The notes under the pieces are model-generated. The model made no database searches and was not told where the DNA came from. It saw only the letters and a program-made list of their open reading frames with translations. A DNA stretch of 64,000 bases from Candidatus Poribacteria bacterium (GTDB lineage Bacteria; Poribacteria; WGA-4E; PCPOR2b). Below are positions 1 through 64,000 of this stretch, piece after piece; the first letter of the stretch is position 1; each line of letters starts with the position of its first letter. The stretch covers positions 3,968,001-4,032,000 of the forward strand of contig OZ242351.1 of NCBI GenBank assembly GCA_965208675.1, written 5' to 3'. Made by a program: the position numbers and the translations under genes.

Positions 1-755
1 CCATCAAAGGCAAATCCCACGTCAGCGCCTTCCGCAACAACACGCTGTTGCAATTCGGCGCGGTTTTCGGGTTGGAGCGGATCGAGCCCATGATTCGGCA
101 AACTGCCGTCAGGTTCCAGATACATCCCAATTAAGTTGATTGAAGGAAGACATCGGTAAATCTGCTTGAGAATCGGCCCCACAACACCATTGCCGGTATC
201 AACGATGACCTTGAACCGTGAGAGTGCATCCACATCAATCAAACTCAAAACCTTTTCCACGAATTCTTCTCTCAAGTCCTCGTAAGTCATTCTGCCTCGG
301 TGAGTCGGTTTCGGAAACTGCTCCGCTGCAATAATTCGCTGTATTTCTTGAATCCCTTCATCGCCGCTCAGAAGTTGGGGCATCTTTTTCACCATTTTGA
401 ATCCGCTATACTGGGCGGGGTTATGAGATGCTGTCACCACGATGCCTGGGAGTCCTAGTGTTGCGCAGGCATGGTAATATTGGTCTGTGCTGACCATGCC
501 AATGTTTATAACATCTGCCCCCTGCTCCATCAAACCGCATGCTAATGCTTCAGACATTTGCGGACTTGAAAGACGCATATCGCGCCCAACGATAACTTTG
601 CCAACTTTGACGTAACTTACAAAGGCGCGGCCAATTGAATAGGCGATGTCTTCATTTAAGTCAACAGGGTAAATTCCCCGGATATCATACGCTTTGAAAA
701 TATCAGGATTCGCTCGCATTTTAACGGCTTTTGGGTTTTTGTCGGTATGGGGCAA
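1..755 (-). CDS. Phosphomannomutase/phosphoglucomutase (runs off the window edge)
   Basis: Hand translation of the minus strand gives MRANPDIFKAYDIRG, VGRDMRLSS, VTASHNPAQYSGFK and VIVDTGNG. Start is TTG at 755 after AAGGAG, or ATG at 719. Confidence 0.9.
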   Translation of the reverse strand, partial: MPHTDKNPKAVKMRANPDIFKAYDIRGIYPVDLNEDIAYSIGRAFVSYVKVGKVIVGRDMRLSSPQMSEALACGLMEQGADVINIGMVSTDQYYHACATLGLPGIVVTASHNPAQYSGFKMVKKMPQLLSGDEGIQEIQRIIAAEQFPKPTHRGRMTYEDLREEFVEKVLSLIDVDALSRFKVIVDTGNGVVGPILKQIYRCLPSINLIGMYLEPDGSLPNHGLDPLQPENRAELQQRVVAEGADVGFAFD

Positions 756-846
756 TAACTCCTTCGAACTGCTATGACGCATCTGCAATACTATTACCAG
801 TGAGTTTTTGCCCCGTGAAATCTCACGCAAATTAGAGAGGACATCA

Positions 847-2040
847 ATGACAATTCAAGTTGTTAAACCCCGAATTCGAGGTTTTATTGGTACCAACGCA
901 CACCCAACCGGGTGCAGAAAAAATGTACAGAATCAGATTGACTTTATCACAGAAAGCGTTACGCCAAAACAATTGGATTTCAACGTACTCATTGTCGGCG
1001 CGACGGGTGGATATGGTTTAGCCTCCCGCATTGCATTAACATGGAGCTACGGCGCAAAAACAGTTGGCGTTTTTTTTGAGCGTGCACCTGATGAGAAGCG
1101 GACTGCGACCGCGGGCTACTATGACTCGGCCGCCTTCCATCAACTGGCACGGGAGAACGGCCTCTTCGCCGATAGCATCAATGGCGATGCATTTTCCAAT
1201 GACATCAAACGAGACACTATAAATCGCGTCAAGCGCAATATGGGCAAAATTGATTTGCTGGTTTATAGCATCGCGGCGCCGAGGCGTATCCACCCGCATA
1301 CAGGTGCCGAACATCGGTCAGTCCTAAAACCAATCGGTCGTTCTTACGTGGGTAAAACTATAGATTTGCAGCGTGAAACCGTCACCCTAGTCACCGTGGA
1401 ACCCGCAAATGAGCAGGAGATTTCAGATACCACTGCAGTAATGGGCGGCGCGGATTTGGAGTTATGGGTTGAGGCACTTCTCACCGAGAATCTTCTTGCA
1501 TCGGAATCTACAGTTGTGGCTTATTCCTACATTGGCCCCGAACTCACATGGCCAATCTATCGCAGTGGAACGATTGGTAGGGCAAAAGAGGATCTCGCAA
1601 ACTCCATCAATAATCTGGATCGTCAACTCAGTAACAAACTGGGCGGCCATGCCTACATATCGGTCAATAAAGCCGTAGTTACCCAAGCATCAGCGGCAAT
1701 TCCAGTGGTGCCGCTGTACATCAGCGTGCTCTACGATATCATGAATGCAAAGGGGATTAACGAAGATCCGGTTGCTCAGATGGCTCGGCTTTTCAACCAA
1801 CACCTAGGTCCTAATCAGACGCCGACGCTCGACGCCGATCGGCTAATCCGACTCGATGATCGGGAACTGCGTCCGGACGTAACCGAGGAGGTAATGCGTC
1901 GATGGGAGATGATAAACACAGACAATTTCCGCAATCTCTCTGACTACGATGGGTTTAAACGCGGCTTACGCAACCTGTTCGGTTTTGATGTCGAAGGTGT
2001 AAAATACGATGAAGCCGTGGAAACTGACGTTAAGTTTTAA
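847..2040 (+). CDS. fabV: Enoyl-ACP reductase FabV / trans-2-enoyl-CoA reductase
   Basis: Motifs RGFIGTNAHPTGC, GATGGYGLASRI, INGDAFS, YSYIGP, catalytic Y-x8-K (YRSGTIGRAK) and VTQASAAIP. ATG 847 follows GAGAGG (ORF open from 808). Confidence 0.92.
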   Translation: MTIQVVKPRIRGFIGTNAHPTGCRKNVQNQIDFITESVTPKQLDFNVLIVGATGGYGLASRIALTWSYGAKTVGVFFERAPDEKRTATAGYYDSAAFHQLARENGLFADSINGDAFSNDIKRDTINRVKRNMGKIDLLVYSIAAPRRIHPHTGAEHRSVLKPIGRSYVGKTIDLQRETVTLVTVEPANEQEISDTTAVMGGADLELWVEALLTENLLASESTVVAYSYIGPELTWPIYRSGTIGRAKEDLANSINNLDRQLSNKLGGHAYISVNKAVVTQASAAIPVVPLYISVLYDIMNAKGINEDPVAQMARLFNQHLGPNQTPTLDADRLIRLDDRELRPDVTEEVMRRWEMINTDNFRNLSDYDGFKRGLRNLFGFDVEGVKYDEAVETDVKF

Positions 2041-2319
2041 GGTAGACCAAACAAGTTTCAGAATCACAATACATTATTTCCAATCGAGCACAGCCCGTAT
2101 CCACTGCATAGGCTGAGTTGCAACTGAAATGTGAAGGATTGGGGATTCGCTCGACTGCTGCAAGAAGACTGAGGCGGGGAATTGGTTAGCAGGATTAAAT
2201 CTGAAATCTTATAGACCGTCATTAATTATGATGGCGTCAGCCGCGGAGACTATTTCCTCGCCGCATGTTCCGGCTGCTTCGTTCATTCTACAAATGCGGA
2301 AGTCACATGCTCAAGGCAT

Positions 2320-3342
2320 TTAGCCCTTAATATCAATAACAATCCGCGCGTCCGCACCGCCGCTTCTCATAAATTCAAGTGCTTCATTCGCTTCGTCAAG
2401 CGGAAAGGTTCTCGTAATTGGCGGTTCGATGATACCTTCAGCAAGCATCTCTATGGAGTCGGCAATGTCTTGTTTGGAACCGTTGCGGCTTCCAATAATC
2501 TCTAATTCTCGCTGCGCAATTTGAATCGTGTCAATCTCAGGAAATTCAGGCTCTTCTCCAATGACGATAATTTGTCCTTGCCGCATGAGGTAGTCCGCAC
2601 TCTGTTTCATGGTTGAAGCAGTGCCAACACAATCGAATACGCACTGGGCGCCAGTGCCGCCCGCAAACTCCCGAATCTTGTCCGTTGTGTCTGGAGCGTT
2701 AGCCTTGAGGGCAAGTTGCGCGCCAAGTTGCATAGCGAGGTCGAGTTTCCCTTGAGAACGGCTCGTTGCGACAGTTTTCACGCCCGCCCTGACAAGAATG
2801 GGGATTAAACTCTGCGCAACACCGCCTGCGCCAATCACCACAGCGGTGTCATTGGGTCCCAATCGTGCACGCCGAAATCCGTGCACTGCCGTAATGACAG
2901 CGCAACTGATTAGGCCGCCTGTTTCGAAAGGTACATTATCGGGCAACGTGAACAGGTTTTCTCCGGGCACCACAAAATACTCCGCAAAGGCACCGTTCAC
3001 AAGCACACCTACAAGCCCTTGCAAGTCGGCGCACTGGGCATCCTGACCAATCCGGCAATAATAGCATTCCCCGCAGGTGATAAATAGATGGGGTACGACG
3101 CGTTGTCCCACCTCCAACCCGGTTACGTTTTCACCCACTGCTGCCACAGTCCCTGCAGGTTCATGGCCCGGTATGTGCGGGAGTTCAGGGATATATGCCA
3201 ATCCGTCATAGACGTGTAGGTCTGTGCGGCAAATCCCGCAAGATTTGGTTTCCACCAATACTTCGTCCGGACCAATCTCCGGTGTTGGAACTTCTTCGAT
3301 TCGCAATGGTTTTCCAATTTCGTGTAATACTGCGGCTTTCAT
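2320..3342 (-). CDS. Zn-dependent alcohol dehydrogenase (MDR family)
   Basis: CRTDLH, GHE, CGECYYC..C structural Zn site, GAGGV. Confidence 0.9.
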   Translation of the reverse strand: MKAAVLHEIGKPLRIEEVPTPEIGPDEVLVETKSCGICRTDLHVYDGLAYIPELPHIPGHEPAGTVAAVGENVTGLEVGQRVVPHLFITCGECYYCRIGQDAQCADLQGLVGVLVNGAFAEYFVVPGENLFTLPDNVPFETGGLISCAVITAVHGFRRARLGPNDTAVVIGAGGVAQSLIPILVRAGVKTVATSRSQGKLDLAMQLGAQLALKANAPDTTDKIREFAGGTGAQCVFDCVGTASTMKQSADYLMRQGQIIVIGEEPEFPEIDTIQIAQRELEIIGSRNGSKQDIADSIEMLAEGIIEPPITRTFPLDEANEALEFMRSGGADARIVIDIKG

Positions 3343-3664
3343 GTAGTCTCCATTTATAAAATCAAGTGACCTCTCTCCCCAATTTGGGAAAGGGAACGAA
3401 TAGAATTGTGTGGGTAACTGATTTGGATGTGGTCCTACCTGTTGAGAACCATTACAGAGTGCAACTATCCGGTTTGCTTAGGTCTCGTGAGAAAAAAGTG
3501 GTGGGGTGAAACGGCTGCCAGCAGAGGAATCGGTAGGAGCATCAGGATCACGAGGTTTTTGTAGCAAATGGCTATGAAAAGTGCTGGCGTACTTCTCGGA
3601 CGCTGGACAACGCCCGCCTAACTCGTTACTCTGCACGCTTTTGGTTTTCGTTGCTTGAAATTAA

Positions 3665-3688
3665 GGGGGCACGATGTACCCGTGCCCC
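3665..3688. terminator. Hairpin after the LamG cluster (terminator or REP-like)
   Basis: GGGGCACG-atgtacc-CGTGCCCC about 40 nt past the stop of 3727..4518. Confidence 0.5.
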
Positions 3689-3726
3689 TCAATTTCAAAA
3701 ATGCTGAAACACCTTAGAACTACAAC

Positions 3727-4518
3727 CTACTTCAGAGCCTTAAGGTGCCCCCAAGTCGTAGCCGCTTTTCCAGATCGATCGACAGCAGTTGCACCGCCGA
3801 TGTGCGCCATGATTCCATCGTTCATCAGCGCGCTAATTTCATCCGCGCCGAGCACCGCATTGAATATTGCGAACTCATCTACGGCACCAGCGAACGAGTT
3901 ACCCAGTCTGCCGCCAATATGAAAATTCGCTTCTCCGTTCTCAAAGGCGGCCGAAGTGTCTCCACTGCTCGCTTCCTCACCGTTCCTAAAAATCGCCATT
4001 CGATTTTCAGCAACGCTGTGGGTAAATGCCCAGTGTTCCCATGAGCCGACTATAGAGTCGTCGATTCCAGCCGGTGCAATCCCCGTAAAAGGCGATCCAA
4101 ACTGCCAATGAACCGCATTATCCCACGGCATGTGCGATGTGACGCGGCCGCGGTTGCCTACCTCAAGCGGCTCAAGACTGAAGTAGTCTTGGTTTACCAG
4201 CTCGTCTATGCGCGCCCAACCTAAGATTGTTATTTCCTCTGAAGGAATAATATTTCCAAATCCGGTAATCTGGACGGTATCACCGAGGCCTGGAAAATCG
4301 ACAGCCATGCCGTGCTTACCGGAAATCCATTCGGCACCGCCGGATAGTTCGCCGTGATGGTCATTTCCCGATGCGTCATTGGTGTCTCCATCAAGCAGCC
4401 AAGCGCCAACTAGCGAATCGGGGTTCTTAAGGGCATCACCGTGCCCAACCAATATCAACCCAAAAATCACGACACTAACAACAAACGCAAAGCCAAGTTT
4501 TGCTTTGATGTCATACAT
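3727..4518 (-). CDS. Secreted LamG/concanavalin-A-like protein, copy 1
   Basis: Signal peptide, DASGNDHHG, WEHWAFT, FAGAVDEFAIFNAVL, C-terminal AVDRSGKAATTWGHLK. Confidence 0.85.
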   Translation of the reverse strand: MYDIKAKLGFAFVVSVVIFGLILVGHGDALKNPDSLVGAWLLDGDTNDASGNDHHGELSGGAEWISGKHGMAVDFPGLGDTVQITGFGNIIPSEEITILGWARIDELVNQDYFSLEPLEVGNRGRVTSHMPWDNAVHWQFGSPFTGIAPAGIDDSIVGSWEHWAFTHSVAENRMAIFRNGEEASSGDTSAAFENGEANFHIGGRLGNSFAGAVDEFAIFNAVLGADEISALMNDGIMAHIGGATAVDRSGKAATTWGHLKALK

Positions 4519-4541
4519 TAATTACAACCTCCATTACGGTT

Positions 4542-4581
4542 TTCCGTTCTCTTCAGAACTCGCGTTCTGAAGAGAACGGAA
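4542..4581 (-). promoter_or_regulatory. Perfect 18-bp-stem hairpin in the leader of LamG copy 1
   Basis: TTCCGTTCTCTTCAGAAC-tcgc-GTTCTGAAGAGAACGGAA just upstream of the GGAGG RBS; homologous hairpins precede copies 2 and 3. Confidence 0.7.
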
Positions 4582-4638
4582 CGGGTTTATGCTAACATCA
4601 ACAATGCGACGTTGCTGATATACCTACAAAGCTACAGC

Positions 4639-5430
4639 CTATTTCAGAGCCTTAAGGTGCCCCCAAGTCGTAGCCGCTTTTCCAGACCGATCGACAGCGG
4701 TTGCACCGCCGATGTGCGCCATAATTCCATCGTTCATCAGTGCGCTGATTTCATCGGCGCCGAGAACTGCATTGAATATTGCGAACTCATCTACGGCACC
4801 AGCGAACGAGTTACCTAGTCTGCCGCCAATATGAAAATTCGCTTCTCCGTTCTCAAAGGCGGCCGAAGTGTCTCCACTGCTCGCTTCCTCACCGTTCCTA
4901 AAAATCGCCATTCGATTTTCAGCAACGCTGTGGGTAAATGCCCAGTGTTCCCATGAGCCGACTATAGAGTCGTCGATTCCAGCCGGTGCAATCCCCGTAA
5001 AAGGCGATCCAAACTGCCAATGAACCGCATTATCCCACGGCATGTGCGATGTGACGCGGCCGCGGTTGCCTACCTCAAGCGGCTCAAGACTGAAGTAGTC
5101 TTGGTTTACCAGCTCGTCTATGCGCGCCCAACCTAAGATTGTTATTTCCTCTGAAGGAATAATATTTCCAAATCCGGTAATCTGGACGGTATCACCGAGG
5201 CCTGGAAAATCGACAGCCATGCCGTGCTTACCGGAAATCCATTCGGCACCGCCGGATAGCTCGCCGTGATGGTCATTTCCCGATGCGTCATTGGTGTCTC
5301 CATCAAGCAGCCAAGCGCCAACTAGCGAATCGGGGTTCTTAAGGGCATCACCGTGCCCAACCACTATCAGCCCAAAAACGACTAAACTGATAATACACCC
5401 GAAGGTGAGTCTTGATTTGATGCTATACAT
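4639..5430 (-). CDS. Secreted LamG-like protein, copy 2
   Basis: Mature protein identical to copy 1; different signal peptide. Confidence 0.85.
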   Translation of the reverse strand: MYSIKSRLTFGCIISLVVFGLIVVGHGDALKNPDSLVGAWLLDGDTNDASGNDHHGELSGGAEWISGKHGMAVDFPGLGDTVQITGFGNIIPSEEITILGWARIDELVNQDYFSLEPLEVGNRGRVTSHMPWDNAVHWQFGSPFTGIAPAGIDDSIVGSWEHWAFTHSVAENRMAIFRNGEEASSGDTSAAFENGEANFHIGGRLGNSFAGAVDEFAIFNAVLGADEISALMNDGIMAHIGGATAVDRSGKAATTWGHLKALK

Positions 5431-5566
5431 ATGTAAAACCCTCCATATCTGTTTTCCATTAACTTCAGAACGCTAGTTCTGACGATAACAGAGATTCTAC
5501 TTAAATCCAACAATGTTGAAACTTTATTCCTCGTAACAACTATCGCGGCCTACCTTGAGCCAAAAC

Positions 5567-6394
5567 CTATTCCAGAACTTTCAGGTTTGCCCATGTTGTA
5601 GCCGCCTTTCCAGACGGTTCGACAGCAATACCGCCATTTCCGCCTGCGATGTGCGCCATGAGTCCATCGTTCATTAGCGCGTTAATTTCTTCGCCGTCGA
5701 GGACGCCACTAAAAATTGCGAAATCATCAATGGCGCCAGCGAAAGAGATATATTCTTCCCCATGCGTACCTAGCCTGCCGCCGATGTGAAAATTTGCCTC
5801 ACCCGGTATAAAGGCTTTAAAGGCCTGTTGGTTGAGTGCTTCCTCGCCGTTTTTATAAACTGCCATGAATTTCCCAGCGACGCTGTGGATAAATGCCCAG
5901 TGGTTCCATTCGCCGACAGCAGAATCGTCGATACTTACGTCAGCCGTGGGGAAAATACCTGTAAATGGCGTTCCGAATTGCCAATGGACTTTGTTATCCC
6001 AGGGCATGTGCGTTGTTACACGGCCTTGCTCACCAACATGAAGCGGCTCAAAACTGAAAAAGTCTTGATTCCTTATCTTGTCAATTCGCGCCCACGAAAT
6101 AATCGTTATTTCCTCTGTAGGCATAACGTTTCCAAAACCGGTAATCTGGATTGTATCCCCATCGCCCGGAAGACCGGCAGCCATTCCGAACTTCCCGGAA
6201 ATCCATTCGGGTGCTCCGGTTAATTCTCCGTGATAATCATTCCCCGATGAATCGTTGGCGTCGCCATCAAGCAACCAAGCCCCCACAACAGATTCTGGGT
6301 CTTTGAGGGCATCACTTTGCCCTACTAGTATCAATCCGAAAACAACGAAGCTGAAAATACACCCGAAGGCGAATTTTGCTTTGATGTTATACAT
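5567..6394 (-). CDS. Secreted LamG-like protein, copy 3 (diverged paralog)
   Basis: Same architecture; ends AVEPSGKAATTWANLK. Confidence 0.85.
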   Translation of the reverse strand: MYNIKAKFAFGCIFSFVVFGLILVGQSDALKDPESVVGAWLLDGDANDSSGNDYHGELTGAPEWISGKFGMAAGLPGDGDTIQITGFGNVMPTEEITIISWARIDKIRNQDFFSFEPLHVGEQGRVTTHMPWDNKVHWQFGTPFTGIFPTADVSIDDSAVGEWNHWAFIHSVAGKFMAVYKNGEEALNQQAFKAFIPGEANFHIGGRLGTHGEEYISFAGAIDDFAIFSGVLDGEEINALMNDGLMAHIAGGNGGIAVEPSGKAATTWANLKVLE

Positions 6395-6570
6395 CTAAAC
6401 TACCTCCATCATCGTTTTCCGCTCTCATTGGTAAGTCAGTTCTGGCCGAAAACGGAAATTACCTTAAGACCAACAATGTTAAAATCTATATTGTTCGCAA
6501 TTATTCGCAGCGGCACAAGAAATGTGCCCTACGGAATTCTAGACATACCCACTCGAAATATACAAAAAAC

Positions 6571-6599
6571 AGTATAAATGAAAAAGAAAAAATTGTCAA
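6571..6599 (-). promoter_or_regulatory. Sigma70 promoter for the LamG cluster
   Basis: Minus strand TTGACA-17 nt-TATACT. Confidence 0.7.
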
Positions 6600-6974
6600 C
6601 AGGAATTATTTTCCTGCCGCACAAAAATTCACGTGGTTCTCTCGGTGCTTAAATCGAAATCTACAATCTACATTACACTTGCCTTTATAGGCGTTAAAAT
6701 CTCACTGTCGGTGCGCCCAAGCATTCTACTGAAGTCATATTCCGTTTGACGCCGCCTGTAATATTTCGAATGAAAACTAGTCAGCCGCTTTGAATTAAAC
6801 GTCCGATTCCCATCATCGTTTCGTAGATATTCACTAATCATTACAGAAATAACCTGAAGGCGATTTTTCCAGTCCATCGCGGCGGGTGGGACAATATAAA
6901 ACCTCTCGACCGGTAATCGGATCTGTGTCTGAATCTGCCGCGCCAGTCGAGCGACAATTTCATCCCCGTCCTTT

Positions 6975-8012
6975 TTATCCGGTCTCTACCATGACGGGGG
7001 TTTTGGAGAAGGGAATCTGCCGGGGATAATTGACGAGAGGGGCGCCCATACCGTCAAAACTGATTTCGATGCGATCACCGGTTTGGAAGGTCGGCCGATT
7101 GGGGAAGGCGAGTTTCATCGTTCCGAAGAAATGGACATGGACATCCCATGGGCGGCGAAAATGCGAATACTTGAAATGGTGGTCCTCTAGGTTTGCAAGG
7201 CTATGGCTCATATGACTCTCGCCCGTAAGCAATTTGCCGGAATCGTAAAGTATTTCTTCACCCCGTGTGATGCGGCAGCTGCCTTCGATGTCATTGAAAT
7301 CTTTATCCGTGATTAACTCAGGTCCGACAGCGCATACGCGCATTTTAGACGGCGCCAACCAAAGGTAATTCTCTCGTTCCATTGGGTGATCTGCCCATTC
7401 ATTCCCGATCGCAAACCCTATCCGACAAGGAATGCCATCGTCGTCAATCACATAGCAGCCGACGATTTCAGGTTCTTCGCCGCCATCCTCAGTAAAGTCT
7501 GGGATATCAAGAAAGTCGTTGTGGCCCCGCAGGAAGACGCCGGTCCCTTTATAAAACCATTCTGGCTGAACGCCGCGGACACCTGCATCGGGCTTGCCGC
7601 CCTTTAATCCCATCTCGAACATCTTTTCCGAATCGGTCTTAACGGACTCATTTTCTTCATCGTCAGCGATATGCATCTCGGCGCGTTTTTCCATGCTTCC
7701 CATGTGCGTTAAACCCGTACCCGAAATCAAACAGTGGCTTGGGTCTGGATGGTCAATCGGTGGAAGAATCCAGCCATTTGCGTCCCCTTTACGGGCTTTT
7801 AGCAGCTCACTGTATGGCACCACATCAGCCTTGCGCGTAGAAACATCGGCGAGGTACGCACTAATGGTCCTGCGTCTCCGGCGAGCTTCCTGGAAGAGCG
7901 TATGAATGTACCTCCATTCCTTGTTGACGCTGGTCAAGTCAACGATTTTATCATCTTCAATATACCCAATCCGCCTTCCTTTTTCAGATAACCAAAATTG
8001 AATAAGTCTCAT
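6975..8012 (-). CDS. AraD1/GguC family (FAH superfamily) protein
   Basis: ISGTGLTHMGS, QPEWFYKG, DGGEEPE, NYLWLAPSK, HSLANLEDHHFKY, HVHFFGT. Confidence 0.85.
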   Translation of the reverse strand: MRLIQFWLSEKGRRIGYIEDDKIVDLTSVNKEWRYIHTLFQEARRRRRTISAYLADVSTRKADVVPYSELLKARKGDANGWILPPIDHPDPSHCLISGTGLTHMGSMEKRAEMHIADDEENESVKTDSEKMFEMGLKGGKPDAGVRGVQPEWFYKGTGVFLRGHNDFLDIPDFTEDGGEEPEIVGCYVIDDDGIPCRIGFAIGNEWADHPMERENYLWLAPSKMRVCAVGPELITDKDFNDIEGSCRITRGEEILYDSGKLLTGESHMSHSLANLEDHHFKYSHFRRPWDVHVHFFGTMKLAFPNRPTFQTGDRIEISFDGMGAPLVNYPRQIPFSKTPVMVETG

Positions 8013-8178
8013 GTCAATCTTCCTTTTGCTAGTTCACTCGAGGCGTTTATTTAGTCTTTCTCTATTTTCTTACCTAAAAACTGTCAAGGCTCTAATTTTA
8101 ACCGGATGGCGGCGGTGCAATGCATGAATTCACATCCGATCTTGTATGACAGAGTGTCAACCTTGCGAAGGTCGGCTA

Positions 8179-9330
8179 TCAAGCCAAGATTTCCTTGATT
8201 GTGTCAATAACAGCTATGATGTCCTCTTCCGTCAATCCGGGATGCATCGGCAAACTAACGACACGCTTGAAGGCTGCCTCGGCGTGGGGAAAATCACCCT
8301 TCTGATACCCGTATCTTTGCTGGTAAAATGGAAAAAGATGTAGAGGGATGTAATGGACGCCGCATTCGATTTTAGCCTCGTGCATTGCATCAATGAATTC
8401 ATCACGGCAAATCTTCAATCTTGATGTACGCAACTGGATTATGTAAAGATGCCAAGCATGGCGGCTTGCTGCCTGTTCCTTGGGCGTAATGATATTAGGA
8501 AGTTCTCGAAGTGCCGAAGTATAAATTTCGGCGTACCGGCTGCGAAGTTCACGTTGCTTCTCAATCTTTAGGAGTTGGCACAATCCCATCGCCGCCTGAA
8601 TATCGGTCATATTATATTTATAACCTTGAGAGACAACTTCGTAATACCATGTGCGCTGTTCCCGCCGTCGCGCCCACGAATCTTTACTCATTCCGTGGTA
8701 GAAACTCCGCTTAATGGCTGTCGCGAATCGATCGCTGTTGGTGGTAATCATGCCGCCTTCGCCGGTTGCTAAATTTTTATTGGCGTAAAAACTAAAGGTT
8801 GACACATTACCAATGGATCCGATGCGATGCCCATTATAATCTGCCGGGATTGCATGCGCCGCGTCGTCAATAAGCACGAGGTCGTGTTTTCGGCAAATTT
8901 GCAGAAGCCTGTCCATGTCGCAGGGCAATCCTGCAATATGCACGGGAATAATTGCTTTCGTCTGCCGCGTGATAGACGCCTCAATTGCGCCAACATCAAT
9001 GTTCAACGTTTCCGGATCAATATCAACAAAGACGGGTTTCGCACGTGTATAGCCAATTGCTTCTGCCGTCGCGGTAAAGGTGTATGGCGTTGTAATCACT
9101 TCATCCCCCTCTCCGACGTCTGCTGCAATTAGCGAAAGGTGTAATCCAGCAGTGCAAGAACTCACCGCCAACGCGTGCTTTACACCGATGTATTCAGCAA
9201 ACCGCTGTTCAAACTCCGCGGTTTTTGGTCCCGTACTGATCCATTTGGAAGCAAGTACCTCGCTCACTGCTTCGATTTCGGCTTCATCAATCCATGGACG
9301 GCATAACGGTATGAATTTGTCCGATGCCAT
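8179..9330 (-). CDS. DegT/DnrJ/EryC1/StrS PLP aminotransferase
   Basis: VSSCTAGLHL, DDAAHA, FSFYANKNLATGEGG, GYKYNMTD. Confidence 0.92.
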   Translation of the reverse strand: MASDKFIPLCRPWIDEAEIEAVSEVLASKWISTGPKTAEFEQRFAEYIGVKHALAVSSCTAGLHLSLIAADVGEGDEVITTPYTFTATAEAIGYTRAKPVFVDIDPETLNIDVGAIEASITRQTKAIIPVHIAGLPCDMDRLLQICRKHDLVLIDDAAHAIPADYNGHRIGSIGNVSTFSFYANKNLATGEGGMITTNSDRFATAIKRSFYHGMSKDSWARRREQRTWYYEVVSQGYKYNMTDIQAAMGLCQLLKIEKQRELRSRYAEIYTSALRELPNIITPKEQAASRHAWHLYIIQLRTSRLKICRDEFIDAMHEAKIECGVHYIPLHLFPFYQQRYGYQKGDFPHAEAAFKRVVSLPMHPGLTEEDIIAVIDTIKEILA

Positions 9331-9414
9331 AGCGCTTCCTCTTAGGGAATAGTCAAATATCTGTGATTGCAGGGAATGGAAGGAGAGGAATGTACGTCTT
9401 CTGTTTATGCTGTT

Positions 9415-10128
9415 TCACGGTTGACCAATGCGCATTTGTAGGTGTTTTTTCAACTTTTCCAGCGCCTTTGCCCGGTGGCTAATCCGATTTTTAACATCCA
9501 CTCCCAACTCGGCGAAGGTTTTGTCATAACCAACCGGTACAAAAATGGGGTCATATCCAAAACCCTGCAGTCCACGCGGAGAACGAATAAGCCTTCCCTC
9601 ACAAACGCCGATGACAACGTGTGTCTGGCCGGTCGGTGCGGCGAGCGCGATTGCACATTTAAAACGCGCAGTTCGATGACTGTCGGCCACATCTTTAAGA
9701 GCGTCGAGCAGCTTTTTGATTCTTGCTGCATCGGACGCATATTCGCCGGCATATCGCGCGGTATGGATGCCGGGCGCACCGTGGAGCGCGTCTGCCTCCA
9801 GCCCCGAATCGTCGGCTAGAGCAAAATACCCCGTATGTTCAGCAAGCGCAGTTGCTTTCTTAACTGCATTTTCCTGATACGTTTCGCCATCCTCAACCAC
9901 TTCGGGCGTATCAGGTACATCATCGAGCGACAGAACATCAATCTCATTTTGATTGTTCAACCCAGTACGGCCACCCTGCGCTAACTGAGGTCGTTGTATC
10001 GCTCGATTTACATCTGAATCGAAAATCGACACTATTCCCGCCGCATCACGGGGAGAATTCATGTCGGTAAACATGGCTTGGAGTTCTCTTACTTTGCCGC
10101 GATTATGGGTCGCCAAGACTAACTTCAT
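9415..10128 (-). CDS. rdgB: RdgB/HAM1 non-canonical purine NTP pyrophosphatase
   Basis: [31 protein letters not shown]; overlaps the rph stop; carries an extra N-terminal loop. Confidence 0.92.
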
Positions 10129-10861
10129 TTAACTTTTCTACCATCAGCCGATTTTGTAACCGGATGAGTTTTTGAATGCCATCCGTAGCAAGATCCAACA
10201 TCTCATTCGATTCTTCCCTAGAGAAAGGCGTTTCCTCTGCTGTTCCTTGGATTTCGACAAATTTCCCTTTCCCGGTCATGACAATGTTCATATCAACTGC
10301 AGCTGTTGCGTCCTCTGTATAACGAAGATCCAGCATCGGCGTGCCATCGATAATTCCAACACTAATTGCGGCCACATTTTCACGGATTGGAAGTGACTTT
10401 ATCATTTTTCGATTTACCAGTTTCTGGCAAGCATCCCACAGCGCAATAAATGCGCCGGTAATTGAGGCGGTGCGCGTCCCGCCATCGGCTTGAATCACAT
10501 CGCAATCAACCCAGATTGTCCGCTCGCCAAGTGCGCGCAAATCTACAACTGCTCGTAAGGAGCGTCCAATCAGCCGTTGAATCTCATGAGTACGGCCGCC
10601 GACCGATCCGCGGGTGACCTCACGCTGGGAACGGTCGGACGTCGAGCGCGGCAGCATTGCATATTCTGCCGTGACCCAGCCTTTCCCCTGCATCTGCTGT
10701 TCGCGCATGAAGCGGGGTTGTCGTTCGTCCACCGACGCCGTGCAAATCACTTTTGTATCTCCAATCGAGATTAAGACCGATCCTTCCGGATGTTTAATGA
10801 AATCACGAGTTATGGTAACAGGACGCATTTGATTGGGGCTGCGCGCATCTACTCTTGTCAT
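10103..10861 (-). CDS. rph: Ribonuclease PH
   Basis: [45 protein letters not shown]. Confidence 0.97.
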
Positions 10862-11174
10862 TTAAATTCCTCTTTCAAACTGGGAATCTTCAATCAACAC
10901 TGCACAATAATTGTTGTAAGGGTGTTCAGTCTGTTGGCACTATTTCCTGTGCTTGCGTAACAAAAAGAAAATACGACGGTAGCAAACAAGGGTGGGATCA
11001 AACTGCAGTCGGTTGGCTGCGCGGTATTATGGACTTGTCCGCTTTCAAATTCGGTCAGCGCAGGACAGTTTAAGAACAACTGAACGGCAAAATTCAAGTT
11101 GTGTGATTGCAGGCTTCTGATGGTCTGGCGGTGCACGTTAACCCAATCCACTCAATTGTGAAATCATTATGATG

Positions 11175-13625
11175 CTATTTGAGCAATATCATCCGCCTCA
11201 ACGCGGTATAATCCCCGGCATCGAGTTGGTATGGATATACGCCGCTTGTGACTATTTCACCGTCTTCGTTGCGGCCGTCCCAATATACCGCCTTTTCTCG
11301 ACTGTCGTAACTGCCCGAAATCTGGTGTCCAATTTCCATCGTACGTACTACACGGCCGCTTTGGTCATAAATGGTTAGCGTGACGAAAGCGTCGTCCTCC
11401 AACTGGTACGGTATCCATGTTTCAGGGTTGAAAGGATTGGGATAATTTTGAAGCAAGGCGGTTCGCTTAATGTCGCCTAGCGTCGTCAGGCGGTGGCCCA
11501 ATGGTTCAACCGCAACACCTTCGGGAATGATGGCTGAAGGGAGTTCCCACAGGAATACTGTGCCGTCCGAACTCCCACTTGCGAGTGTATTGCCATCGCG
11601 ACTAAAAGCGATACTACGCACCGCGCCCGCATGCCCTGCAAGTATCGCTTTTTGCTCACCAGTTCTTGCGTCCCAAAGCCGCACTGTCGACTCGTCTGTG
11701 CTTGCAGTAGCGAGCGTGTTGCCGTCGGGACTGAACGCGACACTATAGACTGAAGTCGTATGCTTCGCGAGTTTGAGTTTCTGATTCCCAGTTCTTGCAT
11801 CCCAAAGCCGAACCGACTCGTTCCAACTACCCGTGGCGAGCGTGTTGCCGTCGGGGCTGAAGGCGATGCTATAAATTGCGGATGTGTGGTTCGTAAACGT
11901 GCGCTTGAACTCCCCAGTTTTCGCATCCCAAAGCCGCACGGTTCGGTCTGTACTCCCTGTGGCGAGCGTGTTGCCGTCGGGACTGAACGCGACGCCATAA
12001 ACTGCGGACTTGTGTGCATCGAGTGTGGCTATGTGTTCCCTGGTGTTGACGTCCCAAAGCCGCGCCGTACTCCCGGTACCCCCTGCAGCGAGCGTGTTGC
12101 CGTCGGGACTGAACACGACGCTATGGACCGAGCCGTAATCTTCCGTGAGCGTGGCTATGTCCTGCCCTGTCTTGACATCCCAAAGCCGTATAGAGCGGTC
12201 TGAGCTCGCTGTAGCCAGAGTGTTACCATCGGGGCTAAACGCAACAATATAGACCGCGTGCGTGTCTCCCGTGTATATGGTTTTCTGTTGCCCTGTCCTG
12301 ACATCCCACAGCTGCACGGAGCGGTCGGAACTCCCAGTGGCGAGCGTGTTACCATCGGGGCTGAACGTAACACTGTAGATTGGAGCAGTAAAACCCGTGA
12401 TTGAAGCTTTGTGATGGCCGGTTCTTGCATCCAACAGCCGCACAGAGCGGTCGGAACTCTTTGCGGCAAGCGTGTTGCCGTTTGGATTGAACCTAACTCT
12501 ATAGGACTGGCCGCTAAATCCCGTCAATGTTGCTATGTGCTGTCCTGTGTTTACATTCCACAGCCGCGCAGTATCGTCGTTACTTTCAGTTGCGAGGGTA
12601 TTGCCATCCGGACTGAATTCTACGCGGCGGACTGTATGTGCATGCCCTGTCAGAGTTCCTAAGTGCTGCCCTGTGTTTATATTCCACAGCCGTGCGGTAT
12701 CGTCCTTACTTGCCGTGGCTAGAGTGTTGCTATCGGGGCTGAACGCAACATCAAGGACTGAGTATGCATGCCCCGTGAGCGTTGCTAAGTGTTGACCCGT
12801 GTTTACGTTCCACAGCCGTGCAGTATCGTCGTCACTTCCGGTTGCGAGAGTGTTGCCATCGGGGCTGAACACCACGCTAAGGACTGGCTGTGCGTGCCCC
12901 GTGAGCGTTGCTAAGTGTTGTCCTGTGTTTACATTCCACAGCCGCACTGTAGGATCGGCACCTCTGGTAGCAAGGGTATTGCCATTGCGGTTGAACGTGA
13001 AATATGCCCGGCCGGTATGGCCCGCGAGAGTTGCTATGGGTTGTCTTGTGTTTACATTCCATAACCGCACTGTGTGATCGGAACTGCTAGTGACGAGGGA
13101 GTTCCCGTTGGGACTAAATGCAACAGACACTGCCTCGTTATGCCCTGTGAGAGTTGCAATGTGTTGTCCCGTTCTTGTGTCCCACAGCCGCGCGGTTTTG
13201 TCCCTGCTTCCGGTAGCCAGCGTATTGCCATCAGGGCTGAACGCGACATTGAAGACCCAACCCGTATGCCCCGCGAGAGTAGCAATGTGTTGCCCTGTGT
13301 TGGCATTCCACAACCTGGCCGTTTTGTCCCGACTCGCACTAGCGACAGTGTTGCCATCGGGACTAAACGCTGCACCAAAAACTCTGGATTTATGCCCAGC
13401 GAGTAGAGCGGTCTCTTGATACGTTGCCGTATCGTAGAGCCATATTCCGGGACCGCTAACAACCGCAAACCGGGTTCCATCCGGAGAATACGAGATATTA
13501 GAAATCCACCCTTTACCGAAGCGTGCTTTGGCACCCTCAGGCAAGTTCAATTGCTGGAAACCTTGGGCGGAGGCATTCGTTGAAAACAAGGTTATAGCGA
13601 TAAACAACGTCAAGGTGTTTTTCAT
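11175..13625 (-). CDS. Secreted WD40-repeat protein with C-terminal FlgD-Ig/T9SS-type-A-like domain
   Basis: Signal peptide, about 15 repeats of GH..VAFSPDGNTLATGSxDxTVRLW, then AVEPLGHRLTTLGDIK, LLQNYPNPFNPETWIPYQL and YWDGRN. Confidence 0.92.
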   Translation of the reverse strand: MKNTLTLFIAITLFSTNASAQGFQQLNLPEGAKARFGKGWISNISYSPDGTRFAVVSGPGIWLYDTATYQETALLAGHKSRVFGAAFSPDGNTVASASRDKTARLWNANTGQHIATLAGHTGWVFNVAFSPDGNTLATGSRDKTARLWDTRTGQHIATLTGHNEAVSVAFSPNGNSLVTSSSDHTVRLWNVNTRQPIATLAGHTGRAYFTFNRNGNTLATRGADPTVRLWNVNTGQHLATLTGHAQPVLSVVFSPDGNTLATGSDDDTARLWNVNTGQHLATLTGHAYSVLDVAFSPDSNTLATASKDDTARLWNINTGQHLGTLTGHAHTVRRVEFSPDGNTLATESNDDTARLWNVNTGQHIATLTGFSGQSYRVRFNPNGNTLAAKSSDRSVRLLDARTGHHKASITGFTAPIYSVTFSPDGNTLATGSSDRSVQLWDVRTGQQKTIYTGDTHAVYIVAFSPDGNTLATASSDRSIRLWDVKTGQDIATLTEDYGSVHSVVFSPDGNTLAAGGTGSTARLWDVNTREHIATLDAHKSAVYGVAFSPDGNTLATGSTDRTVRLWDAKTGEFKRTFTNHTSAIYSIAFSPDGNTLATGSWNESVRLWDARTGNQKLKLAKHTTSVYSVAFSPDGNTLATASTDESTVRLWDARTGEQKAILAGHAGAVRSIAFSRDGNTLASGSSDGTVFLWELPSAIIPEGVAVEPLGHRLTTLGDIKRTALLQNYPNPFNPETWIPYQLEDDAFVTLTIYDQSGRVVRTMEIGHQISGSYDSREKAVYWDGRNEDGEIVTSGVYPYQLDAGDYTALRRMILLK

Positions 13626-13932
13626 GGATAGTTCTCCAATTTGGAAAGTTGGCTGCCATCTGTTGCATGTGAAGTTTCTTCAGAAAAATTCGTGCAGACA
13701 GTTGGAAATGAATTTCCTACCTCGACAAAACGTTCCTAATAGTCCTCCGATATTGCGGCATGTAATTCATTATAGGACCAAAAAACGGGCGCAGGTTTTG
13801 TGATTCAACGCAAACGGGATGCAACTATGGGCGGATTACATCTACCAAGCCATCACAATTCATTGCAAAACTACCAAAAGTAATGTACATTTCTCGCGTT
13901 TCTCGGAAATAACCGATGTGGCAAACCCTCGA

Positions 13933-14574
13933 TTACCGGCTTCTAACCATAACTTGGGAGGCGTGAGTTGCGGTGAGGTATTTTGACAAAACGGAACGCA
14001 CCTTTACGTCGGTATACGCTAACCCCGGTGCAACTAGTAAACATTTACCAGATGCCCACTTACTTTCGAAATCAGAATAGTCTTCCCGCCTTGGCCTGAG
14101 ACGCTTTGGATCCGTTGTCCGTGAAGGCGCGTTCGCTATATTTGTCAGTTGAATTTCCTCGACATCATCGTCGTAACCAATGAGTACCCACGGCTGTCGT
14201 TCACTTCGTAACAACACCACCGGTGTCCAGCCAGCCGCAACAAATCCCTTCAAAATATCCAAATCGCAATTGGATACCAGACTGAGATTATCAACTTGGC
14301 TTTTTGCCCTCGCAAACAGATCGTCAATGCGGGAAGTGGCAGGTGGGTTCCTGAAAACAGTTTTTAACAACGGCATCCTTACAAGTTCCACTACTGCCGT
14401 CCGAGGCAATGATGTACTTGACGACGCCTGTGAACTTTTTGATACGGGGGTTTTCGACGCCGTAGGCGATGCGGTCGGGATATACCTGGCGCCTTTCTGC
14501 GGTGCTGGGCCGCACCCGGCTAGTAAGATACTTAACGTAAGAATTGACGTAAGATAAACAAATCGAAATTTCAT
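13933..14574 (-). CDS. Hypothetical lipoprotein
   Basis: MKFRF...LLAGC lipobox; GAGGAG RBS before ATG 14574 (ORF open from 14607). Confidence 0.7.
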   Translation of the reverse strand: MKFRFVYLTSILTLSILLAGCGPAPQKGARYIPTASPTASKTPVSKSSQASSSTSLPRTAVVELVRMPLLKTVFRNPPATSRIDDLFARAKSQVDNLSLVSNCDLDILKGFVAAGWTPVVLLRSERQPWVLIGYDDDVEEIQLTNIANAPSRTTDPKRLRPRREDYSDFESKWASGKCLLVAPGLAYTDVKVRSVLSKYLTATHASQVMVRSR

Positions 14575-14940
14575 GATTCTCTCCTCTCGGTGTTGGATGG
14601 CCGGCATGGCCGCGTTTGAGAATGATACGCAGCTAGCCGGCGCGTGAACATTTCAATTTGCACAATTCACTTTCCGATTTGTTTTCACCGCTGGTGGGGT
14701 GAAACGGCCAACTCTTCCCCCAGATTCCGATGCTGGGTTTGCCGCCAACATGCGGTGGAAAACGTGTACAGAGCAACATGAAACAGACAAAACGGTTTTG
14801 GCGAAGTGTCATCTTTCACAATAGCTGGGCATGCCGTAAAATCGAAGCCAACCTAGTCGCCGTGCTTCACGTTAAAATTTCTCTGCCTCGTTAGGGTTCT
14901 ATCAACTTTCAGTTTCCCAAGAATGATGACCCTACCAATA

Positions 14941-14970
14941 AATATATCACCCTGTGGATGACGATGTCAA
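14941..14970 (-). promoter_or_regulatory. Putative sigma70 promoter
   Basis: Minus strand TTGACA-18 nt-TATATT. Confidence 0.5.
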
Positions 14971-15199
14971 CCTAAAACCCGACGCTGATGTGGGTTAGGA
15001 TTATTTTCTGTGGTACCATTGAATATTCGGTGTCCTGAATGTGGCCGCATCCAGCATTAAAGCGTCAAAGCCTAACACATTTTTGGTTTTACCTCTCGAC
15101 AATTGTGGGTCTTTTTCACGAAGATATGCGAATTTAAATGGAACTGTCGGGGTGGATAATACCAAGTTTAAATTCAATCTGGCGGACTGTGTGGTGGAT

Positions 15200-16348
15200 T
15201 CATTCAGGATCTCTGACATAAACACGCCGCACGCGGTTGCCAATTCCCGTTAAAATCTCATAAGAAATTGTCCCAGCCCGCGCGGCGACTTGGTCGGCGG
15301 TTATCTCTTCAGTGCCTTGAATTCCAATCAGTACCGCTTCATCTCCGATAGACACGTTACCGGGCGAATCAATTTCAAATACGGTTTCATCCATGCAGAT
15401 TTCCCCCGCACTTCGTCTGCGGATGCCGCCGATTAGGGCTTCTCCTAGGTTGGACAATGACCGCGTATAACCATCGGCATATCCAACTCGTAAAGTCGCG
15501 AGCCGCATCGGCCGGCTGGTTTTGTAAGTACGTCCATAGCCTACACTTTCACCGGGGCCCGCCTCCTGCACGTGCATGACACGCGACTTCCAGGTCAGCG
15601 ACGGTCTCAGGCAAGTCGCACGCGGCGCACCTGTAACGGTGTGGTCAGGTATGGGATAAATTCCATATAAACTCAAGCCGACGCGCACAGCATCAAAATG
15701 AGCGTCAGGAAGCTTCAGTGTAGCCGCGCTGTTGGCGGCATGTACCATCGGGGGACGAAGATTGAGCTGAGAGAGTTCGTAGATCACGGACTTAAAGCGG
15801 TCCAATTGCAAGTGTGAATAGCTTATGTCCGTTTCGCCGGCTGTCGCAAAATGTGTGAAGAGTCCCTCAACCACAATGCCGCTTAGCGATGTTAGCCATT
15901 GGACAAAACGAGCAGCGTCCGTATATCGTACCCCGCCGCGATTCATGCCCGTGTCCACATCGACATGCACCCTAACGTTCTGGTTCAATGTTCGTGCAAA
16001 ATAAAACAATTTTTTGCAAAGAGTAGATTCACACACGGAAGGTATGAGTTGATACCGGACAATTGCCTCAGCTTCATCGGCGGCAGCGTTGAAAAGCACG
16101 AGAATCGGTTTCTCGATGCCGGCATCACGCAACTCAATCGCCTCTTCAACCGTTGCAACGGCAAACATCTCTGTTTCGTCCCGTAGCGTCTGAGCAACAG
16201 GAATTGCCCCGTGCCCATACGCATCCGCTTTGAGGACGGCAATTAACTTTACCGCGGAAGAGATTTCGCCGCTGCGCCGGATGAATTTTTGAATTGCCTG
16301 TGCATTCGATTTAATCGCTGTGAGATTTACTTCAACCCATGTTGTCAT
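15200..16348 (-). CDS. alr: Alanine racemase
   Basis: AVLKADAYGHG, DTGMNRGG, HAANSA, VGYGRT, GYADG, GTISYE. Confidence 0.96.
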   Translation of the reverse strand: MTTWVEVNLTAIKSNAQAIQKFIRRSGEISSAVKLIAVLKADAYGHGAIPVAQTLRDETEMFAVATVEEAIELRDAGIEKPILVLFNAAADEAEAIVRYQLIPSVCESTLCKKLFYFARTLNQNVRVHVDVDTGMNRGGVRYTDAARFVQWLTSLSGIVVEGLFTHFATAGETDISYSHLQLDRFKSVIYELSQLNLRPPMVHAANSAATLKLPDAHFDAVRVGLSLYGIYPIPDHTVTGAPRATCLRPSLTWKSRVMHVQEAGPGESVGYGRTYKTSRPMRLATLRVGYADGYTRSLSNLGEALIGGIRRRSAGEICMDETVFEIDSPGNVSIGDEAVLIGIQGTEEITADQVAARAGTISYEILTGIGNRVRRVYVRDPE

Positions 16349-16729
16349 TGGCGGGAGTTCAAATTCGCAATCAAAGGGTGGAGTGTGGACGACTGTGGTC
16401 GCAGAGGTCTCGCTCGCTATAGTGGCGCGCAGTGCAAGTCTATCACGTGCCGCGGGAACGGGTCAACCGTTTATTCAATGATAAAATAGTTCACGCGCTG
16501 AACGGCAACACGCCGAGGTATCAATGACAGCGGCAACTGTTGATACTCGCAACAGGGAATCGGCTTCAGCCGTGTCTCTGGTAAAAAATCTGTTTGAAAA
16601 GGTACGTCACATCTTTCCCATAATGCCAAGGGAACCATTTATGATTTTTCATTGAATCCTCATACAATTTTACATACAATCATAACGAACGAATTTACAA
16701 AGAGAGTTTGCAAAAATAGGCTTTAATTC

Positions 16730-17656
16730 TTGAACCGCGCGGATTACAGTTCCGGCGCTTTCGTCAATGGTTATCCGCGCCGCGATAAAATACAACTTAT
16801 CCGGCTTCACGGGAACTTCATTATGTCGCTAATTCTAGTCTCCGTGTGCATTATTTTCCTCGGTTGCCAGCCCGCTGATGAGGGTAGTCAGAAAATAGAG
16901 AAACTGAAGCGTGAGGCGATACAGATTCAGTTAGGGCTGAAACTTACGCCGGAAGATGTGCACGGGCACCTTCAGCTCGGTGCTGTCTATCACAAGATGG
17001 GCGAACACGAGAAAGCCATTGAGGAATACCAAAATGCGCTGCGGTTTGACGAGCAGAACGCGCAAGCCCAGAATAATCTAGCCTTGGTTTACATGGACAT
17101 GTTCTTGACAGAGGCAGCTATCGAAGCGTTTCAGAAAGCTATAGAATTGGAGGGGGATAACCCCGCATTTTACAACAACCTCGGTTACGCTCATGATGCC
17201 GACAATCGCTTTGAAAAGGCGGTTGAGGCGTATAAAATGGCAATCGAGTTGGACCCGAAGTTCCAAGATGCCTATTATAACCTAGCATGGGCTTACCACG
17301 CCGAAGCGCAATTTGACGAGGCAATAAGATATTATCAAGGCGCAATCAAGTTGGATACAGGTGATTCGGATGCTCGCTACAATCTCGCTGAAATTTACCA
17401 CGAAACCGGACAACTGAATTTGGCAATTCGTGAGTATGAGCACGTGTTGTCGTTCAGTCCGGATGATCCGGACATTCTTTATCAACTCGCGGCGGTGTAT
17501 CAGAAAAAAGGAGACATCCTAAAAATGAAAAAATATTTGAATCTCTTTTTAGAATATACTGTAGGAATGCCAGATTATGAAGAAAATATCAAGAACGCTT
17601 TACAGATGAAAGAAGCACTAGAGGCAGATAACACCGAAATACAAGTCAATAAGTAA
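16730..17656 (+). CDS. TPR-repeat (lipo)protein
   Basis: About 6 TPR units (NNLG/YNLA); likely start ATG 16823 with an FLGC lipobox. Confidence 0.85.
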   Translation: MNRADYSSGAFVNGYPRRDKIQLIRLHGNFIMSLILVSVCIIFLGCQPADEGSQKIEKLKREAIQIQLGLKLTPEDVHGHLQLGAVYHKMGEHEKAIEEYQNALRFDEQNAQAQNNLALVYMDMFLTEAAIEAFQKAIELEGDNPAFYNNLGYAHDADNRFEKAVEAYKMAIELDPKFQDAYYNLAWAYHAEAQFDEAIRYYQGAIKLDTGDSDARYNLAEIYHETGQLNLAIREYEHVLSFSPDDPDILYQLAAVYQKKGDILKMKKYLNLFLEYTVGMPDYEENIKNALQMKEALEADNTEIQVNK

Positions 17657-17701
17657 TTCGGGATTTTTCAATCAACGTATCGAATTTTAGAAGGCGGGAG
17701 G

Positions 17702-17730
17702 TTGACAGGAATTCAACCCCGTGATATAAT
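17702..17730 (+). promoter_or_regulatory. Consensus sigma70 promoter upstream of the membrane protein-purF-purM operon
   Basis: TTGACA-17 nt-TATAAT. Confidence 0.8.
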
Positions 17731-17800
17731 TTTCTTGTCAATTTGGAATATCCTTCGACGGTTAGCCGATGAAGTCATCTTTCAAATTACGTGAGGTGGT

Positions 17801-18325
17801 ATGTCTCAAAAAAAACCTATCTTTCTTACCATAAGCCAAATTGTGTTGGGTAGTGCCATCGGTTTAGCAAGCGGTTGGGTCTGCCGATTCATTGTAGAAT
17901 CATTAATCTGGGAAGGACTGATTCGCGATGGCGTGCAGCACGGTTTCTGGGTCGGTGTGCTCCTGCTAATCTCCTTTGGGCTCACTTACGGGTGCACTAT
18001 CGCCGGGGTGACTGAAGGTGTTCGGATAGCCGGCCGCTGGTTTGATGTTCTCATAGATCGCAAAAACGCCTATCAAGGGGCGTTCCTCGGGGCGCCTGCA
18101 ATCGTGGCGTTAATGTTGTTGCTTGATATCCATTGGGATATGTTAATCGCCCCCAATTTCCTTGTCTCCCTCCTTTTCGCTGTGGCAAGGGTACTTGTGT
18201 TCATAATATCCCTTCCGATTTACATATTGCTCGAATGGGTGAAATGTCCCCCGGAACTGCTTTACATCTTAGCGCCGCCAATTGGGGCAATTCTAGGTTA
18301 CCGTCTCGATTTGAAACGCACATAA
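17801..18325 (+). CDS. Hypothetical membrane protein
   Basis: 4-5 hydrophobic segments; GAGGTGG RBS. Confidence 0.7.
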   Translation: MSQKKPIFLTISQIVLGSAIGLASGWVCRFIVESLIWEGLIRDGVQHGFWVGVLLLISFGLTYGCTIAGVTEGVRIAGRWFDVLIDRKNAYQGAFLGAPAIVALMLLLDIHWDMLIAPNFLVSLLFAVARVLVFIISLPIYILLEWVKCPPELLYILAPPIGAILGYRLDLKRT

Positions 18326-18419
18326 ACAACGATGTTAATAGCAGAACCAACATAAACTATTCGGTTTGGTTACGATTCAATATTTGAGTCCCCGTTATGG
18401 GGCTGGAGTGTGCCAAAGT

Positions 18420-19901
18420 ATGCAACATATTGACGCCTTTGATGAAGATAAAGCAAGGGACGAGTGTGGCATTTTTGGAATTTTTGGGCATCCTAAAGCG
18501 GCCGAATTAACCTACTTGGGATTGCGCGCCCTTCAACATCGCGGGCAGGAAAGCTCCGGAATTGTCACTTCAGACAATTACACGTTTTCTTCTTACCGTA
18601 ACATGGGGCTTGTTGAGAACGTCTTTGACGCCGAGACATTGGCGAAGCTGACCGGACACATCGCTGTCGGGCACAACCGCTATTCAACCGCGGGCGCAAG
18701 CCATCTTGGAAACACACAACCCCTCACCTGCGAATATAAGCATGGCCCCCTCGCAATTGCACACAATGGCAACCTCGTAAACGCACAGAGGATACGCAAA
18801 GAACTGGAAAACCGCGGCGCAATCTTCAGTTCAACTTCCGATACGGAAGTAATTGCTCACCTCATCGCCCGATCGAAACAAAGCACATTGCAAGACCGCA
18901 TCCTAGATGCGATTGGAGGGATCGATGGCGCATATTCGCTCGCCTTTATGGGGAAATCCAGCCTCATTGGCGTTCGCGATCCCTACGGCTTTCGCCCGCT
19001 GTGGTTGGGGCGGATTGACGATGCGTATATCCTCTCTTCCGAAACTTGCGCATTCGATGTTATTGAAGCTGAACCAATCCGTGAGCTTATCCCTGGTGAG
19101 ATGCTTGTTATCACTGCGGCAAATCAGCAACCCCAATCGTTCCATTTTGGACAGGATTTAAATAACCTGTCACAATGTATCTTTGAATATATTTACCTCT
19201 CGCGTCCCGACAGTGTCGTATTCGGTGAGCTTGTTAACCGTCCGCGGCGTGAGTTGGGGAGACAACTTGCGCGTGAATGCCCGGCGGAAGCAGACATCGT
19301 AATCGGTGTGCCGGATTCAGCGACGCTCGCCGCGCTCGGTTACTCAGAGGAATCGGGAATTCCGTTTGATGTAGGGTTGCATCGAAACTCTTATGTCGGA
19401 CGCGCGTTTATGAACCCCTCTCAAGATATCCGTGAGCTTATGGTCAAGGTGAAACTCAACCCGATTCGAGATGTACTCCAAGGAAAACGGGTTGTGGTGG
19501 TTGATGATTCAATCATGCGCGGTACCGAGAGTCGCAAATTTGTGAAACTAATCCGCCAAGGGGGGGCAGCTGAAGTTCACGTTCGTATATCGTCCCCGCC
19601 AAATAAATTCCCATGTTTCTACGGCGTCGATACACCTACCCGAGGGGAACTCATCGCAAGCTCACACACCATTGATGATATTCGAAAATATATCCGCGCC
19701 GACAGCTTGGGATACCTCAGCATTGAAGGAATGCTCAAGTGTGTGAAGTCTCCTCAAGATTTTTGCACGGCCTGTTTTGATGGTAGCTATCCAGTGGAAT
19801 TCGGCGAACAACCGACTAAACAACTGCCCATTGATTTTGCCAGTGTAAAAGCCTCAAATCAACTCAGTCTTGCGCACAAACCAACCGCACAGAATCAGTA
19901 G
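18420..19901 (+). CDS. purF: Amidophosphoribosyltransferase
   Basis: Propeptide followed by ECGIFG, LQHRGQE, GHNRYST, HNGNL, VVVDDSIMRG, CTACF. Confidence 0.97.
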   Translation: MQHIDAFDEDKARDECGIFGIFGHPKAAELTYLGLRALQHRGQESSGIVTSDNYTFSSYRNMGLVENVFDAETLAKLTGHIAVGHNRYSTAGASHLGNTQPLTCEYKHGPLAIAHNGNLVNAQRIRKELENRGAIFSSTSDTEVIAHLIARSKQSTLQDRILDAIGGIDGAYSLAFMGKSSLIGVRDPYGFRPLWLGRIDDAYILSSETCAFDVIEAEPIRELIPGEMLVITAANQQPQSFHFGQDLNNLSQCIFEYIYLSRPDSVVFGELVNRPRRELGRQLARECPAEADIVIGVPDSATLAALGYSEESGIPFDVGLHRNSYVGRAFMNPSQDIRELMVKVKLNPIRDVLQGKRVVVVDDSIMRGTESRKFVKLIRQGGAAEVHVRISSPPNKFPCFYGVDTPTRGELIASSHTIDDIRKYIRADSLGYLSIEGMLKCVKSPQDFCTACFDGSYPVEFGEQPTKQLPIDFASVKASNQLSLAHKPTAQNQ

Positions 19902-19972
19902 AATCAGATGAGGTATTGAGCCTCAACAATCTCGCGAGCAGTGCTTAAAGCCGAGTTCCCGCATGGAAATCC

Positions 19973-20560
19973 TTGATGCAAGACAGACGTAGATCGAGCA
20001 AAAACCAAGCCGGTGTGTCCCTTCCATTACAGGCGATGTTCGTTAAAAATGTGTCCACTTTCCAAGGAAAGTATACACTTTATGCGGTTGTTATCTGTGC
20101 ATTCATCGGTATAATCTCGCACAAACCCGTAATTTTCTTAATTCAACATTTCAATCCGCCCGCCGCGCTGTTTAGCTTGAATCTAAATTTTCAAAGTGAA
20201 TTGAACAAAGGAGCGGAGATTAAGGATTTACGGTCGGAATTTAGGAAAAACCGTATTTTGCTGTCCTATAACGCTGCCGCTTCGATTAGGAAGAAAGATA
20301 AATCGTGGGTCATCGCCGACCCTCAGAACAAACGGAAATACATCGTAAGGAAAGCGGAGAAGTTGGACATCTACGCTGCCGCGCCCACCCGCGATGTCGC
20401 AAACCTGGCAAGCGCCATTTCGTTTGGAGTATGCGCAGTGCTTTTGATTGTCTCGCTGCTAAAAATGCAGTCGATCGCTTCAGCGATTGAAGCACGGCGC
20501 CTCTTAGCATTTAATCGGCGATTGAAAAAACGAAAGAAATCGAATATTTCCGATGACTAA
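19973..20560 (+). CDS. Hypothetical membrane protein (two TM segments flanking a soluble domain)
   Basis: ORF fills the purF-purM gap and overlaps the purM start; true start uncertain. Confidence 0.6.
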   Translation: MMQDRRRSSKNQAGVSLPLQAMFVKNVSTFQGKYTLYAVVICAFIGIISHKPVIFLIQHFNPPAALFSLNLNFQSELNKGAEIKDLRSEFRKNRILLSYNAAASIRKKDKSWVIADPQNKRKYIVRKAEKLDIYAAAPTRDVANLASAISFGVCAVLLIVSLLKMQSIASAIEARRLLAFNRRLKKRKKSNISDD

Positions 20561-21584
20561 ACAGCGATTGACCTATGCCGACGCGGGGGTATCATTTGAG
20601 GCAAAAGCAGAGGCGTTCAATCGTCTGAAAACACTTTGCCGTTCAACCTACCGTCCGGAAGTTTTAAGCGAAATTGGGAGTTTTGGTGGGCTTTTTGCGC
20701 TCGCCGAATTTGACAAACCAGTGCTTGTGTCAAGCACTGATAGCGTTGGCACAAAACTCAAAATCGCTTTTATGATGGCTGTGCACGATACGGTGGGGTA
20801 CGATATTGTGGCGCACTGTGCCAACGACATCCTCGTACAAGGCGCTGAACCGCTCTTTTTTCTGGACTATATCGGTACCAGCACGCTCCGTCCTGCAGTC
20901 GTCGAGCAAATCGTAAAGGGAATCGCAAAAGGTTGCCGAGAAACCGGCTGCGCGCTAATTGGCGGAGAGACGGCAGAGTTGCCGGATTTCTACGCTGACG
21001 GTGAATACGATCTCGTCGGCACAATAGTGGGGGTCGTCGAGCGTTCCAAGTTGATTACGGGTAGCGAGATTCAACCGGGCGATTGCTTAATCGGTTTGAA
21101 ATCATTCGGATTGCACACCAATGGGTTTTCACTTGCTCGCCATATCCTGTTCGATGTTTGCGGGTATGGCCTCGATCAATACATCCCCGAACTCGGTGTG
21201 ACACTCGGCGAGGAACTGCTCAAGCATCATATAAGCTATGTAAAACCGGTTCTGAATCTGCGGAAGAGGTGGAATGTCAAAGGCATCGCCCACATTACCG
21301 GCGGCGGCTTAGCCGATAACATCACCCGTATTCTACCAAAAAACTGTCGAGCTGAAATCCAAAAGGGATCGTGGGAAATCCCGCCAATCTTCGCCTTTCT
21401 CCAAGAATACGGAAAGGTCGATGAAGCTGAGATGTACCACGTTTTCAATATGGGCATCGGATTGGTATTGGTCATTCCGCTCGATCAAGTCGATTCTGCG
21501 CTCGACGCGCTCAAGGATATGAGTACGTCGCCGTTTCTTATCGGCAAAATACTTCATGGAGAAAAGGAGGTACACATTGTCTGA
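20553..21584 (+). CDS. purM: Phosphoribosylformylglycinamidine cyclo-ligase (AIR synthetase)
   Basis: YADAGV, DSVGTK, GAEPLFFLDY, LIGGETAE, HITGGG, FNMGIG. Confidence 0.97.
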   Translation: MTKQRLTYADAGVSFEAKAEAFNRLKTLCRSTYRPEVLSEIGSFGGLFALAEFDKPVLVSSTDSVGTKLKIAFMMAVHDTVGYDIVAHCANDILVQGAEPLFFLDYIGTSTLRPAVVEQIVKGIAKGCRETGCALIGGETAELPDFYADGEYDLVGTIVGVVERSKLITGSEIQPGDCLIGLKSFGLHTNGFSLARHILFDVCGYGLDQYIPELGVTLGEELLKHHISYVKPVLNLRKRWNVKGIAHITGGGLADNITRILPKNCRAEIQKGSWEIPPIFAFLQEYGKVDEAEMYHVFNMGIGLVLVIPLDQVDSALDALKDMSTSPFLIGKILHGEKEVHIV

Positions 21585-22311
21585 AACACCTATCGAACAA
21601 ACACTTGTCCAAGAATTAACCGCCCTGCTTGAAAAGACAGACTTGCGGGTAATCCTGCGCGCCGTTGCTGATGAACCCGATCCGGATGTTGCCATTTTCT
21701 TGGTGACGCTTCAGCAGGCTTCTCCAACCCTCGCTAACCACGCCTCCCAAATCCTCATCCATCTTCCGGCTGATAAGCAGATTGCTGTCGCTGAGCAGAT
21801 TACAACCACAGATATTGTTGAGTCAGAACGCGTACGGGTAATCCACACGCGCTTAATTGAAAATATAGTAAGTGCGACGAATCAGACCACGGTTCTTGGG
21901 GACGGCAAGTCCAATCTGATTAAACTTCTAGGACGGATGAAGACAGACGATCAGAACCGCCTGCTGGATTCACTGGCCGCAAGGCAACCAGACCTAGTCA
22001 ACGACATTCATGAACGGCTCTTCACATTTGCCGATCTCGCAACACTGAATGATTCGGCGATACAGACAATTTTGCAAGTGCTCGATCCCAGTACCATTGC
22101 GCTCGCCCTTCACAATGCACCTGAAGAGGTGCGTCAAAGGTTCCTTGAGGGCATGTCAGAAGAATTAACAGCCAATGTCGAAGACGAAACAAATCGGTTG
22201 ACCTTTGAACAGACGCAAATCGCCGACACCGCCCGGCAGTCTGTCGTAACCCTCGTCCGAAATTTCGCATCCAAAGGCATGATCTCGACCGATCGAGAAT
22301 CCGAGGAGTAG
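21577..22311 (+). CDS. FliG-like protein (middle and C-terminal domains only)
   Basis: LFTFADLATLNDSAIQTIL..IALAL..APEEVRQRFLEGMS resembles FliG_C; TTG 21577 follows AGGAGG. Confidence 0.7.
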   Translation: MSETPIEQTLVQELTALLEKTDLRVILRAVADEPDPDVAIFLVTLQQASPTLANHASQILIHLPADKQIAVAEQITTTDIVESERVRVIHTRLIENIVSATNQTTVLGDGKSNLIKLLGRMKTDDQNRLLDSLAARQPDLVNDIHERLFTFADLATLNDSAIQTILQVLDPSTIALALHNAPEEVRQRFLEGMSEELTANVEDETNRLTFEQTQIADTARQSVVTLVRNFASKGMISTDRESEE

Positions 22312-22380
22312 TTCAAACTTGTGAATCCCTGACTCGTTCGGTTCTCCAGAATCTGCTGCTTACCGGGGCATCCATTTATT

Positions 22381-23346
22381 GTGAATGACCAAAAAATCCT
22401 TCCCGTCCGCATTGGTGTGTCAACCTGTCTGTTGGGTGAAAGAGTACGGTTCGATGGTGGACACAAGCGCGATGCATTTCTTGTAGATGTCTTTGGGCGT
22501 TATGTGGAATGGGTACCGGTATGCCCCGAAGTGGAGATGGGGTTAGGAACGCCGCGCGAACCGATTCGACTTATCCAGCAAGAAAAGGACATCCGGTTCC
22601 TGATATCCAAGAGCGGCGTTAACCACACCGAAGCCATGCGGAATTATGCTGCAAGGCGGGTCGCAGAATTGGGAAAGGAGAACTTGTCCGGTTATGTGCT
22701 CAAATCCAATTCCCCTAGCTGCGGCATGGAGCGGGTGCGGGTGTATCAGCCTTCAGGCAGCGCCAACCGGACCGGTACAGGACTGTTTGCTGGCGTGCTA
22801 ATGAAATCGTTCCCAAACCTACCCGTAGAAGAGGAGGGGCGGCTGCGGGACGCACGTCTACGAGAAAATTTCATCAGCCGCGTTTTCGCTTACCAGCGGT
22901 GGCAGCGCGCGACGCAAAACGGGGTCAACCGAGCCGCATTAACACGATTCCACGAACGTCACAAATTTCTGCTGATGGCTCACAACCAGACCGGCACGCG
23001 GCGGTTAGGGCGTTTGCTGGGAACGCCAAAGCAATTCTCCGCCAACTGCGCTCTCGCAGCCGATTACATGCAAGAATTCTCCAACGTCATGCGGCGTACA
23101 CCCACCATCCGCAATCACACAAACGTACTGCAGCACATGGCGGGATATTTCTCGAAGGATCTCACGACGGATGACCGGCGTGAACTCGCCGACACAATCC
23201 TCCGATACAGGCAGGAACTCCTGCCGCTGATTGTCCCGATAACGCTCATCCGCCACTATGTGCGGAAGCACAACGTAGCGTACCTCCAAAGTCAGGTTTA
23301 TCTCGACCCGCACCCGTACGAGCTAATGCTGCTAAACCAACTTTAA
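22381..23346 (+). CDS. DUF523 (2-thiouracil desulfurase-like)-DUF1722 (YbgA) fusion protein
   Basis: GVSTCLLGERVRFDGGH, PVCPE, KSNSPSCG, VEEEGRL, HTNVLQHMAGYF. Confidence 0.9.
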   Translation: MNDQKILPVRIGVSTCLLGERVRFDGGHKRDAFLVDVFGRYVEWVPVCPEVEMGLGTPREPIRLIQQEKDIRFLISKSGVNHTEAMRNYAARRVAELGKENLSGYVLKSNSPSCGMERVRVYQPSGSANRTGTGLFAGVLMKSFPNLPVEEEGRLRDARLRENFISRVFAYQRWQRATQNGVNRAALTRFHERHKFLLMAHNQTGTRRLGRLLGTPKQFSANCALAADYMQEFSNVMRRTPTIRNHTNVLQHMAGYFSKDLTTDDRRELADTILRYRQELLPLIVPITLIRHYVRKHNVAYLQSQVYLDPHPYELMLLNQL

Positions 23347-23578
23347 TAGAGCTTGCACAGTTCAGGATGTTGCCGCGCAATTTGTTGCACGTCGCATTCG
23401 TTCACTTGCTTTTTACCCGCCTGACATACGAATTTTGGTCGAACTGAAAAATGAACTAAAACCCCATCGTATCCGCTATGCGCTCCATTCAGCCTTACGC
23501 CCGACATTTGGGGTCTAATGCGCAAGACTTTCACAAATGCTCTTGGAATAGACCACCGAAAAACAGGAGGATGGTATT

Positions 23579-24034
23579 GTGTACAAAACAAAAATGCCCG
23601 CTGTTTTTAGAATTACAGCAGACGGAATGAAATCCCTGATTAAAAGTCGTAAATATTTCCTTCTGTGCATAACCGTTGTTGTGGTTGCGAGTTCTGGTTG
23701 CATTCCGTCTTCTTCGCAACTATCACAGACGGAAAAGAAATTGGAAGGCGTCCTCGATTTTGGGGCTGTGGGTACTTTGCCAGCATGTTTCCTGACTTTT
23801 AACGAACCCCATTTTGTCAATCGAATTGTAATAAATACGAAATACTCAGTCAAGGGTATCGGTGTCTATATCTCAACCGGAAATGACTTGTGGTATCACG
23901 TCAAGCAGTTTAAGCGACCTATAAGTGGTGCAACTAACGTCAAAATTGGAAGGAAAACTGATATTATTCGGGTGACAAGGAATATTCCGGCCGCACCCGT
24001 AGCTGTGGAGAGCATCGAAGCGTTCGGCAACTAA
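23579..24034 (+). CDS. Hypothetical exported/lipoprotein
   Basis: Hydrophobic N-terminus ending SSGC; start probably at MKSLIK. Confidence 0.55.
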   Translation: MYKTKMPAVFRITADGMKSLIKSRKYFLLCITVVVVASSGCIPSSSQLSQTEKKLEGVLDFGAVGTLPACFLTFNEPHFVNRIVINTKYSVKGIGVYISTGNDLWYHVKQFKRPISGATNVKIGRKTDIIRVTRNIPAAPVAVESIEAFGN

Positions 24035-24123
24035 ATCGGAAAACTGAGGCATTATGGATTGGAGGTGCCTCCCTATTTTTGCCGATAGAAGCAAAACATA
24101 TTCGAATTTTTATCACTAGAAAC

Positions 24124-25497
24124 TCAACCACCGTTCAGGCGAGACCCATTCGTTACAGACTCAATCGAGGAGTACACAATGTCCAGAAGCTGATCCAGTT
24201 CGGATGTGGAGATTTGCAATGGGGGCATCAACACAATCGTATTGACGATTGGACGAAGCATCACCCCGCGCTTCAATGCCTCATTGCAAACCTGAGCGCC
24301 AACCTTTTCTTCAAATGTAAATTCCTCCTTTGTCTCTCTGTCTCTCACCAACTCTATGCCGGCAGCCAACCCGCAAACGCGGACATCTCCGACATGGTCA
24401 AGATTGTAAAAATCCTTGAGACGGCTCTGGAAACGTACAATGGTGGGCTGAATCTTTTCCAGAAGCCCCTCTTTTTCAAAAATCTCTAAGTTTGCGTACG
24501 CAGCCGTGCACCCCAACTGGTTACCCGTGAACGTATGCCCGTGAAAGAATGTCTTGAAATCTTTGTACTCTCCCAAGAAGGCATTGTAAATCTCATCGGA
24601 AGTGAGCGTCGCCGCCAAGGGGAGATATCCTGCCGACAACCCTTTCGCCGTACACAGTATATCTGGGACGGCATCTTCATGCTCGCACGCCCACATCCGC
24701 CCCGTGCGTCCAATTCCGGTCATCACTTCATCCAAAATGAGAAGTGTGTCGAATCTCCTCGCCAGCGTTTCCACTCCCTTCAAGAGTCCTTCAGGGGCGG
24801 TAATCATGCCGCCCGCGCCTTGAATCAACGGCTCAATAATTATCCCGGCAACCTGCCGATTAAATTTGTGTAAGGTTTTCTCCAGTTCACGCAGGCAATA
24901 GTCTCTGACAGCTTCAGGCTGGTCTCCGGCAGGAGAACGGTAGACATAAGGCGCCGGAACGTGAACGGTTTCAAAAAGAAGGCCGTCAAACGTGCGGTGG
25001 AATACCTCAATACAGCCAACACTCATTGCGCCTACGGTGTCGCCATGGTAAGCGCTATCCAAATTCACAAATATCTTGCGCTCAGACTCGCCCTTGTGCT
25101 GCCAGTATTGGTACGCAATCTTTAAGGCAATCTCTACAGACGTCGCGCCGTTGTCCGAATAAAAGACCTTGTCTAATCCCTCCGGCGTAATCTCAACGAG
25201 TTTCTTCGCTAATTTAATTGCGGGGACGTTGGAATACCCTAACAACGTCGAGTGTGCAATCTTGTCAATTTGCGCCTTGATGGCATCGTTAATCTCTAAC
25301 CGGTTGTGGCCGTGGACGTTTGTCCACATCGAAGCCACCCCGTCAATGTAGCGGTTGCCCGCCGTGTCAATTAAATAGACCCCCTCTCCCCGTTCAATAA
25401 TAACCGGCTCTTCCGCGAGCCAATCTTGCATTTGCGTGAAAGGGTGCCAAAGATAGCGCCTGTCCCAATCTATCAGAGTCTGCTTGTCCAACATCAC
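24124..25497 (-). CDS. bioA: Adenosylmethionine-8-amino-7-oxononanoate aminotransferase
   Basis: LWHPFTQM, YHGDT, EPLIQGAGGM, DEVMTG, AKGLSAGY, FFHGHTFTGN. Confidence 0.95.
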   Translation of the reverse strand: MMLDKQTLIDWDRRYLWHPFTQMQDWLAEEPVIIERGEGVYLIDTAGNRYIDGVASMWTNVHGHNRLEINDAIKAQIDKIAHSTLLGYSNVPAIKLAKKLVEITPEGLDKVFYSDNGATSVEIALKIAYQYWQHKGESERKIFVNLDSAYHGDTVGAMSVGCIEVFHRTFDGLLFETVHVPAPYVYRSPAGDQPEAVRDYCLRELEKTLHKFNRQVAGIIIEPLIQGAGGMITAPEGLLKGVETLARRFDTLLILDEVMTGIGRTGRMWACEHEDAVPDILCTAKGLSAGYLPLAATLTSDEIYNAFLGEYKDFKTFFHGHTFTGNQLGCTAAYANLEIFEKEGLLEKIQPTIVRFQSRLKDFYNLDHVGDVRVCGLAAGIELVRDRETKEEFTFEEKVGAQVCNEALKRGVMLRPIVNTIVLMPPLQISTSELDQLLDIVYSSIESVTNGSRLNGG

Positions 25498-25533
25498 AAT
25501 TTGAGTTACGGCTGAATGCCAACCGCCTAAAAT

Positions 25534-25574
25534 AAAAAAGCGGAATCTAGGGCGCGCCCCCGATTCCGCTTTTT
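25534..25574. terminator. Rho-independent terminator (bidirectional shape)
   Basis: AAAAAAGCGGAATC...GATTCCGCTTTTT. Confidence 0.75.
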
Positions 25575-25593
25575 GGTTATAGTTGGTTACGAA

Positions 25594-26835
25594 CTACCCC
25601 TTTAATTTCGCATAATGAACTTCATGCTCAGTCGGCAAATCTTCAACTTTGCCGGACTTCGGAACAATTATTTCAAGCAGCTTGTCGCGATACGTATCCC
25701 GGAAATTTTCAGGATTCCCCTCAATATGGAATGTGTTCGTGAACCCGTTGGGGAATGAACTTGCCCGGCCGAGCACATCGCTGAATCGAGGATCCTCTAG
25801 CTTCGACTCAACAGTCAAAATATTCCCTTCCAGATGAACCTGATACGCATAGTCAGGCATCAAATCTGGCAGGTTGTGCTCCTTCTTGTATTCACTATCA
25901 GGTACCCACCGCGGGAACTCAACTTCGATAATATAGCGGTCTGCTGTGGTTTTGAATCGATGCATCATGCCGTAACGGCGGTAGCGTTCCCGCGTGTCCT
26001 CGGCATAAATGTGACCATCCGCAAGAACCGCCCCAGGGAGGCTTGAGCGCGGTGCATCTGGCTCAACGGCAATTACGGGGCGCAGCCATGATAGCAGCGG
26101 AGTCGCAATAAACGACGGCAGCCAACCGTACCACGCGGCGCCGTAACGCGGCTCCTCGTCGCTTTCAGTCGCAACTAGTACATCCTTGAATCGAAACATG
26201 CCTTCACCAATTGCGAGAGCCACGCCAAGCAAAATGAATAAGTTTCCTCGGCTTGTAAATAGGTCAACACCCCAAACCGCCGCGCCAATCATGAAAAACG
26301 CCAGCGGGTAAACCGCCAAGTTAATCAGACTGTTAATTCCCGTCGAAACCGACGCGCTGAACACCTTTGCGTCTGACGCCAATTCCTCTAGGTCGCTCTT
26401 GAATCTCGCCGATAACGCTCCCAACAATGGTTGCGAAAACATCACGTGCATGCGGAAAAAACCGCGAATCGAAGATTTTGGCGCTTCGAGCATTTGGACA
26501 AATTCTTCTACTTCGGAAGCCCTAAACGCTTCATCTTCTTCCCCTTGCGCTGTTCCGCCTTGTCCAGTCCCTTCACCCGCACCCGGTTTAACAAATGTCT
26601 CAAAAAATTTGCTGTTTATTTCATTGTACGAAGTCCACTCTTCCGGCACGTCATCAATCATAAAAATCGCATCAACAGGGCATGCGGGCTCACATGCGGC
26701 GCAGTCAATACACTCTGCAGGATTAATGAATAATTGTTTTTCCCCTTCAGTTGTATGAATACAGTCCACCGGACACACGTCAACACATGCAGTGTCCATC
26801 ACATCCACACACGGTTCACAGATTACATACGCCAT
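25594..26835 (-). CDS. Dicluster ferredoxin fused to a membrane region and an HSP20-like C-terminal domain
   Basis: CEPCVDVMDTACVDVCPVDC and CIDCAACEPACP, TM helices, then YIIEVEFP..HLEGNILTV..FTNTF..YRDKLLEIIVPK. Confidence 0.75.
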   Translation of the reverse strand: MAYVICEPCVDVMDTACVDVCPVDCIHTTEGEKQLFINPAECIDCAACEPACPVDAIFMIDDVPEEWTSYNEINSKFFETFVKPGAGEGTGQGGTAQGEEDEAFRASEVEEFVQMLEAPKSSIRGFFRMHVMFSQPLLGALSARFKSDLEELASDAKVFSASVSTGINSLINLAVYPLAFFMIGAAVWGVDLFTSRGNLFILLGVALAIGEGMFRFKDVLVATESDEEPRYGAAWYGWLPSFIATPLLSWLRPVIAVEPDAPRSSLPGAVLADGHIYAEDTRERYRRYGMMHRFKTTADRYIIEVEFPRWVPDSEYKKEHNLPDLMPDYAYQVHLEGNILTVESKLEDPRFSDVLGRASSFPNGFTNTFHIEGNPENFRDTYRDKLLEIIVPKSGKVEDLPTEHEVHYAKLKG

Positions 26836-26883
26836 TTTCCGTCTCTCCTAAAACGAAACCGATTCCTCCGAAATCTCGCCAAA

Positions 26884-26912
26884 ATTATACCACAGTGCAA
26901 TTCACCTGACAA
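26884..26912 (-). promoter_or_regulatory. Sigma70 promoter of the ferredoxin fusion gene
   Basis: Minus strand TTGTCA-17 nt-TATAAT with extended -10 TG. Confidence 0.7.
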
Positions 26913-26944
26913 GGATATTTGAACCCGTGTGCGCTCCGATGGCA

Positions 26945-28600
26945 TTACAGCAATCCAACTTTTAATTCGGCATTCAAGTCAAAAATGTGTTGCCTATAGG
27001 CGTTTACTTCGGCGGAAACCCTAGCCTTGTCCCATTGTCCGCGCTCAACGAGAAACTGTGCGATTTCCGGTGCAGTATCAACGCCCTGCCCCGCCGTCAA
27101 ACCGATGCGCATCCGGCGCCAGAGGAGGTCGTCGAGCGTCATCGCCATTTCGCCCCAAAAGGCATAGAGCACTTCCGCTTTCAAGAATGCTGACGCTTCC
27201 GGCATCGGTTCCGCGAGCGATGGATCGCGGTCTATTAACGTCAAGATAGCGTCCGCTCCCGCACCGTACCGTTGGACAATCCGTTCCCAATCGGCATCCG
27301 CCAGCGCGTCGTTCTTTCGAGTCACTCCCTCGGCATTTAGCAACGGATTCGTGCCGGTCTTGCAGTGACGCGGACGCTGAAGTTCTTCCGCGATGTAGTT
27401 GACAGCTTCCTCGGCAATCTGTCGGTGCGTGGTTAATTTTCCACCGTAGATATACATCACGCCGCTGTCACTCTCAGCAATCAAGTGTTCTCGTGAAACA
27501 AAACCGCCGTTTTTGGAGGCGATTAGAGGGCGCACACCAGCGTATGCCGAAACAACGTCCCGCCGGTTTGCCGCCGCCGTTGGAAAAATTCGCGCCGTTT
27601 CTGCTAAGAGATAGTCCACCTCGTCACTAGACGGGCGCACTGCGTCAAGATCCTCTCCAGGATCGGATTCAGTGGTGCCGACCGCTGACAAGTCCGCATC
27701 GTATGAAAGCGTAAACACAATGCGCGGTTTCTCATTCTTTCGCTTTTCCGATCGTGTAAACGCAGCGATACCGTAGCGGTTCGGGTTCAATCGGGGCAAT
27801 AGGATATGAATTCCTTTCGCCTTCCGGGTTGTCAACCTCGGCACACCGTTATAGGCAGAGTCCTTTTCCCATAACCGGTCCGTCCAAGGCCCCGTTGCCG
27901 ACACAACTTTCCGAGCGGCAATCTCAAACAGTTCCCCGGAGATTGCATCCTCAACTCGCACGGTATATCCGCCGCTAGAACTATTGGACTGAGCATCGGA
28001 TTCGAGAAAGCGAACGTAGTTGGTGATAACCGCACCGTGCTGATGTGCATCCTTGAGTGTCAGCAGTGTCAACCGCGCATCATCGACCATGCTATCCCAA
28101 ACGACGACGCACCCTTTCAACGAATTAGTCTCAATAGGTCCGACCAAACGCTGAATCTGCGCCGCATCACGGTAGGAACATGCCCGCTCAGCGTCATCAG
28201 TTTTAGATAGATGATTGTAATACCGCGCCGCAATCTGCATACCGGAGAGCGGATACGGATCGCCCTTATAGTTGAGTATGGCAATAGGTAACGGCTTGAC
28301 GAGGTTCGGCGCGATACGCAACAGTGTCTCTCGTTCACGCCGCGCTTCCTTTATCAGCGAAAAGTCGCGCTTGATAAGATATCTAAAACCGCCGTGGATC
28401 AGTTGGGAAGTTGCGCTGCTTGTACCGTTCGAAAAGTCGCTCTTTTCAATGAGCGCAGCCTTGAAATGCCCGTTCAAGGCGAGGTCGCGAATTAGACCCG
28501 CCCCCACGATGCCGCCGCCGATGACCAAGACATCAAACGGCTCGCTTGTTAAGCGTTTGATATTGTGAGCCCGAGTTCGCGCTGAAAATTCGGTCGACAT
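26945..28600 (-). CDS. FAD-dependent glycerol-3-phosphate dehydrogenase/oxidase family
   Basis: IGGGIVG, GTSSATSQLIHGGFRYL, DDARL, ATGPW, AGVRPL, GGKLTT; start ATG 28600 just after the upstream TGA. Confidence 0.88.
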   Translation of the reverse strand: MSTEFSARTRAHNIKRLTSEPFDVLVIGGGIVGAGLIRDLALNGHFKAALIEKSDFSNGTSSATSQLIHGGFRYLIKRDFSLIKEARRERETLLRIAPNLVKPLPIAILNYKGDPYPLSGMQIAARYYNHLSKTDDAERACSYRDAAQIQRLVGPIETNSLKGCVVVWDSMVDDARLTLLTLKDAHQHGAVITNYVRFLESDAQSNSSSGGYTVRVEDAISGELFEIAARKVVSATGPWTDRLWEKDSAYNGVPRLTTRKAKGIHILLPRLNPNRYGIAAFTRSEKRKNEKPRIVFTLSYDADLSAVGTTESDPGEDLDAVRPSSDEVDYLLAETARIFPTAAANRRDVVSAYAGVRPLIASKNGGFVSREHLIAESDSGVMYIYGGKLTTHRQIAEEAVNYIAEELQRPRHCKTGTNPLLNAEGVTRKNDALADADWERIVQRYGAGADAILTLIDRDPSLAEPMPEASAFLKAEVLYAFWGEMAMTLDDLLWRRMRIGLTAGQGVDTAPEIAQFLVERGQWDKARVSAEVNAYRQHIFDLNAELKVGLL

Positions 28601-28601
28601 G

Positions 28602-29984
28602 TCAAGCCGCATATTGTTTCGCGAGCATTTCGGCATGAAGCGCAACTTTGCGGATGGCGGCGAGCACGCCCGCCGCTGCGTCGGGGATCGGATCTGCCAA
28701 AACCGGCAGAAACACCAACCGCGAGCAGGTTTTTTCACTGATGGGTAAATCGCCCGCAGCCGTGCCGCGGTAATCACCGCCCATTTCGGGCGTGCACAAG
28801 GCACCTCGTCCCTCGGTGTAAATATCTAGCCCTTCCGTAAACAGCGGTAGGTTGTGGAGAAGCGGATACGGGTTGTCGTTGGTCGGCAAGCTGCCCGAGA
28901 AGATTGGTACCCCGTCGCCGACTAGAAGCGGGTACGGATTATTGTTCGCGAGAACCCCCTCTTTTCGGAGCGCATCTGCAAAGACAGGCGCCGGTAATCC
29001 GCTAAGCTCAGCCTGATCGTAATGGACCGGGAAACCAAAGAATCCCGCCGGTTCTGTTCCCGCATACCTTTCAACAGGACTTACCCCCGGAATTGATTCC
29101 AATCCGCCTGACACCTCTTGAATGTATGCGCGGCGCTTCGCGTTCAGCGCATCCAGTTTCTTCATCTGCACCGATGCGATGCCGATTGCGAGCGGGTGCG
29201 CGCGGTATTTGACGCCAAGCCCCATCGGGGGGAGATGCTTGTATTTGGAACTTCCCCCTTCAATTTTAACCGAACGGTTCACCTGGCCAAGTAAACAAGC
29301 GCGCTCAAACACCGCGGGGTCGTTGGTTGCTAGTACCCCGCCTTCACCGGCGCTCACCGGTTTGCTGCCTTGTAAACTCCAAGCACCGGCGTGTCCGATG
29401 CTGCCGCACGGCTTCCCTTTGTAACTTGCGCCGTGTGCGTGAGAGCAATCCTCTATCACCGGCACCCCAGTCTCCTCACTCAACGCCATCAGCGCATCCA
29501 TATCGCAGACATTCCCCCACAGGTGCACCGCCACAATCGCTTTCGTCCGGTCAGTGATGCGCCGCCGCACATCTGCCGCGTCAATTAGCAAAGTTCGCGG
29601 GTCAATCTCGCAAAATACCGGTTTCGCCATCAGCATCAACGCCGGCGTAATCGAACAGATCCACGTATAAGTCGGGCAGATGACTTCATCACCGGGACCA
29701 ACCCCGAGGCCGAACATGGCGCTGTGAATCGCCGCGGTTCCGTTGATAAGGCTAATCGCAAATTCGGTGTGATGTCGTTCACGCCACATCTCCTCAAACT
29801 CCTGAACCACTGGAGATGCCCCGGATAGCTCGTTCCGCAGCGTCATCTCATAAGCAATCTGCGCTTCAGCCTCCGTGATTTGCCGCCACTGTTCTAGTTT
29901 TGGATAAGCCGAGGCTGGGTCAGATTCAAAGACCGGCGTTCCGCCCAGAGCGGCAGGCAGGTTTTTCAGATCCAAATTTGGCAT
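28602..29984 (-). CDS. DegT/DnrJ/EryC1/StrS PLP aminotransferase
   Basis: NGTAAIH, VHLWG, IEDCSHAHG, WSLQGSKPVSAGEGG. Confidence 0.9.
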   Translation of the reverse strand: MPNLDLKNLPAALGGTPVFESDPASAYPKLEQWRQITEAEAQIAYEMTLRNELSGASPVVQEFEEMWRERHHTEFAISLINGTAAIHSAMFGLGVGPGDEVICPTYTWICSITPALMLMAKPVFCEIDPRTLLIDAADVRRRITDRTKAIVAVHLWGNVCDMDALMALSEETGVPVIEDCSHAHGASYKGKPCGSIGHAGAWSLQGSKPVSAGEGGVLATNDPAVFERACLLGQVNRSVKIEGGSSKYKHLPPMGLGVKYRAHPLAIGIASVQMKKLDALNAKRRAYIQEVSGGLESIPGVSPVERYAGTEPAGFFGFPVHYDQAELSGLPAPVFADALRKEGVLANNNPYPLLVGDGVPIFSGSLPTNDNPYPLLHNLPLFTEGLDIYTEGRGALCTPEMGGDYRGTAAGDLPISEKTCSRLVFLPVLADPIPDAAAGVLAAIRKVALHAEMLAKQYAA

Positions 29985-30275
29985 GGGATGTAGATTAACC
30001 CCTGGTGAATTTCAATCTGTGTCGAACCCCAAATGCGAATTGGCATTTCACCTTAATAGTCAATTCCATTCAATTTTACTCCTTACTCCTTACGCATTAT
30101 TCTCCACACATGTTTCGATAGGTGCGGTTTCCAAACCCCACTTACCGCAGCGTAATTGTGACATCTGCGCAACGCTGTTGTATCACTTCTGCAACAGGTT
30201 CTCTGAATTCAACCTTGTAAATCCTGGTCCGGGCTGGTGTTTGATTTTGGCATTTAAATTGCAATTTGCTAGGGA

Positions 30276-30304
30276 AGAATAGCATATTTGATCGCATTTG
30301 TCAA
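30276..30304 (-). promoter_or_regulatory. Sigma70 promoter for the aminotransferase-glpD operon
   Basis: Minus strand TTGACA-17 nt-TATTCT with TG. Confidence 0.6.
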
Positions 30305-30474
30305 TACGGCGCAAGTTCCCGCTAGCAGACCCATTCACCTTTAAGCCGGTTTCTACCCTTGCAATCCTAAGAACTGCCGGGGCAGGTTGTTACGAAAATT
30401 GTGTAACTTGTGCATAAAAAAAATTAGTCTTTCAGGCTTCTCTTTGTCGTATTAGAGAGCACTCTCCAACACAC

Positions 30475-30503
30475 TTGACAGCAAGTGCGCCTTAGGCTAC
30501 AAT
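30475..30503 (+). promoter_or_regulatory. Sigma70 promoter of the TonB-dependent receptor
   Basis: TTGACA-17 nt-TACAAT. Confidence 0.7.
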
Positions 30504-30536
30504 GCAAGAAATTATCGTTCAATAAGAAAGAGATTA

Positions 30537-32870
30537 ATGCGCCAAAAATTTAACAGGTATTTCAATGTATTGACGCTCATTTTGCTAGCGTTCTTGCCGC
30601 CGCTCCTGTTTGCGCAAGGCGCAGGTCGTATCAACGGATATCTGCACGACAAAGTTTCCGGATCCCCATTGCCATACGCTAGAATCATACTGGGTGACAC
30701 TCAATTCACCGCCGTGTCCGATGTACACGGTTATTATGTGTTGAGCGGAATACCCACGGGTAACTACAAGCTAATCGTTTCAAAGGCGCGGTATGAGCGC
30801 GTCGAGAAGGAGATTGAAATTCAGCCGGACGGTGAGCTAAGGCTCGATATTGAGGTCGCGCCGGAAGCGGTTGAACTTGAGGAAGTGACGGTAACAGGGG
30901 AATTAACGCGGTTTAAAGAAGATGTAGAAATCAGCCGCACGCACATCAGTTCTGAAGACATAGTAAATACCCCGTCATTTGTTGAAGCCGATGTCTTTCG
31001 CACAATCCAACAACTCCCGAGTGTCACTTCACAGAGCGACTTCAGCTCCGCGCTCATCGTACGCGGCGGAAGGCCCGATGAAAACTTGGTTCTGGTGGAT
31101 GGCGCGGAGATTTATAACCCTTATCATCTTGGCGGGTTGTTCTCCACTTTCAATGCGGACACTATTGCCGATGCTAAATTCCTAGCGGGCGGCTATCCCG
31201 CAGAGTACCCCGGTAGACTGTCATCTATCTTGGACATCACCTCAAGAGAGGGGAAGCAGATTAAGGGAAAAGGAGAAGTCTCGCTCCTCAGCAGCAAAAT
31301 GATGCTGGAAGGGCCGTTCTATAAGGGGGCTTGGATAATCTCCGGTAGAAGAACCTACTTCGATCTCATTGCCGAACGGTTCAACCGCGCAAGAGGAGAG
31401 GATCAGGACTGGCGATACTACTTTTGGGACGGTCAAATCAAAATCTTTAGCGATCTGAATGCGGAAAACAGGTTGACCTTCTCGACCTTTGATGGACGTG
31501 ATGTTCTGACGTTTTTCTATACTGGCGAAGATGAGTATTCGGACGACACCACAGATTTCAACTGGAATTGGGGGAATAATGCACCCAGCTTGAAGTGGCG
31601 GTACGTTCCAAACGCGAAATTCTTCTCAGAACTTGTATTAACGCGCTCCAATTTCGATTTTGACGTGGATCTGGAAGTCACCGAAGTCGACATTGATGCT
31701 AGCGAAGACCAAACTGTCGCTATGGCGAACAACCAGATTCAGGACTACTCGATCTCGGAACGGTTAACTTGGTATCTTTCGCCTCAGCATACCCTTAAGA
31801 TGGGAGCCACGGCAAAAAAACTGAACATGGAATTTAATTTGCATGTGGATAATGTCAATTACTTCGACGTCGCGCAAGACGCCTACATCTTTAACGCCTT
31901 CATTCAAGATAAATGGAAACTCAACGACCTGCTCTCGCTTCAGTTCGGATTGCGCGGCACCAAATATGAGTTGCACGATAACATCTATCTCGATCCGCGT
32001 TTCGGATTCAAATACCTGTTATCGGACAATCTGACGTTCAAGGGAAGTTGGGGGCGGTTCAGTCAATTCCTTTTTACTGTGAACGACGAAGATCAGGTGC
32101 TGCAAATCGTCGATTTTTGGCTGCCGGTGCCTGAAGAATATGATGCCATAAAGAATCAACATTTCATTCTTGGATTTGAAAGATGGTTTAACCCGGGATT
32201 TACCGGATCAGTTGAGGCATATTATAAACCCTACAGCAACGTCCTCACTAGCAATCTCGGCAACGATCCCGGCCGTGCGTTTGATGATTTCATCTCGGGT
32301 ACAGGACGTGTTTGGGGTTTGGAACTTTTCATGAAGAAAACCGCCGGGAAATTTACGGGCTGGCTCGGCTATTCATATTCGAATGTTGAAAGGCGGTTCG
32401 ATTTCAACCAAGATGGAAGGGTCGAAAAGACAGAGAATCGTGCGTCGGAAATCTATCCACCCAAATATTCGAGGCCGCATTCGCTCAACTTCGTTACCAG
32501 TTACCAGATGAGCCGGAACAACCGGTTCTCACTCTCCTGGACCGTGTCAAGCGGTCAACCCTATACACCGGTCGTCGGCAAAGTCTATTATGGCGGCGAC
32601 TCGCCGGATAACCCCTATGGGGACGTTATTAGTATAGAAGGCAGAAAGAATTCATCGCGGTATCCACCCTACGTACGCGGAGATATTGCCTGGATCAGAG
32701 ACATCTCACCCTTCGGGGCGAACGGAAAATTCAAGCTGCAGGTCATCAATTTTACCAATCATTACAACTATCTACTCTATATTTGGGATCACGACCGTTC
32801 ACCGTCAAAAGTTACAGCAATTAGTATGTTTCCAATTATCCCGACATTCGGAATAGAATTTGAGTTCTAA
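30537..32870 (+). CDS. TonB-dependent receptor with N-terminal carboxypeptidase-regulatory-like domain
   Basis: Signal peptide, LEEVTVTG, plug VRGGRPDENLVLVDG..YNPYHLGG, terminal FEF. Confidence 0.9.
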   Translation: MRQKFNRYFNVLTLILLAFLPPLLFAQGAGRINGYLHDKVSGSPLPYARIILGDTQFTAVSDVHGYYVLSGIPTGNYKLIVSKARYERVEKEIEIQPDGELRLDIEVAPEAVELEEVTVTGELTRFKEDVEISRTHISSEDIVNTPSFVEADVFRTIQQLPSVTSQSDFSSALIVRGGRPDENLVLVDGAEIYNPYHLGGLFSTFNADTIADAKFLAGGYPAEYPGRLSSILDITSREGKQIKGKGEVSLLSSKMMLEGPFYKGAWIISGRRTYFDLIAERFNRARGEDQDWRYYFWDGQIKIFSDLNAENRLTFSTFDGRDVLTFFYTGEDEYSDDTTDFNWNWGNNAPSLKWRYVPNAKFFSELVLTRSNFDFDVDLEVTEVDIDASEDQTVAMANNQIQDYSISERLTWYLSPQHTLKMGATAKKLNMEFNLHVDNVNYFDVAQDAYIFNAFIQDKWKLNDLLSLQFGLRGTKYELHDNIYLDPRFGFKYLLSDNLTFKGSWGRFSQFLFTVNDEDQVLQIVDFWLPVPEEYDAIKNQHFILGFERWFNPGFTGSVEAYYKPYSNVLTSNLGNDPGRAFDDFISGTGRVWGLELFMKKTAGKFTGWLGYSYSNVERRFDFNQDGRVEKTENRASEIYPPKYSRPHSLNFVTSYQMSRNNRFSLSWTVSSGQPYTPVVGKVYYGGDSPDNPYGDVISIEGRKNSSRYPPYVRGDIAWIRDISPFGANGKFKLQVINFTNHYNYLLYIWDHDRSPSKVTAISMFPIIPTFGIEFEF

Positions 32871-33918
32871 GAGGAAAACCGTGCATATTCTAAGAGTCTG
32901 CCTCGCGGCGCTCTTGCTAGTTGCCGCGCTCTCATGCGAGCGGGAACTGGAGGTCGCCGATTTCAAAGATGATTTCGGAAATTACCAACCGGAACTAAAA
33001 GTTGAGGGTTTGCTTGACTATGATGCTCCGGAAAATTCCGTCATTCGGATTATCAGAACCGAGGCGATTGCGGAATCTGATGTGTTCGACGGAATTGACA
33101 ATGACGGAGACGGCGAAATTGACGAGTATGATGAGACGCTCCCGCTTATTCAGGATACAACGGCAACCGTCACTGTGACGAATTTAAATTCAGGGGAGGC
33201 ATACGAATTCCTGTACGTTACGCTGGCGGAGGAGTTGTTCTATCGGGAATTTCATGATGATTCCCCCCGCCTAGCTGGAAGAAGGGTTTATGGCGATGGC
33301 GGCTACAAACCAAAAAGTGCAGACGGTTTTCAGGTGGAACTCTTTGCCCAATATCGTTTGGAAATCTTTTCCGAAGCCTTCGACCAGACAATTACCGGCG
33401 TGACGACAGTCTATCCGCCGGTTGAATTCATCGACATTGATACCCTCTCAATCCTTAACGGCGGCCGCATAACGCTGGATAGAAATGTCGAAAAGACTAT
33501 CTACTGGCGTTCAGACTTGGAGGTGACTTCATACTTCGTTACCGTTGTCACCGTATTTGAATTGGACAACGTATTTCTTGAAGAAGAGCTATTCCTTGAG
33601 GACCCGCAACTCCATGAGGACGAACGGTTCGTCGAATCTGTCGATTCGTTCTCACTGTCCAGGGACAAAGATTTGACAGAACAGCACGGAGTCTCAATCG
33701 GCAAAGAGAGTTTCTTTGTGGGGCGGGAGGCTAATGCCGGCAAAACCTTGTCAATAATCGTCGACGGGCTAAGCCCGGAATATGGGCGTTACATCTTTTC
33801 GGCGTTGCCGCTGAACGACGCGCAGAGATCCAACCTTCGCGATCAAGACGGAAAACCCGTCATGGGCGCCTTCGGCGCAACCGCGTCAAACAGAATACAA
33901 GTGGAAATCGAAGAGTAA
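32860..33918 (+). CDS. Lipoprotein partner of the TBDR (DUF4249-like position)
   Basis: AALSC lipobox, acidic DGIDNDGDGEIDE metal-binding-like motif, terminal MGAFG; overlaps the TBDR stop. Confidence 0.7.
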   Translation: MSSKRKTVHILRVCLAALLLVAALSCERELEVADFKDDFGNYQPELKVEGLLDYDAPENSVIRIIRTEAIAESDVFDGIDNDGDGEIDEYDETLPLIQDTTATVTVTNLNSGEAYEFLYVTLAEELFYREFHDDSPRLAGRRVYGDGGYKPKSADGFQVELFAQYRLEIFSEAFDQTITGVTTVYPPVEFIDIDTLSILNGGRITLDRNVEKTIYWRSDLEVTSYFVTVVTVFELDNVFLEEELFLEDPQLHEDERFVESVDSFSLSRDKDLTEQHGVSIGKESFFVGREANAGKTLSIIVDGLSPEYGRYIFSALPLNDAQRSNLRDQDGKPVMGAFGATASNRIQVEIEE

Positions 33919-33926
33919 TACTTTTC

Positions 33927-34108
33927 GGTTCTTGTCGGTTGGGTAGAGCGATCAACCGACCGAATAGGGAGGGATCAACCGAGTGAATAACGAGGGCGAT
34001 AGTCTTATCCGAATGGTTTGCGATAAACCAAAAACTCCGCAATACCCAAAAGCGTTGGCTTTCGCTCCACCACATTACTTACCAAACAATTGATGCATAC
34101 GATCCAAT
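33927..34108 (+). repeat. GTAG-REP/REPIN-like element E1 (right end truncated)
   Basis: GTTCTTGTCGGTTGGGTAGAGCGATCAACCGACCGAAT...CCCAAAAGCGTTGGCTTTCGCT. Confidence 0.8.
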
Positions 34109-34555
34109 TTCTAAATACCCCCCTGATAAGGGGGGCTAGGGGGTTGCCACTCTTTTTTATTCGGATAGCGCTTTTCAGATTAAAGCTAGCCAATCCATAA
34201 GCCATCCAAGGGAATTGTCAGCCTCTACCCCATTGTAGGCGGTGAATCTTGCCCCGCAAAGTAGTAGGCACACTCCGTGTGCCGTAATCTTCTTTGAAAT
34301 CACACTACCCATACAATACACCATAACCGCGCAATCTAGCGATTGAATAGGGCGCAATAGTCGTCGGCTCCTGTATCCTGTAGGAGCGATCTCCGAATCG
34401 CGGCACTTATTTGAAACCGAGTTTTTTTCTTCAAAACTCGGTTTCTCCTAATCCTAATTGCAGTCCGAATCTCAGATTTAATAGATTCTAACGTGAATTC
34501 GGCCTGAACAATGTCTCAGACGAAATCGTAATCTATCCGACAGGAGTTGAATACT
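34108..34555 (+). repeat. About 450-bp upstream module (copy at 37797..38241; 3' part also at 35614..35798)
   Basis: Contains CCCCTGATAAGGGGG, GTAGGCACACTCCGTGTGCC, GTAGGAGCGATCTCCGAATCGCGG and the hairpin GAAACCGAGTTTT..AAAACTCGGTTTC. Confidence 0.85.
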
Positions 34556-35311
34556 ATGCCAATCAAAACTTTCCGATTCGTGATTGTTCTCTTGGGAACC
34601 GTCGCTGTGTTTGTGCGAATGTGTATCGCTGGTACGTGGATAGACGATTTCAGTGACCGAACCCTTCGAGATTGGGAAGGCGGTCTAATAAATGACGAGG
34701 TTAGCGCAGGTGTTGTTGGTGGACACTTCTATTATAGAGGAAAAAATGAACGAGCAGGTTATTATATGAAAAATTGGGCATTAGGGAAAATCCAAGATTT
34801 TTCGCTCGAGTTGAAGTTTATGGTTAGAGACCTCCGAGTCCCAGAGCGGTGTTCTTGGACTATTAATTATGACTCATTTAACGTAGAAACGCTGAATCGC
34901 AACGGGCTGATGGGCTTTTTGTGGTATCCCAATTTTGAGAAACCCAACATTATGGATGTTACAATTGATCGCTTCGAGCGGGAGGGGCACGCCTGGATTC
35001 CACAGACCGCTGCAATAGACAGCTTCGCATTCGAAGAAAAGGTCTGGTACACATTGCGGATTGAACGCGAAGGAAACCAATACACTTTTTCGATGGGCGA
35101 TTTGATTTTATTCGCAGAAGATGATACAGTGCAGATGGGTACGATTGAGCTGAGATTTTATGAACGGAATACCATCTGGTTGGATGATTTTACAGTGACC
35201 GGCCCCGATGTTCCGAATGGCGGACCTGGCTTTTTGGGAGTCAATCCATTGGCAGAACAATTAACGACGATGTGGGGAAAGCTGAAAGCACAGAACTGGC
35301 AGTTCTTGTAG
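34556..35311 (+). CDS. Secreted beta-sandwich (ConA/DUF1080-like) protein, paralog P1
   Basis: Signal peptide, GTWIDDFSD, WYTLRIEREGN, IWLDDFTVTGPDVP, C-terminal VNPLAEQLTTMWGKLK; AGGAG RBS. Confidence 0.8.
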   Translation: MPIKTFRFVIVLLGTVAVFVRMCIAGTWIDDFSDRTLRDWEGGLINDEVSAGVVGGHFYYRGKNERAGYYMKNWALGKIQDFSLELKFMVRDLRVPERCSWTINYDSFNVETLNRNGLMGFLWYPNFEKPNIMDVTIDRFEREGHAWIPQTAAIDSFAFEEKVWYTLRIEREGNQYTFSMGDLILFAEDDTVQMGTIELRFYERNTIWLDDFTVTGPDVPNGGPGFLGVNPLAEQLTTMWGKLKAQNWQFL

Positions 35312-35615
35312 GTTGGGTAGAGCGATCAACCGACCGAATAGGGAGGGATCAACTGAGTGAATAGCGAAGGCGATAGTCTTGACCGGCAACCAAAACGACT
35401 ACCAAACGAAAAATCCGTCCCATTTACGCGAAAACTCCGCCGTTTATCATGGATTAAATTATCATCGTATTGACGCTATCACTAGCCTATCCAAACGTCC
35501 CAAAAGCGTTGGGTTCGCTACACCTTAACAATTTCAGCACATATTCCAATACCGAAATCCATTGGACATTATTCGCGTCTTTCATTTAATCCGCTTAACC
35601 CAACCTACAAAAACT
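35301..35615. mobile_element. REPIN/MITE-like element E2
   Basis: Terminal IRs AGTTCTTGTAGGTTGGGTAGAGCG ... CGCTTAACCCAACCTACAAAAACT. Confidence 0.8.
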
Positions 35616-35798
35616 GTATCCTATAGGAGCGATCTCCGAATCGCGGTACTCATTTGAAACCTAGTTTTTTCTTGAAAACTCGGTTTCTCCTAATCCTAAT
35701 TGCAGTCCGATTCTCAGATTTAATAGATTCTAGCGTGAATTCAACCTGAACAATGACACAGACGAAATCGTAATCTTTTCGATAGGAGTTGAAATACT

Positions 35799-36542
35799 AT
35801 GCCAATCAAAACTTTCCGATTCATGGTTGTTCTCTTTGTAACCGTCGTTTTGTTTGGACGAATGTGTATCGCCGGTACGTGGATAGACGATTTCAGTGAC
35901 CCAACCCTTCGAGATTGGGAGGGCAGTCGAATAAATGTCGGGTTTAACACAGGTGTTGTTGATGGACACTTCTATTATAGAGGAACAAATCAACACGTTA
36001 ATGATATGGAGAATATTGCATTAGGGAAAATCCAAGATTTTTCGCTCGAGTTGAAATTTATGATTAGAAACCTCCGAGTTCCAGAGTATAGTTTTTGGAC
36101 TATTGAATATTCTTCATTTAACGAAGAAACGTGGAATTACGACGGGATTATGCAATTTTTGTGGTATCCCCAAGGGGAACCCAAAATTAACATTATGGAT
36201 GTTACAATTGATTGCTTCGAGCAGGAGGGGGACGCCTTTTTTCCACAGACCGCTGCAATAGACAGCTTTGCATTCGAAGAAAAGGTCTGGTACACGTTGA
36301 GGATTGCTCGCGAAGGAAACCAATACACTTTTTCGATGGGCGATGTTAGCTTATTCACAGAAGATGATACAGTGCCTATGGGGACGATTGAGTTGTCCTT
36401 TCATGGACGGAATACCATCTGGTTGGATGATTTTATCGTGACCGGCCCCGATGTGCCGAATGGCGGTCCAGGCTATTTGGGAGTCAATCCATTGGCAGAA
36501 CAATTAACGACGATGTGGGGAAGGCTCAAAGCACAGAACTGA
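35799..36542 (+). CDS. Secreted beta-sandwich protein, paralog P2
   Basis: Colinear with P1 and P3. Confidence 0.8.
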   Translation: MPIKTFRFMVVLFVTVVLFGRMCIAGTWIDDFSDPTLRDWEGSRINVGFNTGVVDGHFYYRGTNQHVNDMENIALGKIQDFSLELKFMIRNLRVPEYSFWTIEYSSFNEETWNYDGIMQFLWYPQGEPKINIMDVTIDCFEQEGDAFFPQTAAIDSFAFEEKVWYTLRIAREGNQYTFSMGDVSLFTEDDTVPMGTIELSFHGRNTIWLDDFIVTGPDVPNGGPGYLGVNPLAEQLTTMWGRLKAQN

Positions 36543-36651
36543 CCGAATCCGTTTTCCCGTCTTCCGAGCTTGCTATTACCCACAAGTCTCTGGAGTCAAA
36601 CGCCGTCTATGTTGGGGCTAAGAACGACTGTTCATTTCGGTATGGTGTAAA

Positions 36652-36706
36652 CTGTGGGAAGGACATCCCTGTCCCGATAATCAGGGCTAGGAAGCCCTTC
36701 CCACAG
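36652..36706. repeat. Inverted REP doublet of a second family
   Basis: CTGTGGGAAGGACATCCCTGTCCCGA-taa-TCAGGGCTAGGAAGCCCTTCCCACAG. Confidence 0.65.
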
Positions 36707-36715
36707 GAGCTTCAC

Positions 36716-37012
36716 AGTTCTTGTAGGTTGGGTTGAGCGGACTTCACCAAATGATGTACAATTTCACGTTTTGCTCTAGAAGTCTAACGACGTCCAAGAT
36801 CCGATGGACAGAGCGTAACCCAACGATCAACCGAGCGAATAGCGAAGGCGATAGTTTTATCCGAATGGCTTCCGATAAACCAAAAACTCCGCAATACCCA
36901 AAAGCGTTGGGTTCGCTACACCTTAACAATTTCAGCACATATTCCAATACCGAAATCCATTGGACATTTTTGCGTCTTACATTTAATCCGCTTAACTCAA
37001 CCTACAAAAACT
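36716..37012. mobile_element. REPIN/MITE-like element E3 (two complete REP arms)
   Basis: GTAGGTTGGGTTGAGCGGA-70nt-AGCGTAACCCAAC ... GTTGGGTTCGCT-69nt-TCCGCTTAACTCAACCTAC. Confidence 0.8.
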
Positions 37013-37013
37013 T

Positions 37014-37757
37014 ATGGAAAGTACATCAATGCCCACCCGTGTTTTAGTGAATGGAGCCTCAGGTAGAATGGGACAGGTTGCGATAGAGGCAGTTAATCTT
37101 GATGGCGGTCTGGAACTGGCGGGAACGGGACATCGAGGAGACGACCTATTATCCCTGATTGAGATAACTAATCCCGATGTTGTGTTGGACTTTACAACAG
37201 CAACGGTTGTCTTTGAAAACACCGCAACTATCATCAAAGCAGGCGTGCACCCCGTAATCGGAACAAGTGGCTTGTTGGAAGCCCAAGTTGAAAAGTTGGT
37301 TGCGTTGTGTGAACAGCAGCGACTAGGAGGCGTAATCGTGCCGAACTTTTCTATTTCTGCTGTGTTGATGATGAAGTTTGCAAAGCATGCGGCGCGTTAC
37401 TTTGACAGAGTTGAAATAATTGAGCGTCATCATGATGAGAAAAAAGATTCGCCTTCGGGCACAGCCATAAGAACCGCGGAGATGATGGCAGAGGATATTT
37501 CTTCACGAGATGATATTGAGGAGGAAGCAACGATTCCGGGGGTGAGAGGTGCGCTCTATCAGGGGATTTCAATACACTCGATACGGTTGCCCGGTCTGGT
37601 TGCGCATCAGGAGGTTCTTTTTGGCGGACCGGGCCAATTGCTAACCATAAAAAGTGATCTTATCAACCGAGATGCATTTAGTCCGGGGATTTGCCTTGCC
37701 TGCAAGGAAGTCGTAAACTTAAACGAATTGAAATGCGGTCTGGAACAATTTTTATAA
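37014..37757 (+). CDS. dapB: 4-hydroxy-tetrahydrodipicolinate reductase
   Basis: GASGRMG, DFT, VIGTSG, PNFS, EIIERHHDEKKDSPSGTA, HSIRLPG. Confidence 0.96.
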   Translation: MESTSMPTRVLVNGASGRMGQVAIEAVNLDGGLELAGTGHRGDDLLSLIEITNPDVVLDFTTATVVFENTATIIKAGVHPVIGTSGLLEAQVEKLVALCEQQRLGGVIVPNFSISAVLMMKFAKHAARYFDRVEIIERHHDEKKDSPSGTAIRTAEMMAEDISSRDDIEEEATIPGVRGALYQGISIHSIRLPGLVAHQEVLFGGPGQLLTIKSDLINRDAFSPGICLACKEVVNLNELKCGLEQFL

Positions 37758-37758
37758 G

Positions 37759-37797
37759 AGTTCTTATAGGTTGGGTAGAGCGATCAACCGACCGAAT
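37759..37797 (+). repeat. Element E4 (left arm only), starting 2 nt after the dapB stop
   Basis: AGTTCTTATAGGTTGGGTAGAGCGATCAACCGACCGAAT. Confidence 0.8.
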
Positions 37798-38241
37798 TTT
37801 TAAATTCCTCCCTGATAAGGGGGGCTAGGGGGGTTGCCACTCTTTTTTATTCGTTTATCGTACTTCAGAATGAAGTTCCCCGATCCATAAGCCGTCGAAG
37901 GTCATTGTCAGACGCTACCCCATTGTAAGAGGGGCATCTTCCCCCGCAAAGTAGTAGGCACACTCCGTGTGCCGTAATCTTCTGTGAAATCACACTACCC
38001 ATTCACCGCAACCGCGCAATCAAGCGATCGAAAAGGGCGCAATAGTTGTCGGCTCCTGTATCCTGTAGGAGCGATCTCCGAATCGCGGCACTTATTTGAA
38101 ACCGAGTTTTTTTCTTCAAAACTCGGTTTCTCCTAATCCTAATTGCATCCCGATTCTCGGATTTATTAGATTCTAACGTGAATTCAGCCTGAACAATGAC
38201 ACAGACGAAATCGTAACCCTTTAGACAGGAGTTGAAATACT
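37797..38241 (+). repeat. Second copy of the upstream module
   Basis: Colinear with 34108..34555. Confidence 0.85.
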
Positions 38242-38988
38242 ATGCCAATCAGAATATTCCGATTCATGATTGTTCTCTTCGTAACCGTCTTTGTGTTTGG
38301 ACGAATTTGTATCGCCGGGACGTGGATTGACGATTTCAGTGACCGAACCCTTAGAGATTGGGGGGGCGGTCGAAGAAATCACGAGTTTAGCACAGGTGTT
38401 GTTGGTGGACACTTCTATTATAGAGGGATAGTTGAACAAGCATTTTGTCATATGGAGAATAGGGGATTAGGGAAAATCCAAGACTTTTCGCTCCAGTTGA
38501 AGTTTATGGTTAGAAACCTCCGAGACCTACGGCAGGGTTTTTTGACTATTGATTATTCTTCATTTAACGAAGAAACGTGGAATACCGACGGGATTATGCA
38601 ATTTTCGTGGTATCCCCAAGGGGAACCCAAAATTAACATTATGGATGTTACAATTGATTGCTTCGAGCAGGAGGGGGACGCCTTTTTTCCACAGACCGCT
38701 GCAATAGACAGCTTTGCATTCGAAGAAAAGGTCTGGTACACGTTGAGGATTGCTCGCGAAGGAAACCAATACACTTTTTCGATGGGCGATGTTATATTAT
38801 TCGCAGAAGATGATTCAGTGTCGATGGGTACGATTGACCTGTTATTTTTTGGAAGGTGTACCGTCTGGTTGGATGATTTTACCGTGACCGGCCCCGATGT
38901 GCCGAATGGCGGGCCTGGCTTTTTGGGAGTCAATCCATTGGCAGAACAATTAACGACGATGTGGGGAAAGCTGAAAGCACGGAACTGA
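38242..38988 (+). CDS. Secreted beta-sandwich protein, paralog P3
   Basis: Colinear with P1 and P2. Confidence 0.8.
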   Translation: MPIRIFRFMIVLFVTVFVFGRICIAGTWIDDFSDRTLRDWGGGRRNHEFSTGVVGGHFYYRGIVEQAFCHMENRGLGKIQDFSLQLKFMVRNLRDLRQGFLTIDYSSFNEETWNTDGIMQFSWYPQGEPKINIMDVTIDCFEQEGDAFFPQTAAIDSFAFEEKVWYTLRIAREGNQYTFSMGDVILFAEDDSVSMGTIDLLFFGRCTVWLDDFTVTGPDVPNGGPGFLGVNPLAEQLTTMWGKLKARN

Positions 38989-38989
38989 C

Positions 38990-39234
38990 AGTTCTTGTAG
39001 GTTGGATAGAGCGATCAACCGACCGAATAGGGAGGGATCAACTGAGTGAATAACGAGGGCGATAGTCTTTTCTTGCCTTATCCGTATCGCTTCCGATAAA
39101 CCAAAAGCTCCGCGATACCCAAAAGCGTTGGGTTCGCTACACCTTAACAATTTCAGCACATATTCAAATACCGATATTCATTGGCCATTTTTCGCGTCTT
39201 TCATTTAATCCGCTTAACCCAACCTACAAAAACT
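38990..39234. mobile_element. REPIN/MITE-like element E5
   Basis: AGTTCTTGTAGGTTGGATAGAGCG ... CGCTTAACCCAACCTACAAAAACT. Confidence 0.8.
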
Positions 39235-39338
39235 CGGTGTCTCCTAACCAACGTCCGCCTTTCCCGCTCAATTTCCCACCTAAAGTCCAACCTAGACCTT
39301 TACCCAATTGTCGGTTCAACGGTTGCCCAAAAAGGCAC

Positions 39339-39367
39339 TTGATAATTGTGTTGCTTTAAGCTACAAT
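39339..39367 (+). promoter_or_regulatory. TA operon promoter with overlapping imperfect palindrome
   Basis: TTGATA-17 nt-TACAAT; ATTGT...ACAAT inverted repeat. Confidence 0.6.
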
Positions 39368-39377
39368 ATAGGAAATC

Positions 39378-39635
39378 ATGTATACGGTTCGCTATCGAGC
39401 AGGCGTAGCAAAGATGCTCCAGCGTATGCCGCGGAACGTCGCTAAAACCGTTGTACGTAAGATTGACCAACTTGCTGAGTCGCCTTATGCGCCGAACAAA
39501 AATGTAACGCGTTTAAAGGGTGAACGAGGATACCGGCTCAGAGTAGGTGATTGGCGTGTGTTATATGAGATTCGGGACAATAACCTCGTCATCGAAATTA
39601 TCAAAATCGGACCAAGAGGAGGCGTGTATCAATGA
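39378..39635 (+). CDS. RelE/ParE family toxin
   Basis: LKGERGYRLRVGDWRVLY..IGPRGGVY. Confidence 0.9.
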   Translation: MYTVRYRAGVAKMLQRMPRNVAKTVVRKIDQLAESPYAPNKNVTRLKGERGYRLRVGDWRVLYEIRDNNLVIEIIKIGPRGGVYQ

Positions 39636-39991
39636 ATGTTGAGACCGTCGAAAGACAAGGAGTGGAATATGTCCTTGTACCGAGAGTACAGTACAATCAG
39701 CTCTTAGAAGATGCGGAGATGCTGAGAGACATTAGAGAGTTCCGTGAAGCAAAAGACGCTGGCGAGGAAACCTACCCGAGTGAAGTGATTAACCGGCTGA
39801 TTCTAAATGAGGAGAGTCCAATACGGGTTTATCGAGACTATCGGGGACTCACGCAGCAGCAACTCGCTGATAAGTGCGGGATTCAGCGCGCATATTTAGC
39901 AGAGATTGAAACCGGGCGCAAGGCCGGTTCCATTAAAACTTTGAAGACAATCGCCGCAGCGCTTGGCGTTGAACTAACCTCCATCTCATGA
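39632..39991 (+). CDS. XRE-family HTH antitoxin
   Basis: RGLTQQQLADKCGIQRAYLAEIETG; ATGA overlap with the toxin. Confidence 0.9.
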   Translation: MNVETVERQGVEYVLVPRVQYNQLLEDAEMLRDIREFREAKDAGEETYPSEVINRLILNEESPIRVYRDYRGLTQQQLADKCGIQRAYLAEIETGRKAGSIKTLKTIAAALGVELTSIS

Positions 39992-40165
39992 GGTGGAAAG
40001 TTTAATCGCTCTGAATTGGGAAAAGGTCGGGGATTCTCTCGTCTTTGCCGATTGGATTGGGTCGATCAAAAAGCCGGTAAGCCTGTCGCAACTGTCCACC
40101 CTTCATATTCGAGGATACGCGAAAGATTAAGATGAATTCCTTCGCAGTTATAGAAAGGTGCAATA

Positions 40166-40402
40166 ATGAGCCAAATTGTCGTAAATCCAGAAATTCTGGG
40201 TGGGAAACCAATTATCGAAAGCACTCGCCTCAGTGTAGAGCATGTGTTAGGGTTACTCGCGAGCGGCATGTCCCACACAGAGATCTTTGAAGCCTTCCCA
40301 GAGTTGAATGAAGAAAACCTTCAATTGGTGCTCGCGTATGCATCTCGGGCACTCCGTGATGAGGTGATAATCGATCTCCCAATCACCCATGGCGGGGTTT
40401 GA
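40166..40402 (+). CDS. DUF433 antitoxin
   Basis: IVVNPEILGGKPIIESTRLSV..GMSHTEIFEAFPEL. Confidence 0.9.
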   Translation: MSQIVVNPEILGGKPIIESTRLSVEHVLGLLASGMSHTEIFEAFPELNEENLQLVLAYASRALRDEVIIDLPITHGGV

Positions 40403-40404
40403 CA

Positions 40405-40473
40405 ATGCTACTCCCGCTTGTGACTGACATTAACATCACAGTGCCCGTCAGACAGCGACTGAATATGGATTAA
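40405..40473 (+). pseudogene. Possible N-terminal remnant of a DUF5615 PIN-like toxin
   Basis: MLLPLVTDINITVPVRQRL* begins 2 nt after the DUF433 stop and resembles the MxxLxDENI start of DUF5615. Confidence 0.4.
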
Positions 40474-40488
40474 ACCTGATTGAGAGCA

Positions 40489-40848
40489 AGTTCTTGTAGG
40501 TTGGGTAGAGCGGATTTATCCAAATCGGCGTCATTAACAAGTTACCGCTCCAAATTTCGAATGGTGTTTGGTAGAAATTCACGTGAAGCGAAACCCAACT
40601 CTTTTGAAAACTCCGGCAACCAAAACGACGACCAAACGAAAAACCCGTCCCATTTACCCAATCACTCCGTCGTTTTTCATTTTTCCTGTCGTCATCGTAG
40701 TGACCTTATCCCTCGTCTCCCGGGGCGTCCCAAAAGCGTTGGGTTTCGCTAGACGTGAGTTAACACCAACCATGTTGCATTTCTGGCGGTAAGAACTATC
40801 GCCCTCCCTATTCGGTCGGTTGATCGCTCTACCCAACCTACAAAAACT
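40489..40848. mobile_element. REPIN/MITE-like element E6 (two complete REP arms)
   Basis: GTAGGTTGGGTAGAGCGGA-72nt-AGCGAAACCCAAC ... GTTGGGTTTCGCT-74nt-CGCTCTACCCAACCTACAAAAACT. Confidence 0.8.
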
Positions 40849-40866
40849 GTCCAAAATAGAGCGTGA

Positions 40867-40895
40867 TTGACACCAAATTGCTTCTGACGTATAAT
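40867..40895 (+). promoter_or_regulatory. Consensus sigma70 promoter
   Basis: TTGACA-17 nt-TATAAT. Confidence 0.8.
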
Positions 40896-40916
40896 TGGTG
40901 ACTCTACTGCGGCAAT

Positions 40917-41900
40917 ATGTGCAGCGCACTCACCAATTATGGGAAGCAGATTATGGAATCTTGTGGCGTTTCAAGCGGGGACCTTGAATCCGCGCTCACG
41001 CATCTTTCCGAACACGGATACACCGTCATAGAAGGCGTGCTTAGCGGCGATGAAATCCAGCACTACCGAAGTTTTGCGGCGGAACTCTTTGAACGAGAAC
41101 GCGAGCATCCTTTCGAGCCGGAAGACGGTCCGGCGTTGCCGGCAGATGCCGAGATTGAAGCTTATCTGAAGGAGAGTTACCTAATCAGCACGGCGGAACA
41201 GGCGCGGCTCATGCGGCGAATCCGCCATACACGCGCTCAAAACCGCGGCACGCCGTGGCCCGTCGCCCCCTCAGACGTGGTTAAGAATTTCCTTCACCTC
41301 CCGACCCTGTTCGATCATGACAAGTCGCAGCGTATCTGGAACTTGGTCAACAAAGCCCCGGATTTCGGAAAACTGATAGAACATCCGGCGGTGCTTTCGT
41401 TGGCGCGGGCGGTTCTTGGGGACGATTGCGTGCTCGCCGACTGCAGCGCCACCAGTATTGGAGCGCGTACCGGCGAAGGCGGGGCATGGCATGTGGATGT
41501 GCCGCTCGGTCAGTTGCCGGAACCGCTGCCGGACTTTCCGCTGACCATCCAGAACGCTTGGATGCTAGATGCGTTTACAACGCGCAACGGGGCAACCCAG
41601 GTTGTTCCCAAAAGCCATCGCACCCGCAGAAAGCCCGCATGGGGCGCGCAGCAGGAGGACGGGAAGATTCTGACGGGACCTGCCGGCTCGGTGGCAATCT
41701 GGTTGTCAAACACATGGCACCGATCGGGGCCCAACGCAACCGGCAATCCCCGCTGGGCTATCCTCTGCTATTACTCCCGTTCATGGATAAAGCCGTTTAC
41801 CGATTTTACATCGTGCCTAGACCCGGCAATCGCGAAAACCTTCTCACCTGGTTTGCGGTATCTTCTAGGATTTTCCGCCAACGCCCCCGTGCGAGGATAG
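40917..41900 (+). CDS. Phytanoyl-CoA dioxygenase (PhyH) family Fe/2OG enzyme
   Basis: HGYTVIEGVL, WHVD, NGATQVVPKSH, GPAGS, WHRSGPN; start 40917 or 40953. Confidence 0.9.
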   Translation: MCSALTNYGKQIMESCGVSSGDLESALTHLSEHGYTVIEGVLSGDEIQHYRSFAAELFEREREHPFEPEDGPALPADAEIEAYLKESYLISTAEQARLMRRIRHTRAQNRGTPWPVAPSDVVKNFLHLPTLFDHDKSQRIWNLVNKAPDFGKLIEHPAVLSLARAVLGDDCVLADCSATSIGARTGEGGAWHVDVPLGQLPEPLPDFPLTIQNAWMLDAFTTRNGATQVVPKSHRTRRKPAWGAQQEDGKILTGPAGSVAIWLSNTWHRSGPNATGNPRWAILCYYSRSWIKPFTDFTSCLDPAIAKTFSPGLRYLLGFSANAPVRG

Positions 41901-42025
41901 ATGGAAATTTTATTTATCCATTTTAACTAGAAAACCACGAACTGTTTCATTGGCTGCTGATTGGGAAAATCTTGACTATACCACGGATTGATTTGGAAAT
42001 GCCAAATTCAGGGAGGAACTCAAAA

Positions 42026-42313
42026 TTGGAGACGCAAGTTATTCAATACCCAACTGAAATTCTGTCGGCCCTCGGAAAAGAGGCTGAAGTATTTGAAAAA
42101 GAAGCCCGTTTGTTATTGGCGTTGAAATATTACGAAACTGGCAAACTCAGCACCGGACTCGCAACTCAACTCGCTGGTGTGCCGCGCACCACCTTTATAT
42201 TTCTTCTTGGCAGACACGGTCTGTCGCCCTTTGGAGAAACACCTGAAAGGCTCAAAAAATCTCTCGAAAATGCAAGAAAAGCTAGTAATCGCCAACCCAC
42301 ACGGAGCCGATGA
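42026..42313 (+). CDS. UPF0175 family antitoxin
   Basis: EARLLLALKYYETGKLSTGLATQLAGVPRTTF; TTG 42026 follows GGGAGG. Confidence 0.85.
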   Translation: METQVIQYPTEILSALGKEAEVFEKEARLLLALKYYETGKLSTGLATQLAGVPRTTFIFLLGRHGLSPFGETPERLKKSLENARKASNRQPTRSR

Positions 42314-42470
42314 TGTCCGAACGTTCCGCTATTCGAAACCCCATGACCAAATACGCGGTTGGCATTGGCTGGAAGTCATTAGCCTTCTCCCTTACCAAGG
42401 GGGAGTTAGAGGGGGGTTTGGCACTAATCACCTATGCTAAATCTGATAACCAATTTCGACCATGAATTTA

Positions 42471-42788
42471 TCAATATGTCAATATTTTCGCAGTTTCTCG
42501 TGACGATTTCCGAATTCCCACCTCACAGTTCAAGCGTTTCAGAAACCGCATGAGCCGCTCAACGCTATAGTAAGAAAGTTTGGCAGCTTTAAGGCGGGCA
42601 ATCTCGGGCTGTTTTACACCAAGCAACTTAGCTGCCACTACTTGGGTTAGCTGGCGTTCCTCCAAAATACGGAAGATTTCCGCTCCTAACTCCGCTTTTA
42701 ACAGTTCTTCTTCGGCAACCTCATCAGGAAAACCTAAATCCTTAAAAAAGTTTCCGCTGCTTTGTTCGACCTTGATTCTACTGCTCAT
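42471..42788 (-). CDS. XRE/HTH_37 (HigA-like) antitoxin
   Basis: SSGNFFKDLG, LTQVVAAKLLGVKQPEIARL, YSVERL. Confidence 0.88.
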   Translation of the reverse strand: MSSRIKVEQSSGNFFKDLGFPDEVAEEELLKAELGAEIFRILEERQLTQVVAAKLLGVKQPEIARLKAAKLSYYSVERLMRFLKRLNCEVGIRKSSRETAKILTY

Positions 42789-43175
42789 GCGCCTATTTCT
42801 GCCTCCTTCGCTCGCCTAAAATTTCGTCAAATCTAAATTTCATTATAACTAATCAGCTATATCCAAACAAGTGCCAAAGTGTTAATCCGAAACTTTTCTT
42901 TTTATCATTTCCCCTGAATCTAGCAAGGTGCAAAATTTCATAGTAAGGTTTCATGTAACCTCCCGTATAAATTGCAAAGAGTTCAGTCATAGCCTGAGTT
43001 CTCACGCCTTTTTTGTCCGTAGGGAATTTGCGTTTGTCCTCGGAAAACTATGAAAACTATGAAATTCTGTATGAGGCAAAAAGATAATTTACGCATATTA
43101 TCGCTTTCGTCGAATACTCCTTCCCCTTACAAAATTCACCATTACCCGCATCTCAATGGAAGCGAATCATACCAA

Positions 43176-43207
43176 AGAAACCGAGTTTATTGAAACACTC
43201 GGTTTCT
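43176..43207. repeat. AGAAACCGAG palindromic repeat
   Basis: AGAAACCGAGT..ACTCGGTTTCT; same family at 34413, 35656 and 38098. Confidence 0.65.
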
Positions 43208-43291
43208 GGATTTTTCTCACCGTGGTGTAAACTCAGATTGAGATTTTTCGTCATATGTATGGACTCAAAGGAAAAAGGCATAATACTCTGA

Positions 43292-45535
43292 ATGAAGCAA
43301 CTTTCCATATACCTCCTTTTCATTTTATCCATCCAATCCTACATCGCACTTGGACAGGAAACCGTAACCCCTGCCGGGGAAATTTTCGGTACAATCTATC
43401 AAGTAGGCATTAATCAGCCCGTTCCATCGGCACGAGTCCGCATCGTCGAAACCGGCGCCCGCACGACGTCCGACTCAACCGGCGAATTTCGATTCCGCAA
43501 CCTACCCGCCGGAGACTACACTCTTTCCGCAACCGCATCCGGTTTTCTTCCCTCCAACGGCGTTGCTGTCACGGTCAAACCTGACGAAACCTCCCAACTT
43601 GAGATATATCTTGAGCCGGAGACAGTTCTGCTTGATGAGGTTGAGGTAACGACGGATCGTCCGGCGTCGACCGTCGGTAGAGAGACTCTGGGTGGTTCCG
43701 AGATTCAGCGCGTCCCCGGCGCTATTGGCGATTCCCTGCGAGCGCTGCAAGCCCTGCCTAGCGTCGGTGTCGCAAACGACTTTAGCGGCGCCCTCTATAT
43801 TCGCGGCGGATCCGACGAGGACAACCTCTACTACTTCGACCGCGTGCCGATCGGTTATCCCTATCATTTCGGCGGGATTGTCTCCTCACTCAGTTCCGAA
43901 ATTATAGAGCGAATCGACGTTTACGCCGGCGGCTACGGCGCCGAATTCGGCGTTGATTCCCAGGCGGTAATTGACATCTACTCGCGGGACGAGAACACGG
44001 ATGGGTTCCGGTCAAAGTTAAACGTCAACCTGCTCTATTCGGAAGGTCTGGTGGAGGGAAAACTCGGAGACCAGGGGTTCTGGTATGCTGCCGGACGGCG
44101 GAGTTACATCGATTTTTTCTTGAGTTCGATGTCGTTTGACACAGGACAAATCACCAGCTTCCCGCGGTTCTGGGATTATCAGGTAAAGGCGGGTTATGAC
44201 CTCTCTGAAAAACACCAACTATCCGCGAACGTGTTTGCTTCAGGCGACAGCTTTGCGCTCAAACTCGATGGTGAAGATGTCGATGCGGACTTTAGAGGCA
44301 ATCTCAACTTCGGAAGCGGGTTTGAGGGCGCAGGCGTTCACCTGCGTTCCCGTCTTACCGATCGGCTCTCATCTTTTCTATCATTGACCCGTTCCTATTT
44401 CGAATTCGATATCAACATCGGTGCTGGACTATCTCTCAAGATCGATGCCCCGCAATACAACCTCCGCGAAGACCTCGCCTACACGTTAACACCGAAGCAT
44501 CAACTCGAATCCGGCGTGATACTCGGCATTGAGCCCGGTAAAGCCATCGGCACGTTCGCCCGTCCGCCCGATGAAGGTGAAGTTGATTACGACTTTCGGT
44601 TTGTTGAGAAAACAACTTTCGACGAATCGGTCGCGAGACGCCGTATGGAAATCTATCTGCAAGACCGCTATAGCGTGCTGCCGTATTTGACAGTCGTGTT
44701 TGGTCTGCGTGCCGACTACCTAAGCGGCATAGACGAACTGTCCCTTCAACCGCGGGGGAGCTTCCTGCTAGGCATATCGGACGGATCGCAACTCCAATTC
44801 GCTTACGGAAACTACAATCAGGTGCCAGGCCCGCCGAGACTGACCCGGAGCGTTGGGAACCCCAACCTGAGCACAAGCCAAGCCAGCCACTATGTGTTGG
44901 AATTCACGCGCCAAGTTTCACCGGCAACGGAGTTCAAAGTCGCAGGTTATTACAAAAACCTTGCCGACCTTGCCACAGTTGACGCCAATGCGAGGTATCT
45001 TAACCAAGGTGTTGGCTATGCGCAAGGCACTGAGGTGTTCCTCCGGCATCGCGCAGGAGATCGCTTTTTGGGGTGGGGCTCTTACGCCTATGGACTTTCC
45101 AAACGGCGCGACCGCCCTGATGAACCGTATCGCTTCTATTCGTTTGACCAAACGCACGTTGCTACGTTTGCGGCGACCTACAGCCCGGCAGCTACGTGGG
45201 AGGTTGGGGCAAAATGGCAATATCGAACCGGAAACCCTTACACGCCGATTCTCGACGCCAATCTTGGCACTGATCCGCGCAACGGAGAGCCTATCTATTT
45301 CCCGGTCTACGCAGAGATAAATTCGGCGCGATTTCCGCCATATCACCGATTGGATGTGAAATTCAGCAAAGCATTTCGGTTTGAAAGCTGGGAGATTGGC
45401 TTCTTTATCGAACTCCTAAACATCTATAATCGCAAGAACCTGCTTGACTTCAACTACAGCGAGGATTACTCCGAAAAGGACGAAATCTACCAATTCCCCA
45501 TTCTGCCGTACTTAGGGGTTACCACCGAGTTCTAA
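43292..45535 (+). CDS. TonB-dependent receptor
   Basis: Signal peptide, carboxypeptidase-like N-domain, YIRGGSDEDNLYYFD, GGYGAEFG, YHRLD, terminal EF. Confidence 0.9.
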   Translation: MKQLSIYLLFILSIQSYIALGQETVTPAGEIFGTIYQVGINQPVPSARVRIVETGARTTSDSTGEFRFRNLPAGDYTLSATASGFLPSNGVAVTVKPDETSQLEIYLEPETVLLDEVEVTTDRPASTVGRETLGGSEIQRVPGAIGDSLRALQALPSVGVANDFSGALYIRGGSDEDNLYYFDRVPIGYPYHFGGIVSSLSSEIIERIDVYAGGYGAEFGVDSQAVIDIYSRDENTDGFRSKLNVNLLYSEGLVEGKLGDQGFWYAAGRRSYIDFFLSSMSFDTGQITSFPRFWDYQVKAGYDLSEKHQLSANVFASGDSFALKLDGEDVDADFRGNLNFGSGFEGAGVHLRSRLTDRLSSFLSLTRSYFEFDINIGAGLSLKIDAPQYNLREDLAYTLTPKHQLESGVILGIEPGKAIGTFARPPDEGEVDYDFRFVEKTTFDESVARRRMEIYLQDRYSVLPYLTVVFGLRADYLSGIDELSLQPRGSFLLGISDGSQLQFAYGNYNQVPGPPRLTRSVGNPNLSTSQASHYVLEFTRQVSPATEFKVAGYYKNLADLATVDANARYLNQGVGYAQGTEVFLRHRAGDRFLGWGSYAYGLSKRRDRPDEPYRFYSFDQTHVATFAATYSPAATWEVGAKWQYRTGNPYTPILDANLGTDPRNGEPIYFPVYAEINSARFPPYHRLDVKFSKAFRFESWEIGFFIELLNIYNRKNLLDFNYSEDYSEKDEIYQFPILPYLGVTTEF

Positions 45536-45648
45536 CGGAGTTATACAACTAGCCGCGTGAATCCAGCTATAGTAAGGCCGTGACTATCTATGCACTGCGG
45601 CGGGTTCGGTTTCCTAACCAATCCCGTCCGTCCTGTTCTCCTCCTGCC

Positions 45649-48600
45649 TTACAACTCCGCGACAACCTCCATATTCATACGGTGTTCAGGCTTCCGCTGT
45701 TTTGTCGAGAGCAACCTGTAATTGAATCTCAACAATAGGTCTGTCACCTTGTGAACCTTGTAACTCGCGGTGGCTCTGATTTCGTGGCTGATTCCCTCGT
45801 AGAAGTTGTATCGCGCAAAAGGGATGCCGCCTTCGCTGGTGCCGTGGCCGATTCGGTATTTGAAATCAATCCGGCCCTTGCGGATAAAGGAGTAAATTAA
45901 CTGATTTTCTACCGAGAGAGTCCGTGTCTGAGCCTCCGGTTCGTTATCAAGGTGCTCCAAATCCGAAGTAATTCCGTGGCTGCCAACCACGCCAAACCGC
46001 ACCGCACGGCTGAGTTCGTAACGGAGTTCCATTGAATTAAGTCGTTCATATTGCATGAGATCTGAGATTTGCTCCGTCGCCTTGCCTTCCAGATTCAATT
46101 GGGTGAATTCATCTCGCTCGCGGCGAACCTCCCACCTCGCACGCAATGAGAACTTCGCCGTTGGATTAATCGTCATGTGAATGTCCCAATCTCTCCCGCG
46201 GCGTCGGCGTTCGCGGCTGTTGATGCGTTTGTTGAGGAGCTGGTTAGTGTTAAACCCAACATCTAAATTCAACGCCGGTGATGGAGAGAAGTCAAGCCGG
46301 TACCGCTGAACCCTTCGCCCAAAGATTGTCTGTTCATTCTGTAGGTTTCGTAATAGGAGCAGTGAAGATGGATCGGAAATTTCCTGTTCTTCCGCGATGC
46401 GCACTTGAAACTCCCCGCGGATAGCATTTGCTAACCATTCAAACCGATCGCGCATCGTTGTTGGCGGCTTAGGTAAGGTATCGGGTAGAATCGGGTTAAT
46501 CGGTGCACCGCCCCCGCCTGGCGGCTCTGCAGGCTGCTTCGATAAAGTTTCCCCGCTAGCGTTCCGAAATGTATCGAGGATACTGGTAGCGGAGTCTCGT
46601 GTTCGGCGCCGGCGCGCAAACATCCGGCGCGGCTGAACGCGAACTCGAAACTTTACATCAATAGCAGAAACAGGCTTGTCATCAACGTTCTGGATAAATC
46701 TGATATAATTCCCCTCCTCAAAATCCTCGCGGTAATGCAGTTCATCAATTTTGACGTAATGACCCTCACCCGGCGGGATTTCTCTGCCCGTCAGCGGGTG
46801 AATATTTGTGTATATTTCCCGCCGCTCTGTCGCGAGTGTCTTATCGAGTTCATAGACCATCTCGCCATCTAACGCGCGGTTGAATGGTGTCAGGCGCAGG
46901 TTAATATCCGCCAATTGCGTCGTTGAATCAGCGCCTTCCGCTCGCTGTGACTCATACAAACGCCGAGACAGATTCGCCGCAAAGTTTGTCCATTTTCGCG
47001 GCCGTGAGAAGAATCCAATCGTCCACGTTTTCGCGCTCGTCATCTGCTTCCAGTCCGAAAAGGCGAGAGTCTCCTCATCAACCACAATCAGCGGCTCTTT
47101 GTCAAATGCTTCCTCAATGGAGTATTCCGTATTGATGGATGCCCACTGAAAATCGGCAAGATTAATCCGGCCGGTGGAGATGTTTCGCTTCCGGTTCAGG
47201 TTCTGTGCATCAGTTGTATTCAGATCGGTTGACTCCAACTGTTCGATTGAGGCATTAAAATTAAATGGGCGAATCCGCTGGAAGATACTCCACATCGTCC
47301 GGTCCTTGCGAAATTGGTCTTGTCCTCTGACCTTTGACGTGCTGCTTCGGTAATCGCTTCTCACGCGGGGTAGGATTGGACGTTTCACTAAGCCGCCCTG
47401 CGGTTTGAATTCAAATCCCCCGTTGAAATTGTTGCGGATAGTTACGCCGTCGGACACATTCCCCTCGCGCTCGCCAGGGTCGAGAGCAGAGGAAACTCCG
47501 GCTCCAGTCAAGCCGTCAATCGCAGATTGAATCTTAAAACGCTCCTCCGTTCGTCCTATTCCTGAATCAAGATTCAACCAACCAAACGGTCTAAACTGCA
47601 GATCGAAATCTAGCGATCTTTCGTCAGGAGATTGCCCGCCGCCAGATGCGCTGAGCAAATACAAATCATCAAATCTTTCTTCAGAATACTGCTCCTCATA
47701 GCGGAAGCGTGTACGGTTTGTGCTCGATGCGCCGACTGGCACAAACTCGGCATCAAGCGATCGGGCATCTAAATTCAGTTGCAGTTTGTTGCTCGACGAA
47801 TTTGCCAGAATTTTCCACGCCCGACTAAGCACCTTCGCATCTCGATTGGAAAATGTGTTCTCATCGAGTGCGCTAAAAGCCATCTGTCCCTCTACCGATG
47901 TCCAATCTGTCGGGTTGAGGCGCCCCTCAATACCCCATACCGTGTGCCGCTGCGGCGCCGTAAGCGAGTTCCCATCGGAGTCCAGCTCATTTTTTTTCAA
48001 ATCCTCAATATCTTGTTCGTTGAGGATTATGAACGCGTTTTCGGGGTCATTCAGATCCGATTCAACGGCGTATGCGAGGCCAACTGCTGCCCGCCCGTCC
48101 GGCAGCAGATTGAATAACCCGCTCGCGCCCTGTAGATTCCGCTGATAAGCAAGGTCTTCAGGGATAAATTCAAAATCAATGCGGATGCTGTCGTTGCTGG
48201 TAATCAGATGTTTGCTCGTGAATTCGATGATGGGGTCGCCGTAATCGCGTATAATATAGTCATGGTTTTCACCGCGCCGCATCCGTTCGCCGTTAAGCCA
48301 AACAATTTCCGTCCCCGCTTTCACAATGACAAATTCGCCATCCACGTCAATTCGATATTCGCTGCGCCCCTCCTCTGCCCGTATGGTCTTGCTCGCGGAT
48401 TCCCCTTTCGGGATGCTGCTTGGAATTATATGGAATGACCCCCACTTGAAGTTTCCTTCGACCTGGACGCCTTCTAGCGCCCTTGGAAAGAAAATGAACT
48501 CGGAATTTCCGAGCGATCCCTCATAATCGCCCAAGGTCGCTGTCACATTCGGGCTTGTAATCCGAATCAGTTTCTGGTCGATGTCTTGGATGTCCTCTGT

Positions 48601-49362
48601 CGTGCCCTCCGGCTGGATTGGCAGGTCTTGATCCGAAAGCAACGCGATGACGCTCACGTTTTCCGAGACTTTGCCGTCAACGCTAATCCGCAATTCTTGG
48701 TTTTGAGACAACGCTCGTCCGCTGCCGACTGAAACTCCAAACGTCTGCGTTCCCGTGACTTGCAGGGGAGGCTGCGCGGTTTCTGTGGACGGTTGCCGTG
48801 CGAGATCGGGCTGAAACCCAAATTTGCTTTCCGCGGGCGGTTGCTCGGTTAACGGTTGTTTTGGTCGAAACAGATTGCGTTTGTACCGTTTCTTGATTTC
48901 AAAGGGCAGGGCGTGGTAGGTTATGTTGACGATAGCATCCGGCGGGTAGTCGTTCAGAAGGGCGACAGTTCCAGCGTGATAATCAATTCGGTAGTCCTCG
49001 TTTTTCGCGATTTTTTCGCCATTGACGGTAACTGTTTCGCTATCCCGGACGATCGGAAGGTGCTTTAAGGAAAAGGGATTGGACAGGTCTTTAAACCTCC
49101 CTGTCTCCGACTTCTGCAGAAGAGAAATGGTCGGAAGTTGGAGGTCGCTGGTTAAGGGTTTGGTAGGGTTTGCCTCTTCCGCGCCAGAAGCCGTAGCGCT
49201 GAAATAACTTGATAGTAGCAGGCATATCAACGGCAGAAGGTTTCGGAGAAAATATACGCAAAATTGTGTGGCTCGAGACGGTATAAAAGGGATTGGAGTA
49301 TCTGATTGAGTGGTTATAAAAAACTGATTGTACGCCGCCACATCTCGTTTCCCTTTCTCCAA
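45649..49362 (-). CDS. Large outer-membrane beta-barrel protein of unknown function
   Basis: Signal-like segment, two V..NG...DY.I.DY motifs, LSDQDLPIQPEG, amphipathic beta-strand C-terminal half; true start uncertain. Confidence 0.7.
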   Translation of the reverse strand: MEKGKRDVAAYNQFFITTQSDTPIPFIPSRATQFCVYFLRNLLPLICLLLSSYFSATASGAEEANPTKPLTSDLQLPTISLLQKSETGRFKDLSNPFSLKHLPIVRDSETVTVNGEKIAKNEDYRIDYHAGTVALLNDYPPDAIVNITYHALPFEIKKRYKRNLFRPKQPLTEQPPAESKFGFQPDLARQPSTETAQPPLQVTGTQTFGVSVGSGRALSQNQELRISVDGKVSENVSVIALLSDQDLPIQPEGTTEDIQDIDQKLIRITSPNVTATLGDYEGSLGNSEFIFFPRALEGVQVEGNFKWGSFHIIPSSIPKGESASKTIRAEEGRSEYRIDVDGEFVIVKAGTEIVWLNGERMRRGENHDYIIRDYGDPIIEFTSKHLITSNDSIRIDFEFIPEDLAYQRNLQGASGLFNLLPDGRAAVGLAYAVESDLNDPENAFIILNEQDIEDLKKNELDSDGNSLTAPQRHTVWGIEGRLNPTDWTSVEGQMAFSALDENTFSNRDAKVLSRAWKILANSSSNKLQLNLDARSLDAEFVPVGASSTNRTRFRYEEQYSEERFDDLYLLSASGGGQSPDERSLDFDLQFRPFGWLNLDSGIGRTEERFKIQSAIDGLTGAGVSSALDPGEREGNVSDGVTIRNNFNGGFEFKPQGGLVKRPILPRVRSDYRSSTSKVRGQDQFRKDRTMWSIFQRIRPFNFNASIEQLESTDLNTTDAQNLNRKRNISTGRINLADFQWASINTEYSIEEAFDKEPLIVVDEETLAFSDWKQMTSAKTWTIGFFSRPRKWTNFAANLSRRLYESQRAEGADSTTQLADINLRLTPFNRALDGEMVYELDKTLATERREIYTNIHPLTGREIPPGEGHYVKIDELHYREDFEEGNYIRFIQNVDDKPVSAIDVKFRVRVQPRRMFARRRRTRDSATSILDTFRNASGETLSKQPAEPPGGGGAPINPILPDTLPKPPTTMRDRFEWLANAIRGEFQVRIAEEQEISDPSSLLLLRNLQNEQTIFGRRVQRYRLDFSPSPALNLDVGFNTNQLLNKRINSRERRRRGRDWDIHMTINPTAKFSLRARWEVRRERDEFTQLNLEGKATEQISDLMQYERLNSMELRYELSRAVRFGVVGSHGITSDLEHLDNEPEAQTRTLSVENQLIYSFIRKGRIDFKYRIGHGTSEGGIPFARYNFYEGISHEIRATASYKVHKVTDLLLRFNYRLLSTKQRKPEHRMNMEVVAEL

Positions 49363-49399
49363 ATTGTAAACCTATTAAGCCAGCCGGTTTCCCGCCTCA

Positions 49400-50560
49400 C
49401 TATTTCTCCAGTGGCGCTGCCTCTTCATTGTCAGCGGTTTCTATAGGGCGGTAAACAACCTGAAAGACTTGGATGGAGTTTGTCCCAATATCGCTGACAA
49501 AAATGCGGCTGTCCCGCGAGATTGCAATTCCCGTGGGTTCGACAAGCTCATCACTGGTAAACGCCATTACGGGTTGACCATCTCCTTTGAAAATCTGTAC
49601 CCGCCGATTACCGCCGTCAATCACATAAAGGTAGTTCCAGCGGTCAAGTGCAATATGGCTCGGCTCTCGAAATTGGCCGAGTGCATCGCCTTCAATTCCC
49701 CACATCTGGACAAGGTTGCCGCTGAAGTCATATTTTTTGATGCGATTATTGCCCGAATCCACAATGTATACATTTCCGCGAGTATCAACAACCAGATCGA
49801 TTGGGTCGCGGAATTGCTCCATTGCCCTGCCAAACTCACCGCGAATCATAGCGGGCAATCCGTCTGTGTCGAACTGGATAAAACGGTGATTTCCAGTATC
49901 GGTTGTATAAACTTCTCCGTTTCGTCCGATGCTAACCCCTTCAGGCAAATCTAGTTCGATTGCTCGATTTGCCTCACCCTCCCTTAGGTCATAATTCAAG
50001 CCGCTTCCAACAACGATACGGAAAATTCGATCCACTAGGTTGCAATACTGGACACGGCTATTACCGGTATCCGCAACATAGAGCAGTTCGGTCCGCTGAA
50101 AGTTAATAGCCACATCCGTAGGTGTATCAAATTCACCGGTTCGCCAGCCGTGCCTGCCGTATTCCGCAATGAAATTCCCGTCTGTGCCAACTACCTGAAT
50201 GCGGTTGTTGCCTGAATCTGCAACGTAGAGTTGTCCGCGATGGTCTAAATCTAATCCAACGGGACGCAGAAATTGTCCAGCACCCTGTCCTGGACGTCCA
50301 ATCGATTCAACATAGTTCACGCCCAAGATGGTTGGTGCGGGGAGATTGTGAATGGAGGAAATAACCTTTGGGGGGGCGGCTTTCAGCGGCGTCTTGTTGT
50401 TCCCTGGCTCAACGGTCTTACCGTGCGGATCGTGTCGAACCGCAGAACAGCCCAAATTGAAGGAGAGCGCAAATGCAGTGAGTAGGAAAAGCCAATGCGT
50501 GCAGTTTTGAGTCGCTCTAGATGATTGCACCCGGTTGATTCGACCTACAAAGTGCAACAT
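49400..50560 (-). CDS. NHL-repeat beta-propeller lipoprotein
   Basis: NLGC lipobox; repeats of GQF..P..LYVADSGNNRIQ. Confidence 0.88.
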   Translation of the reverse strand: MLHFVGRINRVQSSRATQNCTHWLFLLTAFALSFNLGCSAVRHDPHGKTVEPGNNKTPLKAAPPKVISSIHNLPAPTILGVNYVESIGRPGQGAGQFLRPVGLDLDHRGQLYVADSGNNRIQVVGTDGNFIAEYGRHGWRTGEFDTPTDVAINFQRTELLYVADTGNSRVQYCNLVDRIFRIVVGSGLNYDLREGEANRAIELDLPEGVSIGRNGEVYTTDTGNHRFIQFDTDGLPAMIRGEFGRAMEQFRDPIDLVVDTRGNVYIVDSGNNRIKKYDFSGNLVQMWGIEGDALGQFREPSHIALDRWNYLYVIDGGNRRVQIFKGDGQPVMAFTSDELVEPTGIAISRDSRIFVSDIGTNSIQVFQVVYRPIETADNEEAAPLEK

Positions 50561-50563
50561 CGC

Positions 50564-51181
50564 CTAGCCTTTATGTGTTTGGAATTTGAAAACAAACGTC
50601 GATTCTGTATCGTCGAACTCGGTTCGCACTTTGGGAACGATGACGCGGAGGTGCGACGATTTGATGCTTCGTTTGCGAAAATACAGAAAGAACTGCGTGC
50701 GGCGTTTCGGCATCACCGTTGTTTTCTCAATATCCTCGCGCGGCAAAACGGCGTGATCGCCCTGTATCTGGAGCGCCGGATTCCATCGAAACACATCAGC
50801 CCCAAATTCCGGCGGCAGCTTGGGTCTAAAATTCTTGCCGAGGTAAAACGTCTCCTGAGATTTATCAATCGGTCGGGTTTTATCGCCCGCCTGATCTAGC
50901 ATCCAGCAATCCTTTTTCTTGAACGAGATAAAGTGGTCCGTATTGTTATAGATTAAAACGCCAAAAGCATCAACGGCTTTTACGTCGTTTAGCGGTACTG
51001 CCATCGCTGTAATACCGTTCTTTTCATAAATAACGGTCCCCGACTGAGGCAAGATAGTTGCTTCAGGGTCAAATACGGGAATTATCCGGACCGTCTGAAG
51101 TGCCGAACAGCCCAGTTGAATATATAAAGTCAAGATGAAAATCATCTTGATGCAAATTTGGAGAAATCCGTTCATTTTCAT
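50564..51181 (-). CDS. Hypothetical lipoprotein
   Basis: QLGC lipobox; GGAG RBS. Confidence 0.7.
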   Translation of the reverse strand: MKMNGFLQICIKMIFILTLYIQLGCSALQTVRIIPVFDPEATILPQSGTVIYEKNGITAMAVPLNDVKAVDAFGVLIYNNTDHFISFKKKDCWMLDQAGDKTRPIDKSQETFYLGKNFRPKLPPEFGADVFRWNPALQIQGDHAVLPREDIEKTTVMPKRRTQFFLYFRKRSIKSSHLRVIVPKVRTEFDDTESTFVFKFQTHKG

Positions 51182-51313
51182 TCATGCTCCTATAGGGTAA
51201 CGCACTAGCAAGTTAAGGTTGATGCATCAATAAGTTCCGTAGATTTCAAAAACCCTTTGGATTCTCGATCCGGCAAATTTTGAAGGAATTGGAAATACAT
51301 ACGCAAGGACGAA

Positions 51314-52138
51314 TTATGAATTCGAGTGAATTATTTTTGCTGTTGCTTTTCGTCCAACTGTCTGCCTGTCGGCGAAAAAGGACAGCAATTTTCCCAATAA
51401 CGCAGGTAACTCTTGGCGCTGGGCGTTCAAATCTATGAGCACATCTGATTGCGGCGAGTCTGAAAGATGGGGAATTCCGTCGCCCCTGTGCGAAACCTTT
51501 TTCTGCTCCGATACAACGAGATCGCCGAGAGGGAATCGTGTTGAGAATCCGCCGGTTACATCTATATCTGTTAAGGCTGTAATCTGTGGGAGACGTGCTT
51601 GTGATAAGCCATCCAGCTCGATTTTCAGATGTGTAATTTCAGCGGGAGTCAGTTCGGATTGCTTCGGCTCATCTGACTTCCGCTTAGAAAGACCGTCGCT
51701 TGGATAAACGGTTATAAGTGGGAGATTTTTTTGCAATGACGCGCGGATGCACGTGAGCAGCGTGACAAAGTGGCAGCGTTGAGGAATGGAATACGGATGC
51801 ACGGCAGTTACAATAACCGGTTTCCCCGAAATTGTGCCTTCACCTGCAGCGATCAACTGGCCATGCCCATCCGGAAATGTCGTATGCGAGACGAAATCCA
51901 TAAGTTCAAGCGATTCCAAAAGCGTTTCGGGTGCCGATGGCGGGTAGAGATTTATCAGCGGCTCCGTATCAAATAGGTGGCGCAGACGCTCCTCCGCAGG
52001 CATCGGCGAATAATGGTCGCAGTGGGGGCAAGCGTAGAAATTGCGCTTTAATACCTGATTAAACACCGGTTCATCACACTGCGGGCACTTCTTCCACAAT
52101 GCATCGCGTCTTTCTGTGTAGTGCGTTATGTCAGTCAC
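51314..52138 (-). CDS. Degenerate AccD-like (carboxyltransferase beta) Zn-finger protein
   Basis: LWKKCPQC..CPHCDHY Zn finger, GTISGKPV, LPQITALTD..TGG, LGDLVVSE; lacks MGGSMG, SGGARMQE and FAGPRV. Confidence 0.65.
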   Translation of the reverse strand: MTDITHYTERRDALWKKCPQCDEPVFNQVLKRNFYACPHCDHYSPMPAEERLRHLFDTEPLINLYPPSAPETLLESLELMDFVSHTTFPDGHGQLIAAGEGTISGKPVIVTAVHPYSIPQRCHFVTLLTCIRASLQKNLPLITVYPSDGLSKRKSDEPKQSELTPAEITHLKIELDGLSQARLPQITALTDIDVTGGFSTRFPLGDLVVSEQKKVSHRGDGIPHLSDSPQSDVLIDLNAQRQELPALLGKLLSFFADRQTVGRKATAKIIHSNS

Positions 52139-52174
52139 AACCTTACTCCGCGAGAGTGTGGAAATTCTAATTCA

Positions 52175-52516
52175 TTAAAAACTAGCTACAGCCTCATCTT
52201 CATTGTCGTACCGATCGAAGATTGTCATCAGTTTCGCCATGACAATTAAATTCTTAATGTTCCCGCCAACATTGAGCAGTGCAATTCGTCCGCCGTTCCG
52301 CTGAATTGATGTATAGGCGGCAACAATGACGCCGAGACCAAAGCTATCCACAATACGCACGCGTTCGAGATTCAACACAATTTTCGCTATGTTGCCCGCG
52401 GCAATTTCGATGTGTTCATCAATTGCGCGCTTGAGGTCCAGACTGTCGGATCCGGCGATTCTTCCCGCAATATCCAAAATAGTAACGTCATCTCTCTTAC
52501 GAACCACAATCTCCAT
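52175..52516 (-). CDS. STAS anti-sigma-factor antagonist (RsbV/SpoIIAA-like)
   Basis: VLNLERVRIVDSFGLG. Confidence 0.9.
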   Translation of the reverse strand: MEIVVRKRDDVTILDIAGRIAGSDSLDLKRAIDEHIEIAAGNIAKIVLNLERVRIVDSFGLGVIVAAYTSIQRNGGRIALLNVGGNIKNLIVMAKLMTIFDRYDNEDEAVASF

Positions 52517-52685
52517 CCGAACCTCCGTGTTGTGCCATCTCAGTAACGGGTATCCGAAATTTGCGTATTACGCACCAAATTTAGGTGGGTGCAACCGTAC
52601 GGGTTAGCTGTGCGCCCAAAGCGTAGGTTTAGCCGTTGAAGCTCGCAGTCGGATTGACACGTCTTACGCCAAACCGGCGTTAGGT

Positions 52686-53126
52686 CTACTTCTGTTTGTT
52701 GCTCGGCGATTTCTTGTACTTCACCATCCTTACCGTTGTCCCTGGAGCCTCATAGGTAACTGTGTCCATACAGGTTTCCATCAGAAATATTCCTCTACCG
52801 CTGCTCTTCAACAAATTTTCCGGATTCAACGGATTCTCTACGCTATTCCGATCGAACCCGGCGCCCCCATCCTGAACAACAACCGTGAGCTTGTCTTGAT
52901 TGAGGATGAACTCAAAACGAGCCCGTTTGTTTACATCCTCCTTATTCCCATGTTTAATCGCGTTTGTACCTGCCTCAATCACCGCCAAATTAACCTGTTC
53001 CCTCGATTCATCATCGAATCCCATCTCTTTGAGAATTTGAGAGATTACCGAGTCCAGAACATATACGAGCTGCATTGAACTCGGTATATCAAGGCTAATG
53101 ACGTGCCCTTCGGGCGTCCGGTCCAC
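52686..53126 (-). CDS. Anti-sigma factor Ser kinase (RsbW/SpoIIAB-like)
   Basis: EAGTNAIKHGN, DGGAGFD, GRGIFLM. Confidence 0.92.
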   Translation of the reverse strand: MDRTPEGHVISLDIPSSMQLVYVLDSVISQILKEMGFDDESREQVNLAVIEAGTNAIKHGNKEDVNKRARFEFILNQDKLTVVVQDGGAGFDRNSVENPLNPENLLKSSGRGIFLMETCMDTVTYEAPGTTVRMVKYKKSPSNKQK

Positions 53127-53130
53127 TTCC

Positions 53131-54336
53131 CTACTTCTCCCCGTGCTTGACTTTTATGGCGACAATCGTAAGGTCGTCATTCCGATGATTCTGCTTTCCA
53201 CTGAACCTCAAGAGATCCGCCTCGATTGCATCGCAAAGCATTTGAGCGGATAAATGCTTGTTGGTGTCAATACATTCAATGAGTTTTTCTTCACCGTACA
53301 GTATACCATCGTCCTCTCGCTCTGTTTCTGTAGCGCCGTCTGTGTATAGAAGCATTCCGTCCCCCGGCGCGAAATGAATTGTCTTAGATTGAAAAGTCGC
53401 AAAATCGAAACTGCCGAGTATCATGCCGCCGGCTTTCAGCGAAGTGATTGTGCTGCCTTCATTTTTCAAATATAAGGGGTAACAGTGCCCCGCATTTGAA
53501 TAGGTGAACGTCATAGATTCCGTATCTAAAATCCCATAAATCATCGTCGCAAATAGGTCTGGATCGGTATCCGCGAAAAGCAAATCGTTAATTCGCTTTA
53601 GCGCCGCAGATGGCGAAGATTCTTCGCGGCATACCAGCCGCAAAGCAGTTCGAATCATAACCATGAGTAAAGCTGCCGGAATGCCCTTGCCGCGGACATC
53701 CGCGATGGCGATACCCAGGTGATTTTCCGTCAAAGGGATAAAGTCGTAAAAATCACCCGATATTGTCATCGAACTCCGCAGTACGCCAGCGATATCATAT
53801 CCCGGTAAATCGGGAGATTTTTGCGGCAGCAACTTTTGTTGGATTATCGCTGCTGTCTTGAGATGAAATGCCAACTGTTCCACGCCGGATTCGCTAAACT
53901 GATCGCCCATCGCGCCTATTAGAGGATTAATATATTTCGTCGGGCGGGTTCTGCCGAGAACGGCTTCTACTCGCGCCGTGAGCTCATCAAGCTGAAAAGG
54001 TTTGGTGATATAATCGTCCGCCCCGGATCGTAAGCCTTGAATTTTTTCATGGGTTTGTGCCTTTGCAGTGAGCATGATGACAGGGATTGTACGGGTTGCC
54101 GCATCCGACTTGAGTCTTTCGATTACCTCAAAGCCGTCAATCTCCGGCATCATGAGATCCAGTAGAATGAGGTCCGGCGCGTGATCTTTTGCGCTTTCCA
54201 ACGCACCGCGTCCGTCGGACGCAGTTATGACGTCGAACCCGTCGGCTGTCAAGCTCGCCTCGACCAATTCGAGGATGTCTATATCATCATCTACGGCTAA
54301 AATCGTCTCAGCCATTAACTTTATGCTCCTGCTCAT
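53131..54336 (-). CDS. Receiver domain plus PP2C/SpoIIE phosphatase (RsbU/RsbP-like)
   Basis: AVDDD..LLDLMMP..TKPF receiver; SGDFYD, IADVRGKG, NAGH, YTDG, DDLT. Confidence 0.93.
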   Translation of the reverse strand: MSRSIKLMAETILAVDDDIDILELVEASLTADGFDVITASDGRGALESAKDHAPDLILLDLMMPEIDGFEVIERLKSDAATRTIPVIMLTAKAQTHEKIQGLRSGADDYITKPFQLDELTARVEAVLGRTRPTKYINPLIGAMGDQFSESGVEQLAFHLKTAAIIQQKLLPQKSPDLPGYDIAGVLRSSMTISGDFYDFIPLTENHLGIAIADVRGKGIPAALLMVMIRTALRLVCREESSPSAALKRINDLLFADTDPDLFATMIYGILDTESMTFTYSNAGHCYPLYLKNEGSTITSLKAGGMILGSFDFATFQSKTIHFAPGDGMLLYTDGATETEREDDGILYGEEKLIECIDTNKHLSAQMLCDAIEADLLRFSGKQNHRNDDLTIVAIKVKHGEK

Positions 54337-56647
54337 CGACTTCCGTCAATTTATGCGTGATGGGACTCGACAAAGGCAGTACAAACTGAAAATTGCTGCC
54401 TTTCCCCTGATCACCTGCATCAACCCATAGCCTTCCGCCGTGCGCTTCAACAATGGATTTTGTGATGGATAGCCCCAAACCAGACCCGCCTTTCTGGCGT
54501 GTGTGAATATCGCTCCGCTGATAAAACTTTTCGAATATTTTCTGGCGTTCTTCAACTGGAATGCCTGGTCCTGTATCAATAACTTCAACATGAAGTAGGT
54601 TGCCGTCGACTTCGATCTTGACGGTGACTTCTCCGTTGTCGGGCGTAAATTTGATAGCATTGCCAATGAGGTTTGTAAATGCCTGACCCATCCGCGCCTC
54701 ATCACCTATAATTGCTGGAAGAGAATCGGGGCTGACAAAATTCAATTGGATAGCCTTCGCATCAGCTTGCGGTCGAATTTCTTCAATCCGATGATTGGCA
54801 ATCTCAAAGAGCATGATTGGCTCTTGGTTCATCTGGATACGGCCGGATTCAATCCGAGAAACATCAAGCAAGTCGTTAATGAGTGCTGCCAGCCGCTTCG
54901 ATTGGCGGTGCACGCGAATAAGGCTGTTCTGTTGTTTTTCATTGATAGGCCCCGTTTTACCGTCAAGAATAAAGGATACGAAACCGATGATAGAGGTCAA
55001 CGGCGTCCGCAGCTCATGGGAGACCAGAGAGATAAAGTCCGATTTCATCTGATCGATTTCCTTTTCTCGCGTAATGTCATCAAAAACATAAACAATGCCA
55101 AGCGAGAAACCGTTTTCGTCCAGGAACGGACTGGCGACCACGCGAACAACCCTTTGCTCGCCGCCATGGCCCACGTTCACTTCAGAAATGGCCGCGTTAT
55201 CCTGCGAAATCTGGGACTGGCTGTCCTTGATTACTTGTGTAAGTTCCACATCCCTGATTATTTGGGTGAAATCTTCACCAATCTGATTCACGCTCACGTT
55301 TAGTAGAAATTCAGCAGCGGGATTGATATGAAGCACACGATTGTCGCCATCTACAAGAATCAGCCCTTCTGCCAGGCTGTTCACGATGGCGGACATCTTT
55401 TTCTCCTCTTCTGTCAATTTCCCGACGGCAGTTTCGAGATGCTTGCGCATTGAATTGAATTCCTGCGCTAGAACTCCCACCTCGTTGCTGCTGGTGACGG
55501 GTATCTTTTGATTAAAATCACCCTGCCCCATGGCGCGCGCCGCCCTCGCTACCCGCATAATTGGCGTCACTATACGTTGCGAGACTATCAATGCTATAAT
55601 CACAACCACGATGCATGAAACGATTGTGAAAGTCAAGATGCGGCGCGTGAGTTTTGTGATTTCCGGAAAGGCTAGCCGTTCGGGTTGTGAAACCAAAATT
55701 GCCAAGTCAATAAATTTTAAACTGCCGCTGCCAGATGTGTCTTCCCGTGGGGTGCGCGCCCAAGCATAGACTTTTTTTTCGCCTTGACTGTTCCGTTCGC
55801 CCTCCATCTCATAACCATGGTCTTCTGCGCCGGCATTAATGAAATCGAAAACGGCATTGCTAAATTCTATATGATCCGAGAAGCCATATCCACTTTCCGG
55901 CGCAGCCGCAATTACTCGTCCATGTTCATTTATGATGAACGTTTCGATTCCCTCAAAGATTTTATCTGCTTCGGACGATGATTTAACCATTTCTGAAAGT
56001 ACAGGGATTGTGATGTTGGCTCTGAGGACGCCAACTATTTTTGAACTTGGGTTCTCAGACCTGCGGATAGGCAAAGCCACCGTCAGAATGTGGCGCTTTT
56101 CGACCTCGTCGAATTGAAGGTCCTCAATGTAATCATAGCCAAATCCATTATTATAAGCTTTGTGCCACCACTCGTCATTGATTTGCCGCCCCGATGGCTT
56201 CTCAGCTGTCGAGATAACTATTTGCCGATGCAGGTTCGTAATTGTAATTTCGCTGTCTGGCCCGGCGTGTCCTTCAAACTGCGTTATACTATTCCGCAAT
56301 GTGGAATTAACGCGGCGTAGCGTGGAGAGTCTTGAAGGCTTTGACAATGCGTCTCCGTTTGCTTGGGCGACTTTTTCGCATATCGCCGGCATATGGTTTT
56401 TTATGTTTTCTACGCGGCTCTGGATGCTTAAATGCGCATGATTAAGTTTTCCCTTTGCAAATCTTACTAAGCTTTCAGCAATTGTATTCTTTAGCGCAAT
56501 CTTACCGTCCCGATTCACCAGAAAGGAAAATAACAGTAGAGGTGCTAGTGAAACGAGCAGAAAAAGTAGTACAAGCTGTCCACGCAAGCCCGTTTTGAGA
56601 TAAAGAGATTTCATGGTCAGTTGATGATTGCTATCCGTCCGAATCAA
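54308..56647 (-). CDS. Membrane sensor histidine kinase (Cache-HAMP-PAS-HisKA-HATPase)
   Basis: Two TMs, NEVGVLAQEFN, INPAAE, SHELRTPL, NAIKF, DTGPG, GSGLGL. Confidence 0.94.
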   Translation of the reverse strand: MIRTDSNHQLTMKSLYLKTGLRGQLVLLFLLVSLAPLLLFSFLVNRDGKIALKNTIAESLVRFAKGKLNHAHLSIQSRVENIKNHMPAICEKVAQANGDALSKPSRLSTLRRVNSTLRNSITQFEGHAGPDSEITITNLHRQIVISTAEKPSGRQINDEWWHKAYNNGFGYDYIEDLQFDEVEKRHILTVALPIRRSENPSSKIVGVLRANITIPVLSEMVKSSSEADKIFEGIETFIINEHGRVIAAAPESGYGFSDHIEFSNAVFDFINAGAEDHGYEMEGERNSQGEKKVYAWARTPREDTSGSGSLKFIDLAILVSQPERLAFPEITKLTRRILTFTIVSCIVVVIIALIVSQRIVTPIMRVARAARAMGQGDFNQKIPVTSSNEVGVLAQEFNSMRKHLETAVGKLTEEEKKMSAIVNSLAEGLILVDGDNRVLHINPAAEFLLNVSVNQIGEDFTQIIRDVELTQVIKDSQSQISQDNAAISEVNVGHGGEQRVVRVVASPFLDENGFSLGIVYVFDDITREKEIDQMKSDFISLVSHELRTPLTSIIGFVSFILDGKTGPINEKQQNSLIRVHRQSKRLAALINDLLDVSRIESGRIQMNQEPIMLFEIANHRIEEIRPQADAKAIQLNFVSPDSLPAIIGDEARMGQAFTNLIGNAIKFTPDNGEVTVKIEVDGNLLHVEVIDTGPGIPVEERQKIFEKFYQRSDIHTRQKGGSGLGLSITKSIVEAHGGRLWVDAGDQGKGSNFQFVLPLSSPITHKLTEVDEQEHKVNG

Positions 56648-56975
56648 ACGCGTTTATTGCAGATTCTTCATCCATGTAAATTTCGAGAATGGTATTTAGC
56701 CGTGTAACCTGCAAGACATTCATAACAGCTTTTTGTGGGTTCAGTAAGACAAGCATGCCGCCCTGCTTTTTGAGAAACTGCAAGATGGCTATAATCATTC
56801 CAAGCGCGGAGCTATCAAGCAAAGGAACGTTCGTCAGGTCTAGAATCAATCGCCCTTCGCTCTTCTCAATCTGCTTATCCATTTCGCGGCGAAGTGCATG
56901 TGCAGCATTTCCAAGGATTTTGCCCTCCACGCGAAGAATGGGAATGTTGTGTTTACTGATGGTTGTCTCAAACAT
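56631..56975 (-). CDS. STAS anti-sigma-factor antagonist
   Basis: LDLTNVPLLDSSALG. Confidence 0.9.
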   Translation of the reverse strand: MFETTISKHNIPILRVEGKILGNAAHALRREMDKQIEKSEGRLILDLTNVPLLDSSALGMIIAILQFLKKQGGMLVLLNPQKAVMNVLQVTRLNTILEIYMDEESAINAFDSDG

Positions 56976-57680
56976 CTAATGAAACTCCTTAATCCTTCGT
57001 ATAGCGACGAATGTACGATTGAGTTCGTCAATTCGGCAGTTCACAATGGATTGGATGCCGCCGTTGAAGGACTGCAACTTAGATTTGGCGCTCCGAATTT
57101 CGGTTTCGACGTTACGCAGCTTATACGCAATCCAAGTCCCGTCTGGTTTTAGTAACGGCAGGCAGTAAACTAACGAGTCGGCTAGCGAAGCGACATAACG
57201 TGTAAGTACCCAATCATAAGCGTTAGCATGCTGGCTCATTTCACCACATTCTTCCGCACGCGCCACAATAACACAAATATCTTCCCAAGTTGCGGCGTCG
57301 TCAGATTGCGCATCTCTGCGGAGTTGAGCAATAAGGTAATGCAGGAAACTCACCTTCCTCAGTGAAGATTCAACTAGGACAAGCTGAAGCCCAGGCAAAA
57401 AAATTTTTAGCGGAACGCCCGGGAAGCCCGCACCTGTCCCAACATCAATCACTGAATCGCGCGGTTTGATAGGAAAATTGTGAAGCACACTCAACGAATC
57501 GAGGAAATGTTTAACAATAATTCCATAATCATCCCGAATCGATGTCAGATTTATTCGCGAATTCCAGCGTTTGAGTTCAGTCCAGTACGTGATATATTGA
57601 TTAATCTGTAATTCTGTTAGCGGGAAGCCGTGTTGGAGAAAGGTTTGCTTTAGCAGGATTCGGAAATCATCAGTATTCAC
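56976..57680 (-). CDS. rsmG: 16S rRNA m7G527 methyltransferase
   Basis: WNSRINLTS, HFLDS, DVGTGAGFPG; downstream of mnmG. Confidence 0.95.
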   Translation of the reverse strand: MNTDDFRILLKQTFLQHGFPLTELQINQYITYWTELKRWNSRINLTSIRDDYGIIVKHFLDSLSVLHNFPIKPRDSVIDVGTGAGFPGVPLKIFLPGLQLVLVESSLRKVSFLHYLIAQLRRDAQSDDAATWEDICVIVARAEECGEMSQHANAYDWVLTRYVASLADSLVYCLPLLKPDGTWIAYKLRNVETEIRSAKSKLQSFNGGIQSIVNCRIDELNRTFVAIRRIKEFH

Positions 57681-57728
57681 TGATTTATGAATTTCTGGGT
57701 ATTAGTTAAAATGTATTGGGGGCACTCG

Positions 57729-59621
57729 TTATGCGATTTTCGCCGTTTGGCTCCGCTGGTATTCCTTTATCCGCACCATCAGGATGGAAATATCCGCCGG
57801 TGAAACACCAGGAATGCGCGACGCCTGCCCGATGGATGCCGGGTGAATCTTAGCAAGTTTTTCTCGTGCTTCGGTTTTTATTCCGTGAACGTTTCCGTAA
57901 TCAATTTCGTCTGGAATCGGAAGATGCTCCAGCTTCTTGAACCGTTCAATCTGAAGCGTTTGACGGCGAATGTAACCATCATATTTTATCTGAATCTCCA
58001 CCTGTTTCTCTACCGCAGGTGGAAGCGGCCGGATCGGGAGCGAAAGTTGTTTTATCCCTTCATAACTCATTTCAGGGCGCTTCAGCAAATTAGCCAGAGA
58101 CGTGGGTTTATCTAACCCATCAATTCCGCACTGTTTCAATTTATCCAACGTCTGAAGGGTTGGGTTGAGAACTGTTTGGTTTATGCGTGCTAACTCCTCT
58201 CGAATGAGTAGTTTTTTTTGTTGGAATCGATTGTACGTGCTGTCATCGACAAGCCCAATTCGATGTCCGATTTCAGTCAGCCGCAAGTCGGCATTATCCT
58301 CACGTAGCGCTAGGCGGTATTCCGCACGGGAGGTGAACATGCGGTACGGTTCACGAATGTCCCTAGTAACGAGGTCATCAATGAGTACACCAATATATGC
58401 TTGAGAGCGATCGAGGACTAACGGTTCTTGGCCACGTACTTTTAAGGCGGCATTGATTCCAGACATCAGCCCCTGTGCAGCGGCCTCTTCGTATCCGGTA
58501 GTGCCATTCAGTTGTCCGGCAAAGAAAAGATTCTCCACACGCTTCGTTTCGAGGTTTGCATATATTTGCGTTGCAGGGGCAAAATCGTATTCCACAGCGT
58601 ATGCAAAACGCAAAATCTCTGTATTTTCCAGTCCTTTGATGCTGTGCACCATCTCAACCTGAACCGCTTCAGGCAAGCTGGCAGAAATTCCGTTCAAGTA
58701 GATTTCATCAGTATTTCTGCCTTCGGGTTCAACAAAAATCTGATGGCGGTCTTTGTCCGAAAAACGCACCACTTTATCTTCGATAGAAGGGCAGTATCGC
58801 GGTCCGATACCGACTATTCGCCCGCTGTACATCGCGGAACTGTTGATGTTGTCCCGAATGATTTGGTGTGTTTTCTCATTCGTATAGGTCAAGTGGCAAG
58901 GCATCTGTGGCTGAGCGATCTTTTCAGTTGAGAACGAAAATGGACGCGGCGGTTCGTCGCCCGGCTGAATCGCCATGACATCGAAATTCACGGTATCTTT
59001 TTTGACGCGGGGAGGCGTTCCAGTTTTTAGACGACTGATTTCAAAACCGAGTTTCAAGAAACTCTCTGATAACTTCTCCGCGGAGGATTCTCCGGCGCGG
59101 CCCGCACTGTAAGTCACTTCTCCGACGTGGACCAATCCCTTGAGAAATGTGCCTGTGGTCAGCACAACTGTTTTACCTAGAAAAGCAGTGTCGGTATGGC
59201 TTAGTATACCGATGCACTTTCCGTTTTCAGTCAACAACTCCTCCACCAATACCGGTTCAATATCGAGACGTACTTGTTTCTCCAACACCCGCCTCATCTC
59301 ATGCTGATAAGCCTCCTTGTCAGCCTGGGCGCGGCTTGAACGGACGGCGGGCCCTTTCTTCGTGTTCAACTGCCGGAATTGAATTCCCGTTTTATCGATA
59401 TTTTTTGCCATCTCGCCGCCAAGCGCATCAATCTCTTTTACCAGATGTCCTTTGGCAAGTCCGCCAATTGCCGGGTTGCAAGACATTTTGGCGATAGTAT
59501 CCAAGTTGATGGTGGCAATCAAAGTCTCGCAGCCCATTCTAGATGCCGCAAGTGCGGCTTCACAGCCGGCATGACCCGCACCGACAACGATTACGTCGTA
59601 TTGTTTAGGATAGACAATCAA
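57729..59621 (-). CDS. mnmG: tRNA uridine-5-carboxymethylaminomethyl(34) enzyme MnmG (GidA)
   Basis: GAGHAGCEAA, MSCNPAIGG, LKTGTPPR, GPRYCPSIEDK, NGTTGYEEAA. Confidence 0.98.
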   Translation of the reverse strand: MIVYPKQYDVIVVGAGHAGCEAALAASRMGCETLIATINLDTIAKMSCNPAIGGLAKGHLVKEIDALGGEMAKNIDKTGIQFRQLNTKKGPAVRSSRAQADKEAYQHEMRRVLEKQVRLDIEPVLVEELLTENGKCIGILSHTDTAFLGKTVVLTTGTFLKGLVHVGEVTYSAGRAGESSAEKLSESFLKLGFEISRLKTGTPPRVKKDTVNFDVMAIQPGDEPPRPFSFSTEKIAQPQMPCHLTYTNEKTHQIIRDNINSSAMYSGRIVGIGPRYCPSIEDKVVRFSDKDRHQIFVEPEGRNTDEIYLNGISASLPEAVQVEMVHSIKGLENTEILRFAYAVEYDFAPATQIYANLETKRVENLFFAGQLNGTTGYEEAAAQGLMSGINAALKVRGQEPLVLDRSQAYIGVLIDDLVTRDIREPYRMFTSRAEYRLALREDNADLRLTEIGHRIGLVDDSTYNRFQQKKLLIREELARINQTVLNPTLQTLDKLKQCGIDGLDKPTSLANLLKRPEMSYEGIKQLSLPIRPLPPAVEKQVEIQIKYDGYIRRQTLQIERFKKLEHLPIPDEIDYGNVHGIKTEAREKLAKIHPASIGQASRIPGVSPADISILMVRIKEYQRSQTAKIA

Positions 59622-59674
59622 TTATCTCACACCTCTCCAAGTGTTTCGTAGTATAGCTCCGACGGATTTTGCGC

Positions 59675-59703
59675 TTGTAATTTGTGCCGAGATATGTTAA
59701 GAT
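59675..59703 (+). promoter_or_regulatory. Putative tRNA promoter
   Basis: TTGTAA-17 nt-TAAGAT with extended TG. Confidence 0.55.
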
Positions 59704-59715
59704 AAAAATGCATCC

Positions 59716-59799
59716 GCCGGAGTGGTGAAATCGGTATACGCACTGGACTCAAAATCCAGCGAGCCTCGGCTCATGTCGGTTCGAGTCCGACCTCCGGCA
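59716..59799 (+). tRNA. tRNA-Leu(CAA), 3' CCA not encoded
   Basis: Acceptor GCCGGAG/CTCCGGC+A, anticodon arm CTGGA-CTCAAAA-TCCAG, long variable arm, GTCGG-TTCGAGT-CCGAC. Confidence 0.96.
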
Positions 59800-59825
59800 T
59801 CGTTGACAACACGGCTGCAAAATTC

Positions 59826-59858
59826 GCCATATAGCAAATAATGCTATATGGCTTTTTT
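59826..59858 (+). terminator. Rho-independent terminator
   Basis: GCCATATAGCA-aataa-TGCTATATGGC followed by a T-tract. Confidence 0.85.
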
Positions 59859-59877
59859 GTTGAACCGAATTACATGA

Positions 59878-60429
59878 TTACGTTTTAATGCTTAGTTCCC
59901 GAAGGGCGCCGTCATAACAATCATAGGTGTCATCATCAAACAAAACAAAGCGGACCTCTTCAACACCTTCGTGCTCCTCAACGAATGCCTTTATCGCCTT
60001 GAGTGCGGTAATTGCCGCTCTTTCAATCGGATACCCGAAAGTCCCCGTGCCAATCGAAGGGAAGGCAATCGTCTTGATGTGAAAATTTAAGGCTGAAGTT
60101 AAACTCGCCCGGTAGCAACTTGCCAGCGTTTCAGGTTCACCCGAATTCCCGCCGCGCCACTCGGGTCCAACGGTATGAATGACATACTTCGCCGGCAAAT
60201 TTCCCCCCGTTGTGATGACTGCTTGTCCGGGCGGGCAACCTCCCCGGTAAGCGCGAATATCGTTGCATTCCTCCAAAATCGCCTGTCCGCCCGCGCGTCG
60301 AATTGCGCCATCCAAACCGCCGCCTCCTAACAAGCTAGCGTTGGCGGGGTTGACGATAGCATCAACATCCTGGGTGGTGATATCACCCTGAACCGCTGTA
60401 AGAAGTGTTCGGTTGATTTTCGTTTCCAT
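59878..60429 (-). CDS. Macro-domain O-acetyl-ADP-ribose deacetylase (YmdB-like)
   Basis: GDIT..VDAIVNPAN..LLGGGGLDGAI, HTVGP, FPSIGTGTFGYP. Confidence 0.92.
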   Translation of the reverse strand: METKINRTLLTAVQGDITTQDVDAIVNPANASLLGGGGLDGAIRRAGGQAILEECNDIRAYRGGCPPGQAVITTGGNLPAKYVIHTVGPEWRGGNSGEPETLASCYRASLTSALNFHIKTIAFPSIGTGTFGYPIERAAITALKAIKAFVEEHEGVEEVRFVLFDDDTYDCYDGALRELSIKT

Positions 60430-60510
60430 CGTTCATTCTCTTCCTTTGGGTTAGCATAGGTCTCGGTCTGCGTGTATTGCGTATATTTTGAACCGCTTGT
60501 CATTGCCATG

Positions 60511-61590
60511 TTATATGAACGGTAGCAGCACCACCGTAGCCTTCACGCGGCCGCCCGGGGTTTCGACATCCACGTCACTGCCGGCATCCGTTAAAGCAGT
60601 CCGCACATACCCCATACCGACGGTTTCTCCGAGCGTTGGGGAGGTAACCGCACTCGTTATCCAACCGACCTCCTTTTCACCGTTGAAAATGCGGCTGCCC
60701 TGTGCCGGTGGGGTGTCGTGGTCAATCTTGAATCCTCGCAACAGCCGATTCGGGTGGCCGCGATAGTGCATGCGCGCAACAATCTCCTGACCAATATAGC
60801 ACCCTTTTTCAAAATCGAGAGCATCGTTAAGCTCCGCTTCTAAAGGTATGATTGCATCGGTCAATTCCGATCCGTATCGGGGGATGCCCGCTTCAATTCG
60901 CAGTGAGTTCAGGGCGGTCAGTCCCACCGGGTAAGCGCCAAACTCACGCCCTTTGGTCAGGGCAGCATCCCATAGCCATTCCATGGATGCAGATGCTGCG
61001 TAAAGGTTATACCCTATTTCGCCGGTTTCGTTTTGCCGGATACACACCATCCATCTGTCTTCCACGCGATGAGCGGCGGTATGATGTTCATGAAGTTCAT
61101 CAACATTTAGTCCATAGGCGTTTCGGAGCAAATCCGCCGATTTTGGGCCGTGTATCCCAATCATGCCCGTCCTAGCTGTGACATCCTCTATAACGACATC
61201 GTCCGCGATAAGATACTTGTCTAATTCTTGAGCGAGAATCTGCGTCGTGTCAGCGTTAGTCTCAATGGTGATAGCCTCCTCCACAACATACACGCTCATG
61301 TCCGCTATGAGTTTCCCGCGGTTAGTCAAGATTGTTGCGTAGTTTCCTTCCCCGACATTAAGCCCTTCAACATCATTGGATATAATCCGATGCAAATATT
61401 TCGCGCGATCTGCCCCCGTCAAGCGAATCCTGCCGCGATGCGAGAAATCCATTATGCCAACCCCGGTTCTAACTGCACGGTGCTCTTCCAGCGGATCGGC
61501 GTAATAGTCAACCAATTCCCAGCCTTCATGAATCTCTTTGAACGCCGCCCCGTGAGCGCGATGAGTTTCATACAGAGGCGTTGTTTTCAT
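60511..61590 (-). CDS. ygfZ: YgfZ/GcvT-family folate-binding protein
   Basis: KGCYIGQE motif, MKTTPL start, RIEAG; promoter TTGATT-17-TATAAT at 61689-61661 supports start 61590. Confidence 0.85.
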   Translation of the reverse strand: MKTTPLYETHRAHGAAFKEIHEGWELVDYYADPLEEHRAVRTGVGIMDFSHRGRIRLTGADRAKYLHRIISNDVEGLNVGEGNYATILTNRGKLIADMSVYVVEEAITIETNADTTQILAQELDKYLIADDVVIEDVTARTGMIGIHGPKSADLLRNAYGLNVDELHEHHTAAHRVEDRWMVCIRQNETGEIGYNLYAASASMEWLWDAALTKGREFGAYPVGLTALNSLRIEAGIPRYGSELTDAIIPLEAELNDALDFEKGCYIGQEIVARMHYRGHPNRLLRGFKIDHDTPPAQGSRIFNGEKEVGWITSAVTSPTLGETVGMGYVRTALTDAGSDVDVETPGGRVKATVVLLPFI

Positions 61591-61973
61591 CCCTTGAAGT
61601 TCCCCGCTGTTCAGTCGGTGGTAATTTTCACAAGTGCTTCTTATACTGGTACGAATCCTCATTATAGCGCACCGTGAATTGAAAATCAAGTCGGCGGCAG
61701 AACTTTTCTGTTTTCTCCATCAATCGTAACCATAAATCGCTGGCTCTTTGAATGTAGAAGCGGTCTCCGAATCGCGGCTTCTTCGCTCAACCAATATTCA
61801 AACCGAAATCCACAGATTTCTCTGCCGCAAACTCAGTTTTGAAAACGTGTTTACGTCATAGTAAACCGATTCCGTGCGAGTATCGGAAAAAATGTTGACC
61901 AACGGATAGCAGATATACTACCATTTAACGGGATTTTTGCGGACTAATGGAATTCGTCTAGGCAAGTTTAGAA

Positions 61974-63917
61974 GTGGGGGTAAAACGATTGAAAATTTTT
62001 GTGCCGGGGCGTATTTGTCTATTTGGAGAGCACAGCGATTGGGCAGGCGGTTATCGCCGCACCAATGCCAGTTTGGAAAGAGGTTACACAATAATCACGG
62101 GCACTAGTCAAGGACTGTACGCCGAAGTTAAGCCGCACCCAACCAAGCTGATTCTTTCAACCTCGTTGAGCGATGGAACGAGCGAAGGCCCCTTTGAGTT
62201 GGCTATGGAGCGTGGGGCACTTCGAGAAGAGGCGGAAAAAGGCGGTTTTTTCAGTTATGCTGCCGGCGTCGCTTATCAGGTTCTTACGCACTACCGCGTG
62301 CGAGGCCTCGAAATCAATAACTATCATACAGATCTGCCGGTGAAGAAAGGGCTTTCGTCCAGCGCTGCAGCCTGCGTGCTAGTCGCCCGCGCCTTCAACC
62401 GTATTTATGATTTAAAAATGACGGTTCGCGGCGAAATGGAGTGCGCTTACCTCGGCGAGATTACGACGCCTTCCCGCTGCGGTCGCATGGATCAAGGATG
62501 TGCTTACGGGAATCGCCCAATCATGATGACCTTCGACGGCGATCAGATTGATGTCCAGCCCCTTAGTATTTCGAACGATTTGTTCTTTGTAATCGTAGAC
62601 CTCGGCGCCAGTAAAGACACAAAAGAAATTTTGAACAGACTAAATCACTGTTATCCTTTTGCTGAAGGCGAACTCCAAAAGAATGTCCAGAAATATTTAG
62701 GGCGAATTAACGCCCAAATAACCCGCGAAGCGTCTGATGCCCTGCGTAAAGGCGATGCGCCGCGAATCGGCAGCCTCATGAACAGAGCGCAGGCGGAATT
62801 CGACAAACATCTTCAGCCCGCATGTCCGTCGCAATTAACCGCTCCCGTCCTACACAAAGTGCTGAATTACGAACCCATACAGCCGTATATTTTTGGTGGG
62901 AAAGGCGTAGGCTCGCAAGGTGATGGATCTGCACAGTTTATTGTCAAAGATGAAGCTTGCCAGCGGAAGGTCATGGATATCCTTGAACGCGATTTTCAGA
63001 TGTCATGTTTGAAGTTGACAATTCAGTCGGGGTGGAGGGTAAAAAAGGCAGTCATCCCCGCGGCAGGTTTTGGCACCCGTCTATTCCCCGCCTCAAAAGC
63101 CGTTAAGAAGGAGCTTTTTCCTATCATCGATCGACAGGGGCGAGCCAAGCCCGTGATAATGACAATTATTGAGGAAGCAATCAGCGCCGGAATTGAAGAG
63201 GTCTGCTTGATTGTGCAAGACGGTGACCGCAGGCTGTTCGAAGAGTTCTTCACCGCACCGCCGCGGGTGGAAAACTTCAATAAACTGTCGCGGGCGGATC
63301 AGAAGTATTGCCAGTATCTCCTCGATCTAGGACACCGCATTACACTGGTGACCCAAGATGTTCAGGAAGGGTTTGGGCATGCCGTATTTTGTGCACGGGA
63401 ATGGGTTGGGAATGAACCCTTTCTACTCATGCTGGGGGATCACTTGTACACGTCAGATAGTGAGACCCCGTGCGCGCGGCAACTTTTGGACGTATACGAT
63501 CGCGCAGGGCACAGCGTGGTTGGATTGAAAACTACACCGGCATCAGAAATCCACAAGTTCGGTTGCGTAAATGGAATTTGGCAAGAGCACAGTTCTCTGC
63601 TTTCAGTGACGGCGTTCCACGAAAAGCCTGATATCGATTATGCTCGTGAACATCTGCATGTGGAAGGCCTGGAAGCCAATCAATTTCTAACCCTATTCGG
63701 ACAGTATGTTATCACACCAAATATCTTCCACTATTTGGAAGAACATATCACGCATAACGTACGCGAGCGGGGAGAATTCCAGTTGACGTCATGTCTCGAC
63801 AAGTTGCGCCAAGAGGAGGGATTTTCGGGTTATCTTGTCAAAGGCAAGTGTTTTGACATCGGCGTCCCGGAGGCATACCGAAAATCAATGATCGCCCTGC
63901 AGGCGGCTTATCAATAA
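61974..63917 (+). CDS. GHMP sugar kinase fused to a GalU-like nucleotidyltransferase
   Basis: PGRICLFGEHSDW, PVKKGLSSSAA, CGRMDQ; then KAVIPAAGFGTRLFPASK, GFGHAV, GEFQLT. Confidence 0.88.
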   Translation: MGVKRLKIFVPGRICLFGEHSDWAGGYRRTNASLERGYTIITGTSQGLYAEVKPHPTKLILSTSLSDGTSEGPFELAMERGALREEAEKGGFFSYAAGVAYQVLTHYRVRGLEINNYHTDLPVKKGLSSSAAACVLVARAFNRIYDLKMTVRGEMECAYLGEITTPSRCGRMDQGCAYGNRPIMMTFDGDQIDVQPLSISNDLFFVIVDLGASKDTKEILNRLNHCYPFAEGELQKNVQKYLGRINAQITREASDALRKGDAPRIGSLMNRAQAEFDKHLQPACPSQLTAPVLHKVLNYEPIQPYIFGGKGVGSQGDGSAQFIVKDEACQRKVMDILERDFQMSCLKLTIQSGWRVKKAVIPAAGFGTRLFPASKAVKKELFPIIDRQGRAKPVIMTIIEEAISAGIEEVCLIVQDGDRRLFEEFFTAPPRVENFNKLSRADQKYCQYLLDLGHRITLVTQDVQEGFGHAVFCAREWVGNEPFLLMLGDHLYTSDSETPCARQLLDVYDRAGHSVVGLKTTPASEIHKFGCVNGIWQEHSSLLSVTAFHEKPDIDYAREHLHVEGLEANQFLTLFGQYVITPNIFHYLEEHITHNVRERGEFQLTSCLDKLRQEEGFSGYLVKGKCFDIGVPEAYRKSMIALQAAYQ

Positions 63918-64000
63918 CCCTCGTAAGTGGATTGACAACGTTCAACCTCCCCATTCTCACCATATTCTCATCCCAAAGATGAGTGACCTTCTCCCTCCAG

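Follow-up and report, generated by a model that had tools for sequence, protein, structure and literature searches.

Integron cassette arrays consist of gene cassettes bounded by attC sites together with an IntI integrase, and the locus described here resembles them in having a single imperfect inverted-repeat element behind every gene, co-oriented genes and a gene content that differs between relatives. It departs from them, however, in having no adjacent tyrosine recombinase, in an element that is chromosome-wide rather than confined to the array, in genes that retain upstream regions of their own together with promoter-like sites, and in that no cassette was found at a second location when relatives of its dapB and P genes were searched. 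A different set of likenesses links it to the REPIN-RAYT systems of Pseudomonas fluorescens, E. coli and Neisseria (PMC3116915; bioRxiv 10.1101/2021.07.10.451892), since, as far as those published descriptions go, both have elements made of two inverted REP units that number in the hundreds outside genes and leave no target duplication, both families flank a RAYT gene (here in the congeners G001 and G003) and vertical inheritance is indicated here too, by copies at orthologous sites in the sister genome. The elements of this locus are nevertheless 245–360 nt long as against about 100 nt, their stem halves lie 40–95 nt apart within a unit, they fall into at least four loop subfamilies of equal length with unrelated loops, and their cognate RAYT is missing although the genome has about twice the termini of its RAYT-bearing congeners. 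GTAG REPs, finally, are described as lying mostly 3′ of ORFs, with ends that often provide a TAG stop, head-to-head dimers, stems of 5–13 bp and loops of 2–20 bp (Di Nocera et al. 2013, PMC3733652). Within the scope of that description the present elements share the GTAG tag at the outer end, the head-to-head dimers, the position downstream of ORFs and the provision of a TAG stop (here to P1), the reiteration of dimers along with flanking DNA and, as in BIME-like mosaics, the interleaving of several REP families within a single intergenic region, two further RAYT-linked families being present in the array, whereas their loops, at 40–68 nt, exceed the published range. We conclude that the six boundary elements are in all probability copies, four complete and two truncated, of a REP/REPIN-type family found throughout the genus, which cluster in a variable island as passengers and recombination substrates rather than as the sites of a dedicated recombinase.

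The elements were located in the window, the whole 64-kb stretch of DNA analysed, which belongs to a Candidatus Poribacteria chromosome, by searching for their 24-nt terminal repeat with up to three mismatches. This returned nine matches where 100 shuffles of the window predict none: six on the forward strand, at the element starts given in Table 1, and three on the reverse strand (35592, 39211 and 40825). An 11-nt core allowing one mismatch gave ten matches against 0.49 expected, all of them inside 33934–40841, and added the right arm of E3 at 36995, so that the array comprises six left and four right arms. Both searches agree with the first-pass annotation, which had reported six copies and none elsewhere in the 64 kb, and the order that it gave, E1-P1-E2-P2-E3-dapB-E4-P3-E5-(ParE/XRE, DUF433)-E6, holds. 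Its placing of E1, E2, E4 and E5 within 10 nt of, or overlapping, the upstream stop codon is also borne out: E1 lies 8 nt and E4 and E5 each 1 nt beyond it, and the P1 frame, which extends three codons into E2, is terminated by the TAG of E2 itself; for E3 and E6 the distances are 173 and 86 nt. E4 can indeed be described as E1 with an internal deletion, about 140 nt being missing with similar 8-mers at the junction. All six elements are oriented in the same way as the genes.

Table 1. Features of the element-bounded interval and its flanks (positions in the window)
Feature	Position	Strand	Description
DUF4249-like gene	32860..33918	+	Conserved left flank; weak Pfam match
E1	33927..34061	+	Truncated; A-type left end, right arm absent
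Long mosaic of other repeat families, upstream of P1	34062..34546	+	Second copy precedes P3
P1	34547..35311	+	Secreted-looking; family without strong Pfam match
E2	35301..35615	+	Complete; A-type left, B-type (long-loop REP) right end
P2 paralogue	35799..36542	+	Weak 3keto-disac_hyd match, E 0.0011
Inverted pair from another REP family	36652..36706		Family flanking the genome's Y1b RAYT
E3	36716..37012	+	Complete; two long-loop REP units as a doublet
dapB, second and short	37014..37757	+	4-hydroxy-tetrahydrodipicolinate reductase; Pfam; NCBIfam TIGR00036, 196 bits
E4	37759..37797	+	A-type left arm only
P3 paralogue	38242..38988	+	With E4 and mosaic, duplicates the E1-mosaic-P1 unit
E5	38990..39234	+	Complete; E2 duplicate with shorter middle part
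ParE-family toxin	39378..39635	+	Pfam; TA module and DUF433 block spans 39378..40402
XRE-type HTH antitoxin	39632..39991	+	Pfam
DUF433 gene	40166..40402	+	Pfam
E6	40489..40848	+	Complete; module order reversed, B-type left, A-type right
PhyH-family dioxygenase gene	40917..41900	+	Conserved right flank; Pfam; orthologues 86–91%

Each unit carries about seven conserved bases and GTAG at its outer end, followed by a short stem half whose match lies inward, and two such units in inverted orientation make a full element. The unusual feature of the elements is their size. Their ends are conserved while their interiors drift, and E3 combines loop subfamily 2 on the left with subfamily 0 on the right. 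The element head is a GTAG-tagged REP motif present in many phyla; in cyanobacteria, Desulfobacterota, Pseudomonas and other Poribacteria its 19 nt are found as a compact GTAG hairpin that is often paired into inverted doublets. In this genome a matching stem half follows 84–97 nt downstream of 188 of 472 heads, 182 of them at 93–97 nt. Single half-units folded as single-stranded DNA do no better than shuffles (z −0.46 to −1.43, one +0.78), and the reading of the units as long-loop REP hairpins thus draws its support from the homology of the motif and the constancy of the spacing rather than from stability.

Over the whole chromosome 191 termini are found at up to three mismatches and 260 at up to four, and element loci number 229. 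The 260 termini form 51 clean inverted pairs of 216–527 nt, in whose flanks there is no target-site duplication. Judged on a crude longest-ORF map rather than a gene finder, which applies to all the genome-wide gene statistics, 231 of the 260 termini fall outside ORFs, 151 of 3648 intergenic regions contain a terminus, and 25 of the 155 termini facing a gene 3′ end lie within 15 nt of the stop codon, against 2 of the 147 facing a 5′ end.

The RAYT gene that goes with this family encodes 180 aa and is found in G001 and G003 (201.6 and 195.2 bits against NCBIfam REP_Tyr_transpos, for which the cut-off is 80 bits), where elements flank it on both sides and both end types are present; G003 has one intact copy, and G001 one intact copy with fragments nearby. 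It is absent from this genome (G000) and from its sister G002, in which the best matches are other RAYTs at 26–34% identity, and the G000 interval syntenic to the RAYT site holds no RAYT remnant but still has termini. G000 has four further Y1 genes, and each is flanked by a different repeat of its own. The description of the elements in the first-pass annotation, as REPIN-like, GTAG-headed doublets of a kind associated with RAYTs, none of which lies in the window, was therefore right in kind, and the genome-wide search for RAYT/Y1 genes that it proposed shows the cognate gene to be missing throughout. The elements would have been spread by this REP-associated tyrosine (HUH) transposase, which has been lost from G000 and G002 but survives in the two congeners, and the copies in this genome are therefore probably immobile relics. 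Termini number 312 and 324 in the two genomes lacking the cognate RAYT as against 155 and 173 in the two that have it, which is unlike simple decay after RAYT loss.

Comparison of the repeat families in the window confirms that the P1 and P3 units begin and end at the left arm of the element. The units are duplicates, each starting at an A-type left arm and followed by another left arm, with common junctions and 84–96% identity, and the duplicated segments of E5 and E2 match at 96% and 93%. Element, upstream mosaic and P gene have been duplicated in tandem, and two of the six element copies are by-products of this event, which would have yielded E4 from E1 and E5 from E2. Unequal homologous recombination between element copies would be the simplest route to the duplication, and recombination of this kind between repeats would account for the shared element junctions with no need for a dedicated system. 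The mosaic ahead of P1 contains a REP of the Y1d-RAYT family (34260–34287; identified by k-mers flanking the Y1d gene, with 16 copies genome-wide) and a hairpin repeat at about 34405–34445, and P1 is 75–77% identical in amino acids to P2 and P3. Misassembly of the array is unlikely; short-read contigs from run X1, which may be the source sample itself, span the E3-right/dapB/E4-left segment (36939–37796) and that from E5-right to E6 (39205–40817) with no differences, and a comparable array stands at this locus in the sister G002, which was assembled independently.

Across the four congeneric genomes the interval from the DUF4249-like gene, present in all (orthologues 72–91% identical in amino acids in G001–G003), to the PhyH gene, which is preceded by a sigma-70 consensus (12/12 in a promoter scan, 40867–40895), measures 7.0 kb in G000, 9.8 kb in G002 and 11.1 kb in both G003 and G001, and differs in gene content in each. 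P genes number 3, 2, 1 and 0 over the four genomes. The ParE/XRE module occupies the same locus in all four, degraded in G002 and with no adjoining element in G001, and the DUF433 gene is there in three, with matches in G002 and G003. E3 and E6 have orthologues in G002 (84%, and 87% over 356 nt), the E1 site of G002 has a left arm but a different, B-type interior, and outside the array three of five informative element loci are one-to-one common to the sister genome; copies at such orthologous sites point to vertical inheritance. The second dapB lies 1 nt from the right end of E3 and 1 nt from the left end of E4. Its identity is 38% with the genome's other dapB, at 870711, and 56% with its best metagenome relative, and a comparison with 150 further genomes of the phylum gave no match at E ≤ 1e-30. 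The gene is specific to this strain lineage and, among the genomes compared, unique to this one. Because an element near a start codon is so rare genome-wide, chance placement is an uncomfortable explanation for this bracketing.

A role in cis might be what keeps the elements, in that 3′-UTR hairpins could stabilize or terminate transcripts or damp stop-adjacent translation; we regard this as possible but rather doubtful. Such a role is compatible with a REPIN origin, and the GTAG REP account (PMC3733652) mentions REP functions in the stability of mRNA and in termination. Folded as RNA, whole elements score far better than shuffles (z −4.19 for E2, −5.44 for E3 and −8.81 for E6), and the gene orientation of all six, the excess of termini close to stop codons and the conservation of ends over interiors argue in the same direction. 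In E. coli, stop-codon-proximal REPs reportedly affect translation. Neither an intrinsic-terminator-like site in any element nor an Rfam family match was found, however, and genome-wide the end variants have no preferred orientation to transcription (10 versus 9).

Much less probable is the proposal of the first-pass annotation that this is an integron-like array built from REPINs, in which a site-specific enzyme would use the element as its recombination site to capture, copy and shuffle whole gene cassettes. An element does bound every gene or gene group over 7 kb, the repeat of the P units runs from one left arm to the next, and the gene content varies among the congeners. The predicted coincidence of indel breakpoints with element ends was seen in part, on both sides of the lineage-specific dapB and on one side of a 3-kb block found only in G002, which stops at the left terminus of E6, but a 2-kb DUF1670 indel of G002 breaks away from any element. 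No recombinase or transposase is encoded among the window's 50 crude ORFs or four further short ORFs, the nearest of four genomic Phage_integrase matches is about 0.88 Mb away, and the cognate RAYT is absent. Nor does the element accompany P paralogues or dapB relatives at other loci: a P paralogue at 4161887 has none within 2.5 kb, and the core motif occurs at one of 80 loci with dapB relatives (a single one-mismatch match). No element separates the three tandem Laminin_G_3 paralogues of the window. The genome-wide search for the 24-nt repeat gave a dispersed, mostly intergenic distribution in which some 229 loci adjoin unrelated, ordinary genes and the crowding of the array recurs in an equally dense cluster at 718 kb, while the TA module stays in place in all four congeners. 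Least probable of all is a MITE derived from a DDE-type insertion sequence and moved in trans by its transposase, for despite conserved terminal inverted repeats of 24–26 nt, a fitting size and many copies with variable interiors, target-site duplications are seen in 0 of 51 pairs, 12 long-spaced terminus pairs enclose no transposase (8 ORFs scanned with Pfam, 3 read by eye), and the ends bear the GTAG tag and, in congeners, border a RAYT gene.

On the preferred reading, that of a REP/REPIN-type family, the elements would line up between genes because the family occupies intergenic DNA and is found most often right after stop codons, because genes are gained and lost within this interval, a variable island, and because of the tandem duplication of the element-mosaic-P unit. 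With the element scattered over the whole chromosome, the array represents a crowded, partly duplicated repeat cluster rather than a new gene-cassette system.

The six copies of the inverted-repeat element (E1 to E6) alternate with genes in the order E1-P1-E2-P2-E3-dapB-E4-P3-E5-(ParE/XRE, DUF433)-E6. P1 to P3 are paralogues with no firm Pfam family, and the remaining genes comprise dapB, a ParE-family toxin gene with an XRE-type partner and a DUF433 gene; a DUF4249-like gene and a PhyH dioxygenase gene flank the array on either side, and this gene content is as the first-pass annotation described it. A search with the 24-mer terminal repeat at up to three mismatches gives nine matches in the window, six on the plus strand at exactly the positions first assigned to the elements and three on the minus strand, while 100 shuffles of the window give none. 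When one mismatch is allowed in the 11-nt core motif, a further right arm appears at 36995, making four, and core sites, for which 0.49 are expected at one mismatch, are confined to 33934-40841 of the window, so that the initial claim that the element occurs nowhere else in the 64 kb stands. Six of the ten core sites are exact, three have a one-base change within GTAG, and in the remaining one the mismatch lies further in. The closeness of the elements to upstream stop codons is likewise borne out: E1 starts 8 nt, and E4 and E5 each 1 nt, after the stop, and the frame of P1 ends on a TAG inside the E2 arm. The P1 and P3 units are indeed duplicates of each other, E4 is E1 less approximately 140 nt, as proposed, and dapB is bracketed by element ends within 1 nt on each side. 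E2, E3, E5 and E6 are inverted pairs, and the positions of these and neighbouring features are collected in the table.

Positions of the elements and of associated features (window coordinates unless a genome is named; G000, genome of the window; G002, its sister; G001 and G003, further congeners)
Feature	Position	Description
E1	from 33927	left arm only, truncated
E2	35301-35615	complete; 40-nt-loop type (duplicated loop module) plus long-loop unit
E3	36716-37012	complete; doublet of two long-loop units
E4	37759-37797	left arm only, truncated
E5	38990-39234	complete; 40-nt-loop type (duplicated loop module) plus long-loop unit
E6	40489-40848	complete; module order reverse of E2/E5
Long-loop REP units	35608, 36723, 37005, 39227	
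Copies of two other REP families	34260-34287, 37950-37977 and 36652-36706	within the array
Terminator-like hairpin repeat	34405-34445, 35650-35690, 38095-38135	one ahead of each P gene
Sigma-70 site, 10/12	39339-39367	ahead of the ParE gene
Sigma-70 consensus, perfect (12/12)	40867-40895	TTGACA, 17 nt, TATAAT; 19 nt past E6, 22 nt before the PhyH start
Laminin_G_3 (ConA-like) paralogues	3727-6394	three in tandem; first two with identical Pfam scores
P-family pseudogene	G000:C1:2939152-2941245	three pieces; ~1.3 kb inserted near residue 126
DUF1670 genes	L025 (G002) 2679-4381	two, adjacent
Type I restriction-modification genes HsdM, HsdS	L027 (G001) 9087-12001	HsdM homologue in G003

In a sequencing run covering 88% of the stretch, possibly that of the source sample, contigs bridge E3-right/dapB/E4-left and E5-right to E6 with zero differences, and the misassembly that had been considered is unlikely. 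In four runs the contigs are interrupted at the repeats, and the many reported joints offer sides of at most 25 letters at 90% likeness, too short to show circles or deletions. No RNA run is among those listed for the stretch. Portions of the locus recur in other sponge metagenome runs, dapB among them at approximately 94% identity. The hairpin repeat that precedes the P genes recurs genome-wide, one 16-mer of it occurring 17 times, and the depth of Logan contigs peaks at this repeat in all four runs.

The 19-nt head with which the element starts matches at least 117 stretches when one genome per species is searched, and among the matches listed are cyanobacteria, Desulfobacterota, Pseudomonas, Pseudoalteromonas, Moraxella, Methylococcaceae, Anaerolineaceae and Poribacteria, the contigs with the same expanded element being those of Candidatus Poribacteria. 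In most of the listed matches the complementary stem half lies within approximately 10 nt, giving a compact GTAG-tagged hairpin, often with an inverted second copy 10-30 nt beyond it, that is, a REP doublet. In G000 both stem halves occur, separated by a long distance: the partner lies 84-97 nt downstream in 188 of 472 heads, with a spacing of 93-97 nt in 182 of the 188, and in a second type of end the loop measures approximately 40 nt. Among the long-loop units there are at least four subfamilies (35, 33, 27 and 22 members) of the same length, whose loops show no likeness to one another above that of shuffles (median identity 0.55 versus 0.53 shuffled). Whole-element RNA folds of E2, E3 and E6 give z values of -4.19, -5.44 and -8.81 against shuffles; isolated half-units as single-stranded DNA fold no better than shuffles, and the description as a hairpin with a long loop thus rests on homology and spacing.

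GTAG REPs, in the passages of PMC3733652 that describe them, lie mostly downstream of open reading frames, often supply the TAG stop with their ends, form head-to-head dimers with 20-100-bp spacers and build up into large clusters, where flanking DNA is repeated along with the dimers. Stem lengths of 5-13 bp and loop lengths of 2-20 bp are given for them. Every trait described in these passages applies to the element here except loop size, and the compact form of the motif may be among the numbered families of that paper. The usual length of a REPIN, a doublet of inverted REP units, is approximately 100 bp according to the relevant passage of 10.1101/2021.07.10.451892. The element is thus a REP/REPIN-type repeat that is oversized, with loops of 40-68 nt and doublets of 245-360 nt. 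We found no published description of the family in the literature searched, matches to the 11-nt core being unrelated primers and oligonucleotides and the literature on such repeats in Poribacteria yielding one unrelated review; an Rfam scan of 33500-41200 gave two weak chance-level matches, neither inside an element. In E. coli, REPs next to stop codons are reported to affect translation. Each of the two other REP families with copies within the array flanks its own RAYT-like gene (REP-associated tyrosine transposase; G000 2071908 and 3522752), and the presence of several REP families in the array spacers makes the intergenic DNA a mosaic of such families.

The window sits in a single-contig 4.89-Mb chromosome, over which approximately 229 element loci are spread. 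The terminus, the conserved end of approximately 26 nt to which conservation is limited, is found 191 times at up to three mismatches and 260 times at up to four, GTAG standing at near-maximal information in the consensus of the 260. Clean inverted pairs number 51, range from 216 to 527 nt and are chiefly of sizes near 275, 300 and 360 nt; grouped at 70% identity over 80% of length they yield 37 clusters, their interiors being highly diverse. On a crude longest-ORF map, 231 of the 260 termini lie outside ORFs and 151 of 3648 intergenic regions contain one. Among termini facing a gene 3′ end, 25 of 155 are no more than 15 nt from the stop, versus 2 of 147 facing a 5′ end, so that a position close to stop codons characterises the family and not the window locus. 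Termini are densest in two clusters, the window locus with 10 of them over 8 kb and another at 718 kb with 11; the latter separates genes for a methyltransferase, HAD hydrolases, a NUDIX protein, a CAAX protease, acetyl-CoA synthetase and Laminin_G_3 proteins. A pair of Laminin_G_3 genes similar to those near the start of the window is found in this second cluster (716-728 kb). A C/T difference between left and right arms, tried as a polarity rule, is consistent in the window but splits 10 versus 9 genome-wide and thus reflects local ancestry.

No recombinase or transposase was found among the 50 crude ORFs and four further short ORFs of the window, which confirms the earlier remark that no RAYT is encoded there, and the cognate gene is missing from the whole of G000 as well. 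In that genome Y1 transposases are encoded by four genes, of which one is IS200-like and the others are RAYT-like, each flanked by its own, different repeat; within 3 kb of them the core motif is absent save for one chance-like one-mismatch site. G001 and G003 each encode a 180-aa protein that scores 201.6 and 195.2 bits, respectively, against the NCBIfam model REP_Tyr_transpos ('REP-associated tyrosine transposase'; cut-off 80), and the 3.4-kb loci hold 10 and 12 core motifs, on both sides of the gene and of both end types. No homologue of this RAYT was found in G000 or G002, where the best matches, at 26-34% identity, are other RAYTs, and in the G000 interval syntenic to the RAYT locus the element termini remain with no trace of the gene. 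Of the four genomes, then, the cognate RAYT of the element survives only in the congeners G001 and G003.

Passages of 10.1101/2021.07.10.451892 describe RAYTs as single-copy, and by the theory given there REPINs are predicted to decay after RAYT loss. The counts here run opposite to that expectation: at up to two mismatches the two RAYT-less genomes hold 312 and 324 termini, approximately twice the 155 and 173 of the two RAYT-bearing ones (reversed-pattern control, 0-3 per strand and genome). Tandem amplification may contribute to the higher number, and G002 contains tandem runs of termini at 216-388-nt spacing. When element loci were compared with 400 kb of G002, three of the five informative loci outside the array were shared one-to-one and one was expanded in G002, a sample too small to judge insertion after RAYT loss. 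The fixed unit length despite unrelated loops, together with double the termini in RAYT-less genomes, hints at constraint or a further mobiliser.

The genes flanking the array are common to the four complete genomes, and the interval between them measures 7.0, 9.8, 11.1 and 11.1 kb in G000, G002, G003 and G001, respectively. Its gene content, compared as had been proposed, differs in all four: G000 has three P genes and the extra dapB, G002 two P genes, one of them frameshifted, with two DUF1670 genes and a CAAX protease, G003 one P gene with type I restriction-modification genes and a CAAX protease, and G001 no P gene with the same two kinds of companion. With its ParE/XRE module, the UPF0175 and HTH_37 genes that come after PhyH, and the DUF1670 or restriction-modification genes of the congeners, the locus resembles an island of defence and addiction modules. 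The DUF433 gene is present in three of the four genomes. The ParE/XRE module occupies the same locus in all four, in G001 directly after the DUF4249-like gene with no element near, which indicates that the elements came to the genes and not the genes with the elements.

The first-pass annotation suggested that the array may be integron-like, the element serving as the site at which gene cassettes are copied and shuffled. This is very improbable, although three junctions speak for it: the tight bracketing of dapB, a 3-kb block present only in G002 that ends at the left terminus of E6, and the E1 site, where G000 and G002 have the same arm but different interiors. An integron cassette array has a tyrosine recombinase adjacent to it, whereas no window ORF matches the Phage_integrase domain, and the four matches in G000, at 1.12, 1.78, 2.43 and 3.08 Mb, are at least approximately 0.88 Mb from the window, which starts at 3.97 Mb. 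The recombination site of an integron is confined to cassette ends, unlike this element, which stands beside ordinary genes chromosome-wide, and relatives of an integron carry the same cassettes in other arrays or orders, whereas here the ParE/XRE locus is fixed and, among 151 genomes, the array dapB is found only in G000. Array genes elsewhere lack a full flanking element. None lies within 2.5 kb of a P paralogue, a single terminus is situated approximately 200 nt from a P pseudogene, and a core motif occurs in 1 of 80 loci with dapB relatives, as a lone one-mismatch match. No element lies between the three tandem Laminin_G_3 paralogues of the window, so that tandem paralogue arrays arise in this genome without it. 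The array dapB shares 38% identity with the other dapB of the genome; a search for its donor gave no match at E≤1e-30 in the 150 other genomes of the phylum, and its nearest relative on metagenome contigs reaches 56% identity. An origin of the element as the MITE of a DDE transposon is made very unlikely by the lack of target-site duplications in the flanks of all 51 pairs and of any transposase inside the 12 terminus pairs spaced 0.6-8 kb that were inspected for an autonomous element.

We conclude that the array is a REP/REPIN cluster in a variable island. It has been enlarged by tandem duplication of an element-plus-gene unit, and the dapB bracketing, the block edge at E6 and the E1 interiors fit recombination among dispersed repeats and require no dedicated system. 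There is a slim chance that genes have been gained and lost in this lineage preferentially at REPIN ends; segments with an element on either side, the foreign dapB for instance, would then have been captured or exchanged while the RAYT was still present, single strands being cleaved and rejoined at the conserved ends in the manner of a RAYT, and REPIN clusters would amount to a crude cassette-exchange platform.

What appeared to be a new cassette system thus becomes a documented case of REP/REPIN pile-up and co-duplication in a variable island, set in the chromosome of an uncultivated sponge symbiont. With their long loops and doublets, the oversized units widen the known size range of GTAG REPs, and the four complete genomes, two with the cognate RAYT and two without, provide a natural comparison of REPIN populations after transposase loss.

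Follow-up and report, generated by a model that had tools for sequence, protein, structure and literature searches.

The window analyzed here, a 64,000-nucleotide stretch of Candidatus Poribacteria DNA, carries three full-length paralogous genes on the + strand (P1, P2, and P3), each preceded by an AGGAG ribosome-binding site. P1 shares 77% and 76% identity with P2 and P3, respectively, P2 and P3 are 81% identical, and the relatives of the three proteins are from Ca. Poribacteria. The genes and the elements accompanying them are:

34556..35311, + strand, P1, probable exported jelly-roll protein (CBM66/DUF1080-like), 251 aa, fold inferred from the P2 model
35799..36542, + strand, P2, paralog, 247 aa, the copy used for the structure model
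38242..38988, + strand, P3, paralog, 248 aa
37014..37757 (likelier start 37032), + strand, dapB, 4-hydroxy-tetrahydrodipicolinate reductase, between P2 and P3
34371..34555, + strand, upstream non-coding module of P1
35302..35617, no strand assigned, REP-like GTAG palindromic repeat module after P1

The upstream module is duplicated with each gene (also at 35614-35798 and 38056-38241, 91% identical), and a longer upstream match, at 88%, connects P1 and P3 (34100-34555 and 37789-38241). Copies related to the GTAG module, which may serve as a recombination substrate, lie at 33928, 36716, 37759, 38991, 39209, and 40802. Scans for promoters and terminators remained at chance level (11 vs 8.8 and 4 vs 5.9 expected, respectively). 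The dapB gene (TIGR00036, 196 bits vs a cut-off of 122) is probably an unrelated passenger inside the array; it follows the second copy in the relative locus L001 and is missing from the L002 locus. The other neighbors of the array are a TonB-dependent receptor, DUF4249, and ParE/HTH, and toxin-antitoxin genes and mobile debris adjoin it. A functional tie of the paralogs to the two genes upstream (TonB-dependent receptor, DUF4249) is unsupported, because the L003 and L004 copies of the family sit near ABC-transporter genes. The first-pass annotation mentions neither dapB nor two features described below, a fifth variable zone and a conserved C-terminal tail.

Judged by inspection of the sequence, P1–P3 are likely exported, with a predicted signal peptide at residues 1-25 in P1. 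A lipoprotein was considered and rejected: Cys23 is not invariant (S or G in several homologues) and fits the -3 position of an SPase I site. The opposite end of the proteins carries the tail:

36483..36539, + strand, conserved C-terminal tail of P2, V-N-P-x3-Q-L-T-T-M-W-G-x-L-K, a low-confidence helix outside the domain

The tail has an omega of 0.37, and the family motif, ...TTxWGKLK near the C-terminus, is found in 70 of the 104 distant homologues of 210-275 aa. The WGxLK tail also occurs on the LamG triad of the same window, and it is a candidate tag for sorting or docking. It matched no model in NCBIfam or Pfam, and a protein-atlas search with the tail alone returned unnamed clusters (best score 0.84), a lead only. 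Cargo of Type IX secretion similarly combines a signal peptide with a conserved C-terminal element on unrelated passenger domains; however, the tail of P1–P3 measures about 18 aa and the Type IX C-terminal sorting domain roughly 70 aa, and P1–P3 have no NCBIfam match to a TIGR04183-type sorting domain at E<=0.05. The portions consulted of two papers place TIGR04183 (PMC3909097) and SprA peptides (10.64898/2026.10.20.760564) in Poribacteria.

The AF2 model of P2 (pLDDT 85.5, pTM 0.82) is a two-sheet jelly roll of the concanavalin-A-like type, with CBM66 and DUF1080 as relatives. Its best Foldseek match is the CBM66 of the Bacillus subtilis levanase SacC (4b1m, E 2e-8), while the top structural match is YesU (Z 17.4, rmsd 3.0 across 177 residues); the DUF1080 structures 4jqt (Z 15.1) and 3hbk (Z 13.8, rmsd 3.6, 166 aligned) also match. 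The wider-family profile matches the DUF1080-type BT3469 at 4e-19 and CBM66 at 5e-15. For PF06439, P2 reaches 19.5 bits, below the gathering cut-off of 26.8, P1 and P3 have no match at E<=0.01, and 58 of the 75 wider-family members match at E<=0.001. The lectin-like beta-sandwich proposed in the first-pass annotation is thus borne out by the model and its structural matches. The same annotation had called the proteins antibody-like, which holds as an analogy for a constant scaffold with one variable face, but not as an Ig fold: kinship with antibodies was rejected, as the Fab matches (E 0.13-0.91) are at chance level and the modeled fold is the jelly roll described above.

With CBM66 the paralogs have in common a non-catalytic beta-sandwich and profile homology, whereas the identity is only 12-13% and P1–P3 are not appended to GH32 enzymes as CBM66 is (PMC12678895, in the part consulted). 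All three are stand-alone ORFs, and none of 635 longer candidates passed as a fused form, which is weak evidence. No description of the family was found in the literature searched, the main Poribacteria pangenome paper being outside that coverage, and in term searches of PMC8546597, PMC5087111, PMC6081418, PMC3909097, and 10.64898/2026.10.20.760564 neither laminin-G nor concanavalin-type families came up.

The six invariant blocks and four variable patches quoted in the first-pass annotation are all present in the sequence exactly as given, and the divergence is indeed concentrated in the patches, with a non-synonymous divergence of 0.32-0.35 there vs 0.04-0.09 in the remaining mature protein. 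The accompanying statement that the frameworks are nearly identical even at third codon positions does not hold: the framework pS of 0.11-0.15 is near the patch pS of 0.14-0.25, with variation at 24 of the 177 third positions in the framework. The omega of the quoted patches is 1.35-2.9, a value that we set aside as evidence because the patches were picked for their variability. In P2 the variable zones, the fifth of them located at residues 110-150, are distributed as follows:

35919..36020, + strand, zones 1-2, residues 41-51 and 63-74, with selected sites 44, 51, 66, 68, and 73
36078..36188, + strand, zones 3 and 5 (residues 94-130), comprising two strands in the middle of the concave sheet and their loops, with selected sites 95-97, 103, 105, 112, 114, 119, 126, and 130
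36390..36413, + strand, zone 4, residues 198-205, where sites 200 and 202 are the counterpart of the DUF1080 Q-x-H active-site pair

Sites 66-68 and 126-130 adjoin indels, where misalignment is possible.

Codon site models, run on only six genes and with site calls by naive empirical Bayes, assign an omega of 5-6 to about 11-14% of the sites, which supports the diversifying selection that had been suggested. The likelihood-ratio test (LRT) gives 47.6 for M1a/M2a, 50.3 for M7/M8, and 46.8 for M8a/M8, with P1–P3 alone giving 22.6 for M1a vs M2a (p=1e-5). The statistic is 52.1 with four segment trees and 21.0 when double and triple hits are allowed, none of 32 neutral mosaic simulations exceeds 10.7, and three sets of other genes in the window, taken as controls, all stay at 0.55 or less, with omega 0.10-0.21. 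The whole-gene omega is 0.78-0.87, with about half of the sites estimated at omega=1, and the core omega of 0.60 is high, suggesting generally weak constraint.

As had been anticipated, the variable residues are concentrated on one face; it is that of the concave sheet, where DUF1080 enzymes have their active site. The omega is 2.2 for the outward residues of this front sheet and 0.36 for those of the opposite, back sheet, the faces having been labeled by means of DSSP strands, the alternation of hydrophobic residues, and the usual topology of jelly rolls rather than atom coordinates, after the variability table was known. The front value differs from omega=1 with p=6e-5 (p=1e-3 with multi-hits), and the entropy of front and back outward residues is 1.45 vs 0.36 bits (p=1e-6). 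The only independent check of the face assignment is the distant L003 paralog pair, whose non-synonymous differences number 18 on the front vs 1 on the back. The front faces differ in all 22 close homologues, with chemically unrelated replacements, while the back face keeps the exposed hydrophobics M88, F186, and W208. Loops as a class have an omega of 1.0 and hold 10 of the 18 sites with posterior >=0.8. The variable sites are alternating beta-strand positions and flanking loops, not CDR-like loops on an Ig fold; patch dN/dS is not at or below 1, and the variable residues are not scattered over unconstrained loops.

The copies also recombine, an aspect that was overlooked in the first-pass annotation. 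The longest identical stretch among the paralogs is a P2/P3 tract:

36161..36348, + strand, 188-nt tract identical in P2 and P3, P2 side, codons 121-184, gene-conversion tract
38607..38794, + strand, the same tract on the P3 side, coordinates computed from codon positions

In this stretch P1 differs from both P2 and P3 at 22 sites and by one codon indel. The copy of the L001 relative is a P1/P3 chimera (p<0.0002), and the PHI test gives p=0.0005 on 22 proteins; the within-window triplet mosaicism test alone is not significant (p=0.10), and only 2 of 60 triplets pass Bonferroni. The copy number at the same locus is 3, 2, or 1 across related genomes. The similarity of the frameworks is partly a product of gene conversion.

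Two alternatives concern the origin of the variability. It is very doubtful that the pattern reflects relaxed constraint after recent duplication and gene conversion, with the patches being conversion tracts or tolerant surfaces free of positive selection. The near-neutral whole-gene and loop omega values, the half of the sites at omega=1, the frameshift in the second L001 copy, the demonstrated conversion, and the fall of the statistic from 52 to 21 under multi-nucleotide hits would all fit such a scenario. Nevertheless, neither segment trees nor multi-hit models nor mosaic simulations remove the signal of omega>1, the opposite sheet keeps its exposed residues conserved, and the pattern recurs in the distant L003 pair; this alternative is already weakened. 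The hypervariable codons on a lectin-like scaffold are also what the targets of a diversity-generating retroelement would display, but we rejected this origin, which is exceedingly improbable: the 64-kb window holds no template copy of the patches, only the three genes matching each other, and no reverse transcriptase was found among the 43 window proteins scanned. Moreover, the changes span codons 41-205, include indels and every type of substitution, among them many G/T, C/T, and C/G differences, and are not adenine-specific.

The structural kinship raises the question of catalysis. The DUF1080/PF06439 enzymes of the 3-keto-alpha-glucoside 1,2-lyase/hydratase type (BT2/AL2; 3hbk, 3imm, 4jqt) share with P1–P3 the jelly roll, profile homology, and an exported single-domain architecture. 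Their channel residues E103, N134, E164, Q166, Q273, and H275 (BT2 numbering, from the portion consulted of bioRxiv 10.1101/2024.03.25.586180) correspond to P2 positions ~69, 99, 119, 121, 200, and 202, as mapped by motif via the BT3469 alignment and a profile map, with the number-to-motif step inferred and 69 and 99 the least certain. The P1/P2/P3 residues there are Y/D/H, S/F/F, G/Q/Q, L/L/S, R/S/L, and Y/H/F. The conserved channel residues are therefore not kept at the mapped positions, differing even among the three paralogs, and the Q-x-H pair becomes R-x-Y, S-x-H, and L-x-F, respectively. P1–P3 are further distinguished from these enzymes by the hypervariability of the active-site and metal positions, the sub-cut-off Pfam score, the WGxLK tail, and the absence of pathway partners nearby. 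In the alignment inspected, the GH16 motif E-[ILV]-D-[IVAF]-[VILMF](0,1)-E is absent from P1–P3, the strand reading LMGFLWY, IMQFLWY, and IMQFSWY. No front-face position is conserved above 64% among 61 homologues, and a lectin dedicated to one class of sugar would not usually have a groove in which, as in P1–P3, aromatic and polar residues are all unconserved.

With moderate confidence, we favor a reading of P1–P3 as stand-alone, non-catalytic, exported binders with a fast-evolving groove, whose recombining copies form a small, turning-over repertoire of specificities. That they are instead diverged carbohydrate-active enzymes (a DUF1080 lyase/hydratase or GH16-like) shifting their substrate specificity appears highly improbable: the PF06439 matches of the wider family, the automatic name '3-keto-disaccharide hydrolase' of protein-atlas clusters, and the abundance of glycoside hydrolases reported for Poribacteria (PMC6081418, in the part consulted) point to enzymes, but the catalytic and metal positions differ even among the paralogs, no groove residue is invariant, the GH16 motif is missing, and neither a Gfo/Idh/MocA oxidoreductase nor a TIM-barrel lyase partner lies beside the array. 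A different possibility, which we consider unlikely, is that the proteins belong to the envelope and diversify on their exposed face so as to evade phage receptor-binding proteins or host immune receptors. The selection signature would be alike for a diversifying binder and an escaping target, and sequence cannot separate the two; the divergent front faces of the close homologues and the hydrophobic back face, kept as if covered, are also in line with escape. On the other hand, this reading presupposes exposure at the surface, the variable sites map onto the groove in which the enzyme relatives take up their ligand, and several differing copies would fit a repertoire better than the hiding of one receptor. 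An array of exported paralogs that recombine, differ at one interface, and lie in tandem next to toxin-antitoxin genes and mobile debris would also resemble known immunity arrays, i.e., periplasmic orphan immunity proteins or inhibitors whose groove neutralizes fast-evolving toxins or enzymes of competing microbes. This is improbable, as none of the 43 window proteins scanned is a cognate secreted toxin, neither Pfam nor NCBIfam gave an immunity-family match, and the fold is of the carbohydrate-binding type.

In the mechanism that we propose for a repertoire of binders, the Sec signal peptide would export the proteins and the amphipathic tail, common to many Poribacteria proteins, would probably serve to sort them to the cell envelope or dock them there. 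The scaffold is held constant by the convex sheet, the core, and the tail. The concave groove, the substrate site in the enzyme relatives, is repeatedly rewritten by positively selected point mutation, as the statistics above show. New copies would arise by tandem duplication of a gene with its upstream module and then swap segments through the conserved blocks by homologous recombination or gene conversion, such that groove variants are recombined; some copies would break. Of these steps, the exchange of segments and the change in copy number are borne out by the data. Considering fold and lifestyle, the ligands would most likely be extracellular glycans or glycoproteins that vary, whether from the sponge matrix or from neighboring microbes.

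Gene conversion and selection also diversify bacterial multigene families of surface proteins such as Neisseria opa and pilE/pilS, Borrelia vls, Anaplasma msp2, and Helicobacter bab/sab, and P1–P3 share with them conserved blocks around variable segments, segment exchange between paralogs, and an excess of amino-acid change at exposed sites. Segmental gene conversion is present as in cassette-type antigenic variation (vls, pilS, msp2), but the fold is another one and the copies are three complete ORFs, each with a ribosome-binding site, leader, and upstream module; silent partial cassettes and phase-variation repeats were not seen at P1–P3. The MHC groove, lamprey VLRs, and antibodies similarly present one variable surface, built from sequence-distant segments, on a constant scaffold, whereas P1–P3 have neither an Ig nor an LRR fold, show no sign of somatic or programmed diversification, and occur as few germline copies per locus. 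Diversification by selection and gene conversion is thus a known theme; the scaffold, the lineage, and the tail appear to be the new part.

Poribacteria are abundant, uncultured, and best known as sponge symbionts, and the P1–P3 family bears on how they recognize host matrix, other microbes, or phage. The Poribacteria proteins that carry the automatic name '3-keto-disaccharide hydrolase' probably do not act as enzymes, and the tail, for which there is no family model, may mark an export or docking route. The proteins are small, well folded, and expressible, and their selected residues are few and line a single groove, so that specificity is directly testable. It is also possible, although we hold this only tentatively, that the repertoire of exported jelly-roll binders is genome-wide, routed or docked through WGxLK, its groove selected and reshuffled, and amounts to a system of germline-encoded variable receptors built on the CBM66/DUF1080 scaffold. 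If true, strains would keep altering their recognition of host glycans, neighboring microbes, or phage.

The three neighbouring paralogs P1, P2, and P3, which are probably exported jelly-roll proteins of the CBM66/DUF1080-like type, lie in an array that also contains dapB, between P2 and P3:

34556-35311, + strand, P1, complete paralog
35799-36542, + strand, P2, complete paralog
37014-37757, dapB, inside the array
38242-38988, + strand, P3, complete paralog

All conserved blocks and divergent patches quoted in the first-pass annotation are found in the sequence. In pairwise Nei-Gojobori counts among P1-P3, pN is 0.32-0.35 and pS 0.14-0.25 in the patches, compared to 0.04-0.09 and 0.11-0.15, respectively, in the frameworks between them. 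The amino-acid change is thus concentrated in the patches, as had been claimed, while the frameworks, described as nearly identical even at third codon positions, are not frozen synonymously (24 of 177 third positions vary). The constancy of the framework is partly an effect of conversion; the non-coding module upstream of the genes diverges by 7-8%.

The contrast is real and statistically well supported. GY94-type site models were applied to 223 mature codons of six genes, namely P1-P3, both copies of L001, and that of L002 (L001-L004 being stretches of Ca. Poribacteria genomes from GTDB that encode relatives); the six distant L003/L004 genes were excluded as too diverged. The likelihood ratio (LRT) is 47.6 for M1a vs M2a, with an omega of 4.95 at 14% of the sites, 50.3 for M7 vs M8, and 46.8 for M8a vs M8. 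The class with omega above 1 is preserved with four segment-specific trees (LRT 52.1, omega 6.4 at 11.5% of sites) and when double and triple nucleotide hits are allowed, which lowers the LRT to 21.0 (p=3e-5). Neutral simulations (32 runs, 4-16 mosaic segments, analyzed on one tree) reach an LRT of 10.7 at most, and P1-P3 without the other genes give 22.6. The neighbouring genes have omega values of 0.10 (receptor), 0.21 (DUF4249), and 0.19 (LamG triad), all with an LRT of at most 0.55. The proposal of diversifying selection was largely right.

The AlphaFold2 model of mature P2 (61-row alignment; pLDDT 85.5, pTM 0.82) has 14 strands and a C-terminal helix of low confidence. Structure searches match it to concanavalin-A-like jelly rolls, such as YesU (Z 17.4, rmsd 3.0 over 177 aligned residues), L-type lectins, GH16, and DUF1080 proteins, the top Foldseek match being CBM66 (on which see PMC12678895). 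By sequence, a wider alignment of 75 rows matches BT3469, a DUF1080/PF06439 protein, at 4e-19 and CBM66 at 5e-15; PF06439 is matched by 58 of its 75 members, and P2 alone scores under the Pfam cut-off.

The strands were assigned to the concave, active-site-bearing sheet (front) or to the convex sheet (back) by jelly-roll topology, consistent with the motif mapping, and residues were labeled inward or outward by hydrophobic alternation rather than from atom coordinates. With these labels, fixed after the variability had already been seen, 22 of the 61 aligned proteins, the close ones with identities of 64% or more, show on average 1.45 bits at outward concave and 0.36 bits at outward convex positions (p=1e-6), with mean pairwise identities of 48% and 86%, respectively, and all 22 differ in their front faces. 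An independent check is provided by the distant L003 pair, which has 18 non-synonymous differences on the front vs 1 on the back. In fixed-class codon models, omega is 2.2 for front-outward residues (above 1 at p=6e-5, or 1e-3 with multiple hits), 0.36 for back-outward, 0.60 for the core, 1.0 for loops, and 0.37 for the tail. The 18 sites with a posterior of at least 0.8 comprise 6 front-outward, 2 inward, no back-outward, and 10 loop positions, the latter mostly in loops that join or flank front strands. Positive selection falls mainly on the concave sheet and the loops belonging to it, in line with the predicted single variable face.

On the convex sheet, the outward-parity hydrophobics M88, F186, and W208 are invariant across the 22 close homologues, which suggests that this surface is covered, either by the protein's own tail or by a partner.

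The copies have turned over in number and have also exchanged segments; the exchange went unnoticed in the first-pass annotation. P2 and P3, with 90% identity over the whole gene, share an unbroken identical tract of 188 nt (codons 121-184), against which P1 has differences at 22 sites. In L001, the second copy equals P1 over 113 nt spanning patches 1-2 (codons 36-73), switches inside the conserved LGKIQDFSL block, and is P3-like thereafter (p<0.0002). Mosaic signal is found in 10 of 60 triplets at p<0.05 and in 2 past Bonferroni correction, the P1-P3 triplet alone giving p=0.10; the segment trees disagree, in line with mosaic tracts, and a PHI-type test on the 22 proteins gives p=0.0005. A 185-nt upstream module is duplicated together with each gene, and the spacers between genes are REP-like repeats. 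Dense GTAG-type REP-like palindromes, some in inverted doublets around 250-300 nt spacers, extend over 33928-40850 and occur in L001 and L002 too.

A protein search yielded 69 relatives out of 187 candidates, the single named match being Ca. Poribacteria; relatives are encoded in 4 of 46 candidate stretches of GTDB genomes, all four records being Ca. Poribacteria. The locus itself, marked by a preceding TonB-dependent receptor and DUF4249, carries one copy in L002 and two in L001; the second L001 copy has a 1-nt frameshift, either genuine or caused by misassembly. Five distant copies in L003 and one in L004 lie in another context. P0024, a homologue with 57% identity, could be a further and more diverged copy, the fourth of this genome. 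A profile search gives 285 representatives at E<=0.001. Of these, 148 were newly listed, and 87 of them end in the conserved C-terminal WGxLK-type tail; in the size range 210-275 aa, 70 of 104 do. Among 378 reading frames examined in the window, 6 carry the tail, namely those of P1-P3 and of the LamG triad. Atlas neighbours of the family are mostly Poribacteria clusters with automatic names derived from PF06439.

The LamG triad (3727-6394, - strand) is a second tandem set of exported proteins (PF13385) with a TTWGxLK-type tail; two copies have almost identical mature regions and unlike signal peptides, and the triad is under purifying selection, in contrast to P1-P3. At the position of P2, L002 (7206-7883) encodes a different, distantly related-looking protein with a TTWG tail, suggesting that genes for proteins with this tail tend to land at this locus. 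The dapB gene has one close cluster of relatives at 95%, the next at 72%, and then 64% or lower; its named matches are SAR324, Delta- and Gammaproteobacteria, and the 120 matches listed out of 846 name no Poribacteria. As it lacks a counterpart at the L002 locus, dapB may have been acquired laterally as a passenger. In L001 (3980-5682), DUF4249 is separated from the first paralog by two inserted ORFs of 270 and 297 aa with weak HTH and IS1-transposase matches, which look like an unclassified insertion element.

Directly past the array lie a ParE/RelE-like toxin with an HTH antitoxin (39378-39991) and more small HTH or TA-like ORFs with a PhyH dioxygenase (40100-42800). Elsewhere, a 1237-aa protein without Pfam match (45649-49362, - strand), with a leader and a beta-barrel-like C-terminus, is a candidate large outer-membrane or secretion component. 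An 816-aa WD40 repeat protein (11175-13625, - strand) composed of 126-nt repeats is of the eukaryote-like kind reported for Poribacteria, and a lone FliG-like protein (21556-22311) lies amid genes of purine synthesis; the scan of the window's proteins turned up nothing else flagellar.

The channel residues described as conserved in the DUF1080 enzyme BT2 (bioRxiv 10.1101/2024.03.25.586180) correspond by motif-based mapping to P2 positions about 69, 99, 119, 121, 200, and 202, which are among the most variable of the family, and no front-face position is more than 64% conserved among the 61 homologues. The enzyme residues are thus lost, and a catalytic role is very unlikely. Variation generated by a DGR is next to negligible as an explanation, no DGR template having been found in the window. 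By the features tested, P1-P3 do not belong to the cassette systems, DGRs, GH16, DUF1080 enzymes, or Ig receptors.

Relaxed constraint is improbable as an explanation, and an inhibitor or immunity array is hardly less so. Escape from phage or host receptors would also place the selection on an exposed face and is the most serious alternative, although we consider it unlikely. Bacterial multigene surface families are diversified through conversion and selection, and the P1-P3 array works in a similar way.

The literature searched, including PMC8546597 (a term search without matches), PMC5087111, and PMC6081418, yielded no description of the family or of its tail; the pangenome paper 10.1038/s41396-018-0292-9 or published supplementary tables may mention the expansion. 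Repeat proteins of Poribacteria have been noted to bear a C-terminal domain of the T9SS type (PMC3909097), and SprA has been detected in Poribacteria (10.64898/2026.10.20.760564).

Our hypothesis for the function, which we hold to be somewhat better than even, is that P1-P3 are exported non-catalytic binders with a diversified and recombined groove. The hydrophobic leader ending C-I-A/G-T-W would direct Sec export, and the tail may serve in sorting or docking. Groove diversity would arise by mutation under selection, followed by recombination between copies, and the likeliest ligands would be extracellular glycans or glycoproteins.

Follow-up and report, generated by a model that had tools for sequence, protein, structure and literature searches.

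Length-constrained loops of about 70 nt in a dispersed, probable REP/REPIN family of Candidatus Poribacteria

REP and REPIN sequences with their RAYT enzymes are among the commonest bacterial repeat systems, and the rules on which hairpins the transposase accepts derive from proteobacterial short-loop hairpins. In Escherichia coli, REPs of several types are combined with other short motifs into mosaics, the BIMEs, for which roles as terminators, mRNA stabilisers or nucleoid-protein sites have been proposed. Within the parts of PMC3733652 cited here, the loops of GTAG REPs measure 2–20 nt (its Table 1), with one loop type reaching 27 nt, and enterobacterial GTAG-3 dimers are formed exclusively from elements of different loop lengths. 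For the REPINs of Pseudomonas fluorescens SBW25, the cited sections of PMC3116915 give length as a critical feature of the intervening sequence, the commonest inter-REP spacings being 71 and 110 bp. Here we describe a repeat of Candidatus Poribacteria that is very probably a GTAG-headed REP, forming a dispersed REP/REPIN (BIME-like) family of putatively RAYT-copied, non-autonomous doublets whose passenger loops are held to a given length. A literature search outside the subscription journals returned no published description of it.

The window analysed is a 64,000-nt stretch of a 4.89-Mb genome (G000; G001, G003 and the other numbers denote relatives of the same order). Across this genome the exact 11-mer GTAGGTTGGGT occurs 128 + 142 times and, allowing at most one mismatch, marks 471 ends (214 + 257); the reversed pattern gave 0 matches across 41 genomes. 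A 25-nt terminus is conserved among the 471 ends, conservation stopping beyond position −8. Positions 0–3 read G, T, A and G in 447–455 of them, partly by construction as they belong to the searched motif, and flanking positions outside the search pattern are likewise conserved. The ends are scattered chromosome-wide, being present in every 100-kb bin except three.

Each unit comprises a 5′ GTAG head, a stem of 7–8 bp (GTTGGGT/ACCCAAC) and a loop, and exists as a short form (loop about 13 nt, unit 29–34 nt) and a dominant long form with about 70 nt between two AGCG words (unit 99–104 nt). The arms are common to both, the short units that flank RAYT genes reading arm-T-arm and the long units arm-70 nt-arm. 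Compensatory change is evident in the stem, where GTTGGGT/ACCCAAC and GTCGGGT/ACCCGAC give a T-A pair in 100, C-G in 13 and C-A in only one of 114 distinct units, and the arms are paired in the minimum free energy (MFE) fold of 170 of the 204 long units. Both the GTAG head and the complementary stem (5–13 bp) of the GTAG REP super-family are present, bearing out the original prediction of GTAG-type REP hairpins. The 2–20 nt loop of that super-family is found in the 13-nt form but not in the dominant 70-nt form, and we therefore treat the repeat as a variant rather than as a standard GTAG REP.

Units also occur as doublets, in which two inverted units enclose a spacer with palindromic ends (GCTTTT...AAAAGC). 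Such doublets span about 230–350 nt, typically about 260 nt, and have the termini AGYTYTTGTAGG...CCTACAARAACT. We counted 98 head-to-tail-facing pairs within 1500 nt (raw counts), with a mode at 260–263 nt, and 45 long+long doublets in the genome. Doublets are heterotypic, pairing an alpha loop with a beta or gamma loop (only 1 of 45 was homotypic), and the left and right loops of a doublet are 0.35 identical, i.e. at the null level. Folded as single-stranded DNA, the doublet E3 pairs its outer arms (MFE −43.7 kcal/mol, z −4.3), so that two inverted REPs and a spacer fold as one hairpin, as in a REPIN. The elements are mosaics of arms, interchangeable central blocks and an additional 33-nt M module.

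This mosaic build is apparent in the window, where all elements are given on the plus strand. E1 (33927–34066; repeat families D7, D8 and D9) has a left arm (33934–33950) with the mutated head GTCG, M modules, a central block and an inner arm (34054–34066); its right loop begins at 34067 and is interrupted by other repeats. E2 (35301–35615) is a complete doublet with a core of 301 nt (35308–35608), in which M modules (35325–35380) follow the left arm and the right half, on the minus strand, consists of a long unit of 101 nt (35508–35608) with a loop of family F0 (alpha). E3 (36716–37012), also complete, has a core of 283 nt (36723–37005) with an M module (36826–36858) and a central block in its middle. 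Its left long unit (36723–36824; loop family F3, gamma) carries the arm GTAGGTTGGGTTGAGCG at 36723–36739 and the partner AGCG+TAACCCAAC from 36812, while in its right long unit (36906–37005, minus strand; F0, alpha) GTTGGGTTCGCT ends at 36917 and the arm CGCTTAACTCAACCTAC occupies 36989–37005. E4 (37759–37797; family D7) retains only a left terminus (head ATAGG) and the first part of an M module, other repeats having replaced the remainder. E5 (38990–39234) is a doublet with a core of 231 nt (38997–39227), M modules on the left arm and a right long unit on the minus strand (39127–39227; F0, alpha). The doublet E6 (40489–40848; core 40496–40841, 346 nt; repeat families I2 and I15) has a central block at 40600–40737 between two 104-nt long units. 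The left one (40496–40599), of a singleton loop type, has its arm at 40496–40512 and the partner AGCGAAACCCAAC from 40587; in the right one (40738–40841, minus strand) GTTGGGTTTCGCT ends at 40750, the arm-proximal part of the loop is an M module (about 40791–40824) and the arm CGCTCTACCCAACCTAC lies at 40825–40841. By our arm definition the inserts run over 36740–36811 (72 nt), 36918–36988 (71 nt), 40513–40586 (74 nt) and 40751–40824 (74 nt). The fourth of these and the interrupted insert at 34067 had been delimited exactly in the original prediction, the other three being 2 nt off, and the recurrence of inserts and the mixing of central blocks among elements that it described are indeed seen, in families D5, D8, D9, D11 and D13. 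The elements of the window sit at gene ends, one starting inside a stop codon and others lying a few nt from stops or starts. Genes alternate with elements at 34.5–41 kb, those between E5 and E6 encoding a ParE toxin, an HTH protein and a DUF433 protein.

The length rule of the 70-nt loops is real and holds genome-wide. A partner arm (AACCCAAC, at most one mismatch) sought within 400 nt of each of the 471 ends was present for 345, and 203 of these form units of 100–104 nt (22, 52, 89, 33 and 7 by increasing length). The other partnered ends comprise 24 units of 33–34 nt and 21 of 61–67 nt, the rest being spread over 20–400 nt. Units of 99–104 nt are retained in other genomes, across three families of the order, with loops unrelated in sequence. 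Size-constrained variable cargo between constant flanks, as proposed from the window, is therefore found throughout the genome, narrow in length and free in sequence; the broad length distribution that would have spoken against it was not observed.

The loops fall into about three diverged superfamilies (alpha, beta and gamma among the labels), with families of 36–42 members. At an identity of at least 0.5 (null maximum 0.49), 197 of 204 loops join one network, while alpha and beta loops compared with each other are at null identity. The nearest non-local neighbour of a loop is a median 0.74 identical to it, and reaches at least 0.95 in just 3 of 204. The four inserts of the window do fall into different groups, as the earlier remark that they share no obvious sequence implied, although genome-wide the inserts form families rather than singletons. 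Descent from one ancestral sequence, which had been named as an outcome adverse to variable cargo, is seen only within superfamilies. We considered and rejected two further relationships: loops are not inversions of one another (forward and reverse-complement identities of 0.33–0.39, null 0.35), nor decayed M modules, their similarity to which is within the null.

RAYT genes were found in relatives. The proteins of G001 and G003 (180 amino acids) reach 201.6 and 195.2 bits against NF047646, for which the cut-off is 80, and both match E. coli TnpA-REP (PDB 4ER8) at E 5.9e-39. LPDHLH aligns with LPEHMH, and YIHYNPVKHG with YIYINPVKHG, of that structure; these are the putative HUH (HLH/HMH) and catalytic Tyr motifs of the RAYT. 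Of the 151 genomes of the order, 35 encode a homolog at E ≤ 1e-20. Wherever identity reached 64% or more (27 loci, spread over three families), a repeat end lay no further than 240 nt from the gene on one side, and for 24 of these loci another lay within 450 nt on the opposite side; three loci of 43–45% identical paralogs have no adjacent repeat end. Even G011, G012, G018 and G023, with 1–9 pattern matches each, carry copies beside the RAYT gene. In G003, near-identical copies of the doublet beside the RAYT gene are confined to a local tandem array, and so this genome gives no sign of recent activity either.

A RAYT gene flanked by cognate REPs is found in these relatives but not in the genome of the window, where no RAYT ortholog was detected (best tblastn match 27–29% identical). 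Two RAYT-class genes of G000 exceed the cut-off; no end of this repeat lies nearer than 3 kb to either of them, and one has another repeat in its flanks. In the syntenic interval of G000 the repeat cluster is kept and the RAYT gene has no match. Mobility of the repeat therefore cannot be claimed in this genome, and its roughly 470 ends are probably a mostly old, orphaned and immobile population. Two members of the genus without RAYT have 247 and 260 ends and two with it 96 and 115, which runs counter to simple decay after loss. Contigs of four runs (DNA or of unspecified kind) compared with 33800–41200 break at repeats, with joints having 20–25 nt sides at arms, and showed no transposition event in this interval; apparent skips of 69–73 nt, having sides of only 20–22 nt and unread letters between, represent other family members rather than excisions. 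No empty site was recovered within the genus, a DNA query over a DapB-like gene matching repeat ends only, and the DapB-like protein was not found in G001–G003 at E ≤ 1e-30.

By analogy with the family, the doublets would be non-autonomous elements copied by the single-copy RAYT, a Y1 HUH enzyme predicted to recognise the GTAG head and stem in single-stranded DNA. The loops would be passenger sequence, free to diverge, with some constraint on copyability keeping their length close to 70 nt. Among the earlier suggestions, an ssDNA substrate with a length requirement comes closest to the evidence, namely the repeat-flanked RAYT of relatives and the covarying stem. Two further observations weigh against this main reading: loops of about 70 nt exceed the range given for GTAG REPs in the cited parts of PMC3733652, and replichore orientation bias is absent (Fisher p 0.25–0.76), with weak GC-skew landmarks and an uncertain placement of origin and terminus because skew minimum and maximum lie just 1.5 Mb apart.

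A reading compatible with a RAYT origin is that the elements serve the host as terminators, mRNA 3′ stabilisers or nucleoid-protein sites, the loop length reflecting that role. Their position right at gene ends would suit it, the stop codon TAG (35309–35311) of the ORF at 34547–35311 falling within the GTAGG head of E2, as would their strongly extragenic placement (10 of 204 long-unit midpoints lie inside ORFs of at least 150 amino acids, though such ORFs cover 82% of the genome) and their persistence in large numbers in the two RAYT-less genomes. We nevertheless consider it unlikely, as the loops conserve neither sequence nor structure nor phasing (AA/TT periodicity is absent from them), both orientations occur, and copy number among relatives ranges from 0–23 up to 260. 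These repeats account for much intergenic similarity in these genomes and should not be taken as shared promoters or regulatory sites.

That the 70-nt insert folds into a functional non-coding RNA or ssDNA structure is very unlikely. It would fit the constant length and the conservation of some positions early in the loop (G at 18, A-rich at 27–30), but an Rfam scan of 33000–42000 at E ≤ 1 gave nothing on the elements (and two chance-level matches elsewhere), and loops fold no better than mononucleotide shuffles (30 per unit; mean z −0.07, 4% below −2). Nor was there coherent covariation among 32 dereplicated 102-nt units (of 89), the best column pair reaching z 3.5 among about 4800 without a stacked diagonal. 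The structured RNA of the original prediction finds no footing here.

With terminal inverted repeats some 25 nt long and a length near 260 nt, the doublets would also befit a MITE mobilised by a DDE-type insertion sequence with the same termini. We regard this as highly improbable: no target-site duplication was seen by eye among the 87 pairs listed (90–400 nt), no recurrent long element stood out between ends 450–4000 nt apart (which enclose many ordinary ORFs, listed without Pfam annotation), and both the GTAG head and the proximity to RAYT genes are in keeping with REPs. Little credence can be given to the captured spacer-like DNA raised originally, taken here as a CRISPR-like uptake of foreign or host DNA by a ruler mechanism; it would produce a fixed length combined with sequences that differ widely, both inside one genome and from genome to genome, but the loops form families of 36–42 with graded divergence, nearly all in one network, specific families are paired in doublets, and E3, the sole query, had no match in a phage collection searched in distant mode. 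Integron attC sites or cassette boundaries, whose core consensus GTTRRRY/RYYYAAC accommodates GTTGGGT/ACCCAAC and which would suit the alternation of repeats and small genes at 34.5–41 kb (a ParE-type toxin pair among them), can practically be dismissed, given no integron integrase (best TIGR02249 score 41 bits, cut-off 265), dispersal of the ends over the whole chromosome, a unit order (GTTGGGT...ACCCAAC) that is the reverse of an attC site, and a specific RAYT association that explains the repeat.

Within the RAYT reading, a speculative and rather improbable extension is that the loop acts as a sequence-blind ruler. An SSB tetramer binds ssDNA in a 65-nt mode, and the RAYT substrate might be a nucleoprotein hairpin whose loop is wrapped by the single-strand-binding protein, one tetramer joining the arms. 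If so, an element would be copyable only when its loop holds no protein (about 0–13 nt) or a single one (about 70 nt). This would explain why lengths are bimodal, why loops lack structure and sequence conservation, why their sequence turns over fully between genomes while the length stays constant, and why the two loops of a doublet, though unrelated, are equally long.

The repeat ties a conserved RAYT lineage of an uncultivated sponge-symbiont phylum to loops about five times longer than described. It offers a natural test case for Y1/HUH substrate geometry and what would be a clean example of selection acting on length alone, and genomes with and without RAYT in one genus allow repeat populations to be compared after enzyme loss.

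Among known systems, the likeness to E. coli BIMEs, drawn partly from general knowledge of these, lies in the mosaic build and the dimers of unlike partners; the motifs are unrelated in sequence, and no binding proteins are known for the poribacterial repeat. With the GTAG REPs and their RAYTs (E. coli TnpA-REP, 4ER8; PMC3733652) it shares the terminal GTAG, the 7–8 bp stem with compensatory changes, inverted dimers, extragenic placement and a single-copy RAYT flanked by its own repeats. It differs in its host phylum, Candidatus Poribacteria, and, set against the cited parts of that article, in that some 70 nt separate the arm words of its dominant form, fixed in length, free in sequence and without self-pairing. 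Poribacterial doublets, in turn, are heterotypic and occur in the window's genome without a RAYT ortholog, and their 70-nt loops pair neither with themselves nor with each other, whereas the spacer of SBW25 REPINs itself pairs, with compensatory changes; common to both are the doublet of inverted REPs around a spacer, its folding as one ssDNA hairpin and a sharply constrained spacing.

Six intergenic copies of one element, E1 to E6, were found in the sequence of window positions 33800-41200 (33927..34066, 35301..35615, 36716..37012, 37759..37797, 38990..39234 and 40489..40848, respectively). Direct sequence reading confirmed the predicted arm-insert-arm architecture for each complete arm pair, which reads GTAGGTTGGGT-W-R-AGCG, about 70 nt, AGCG-(W)-AACCCAAC. 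With the arms as defined in the present analysis, the inserts span 36740-36811 (72 nt), 36918-36988 (71 nt), 40513-40586 (74 nt) and 40751-40824 (74 nt); the original prediction had delimited the fourth of these, and a truncated fifth starting at 34067, exactly, and had placed three boundaries 2 nt off. Its further claim that central blocks are swapped among copies with common termini was borne out by a repeat finder.

The REP doublets (two inverted arm-loop-arm units and a spacer) separate three paralogous genes of approximately 250 aa (34547-35311, 35799-36542 and 38242-38988), which encode a hydrophobic N-terminus, have no Pfam match and are each preceded by the same cassette of about 230 nt. 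In the first of them the TGA stop is lost, and the reading frame closes at a TAG within the REP head. A DapB-like gene with both Pfam domains (37014-37757) starts 9 nt past the E3 core. A search of the three same-genus genomes at E <= 1e-30 did not recover it, and for this reason the gene may belong to a variable region as an accessory copy. E1 and E4 are each interrupted by a further short repeat, CCCCTGATAAGGGGGGCTAGGGGG... (34118-34150 and 37808-37840).

The window's genome is a single contig of 4.89 Mb (49% G+C), along the whole of which the 11-mer core of the element is scattered, with 270 exact occurrences and 471 when up to one mismatch is allowed. The profile of these 471 ends displays a conserved terminus from -7 to about +17 (AGYTYTT GTAGGTTGGGT WRAGCGG) and no conservation beyond -8. 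The elements are extragenic, since unit midpoints fall inside ORFs of at least 150 aa in just 10 of 204 cases, though such ORFs make up 82% of the genome. Ends facing head to head form 98 pairs within 1500 nt (mode 260-263 nt), commonly ordered as outer arm, loop A, inner arm, spacer GCTTTT...AAAAGC, inner arm, loop B and outer arm. A DDE-type MITE is unlikely because target duplications are missing, none being visible at the element pairs inspected. At C1:1190613-1191910 of this genome, a 261-nt doublet plus an 85-nt spacer is repeated in four tandem copies with a period of 346 nt, and arrays resembling this one adjoin a REP-associated tyrosine transposase (RAYT) gene in two same-genus genomes, G001 and G003.

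Directly between copies of the window repeat, two same-genus genomes carry a gene for a 180-aa protein. These proteins score 195-202 bits on the NCBIfam REP-associated tyrosine transposase model (cut-off 80), and 166 residues align with E. coli TnpA-REP (PDB 4ER8) at E 5.9e-39. Homologs of this RAYT were detected in 35 of the 151 genomes of the order at E <= 1e-20. Orthologs at 64% identity or more account for 27 loci, from three families; every one of these has a repeat end within 240 nt on one side of the gene, and 24 of the 27 also have one within 450 nt on the opposite side; none of the three paralog loci at 43-45% identity has an adjacent repeat end. Where a genome has very few repeat copies, those copies are located at the RAYT gene. 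Such adjacency is characteristic of a RAYT with its REPs. For more distant RAYT relatives from other phyla (35-56% identity), the flanks mostly contain repeated GTAG-headed words of their own.

The window's own genome encodes four Y1-transposase-like genes, and the window repeat is absent within 3 kb of all four. The flanks of the three that were inspected bear different repeats, and two of these are present in the window as well. A second REP family, of inverted CCCACAG / CTGTGGG-type hairpins, lies at 36652-36706 and also in the flanks of a further RAYT gene in this genome (C1:3522656-3523069; 132 bits on NF047646), and a third, a classic short GTAG hairpin (GTAGTAGGCACAC...GTGTGCC), lies at 34262-34290 and 37950-37978 and also along one flank of a Y1-like gene (C1:2071896-2072132; 47 bits, under the RAYT cut-off).

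No ortholog of the cognate RAYT was found in this genome, the best tblastn matches (27-29% identical) belonging to its other RAYTs; the syntenic interval retains clustered repeat ends as well as flanking genes, with no match to the RAYT gene. The loops of this genome appear to be old, because their nearest non-local neighbours are rarely near-identical (median identity 0.74; at least 0.95 in only 3 of 204). A simple history of RAYT loss followed by decay of the repeats is disfavoured by the number of repeat ends in the genus (247 and 260 in genomes without the RAYT vs 96 and 115 in those with it) and by the doublet adjoining the RAYT in G003, close copies of which occur only in a local tandem array.

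The arms fit the attC core consensus. This fit, together with the alternation of genes and repeats around a ParE/HTH pair and a DUF433 gene, was the basis of an integron-like reading, which we rejected as the genome has no integron integrase and the motif order does not fit.

The minimum-energy fold has paired arms in 170 of the 204 REP units, and across other genomes the stem displays compensatory change (T-A 100, C-G 13 and C-A 1). The original prediction had suggested a structured RNA or single-stranded DNA substrate. The loops show no excess folding (energies equal to those of shuffles, mean z -0.07), no coherent covariation and no A-tract phasing, and the element matches no Rfam family. 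When doublet E3 is folded whole as single-stranded DNA, its outer termini pair with each other (z -4.3).

Of the 471 ends, 345 have a partner AACCCAAC no more than 400 nt away, and unit length is sharply peaked at 100-104 nt (203 units: 22, 52, 89, 33 and 7), with smaller groups of 24 units at 33-34 nt and 21 units at 61-67 nt. Other genomes supplied 177 units from 35 loci, of which 47 measure 29-33 nt and 90 measure 99-104 nt, with few between. Beside the RAYT, the two loci inspected from the window's family (L020 and L022) have long units, in part intermixed with short ones, and four loci of a second family of the order (L036, L038, L039 and L041) have tandem short REPs, with arm words one base apart; genomes of a third family also contain units of 95-103 nt. 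Loop length is conserved across the order and loop sequence replaced, since the foreign length peaks match, yet for 69 of the 87 long units from elsewhere none of the 204 units reaches an identity of 0.5. This is evidence that selection may act on loop length, given the premise, which we infer, that neutral decay would blur length.

A 33-nt module, ATCAAC...GATAGTCTT, occurs in the window at 33951-34005, 35325-35380, 36826-36858, 39014-39070 and, in reverse, about 40791-40824; with up to 7 mismatches allowed, the genome has 223 copies. Copies are positioned inside one another and also immediately behind G-rich ends that belong to several distinct repeat families, and 81 of the 223 lie within 25 nt of REP arms. 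The module explains the unit classes of 61-67 nt and 97-98 nt. It resembles a very small, separate insertion element that prefers certain targets, and we know of no enzyme for it.

As their length is conserved, loops were compared in register, against a null of shuffled loops (mean identity 0.33, sd 0.038, maximum 0.49). At an identity of at least 0.5 one network takes in 197 of the 204 units, and at 0.6 or above there are four large groups (42, 37, 37 and 36 units). Groups F0, F1 and F5 form superfamily alpha (group means 0.40-0.44) and F2, F4, F6 and F7 superfamily beta (0.40-0.42), while gamma (F3) has a weak likeness to every other group. Alpha and beta loops are identical only at the null level, and no single detectable ancestor for all loops was found in this comparison of 204 units. 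The four window inserts are, in order of position, a gamma loop, an alpha loop, a singleton type and one whose loop opens with the 33-nt module. Nearly all of the 45 long+long doublets pair alpha with beta or gamma (14, 11, 6, 4, ...), a single one being homotypic, and left and right loops are no closer than chance (identity 0.35). Because of these graded families and the network of similarity, the loops are best read as inherited, diverging parts of the repeat and not as independent captures; the capture of spacer-like DNA, as originally proposed, is disfavoured by the loop family structure and by the lack of a phage match for E3, the element searched.

No published account of this poribacterial repeat was found in the literature searched, which did not extend to subscription journals. 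In the parts of the GTAG-REP survey consulted (PMC3733652), stems are 5-13 bp and loops 2-20 nt (one loop type reaches 27 nt), dimers with unlike partners are described and repeats with unusual loops were left out. In the portion consulted of the paper defining REPINs (PMC3116915), the length of the intervening sequence and the capacity to form hairpins appear critical. Unlike the GTAG-REPs so described, the poribacterial loops are about 70 nt and length-gauged. From this comparison it follows that the repeat is a REP/REPIN-RAYT system of a new lineage, unusual in its giant loop of gauged length.
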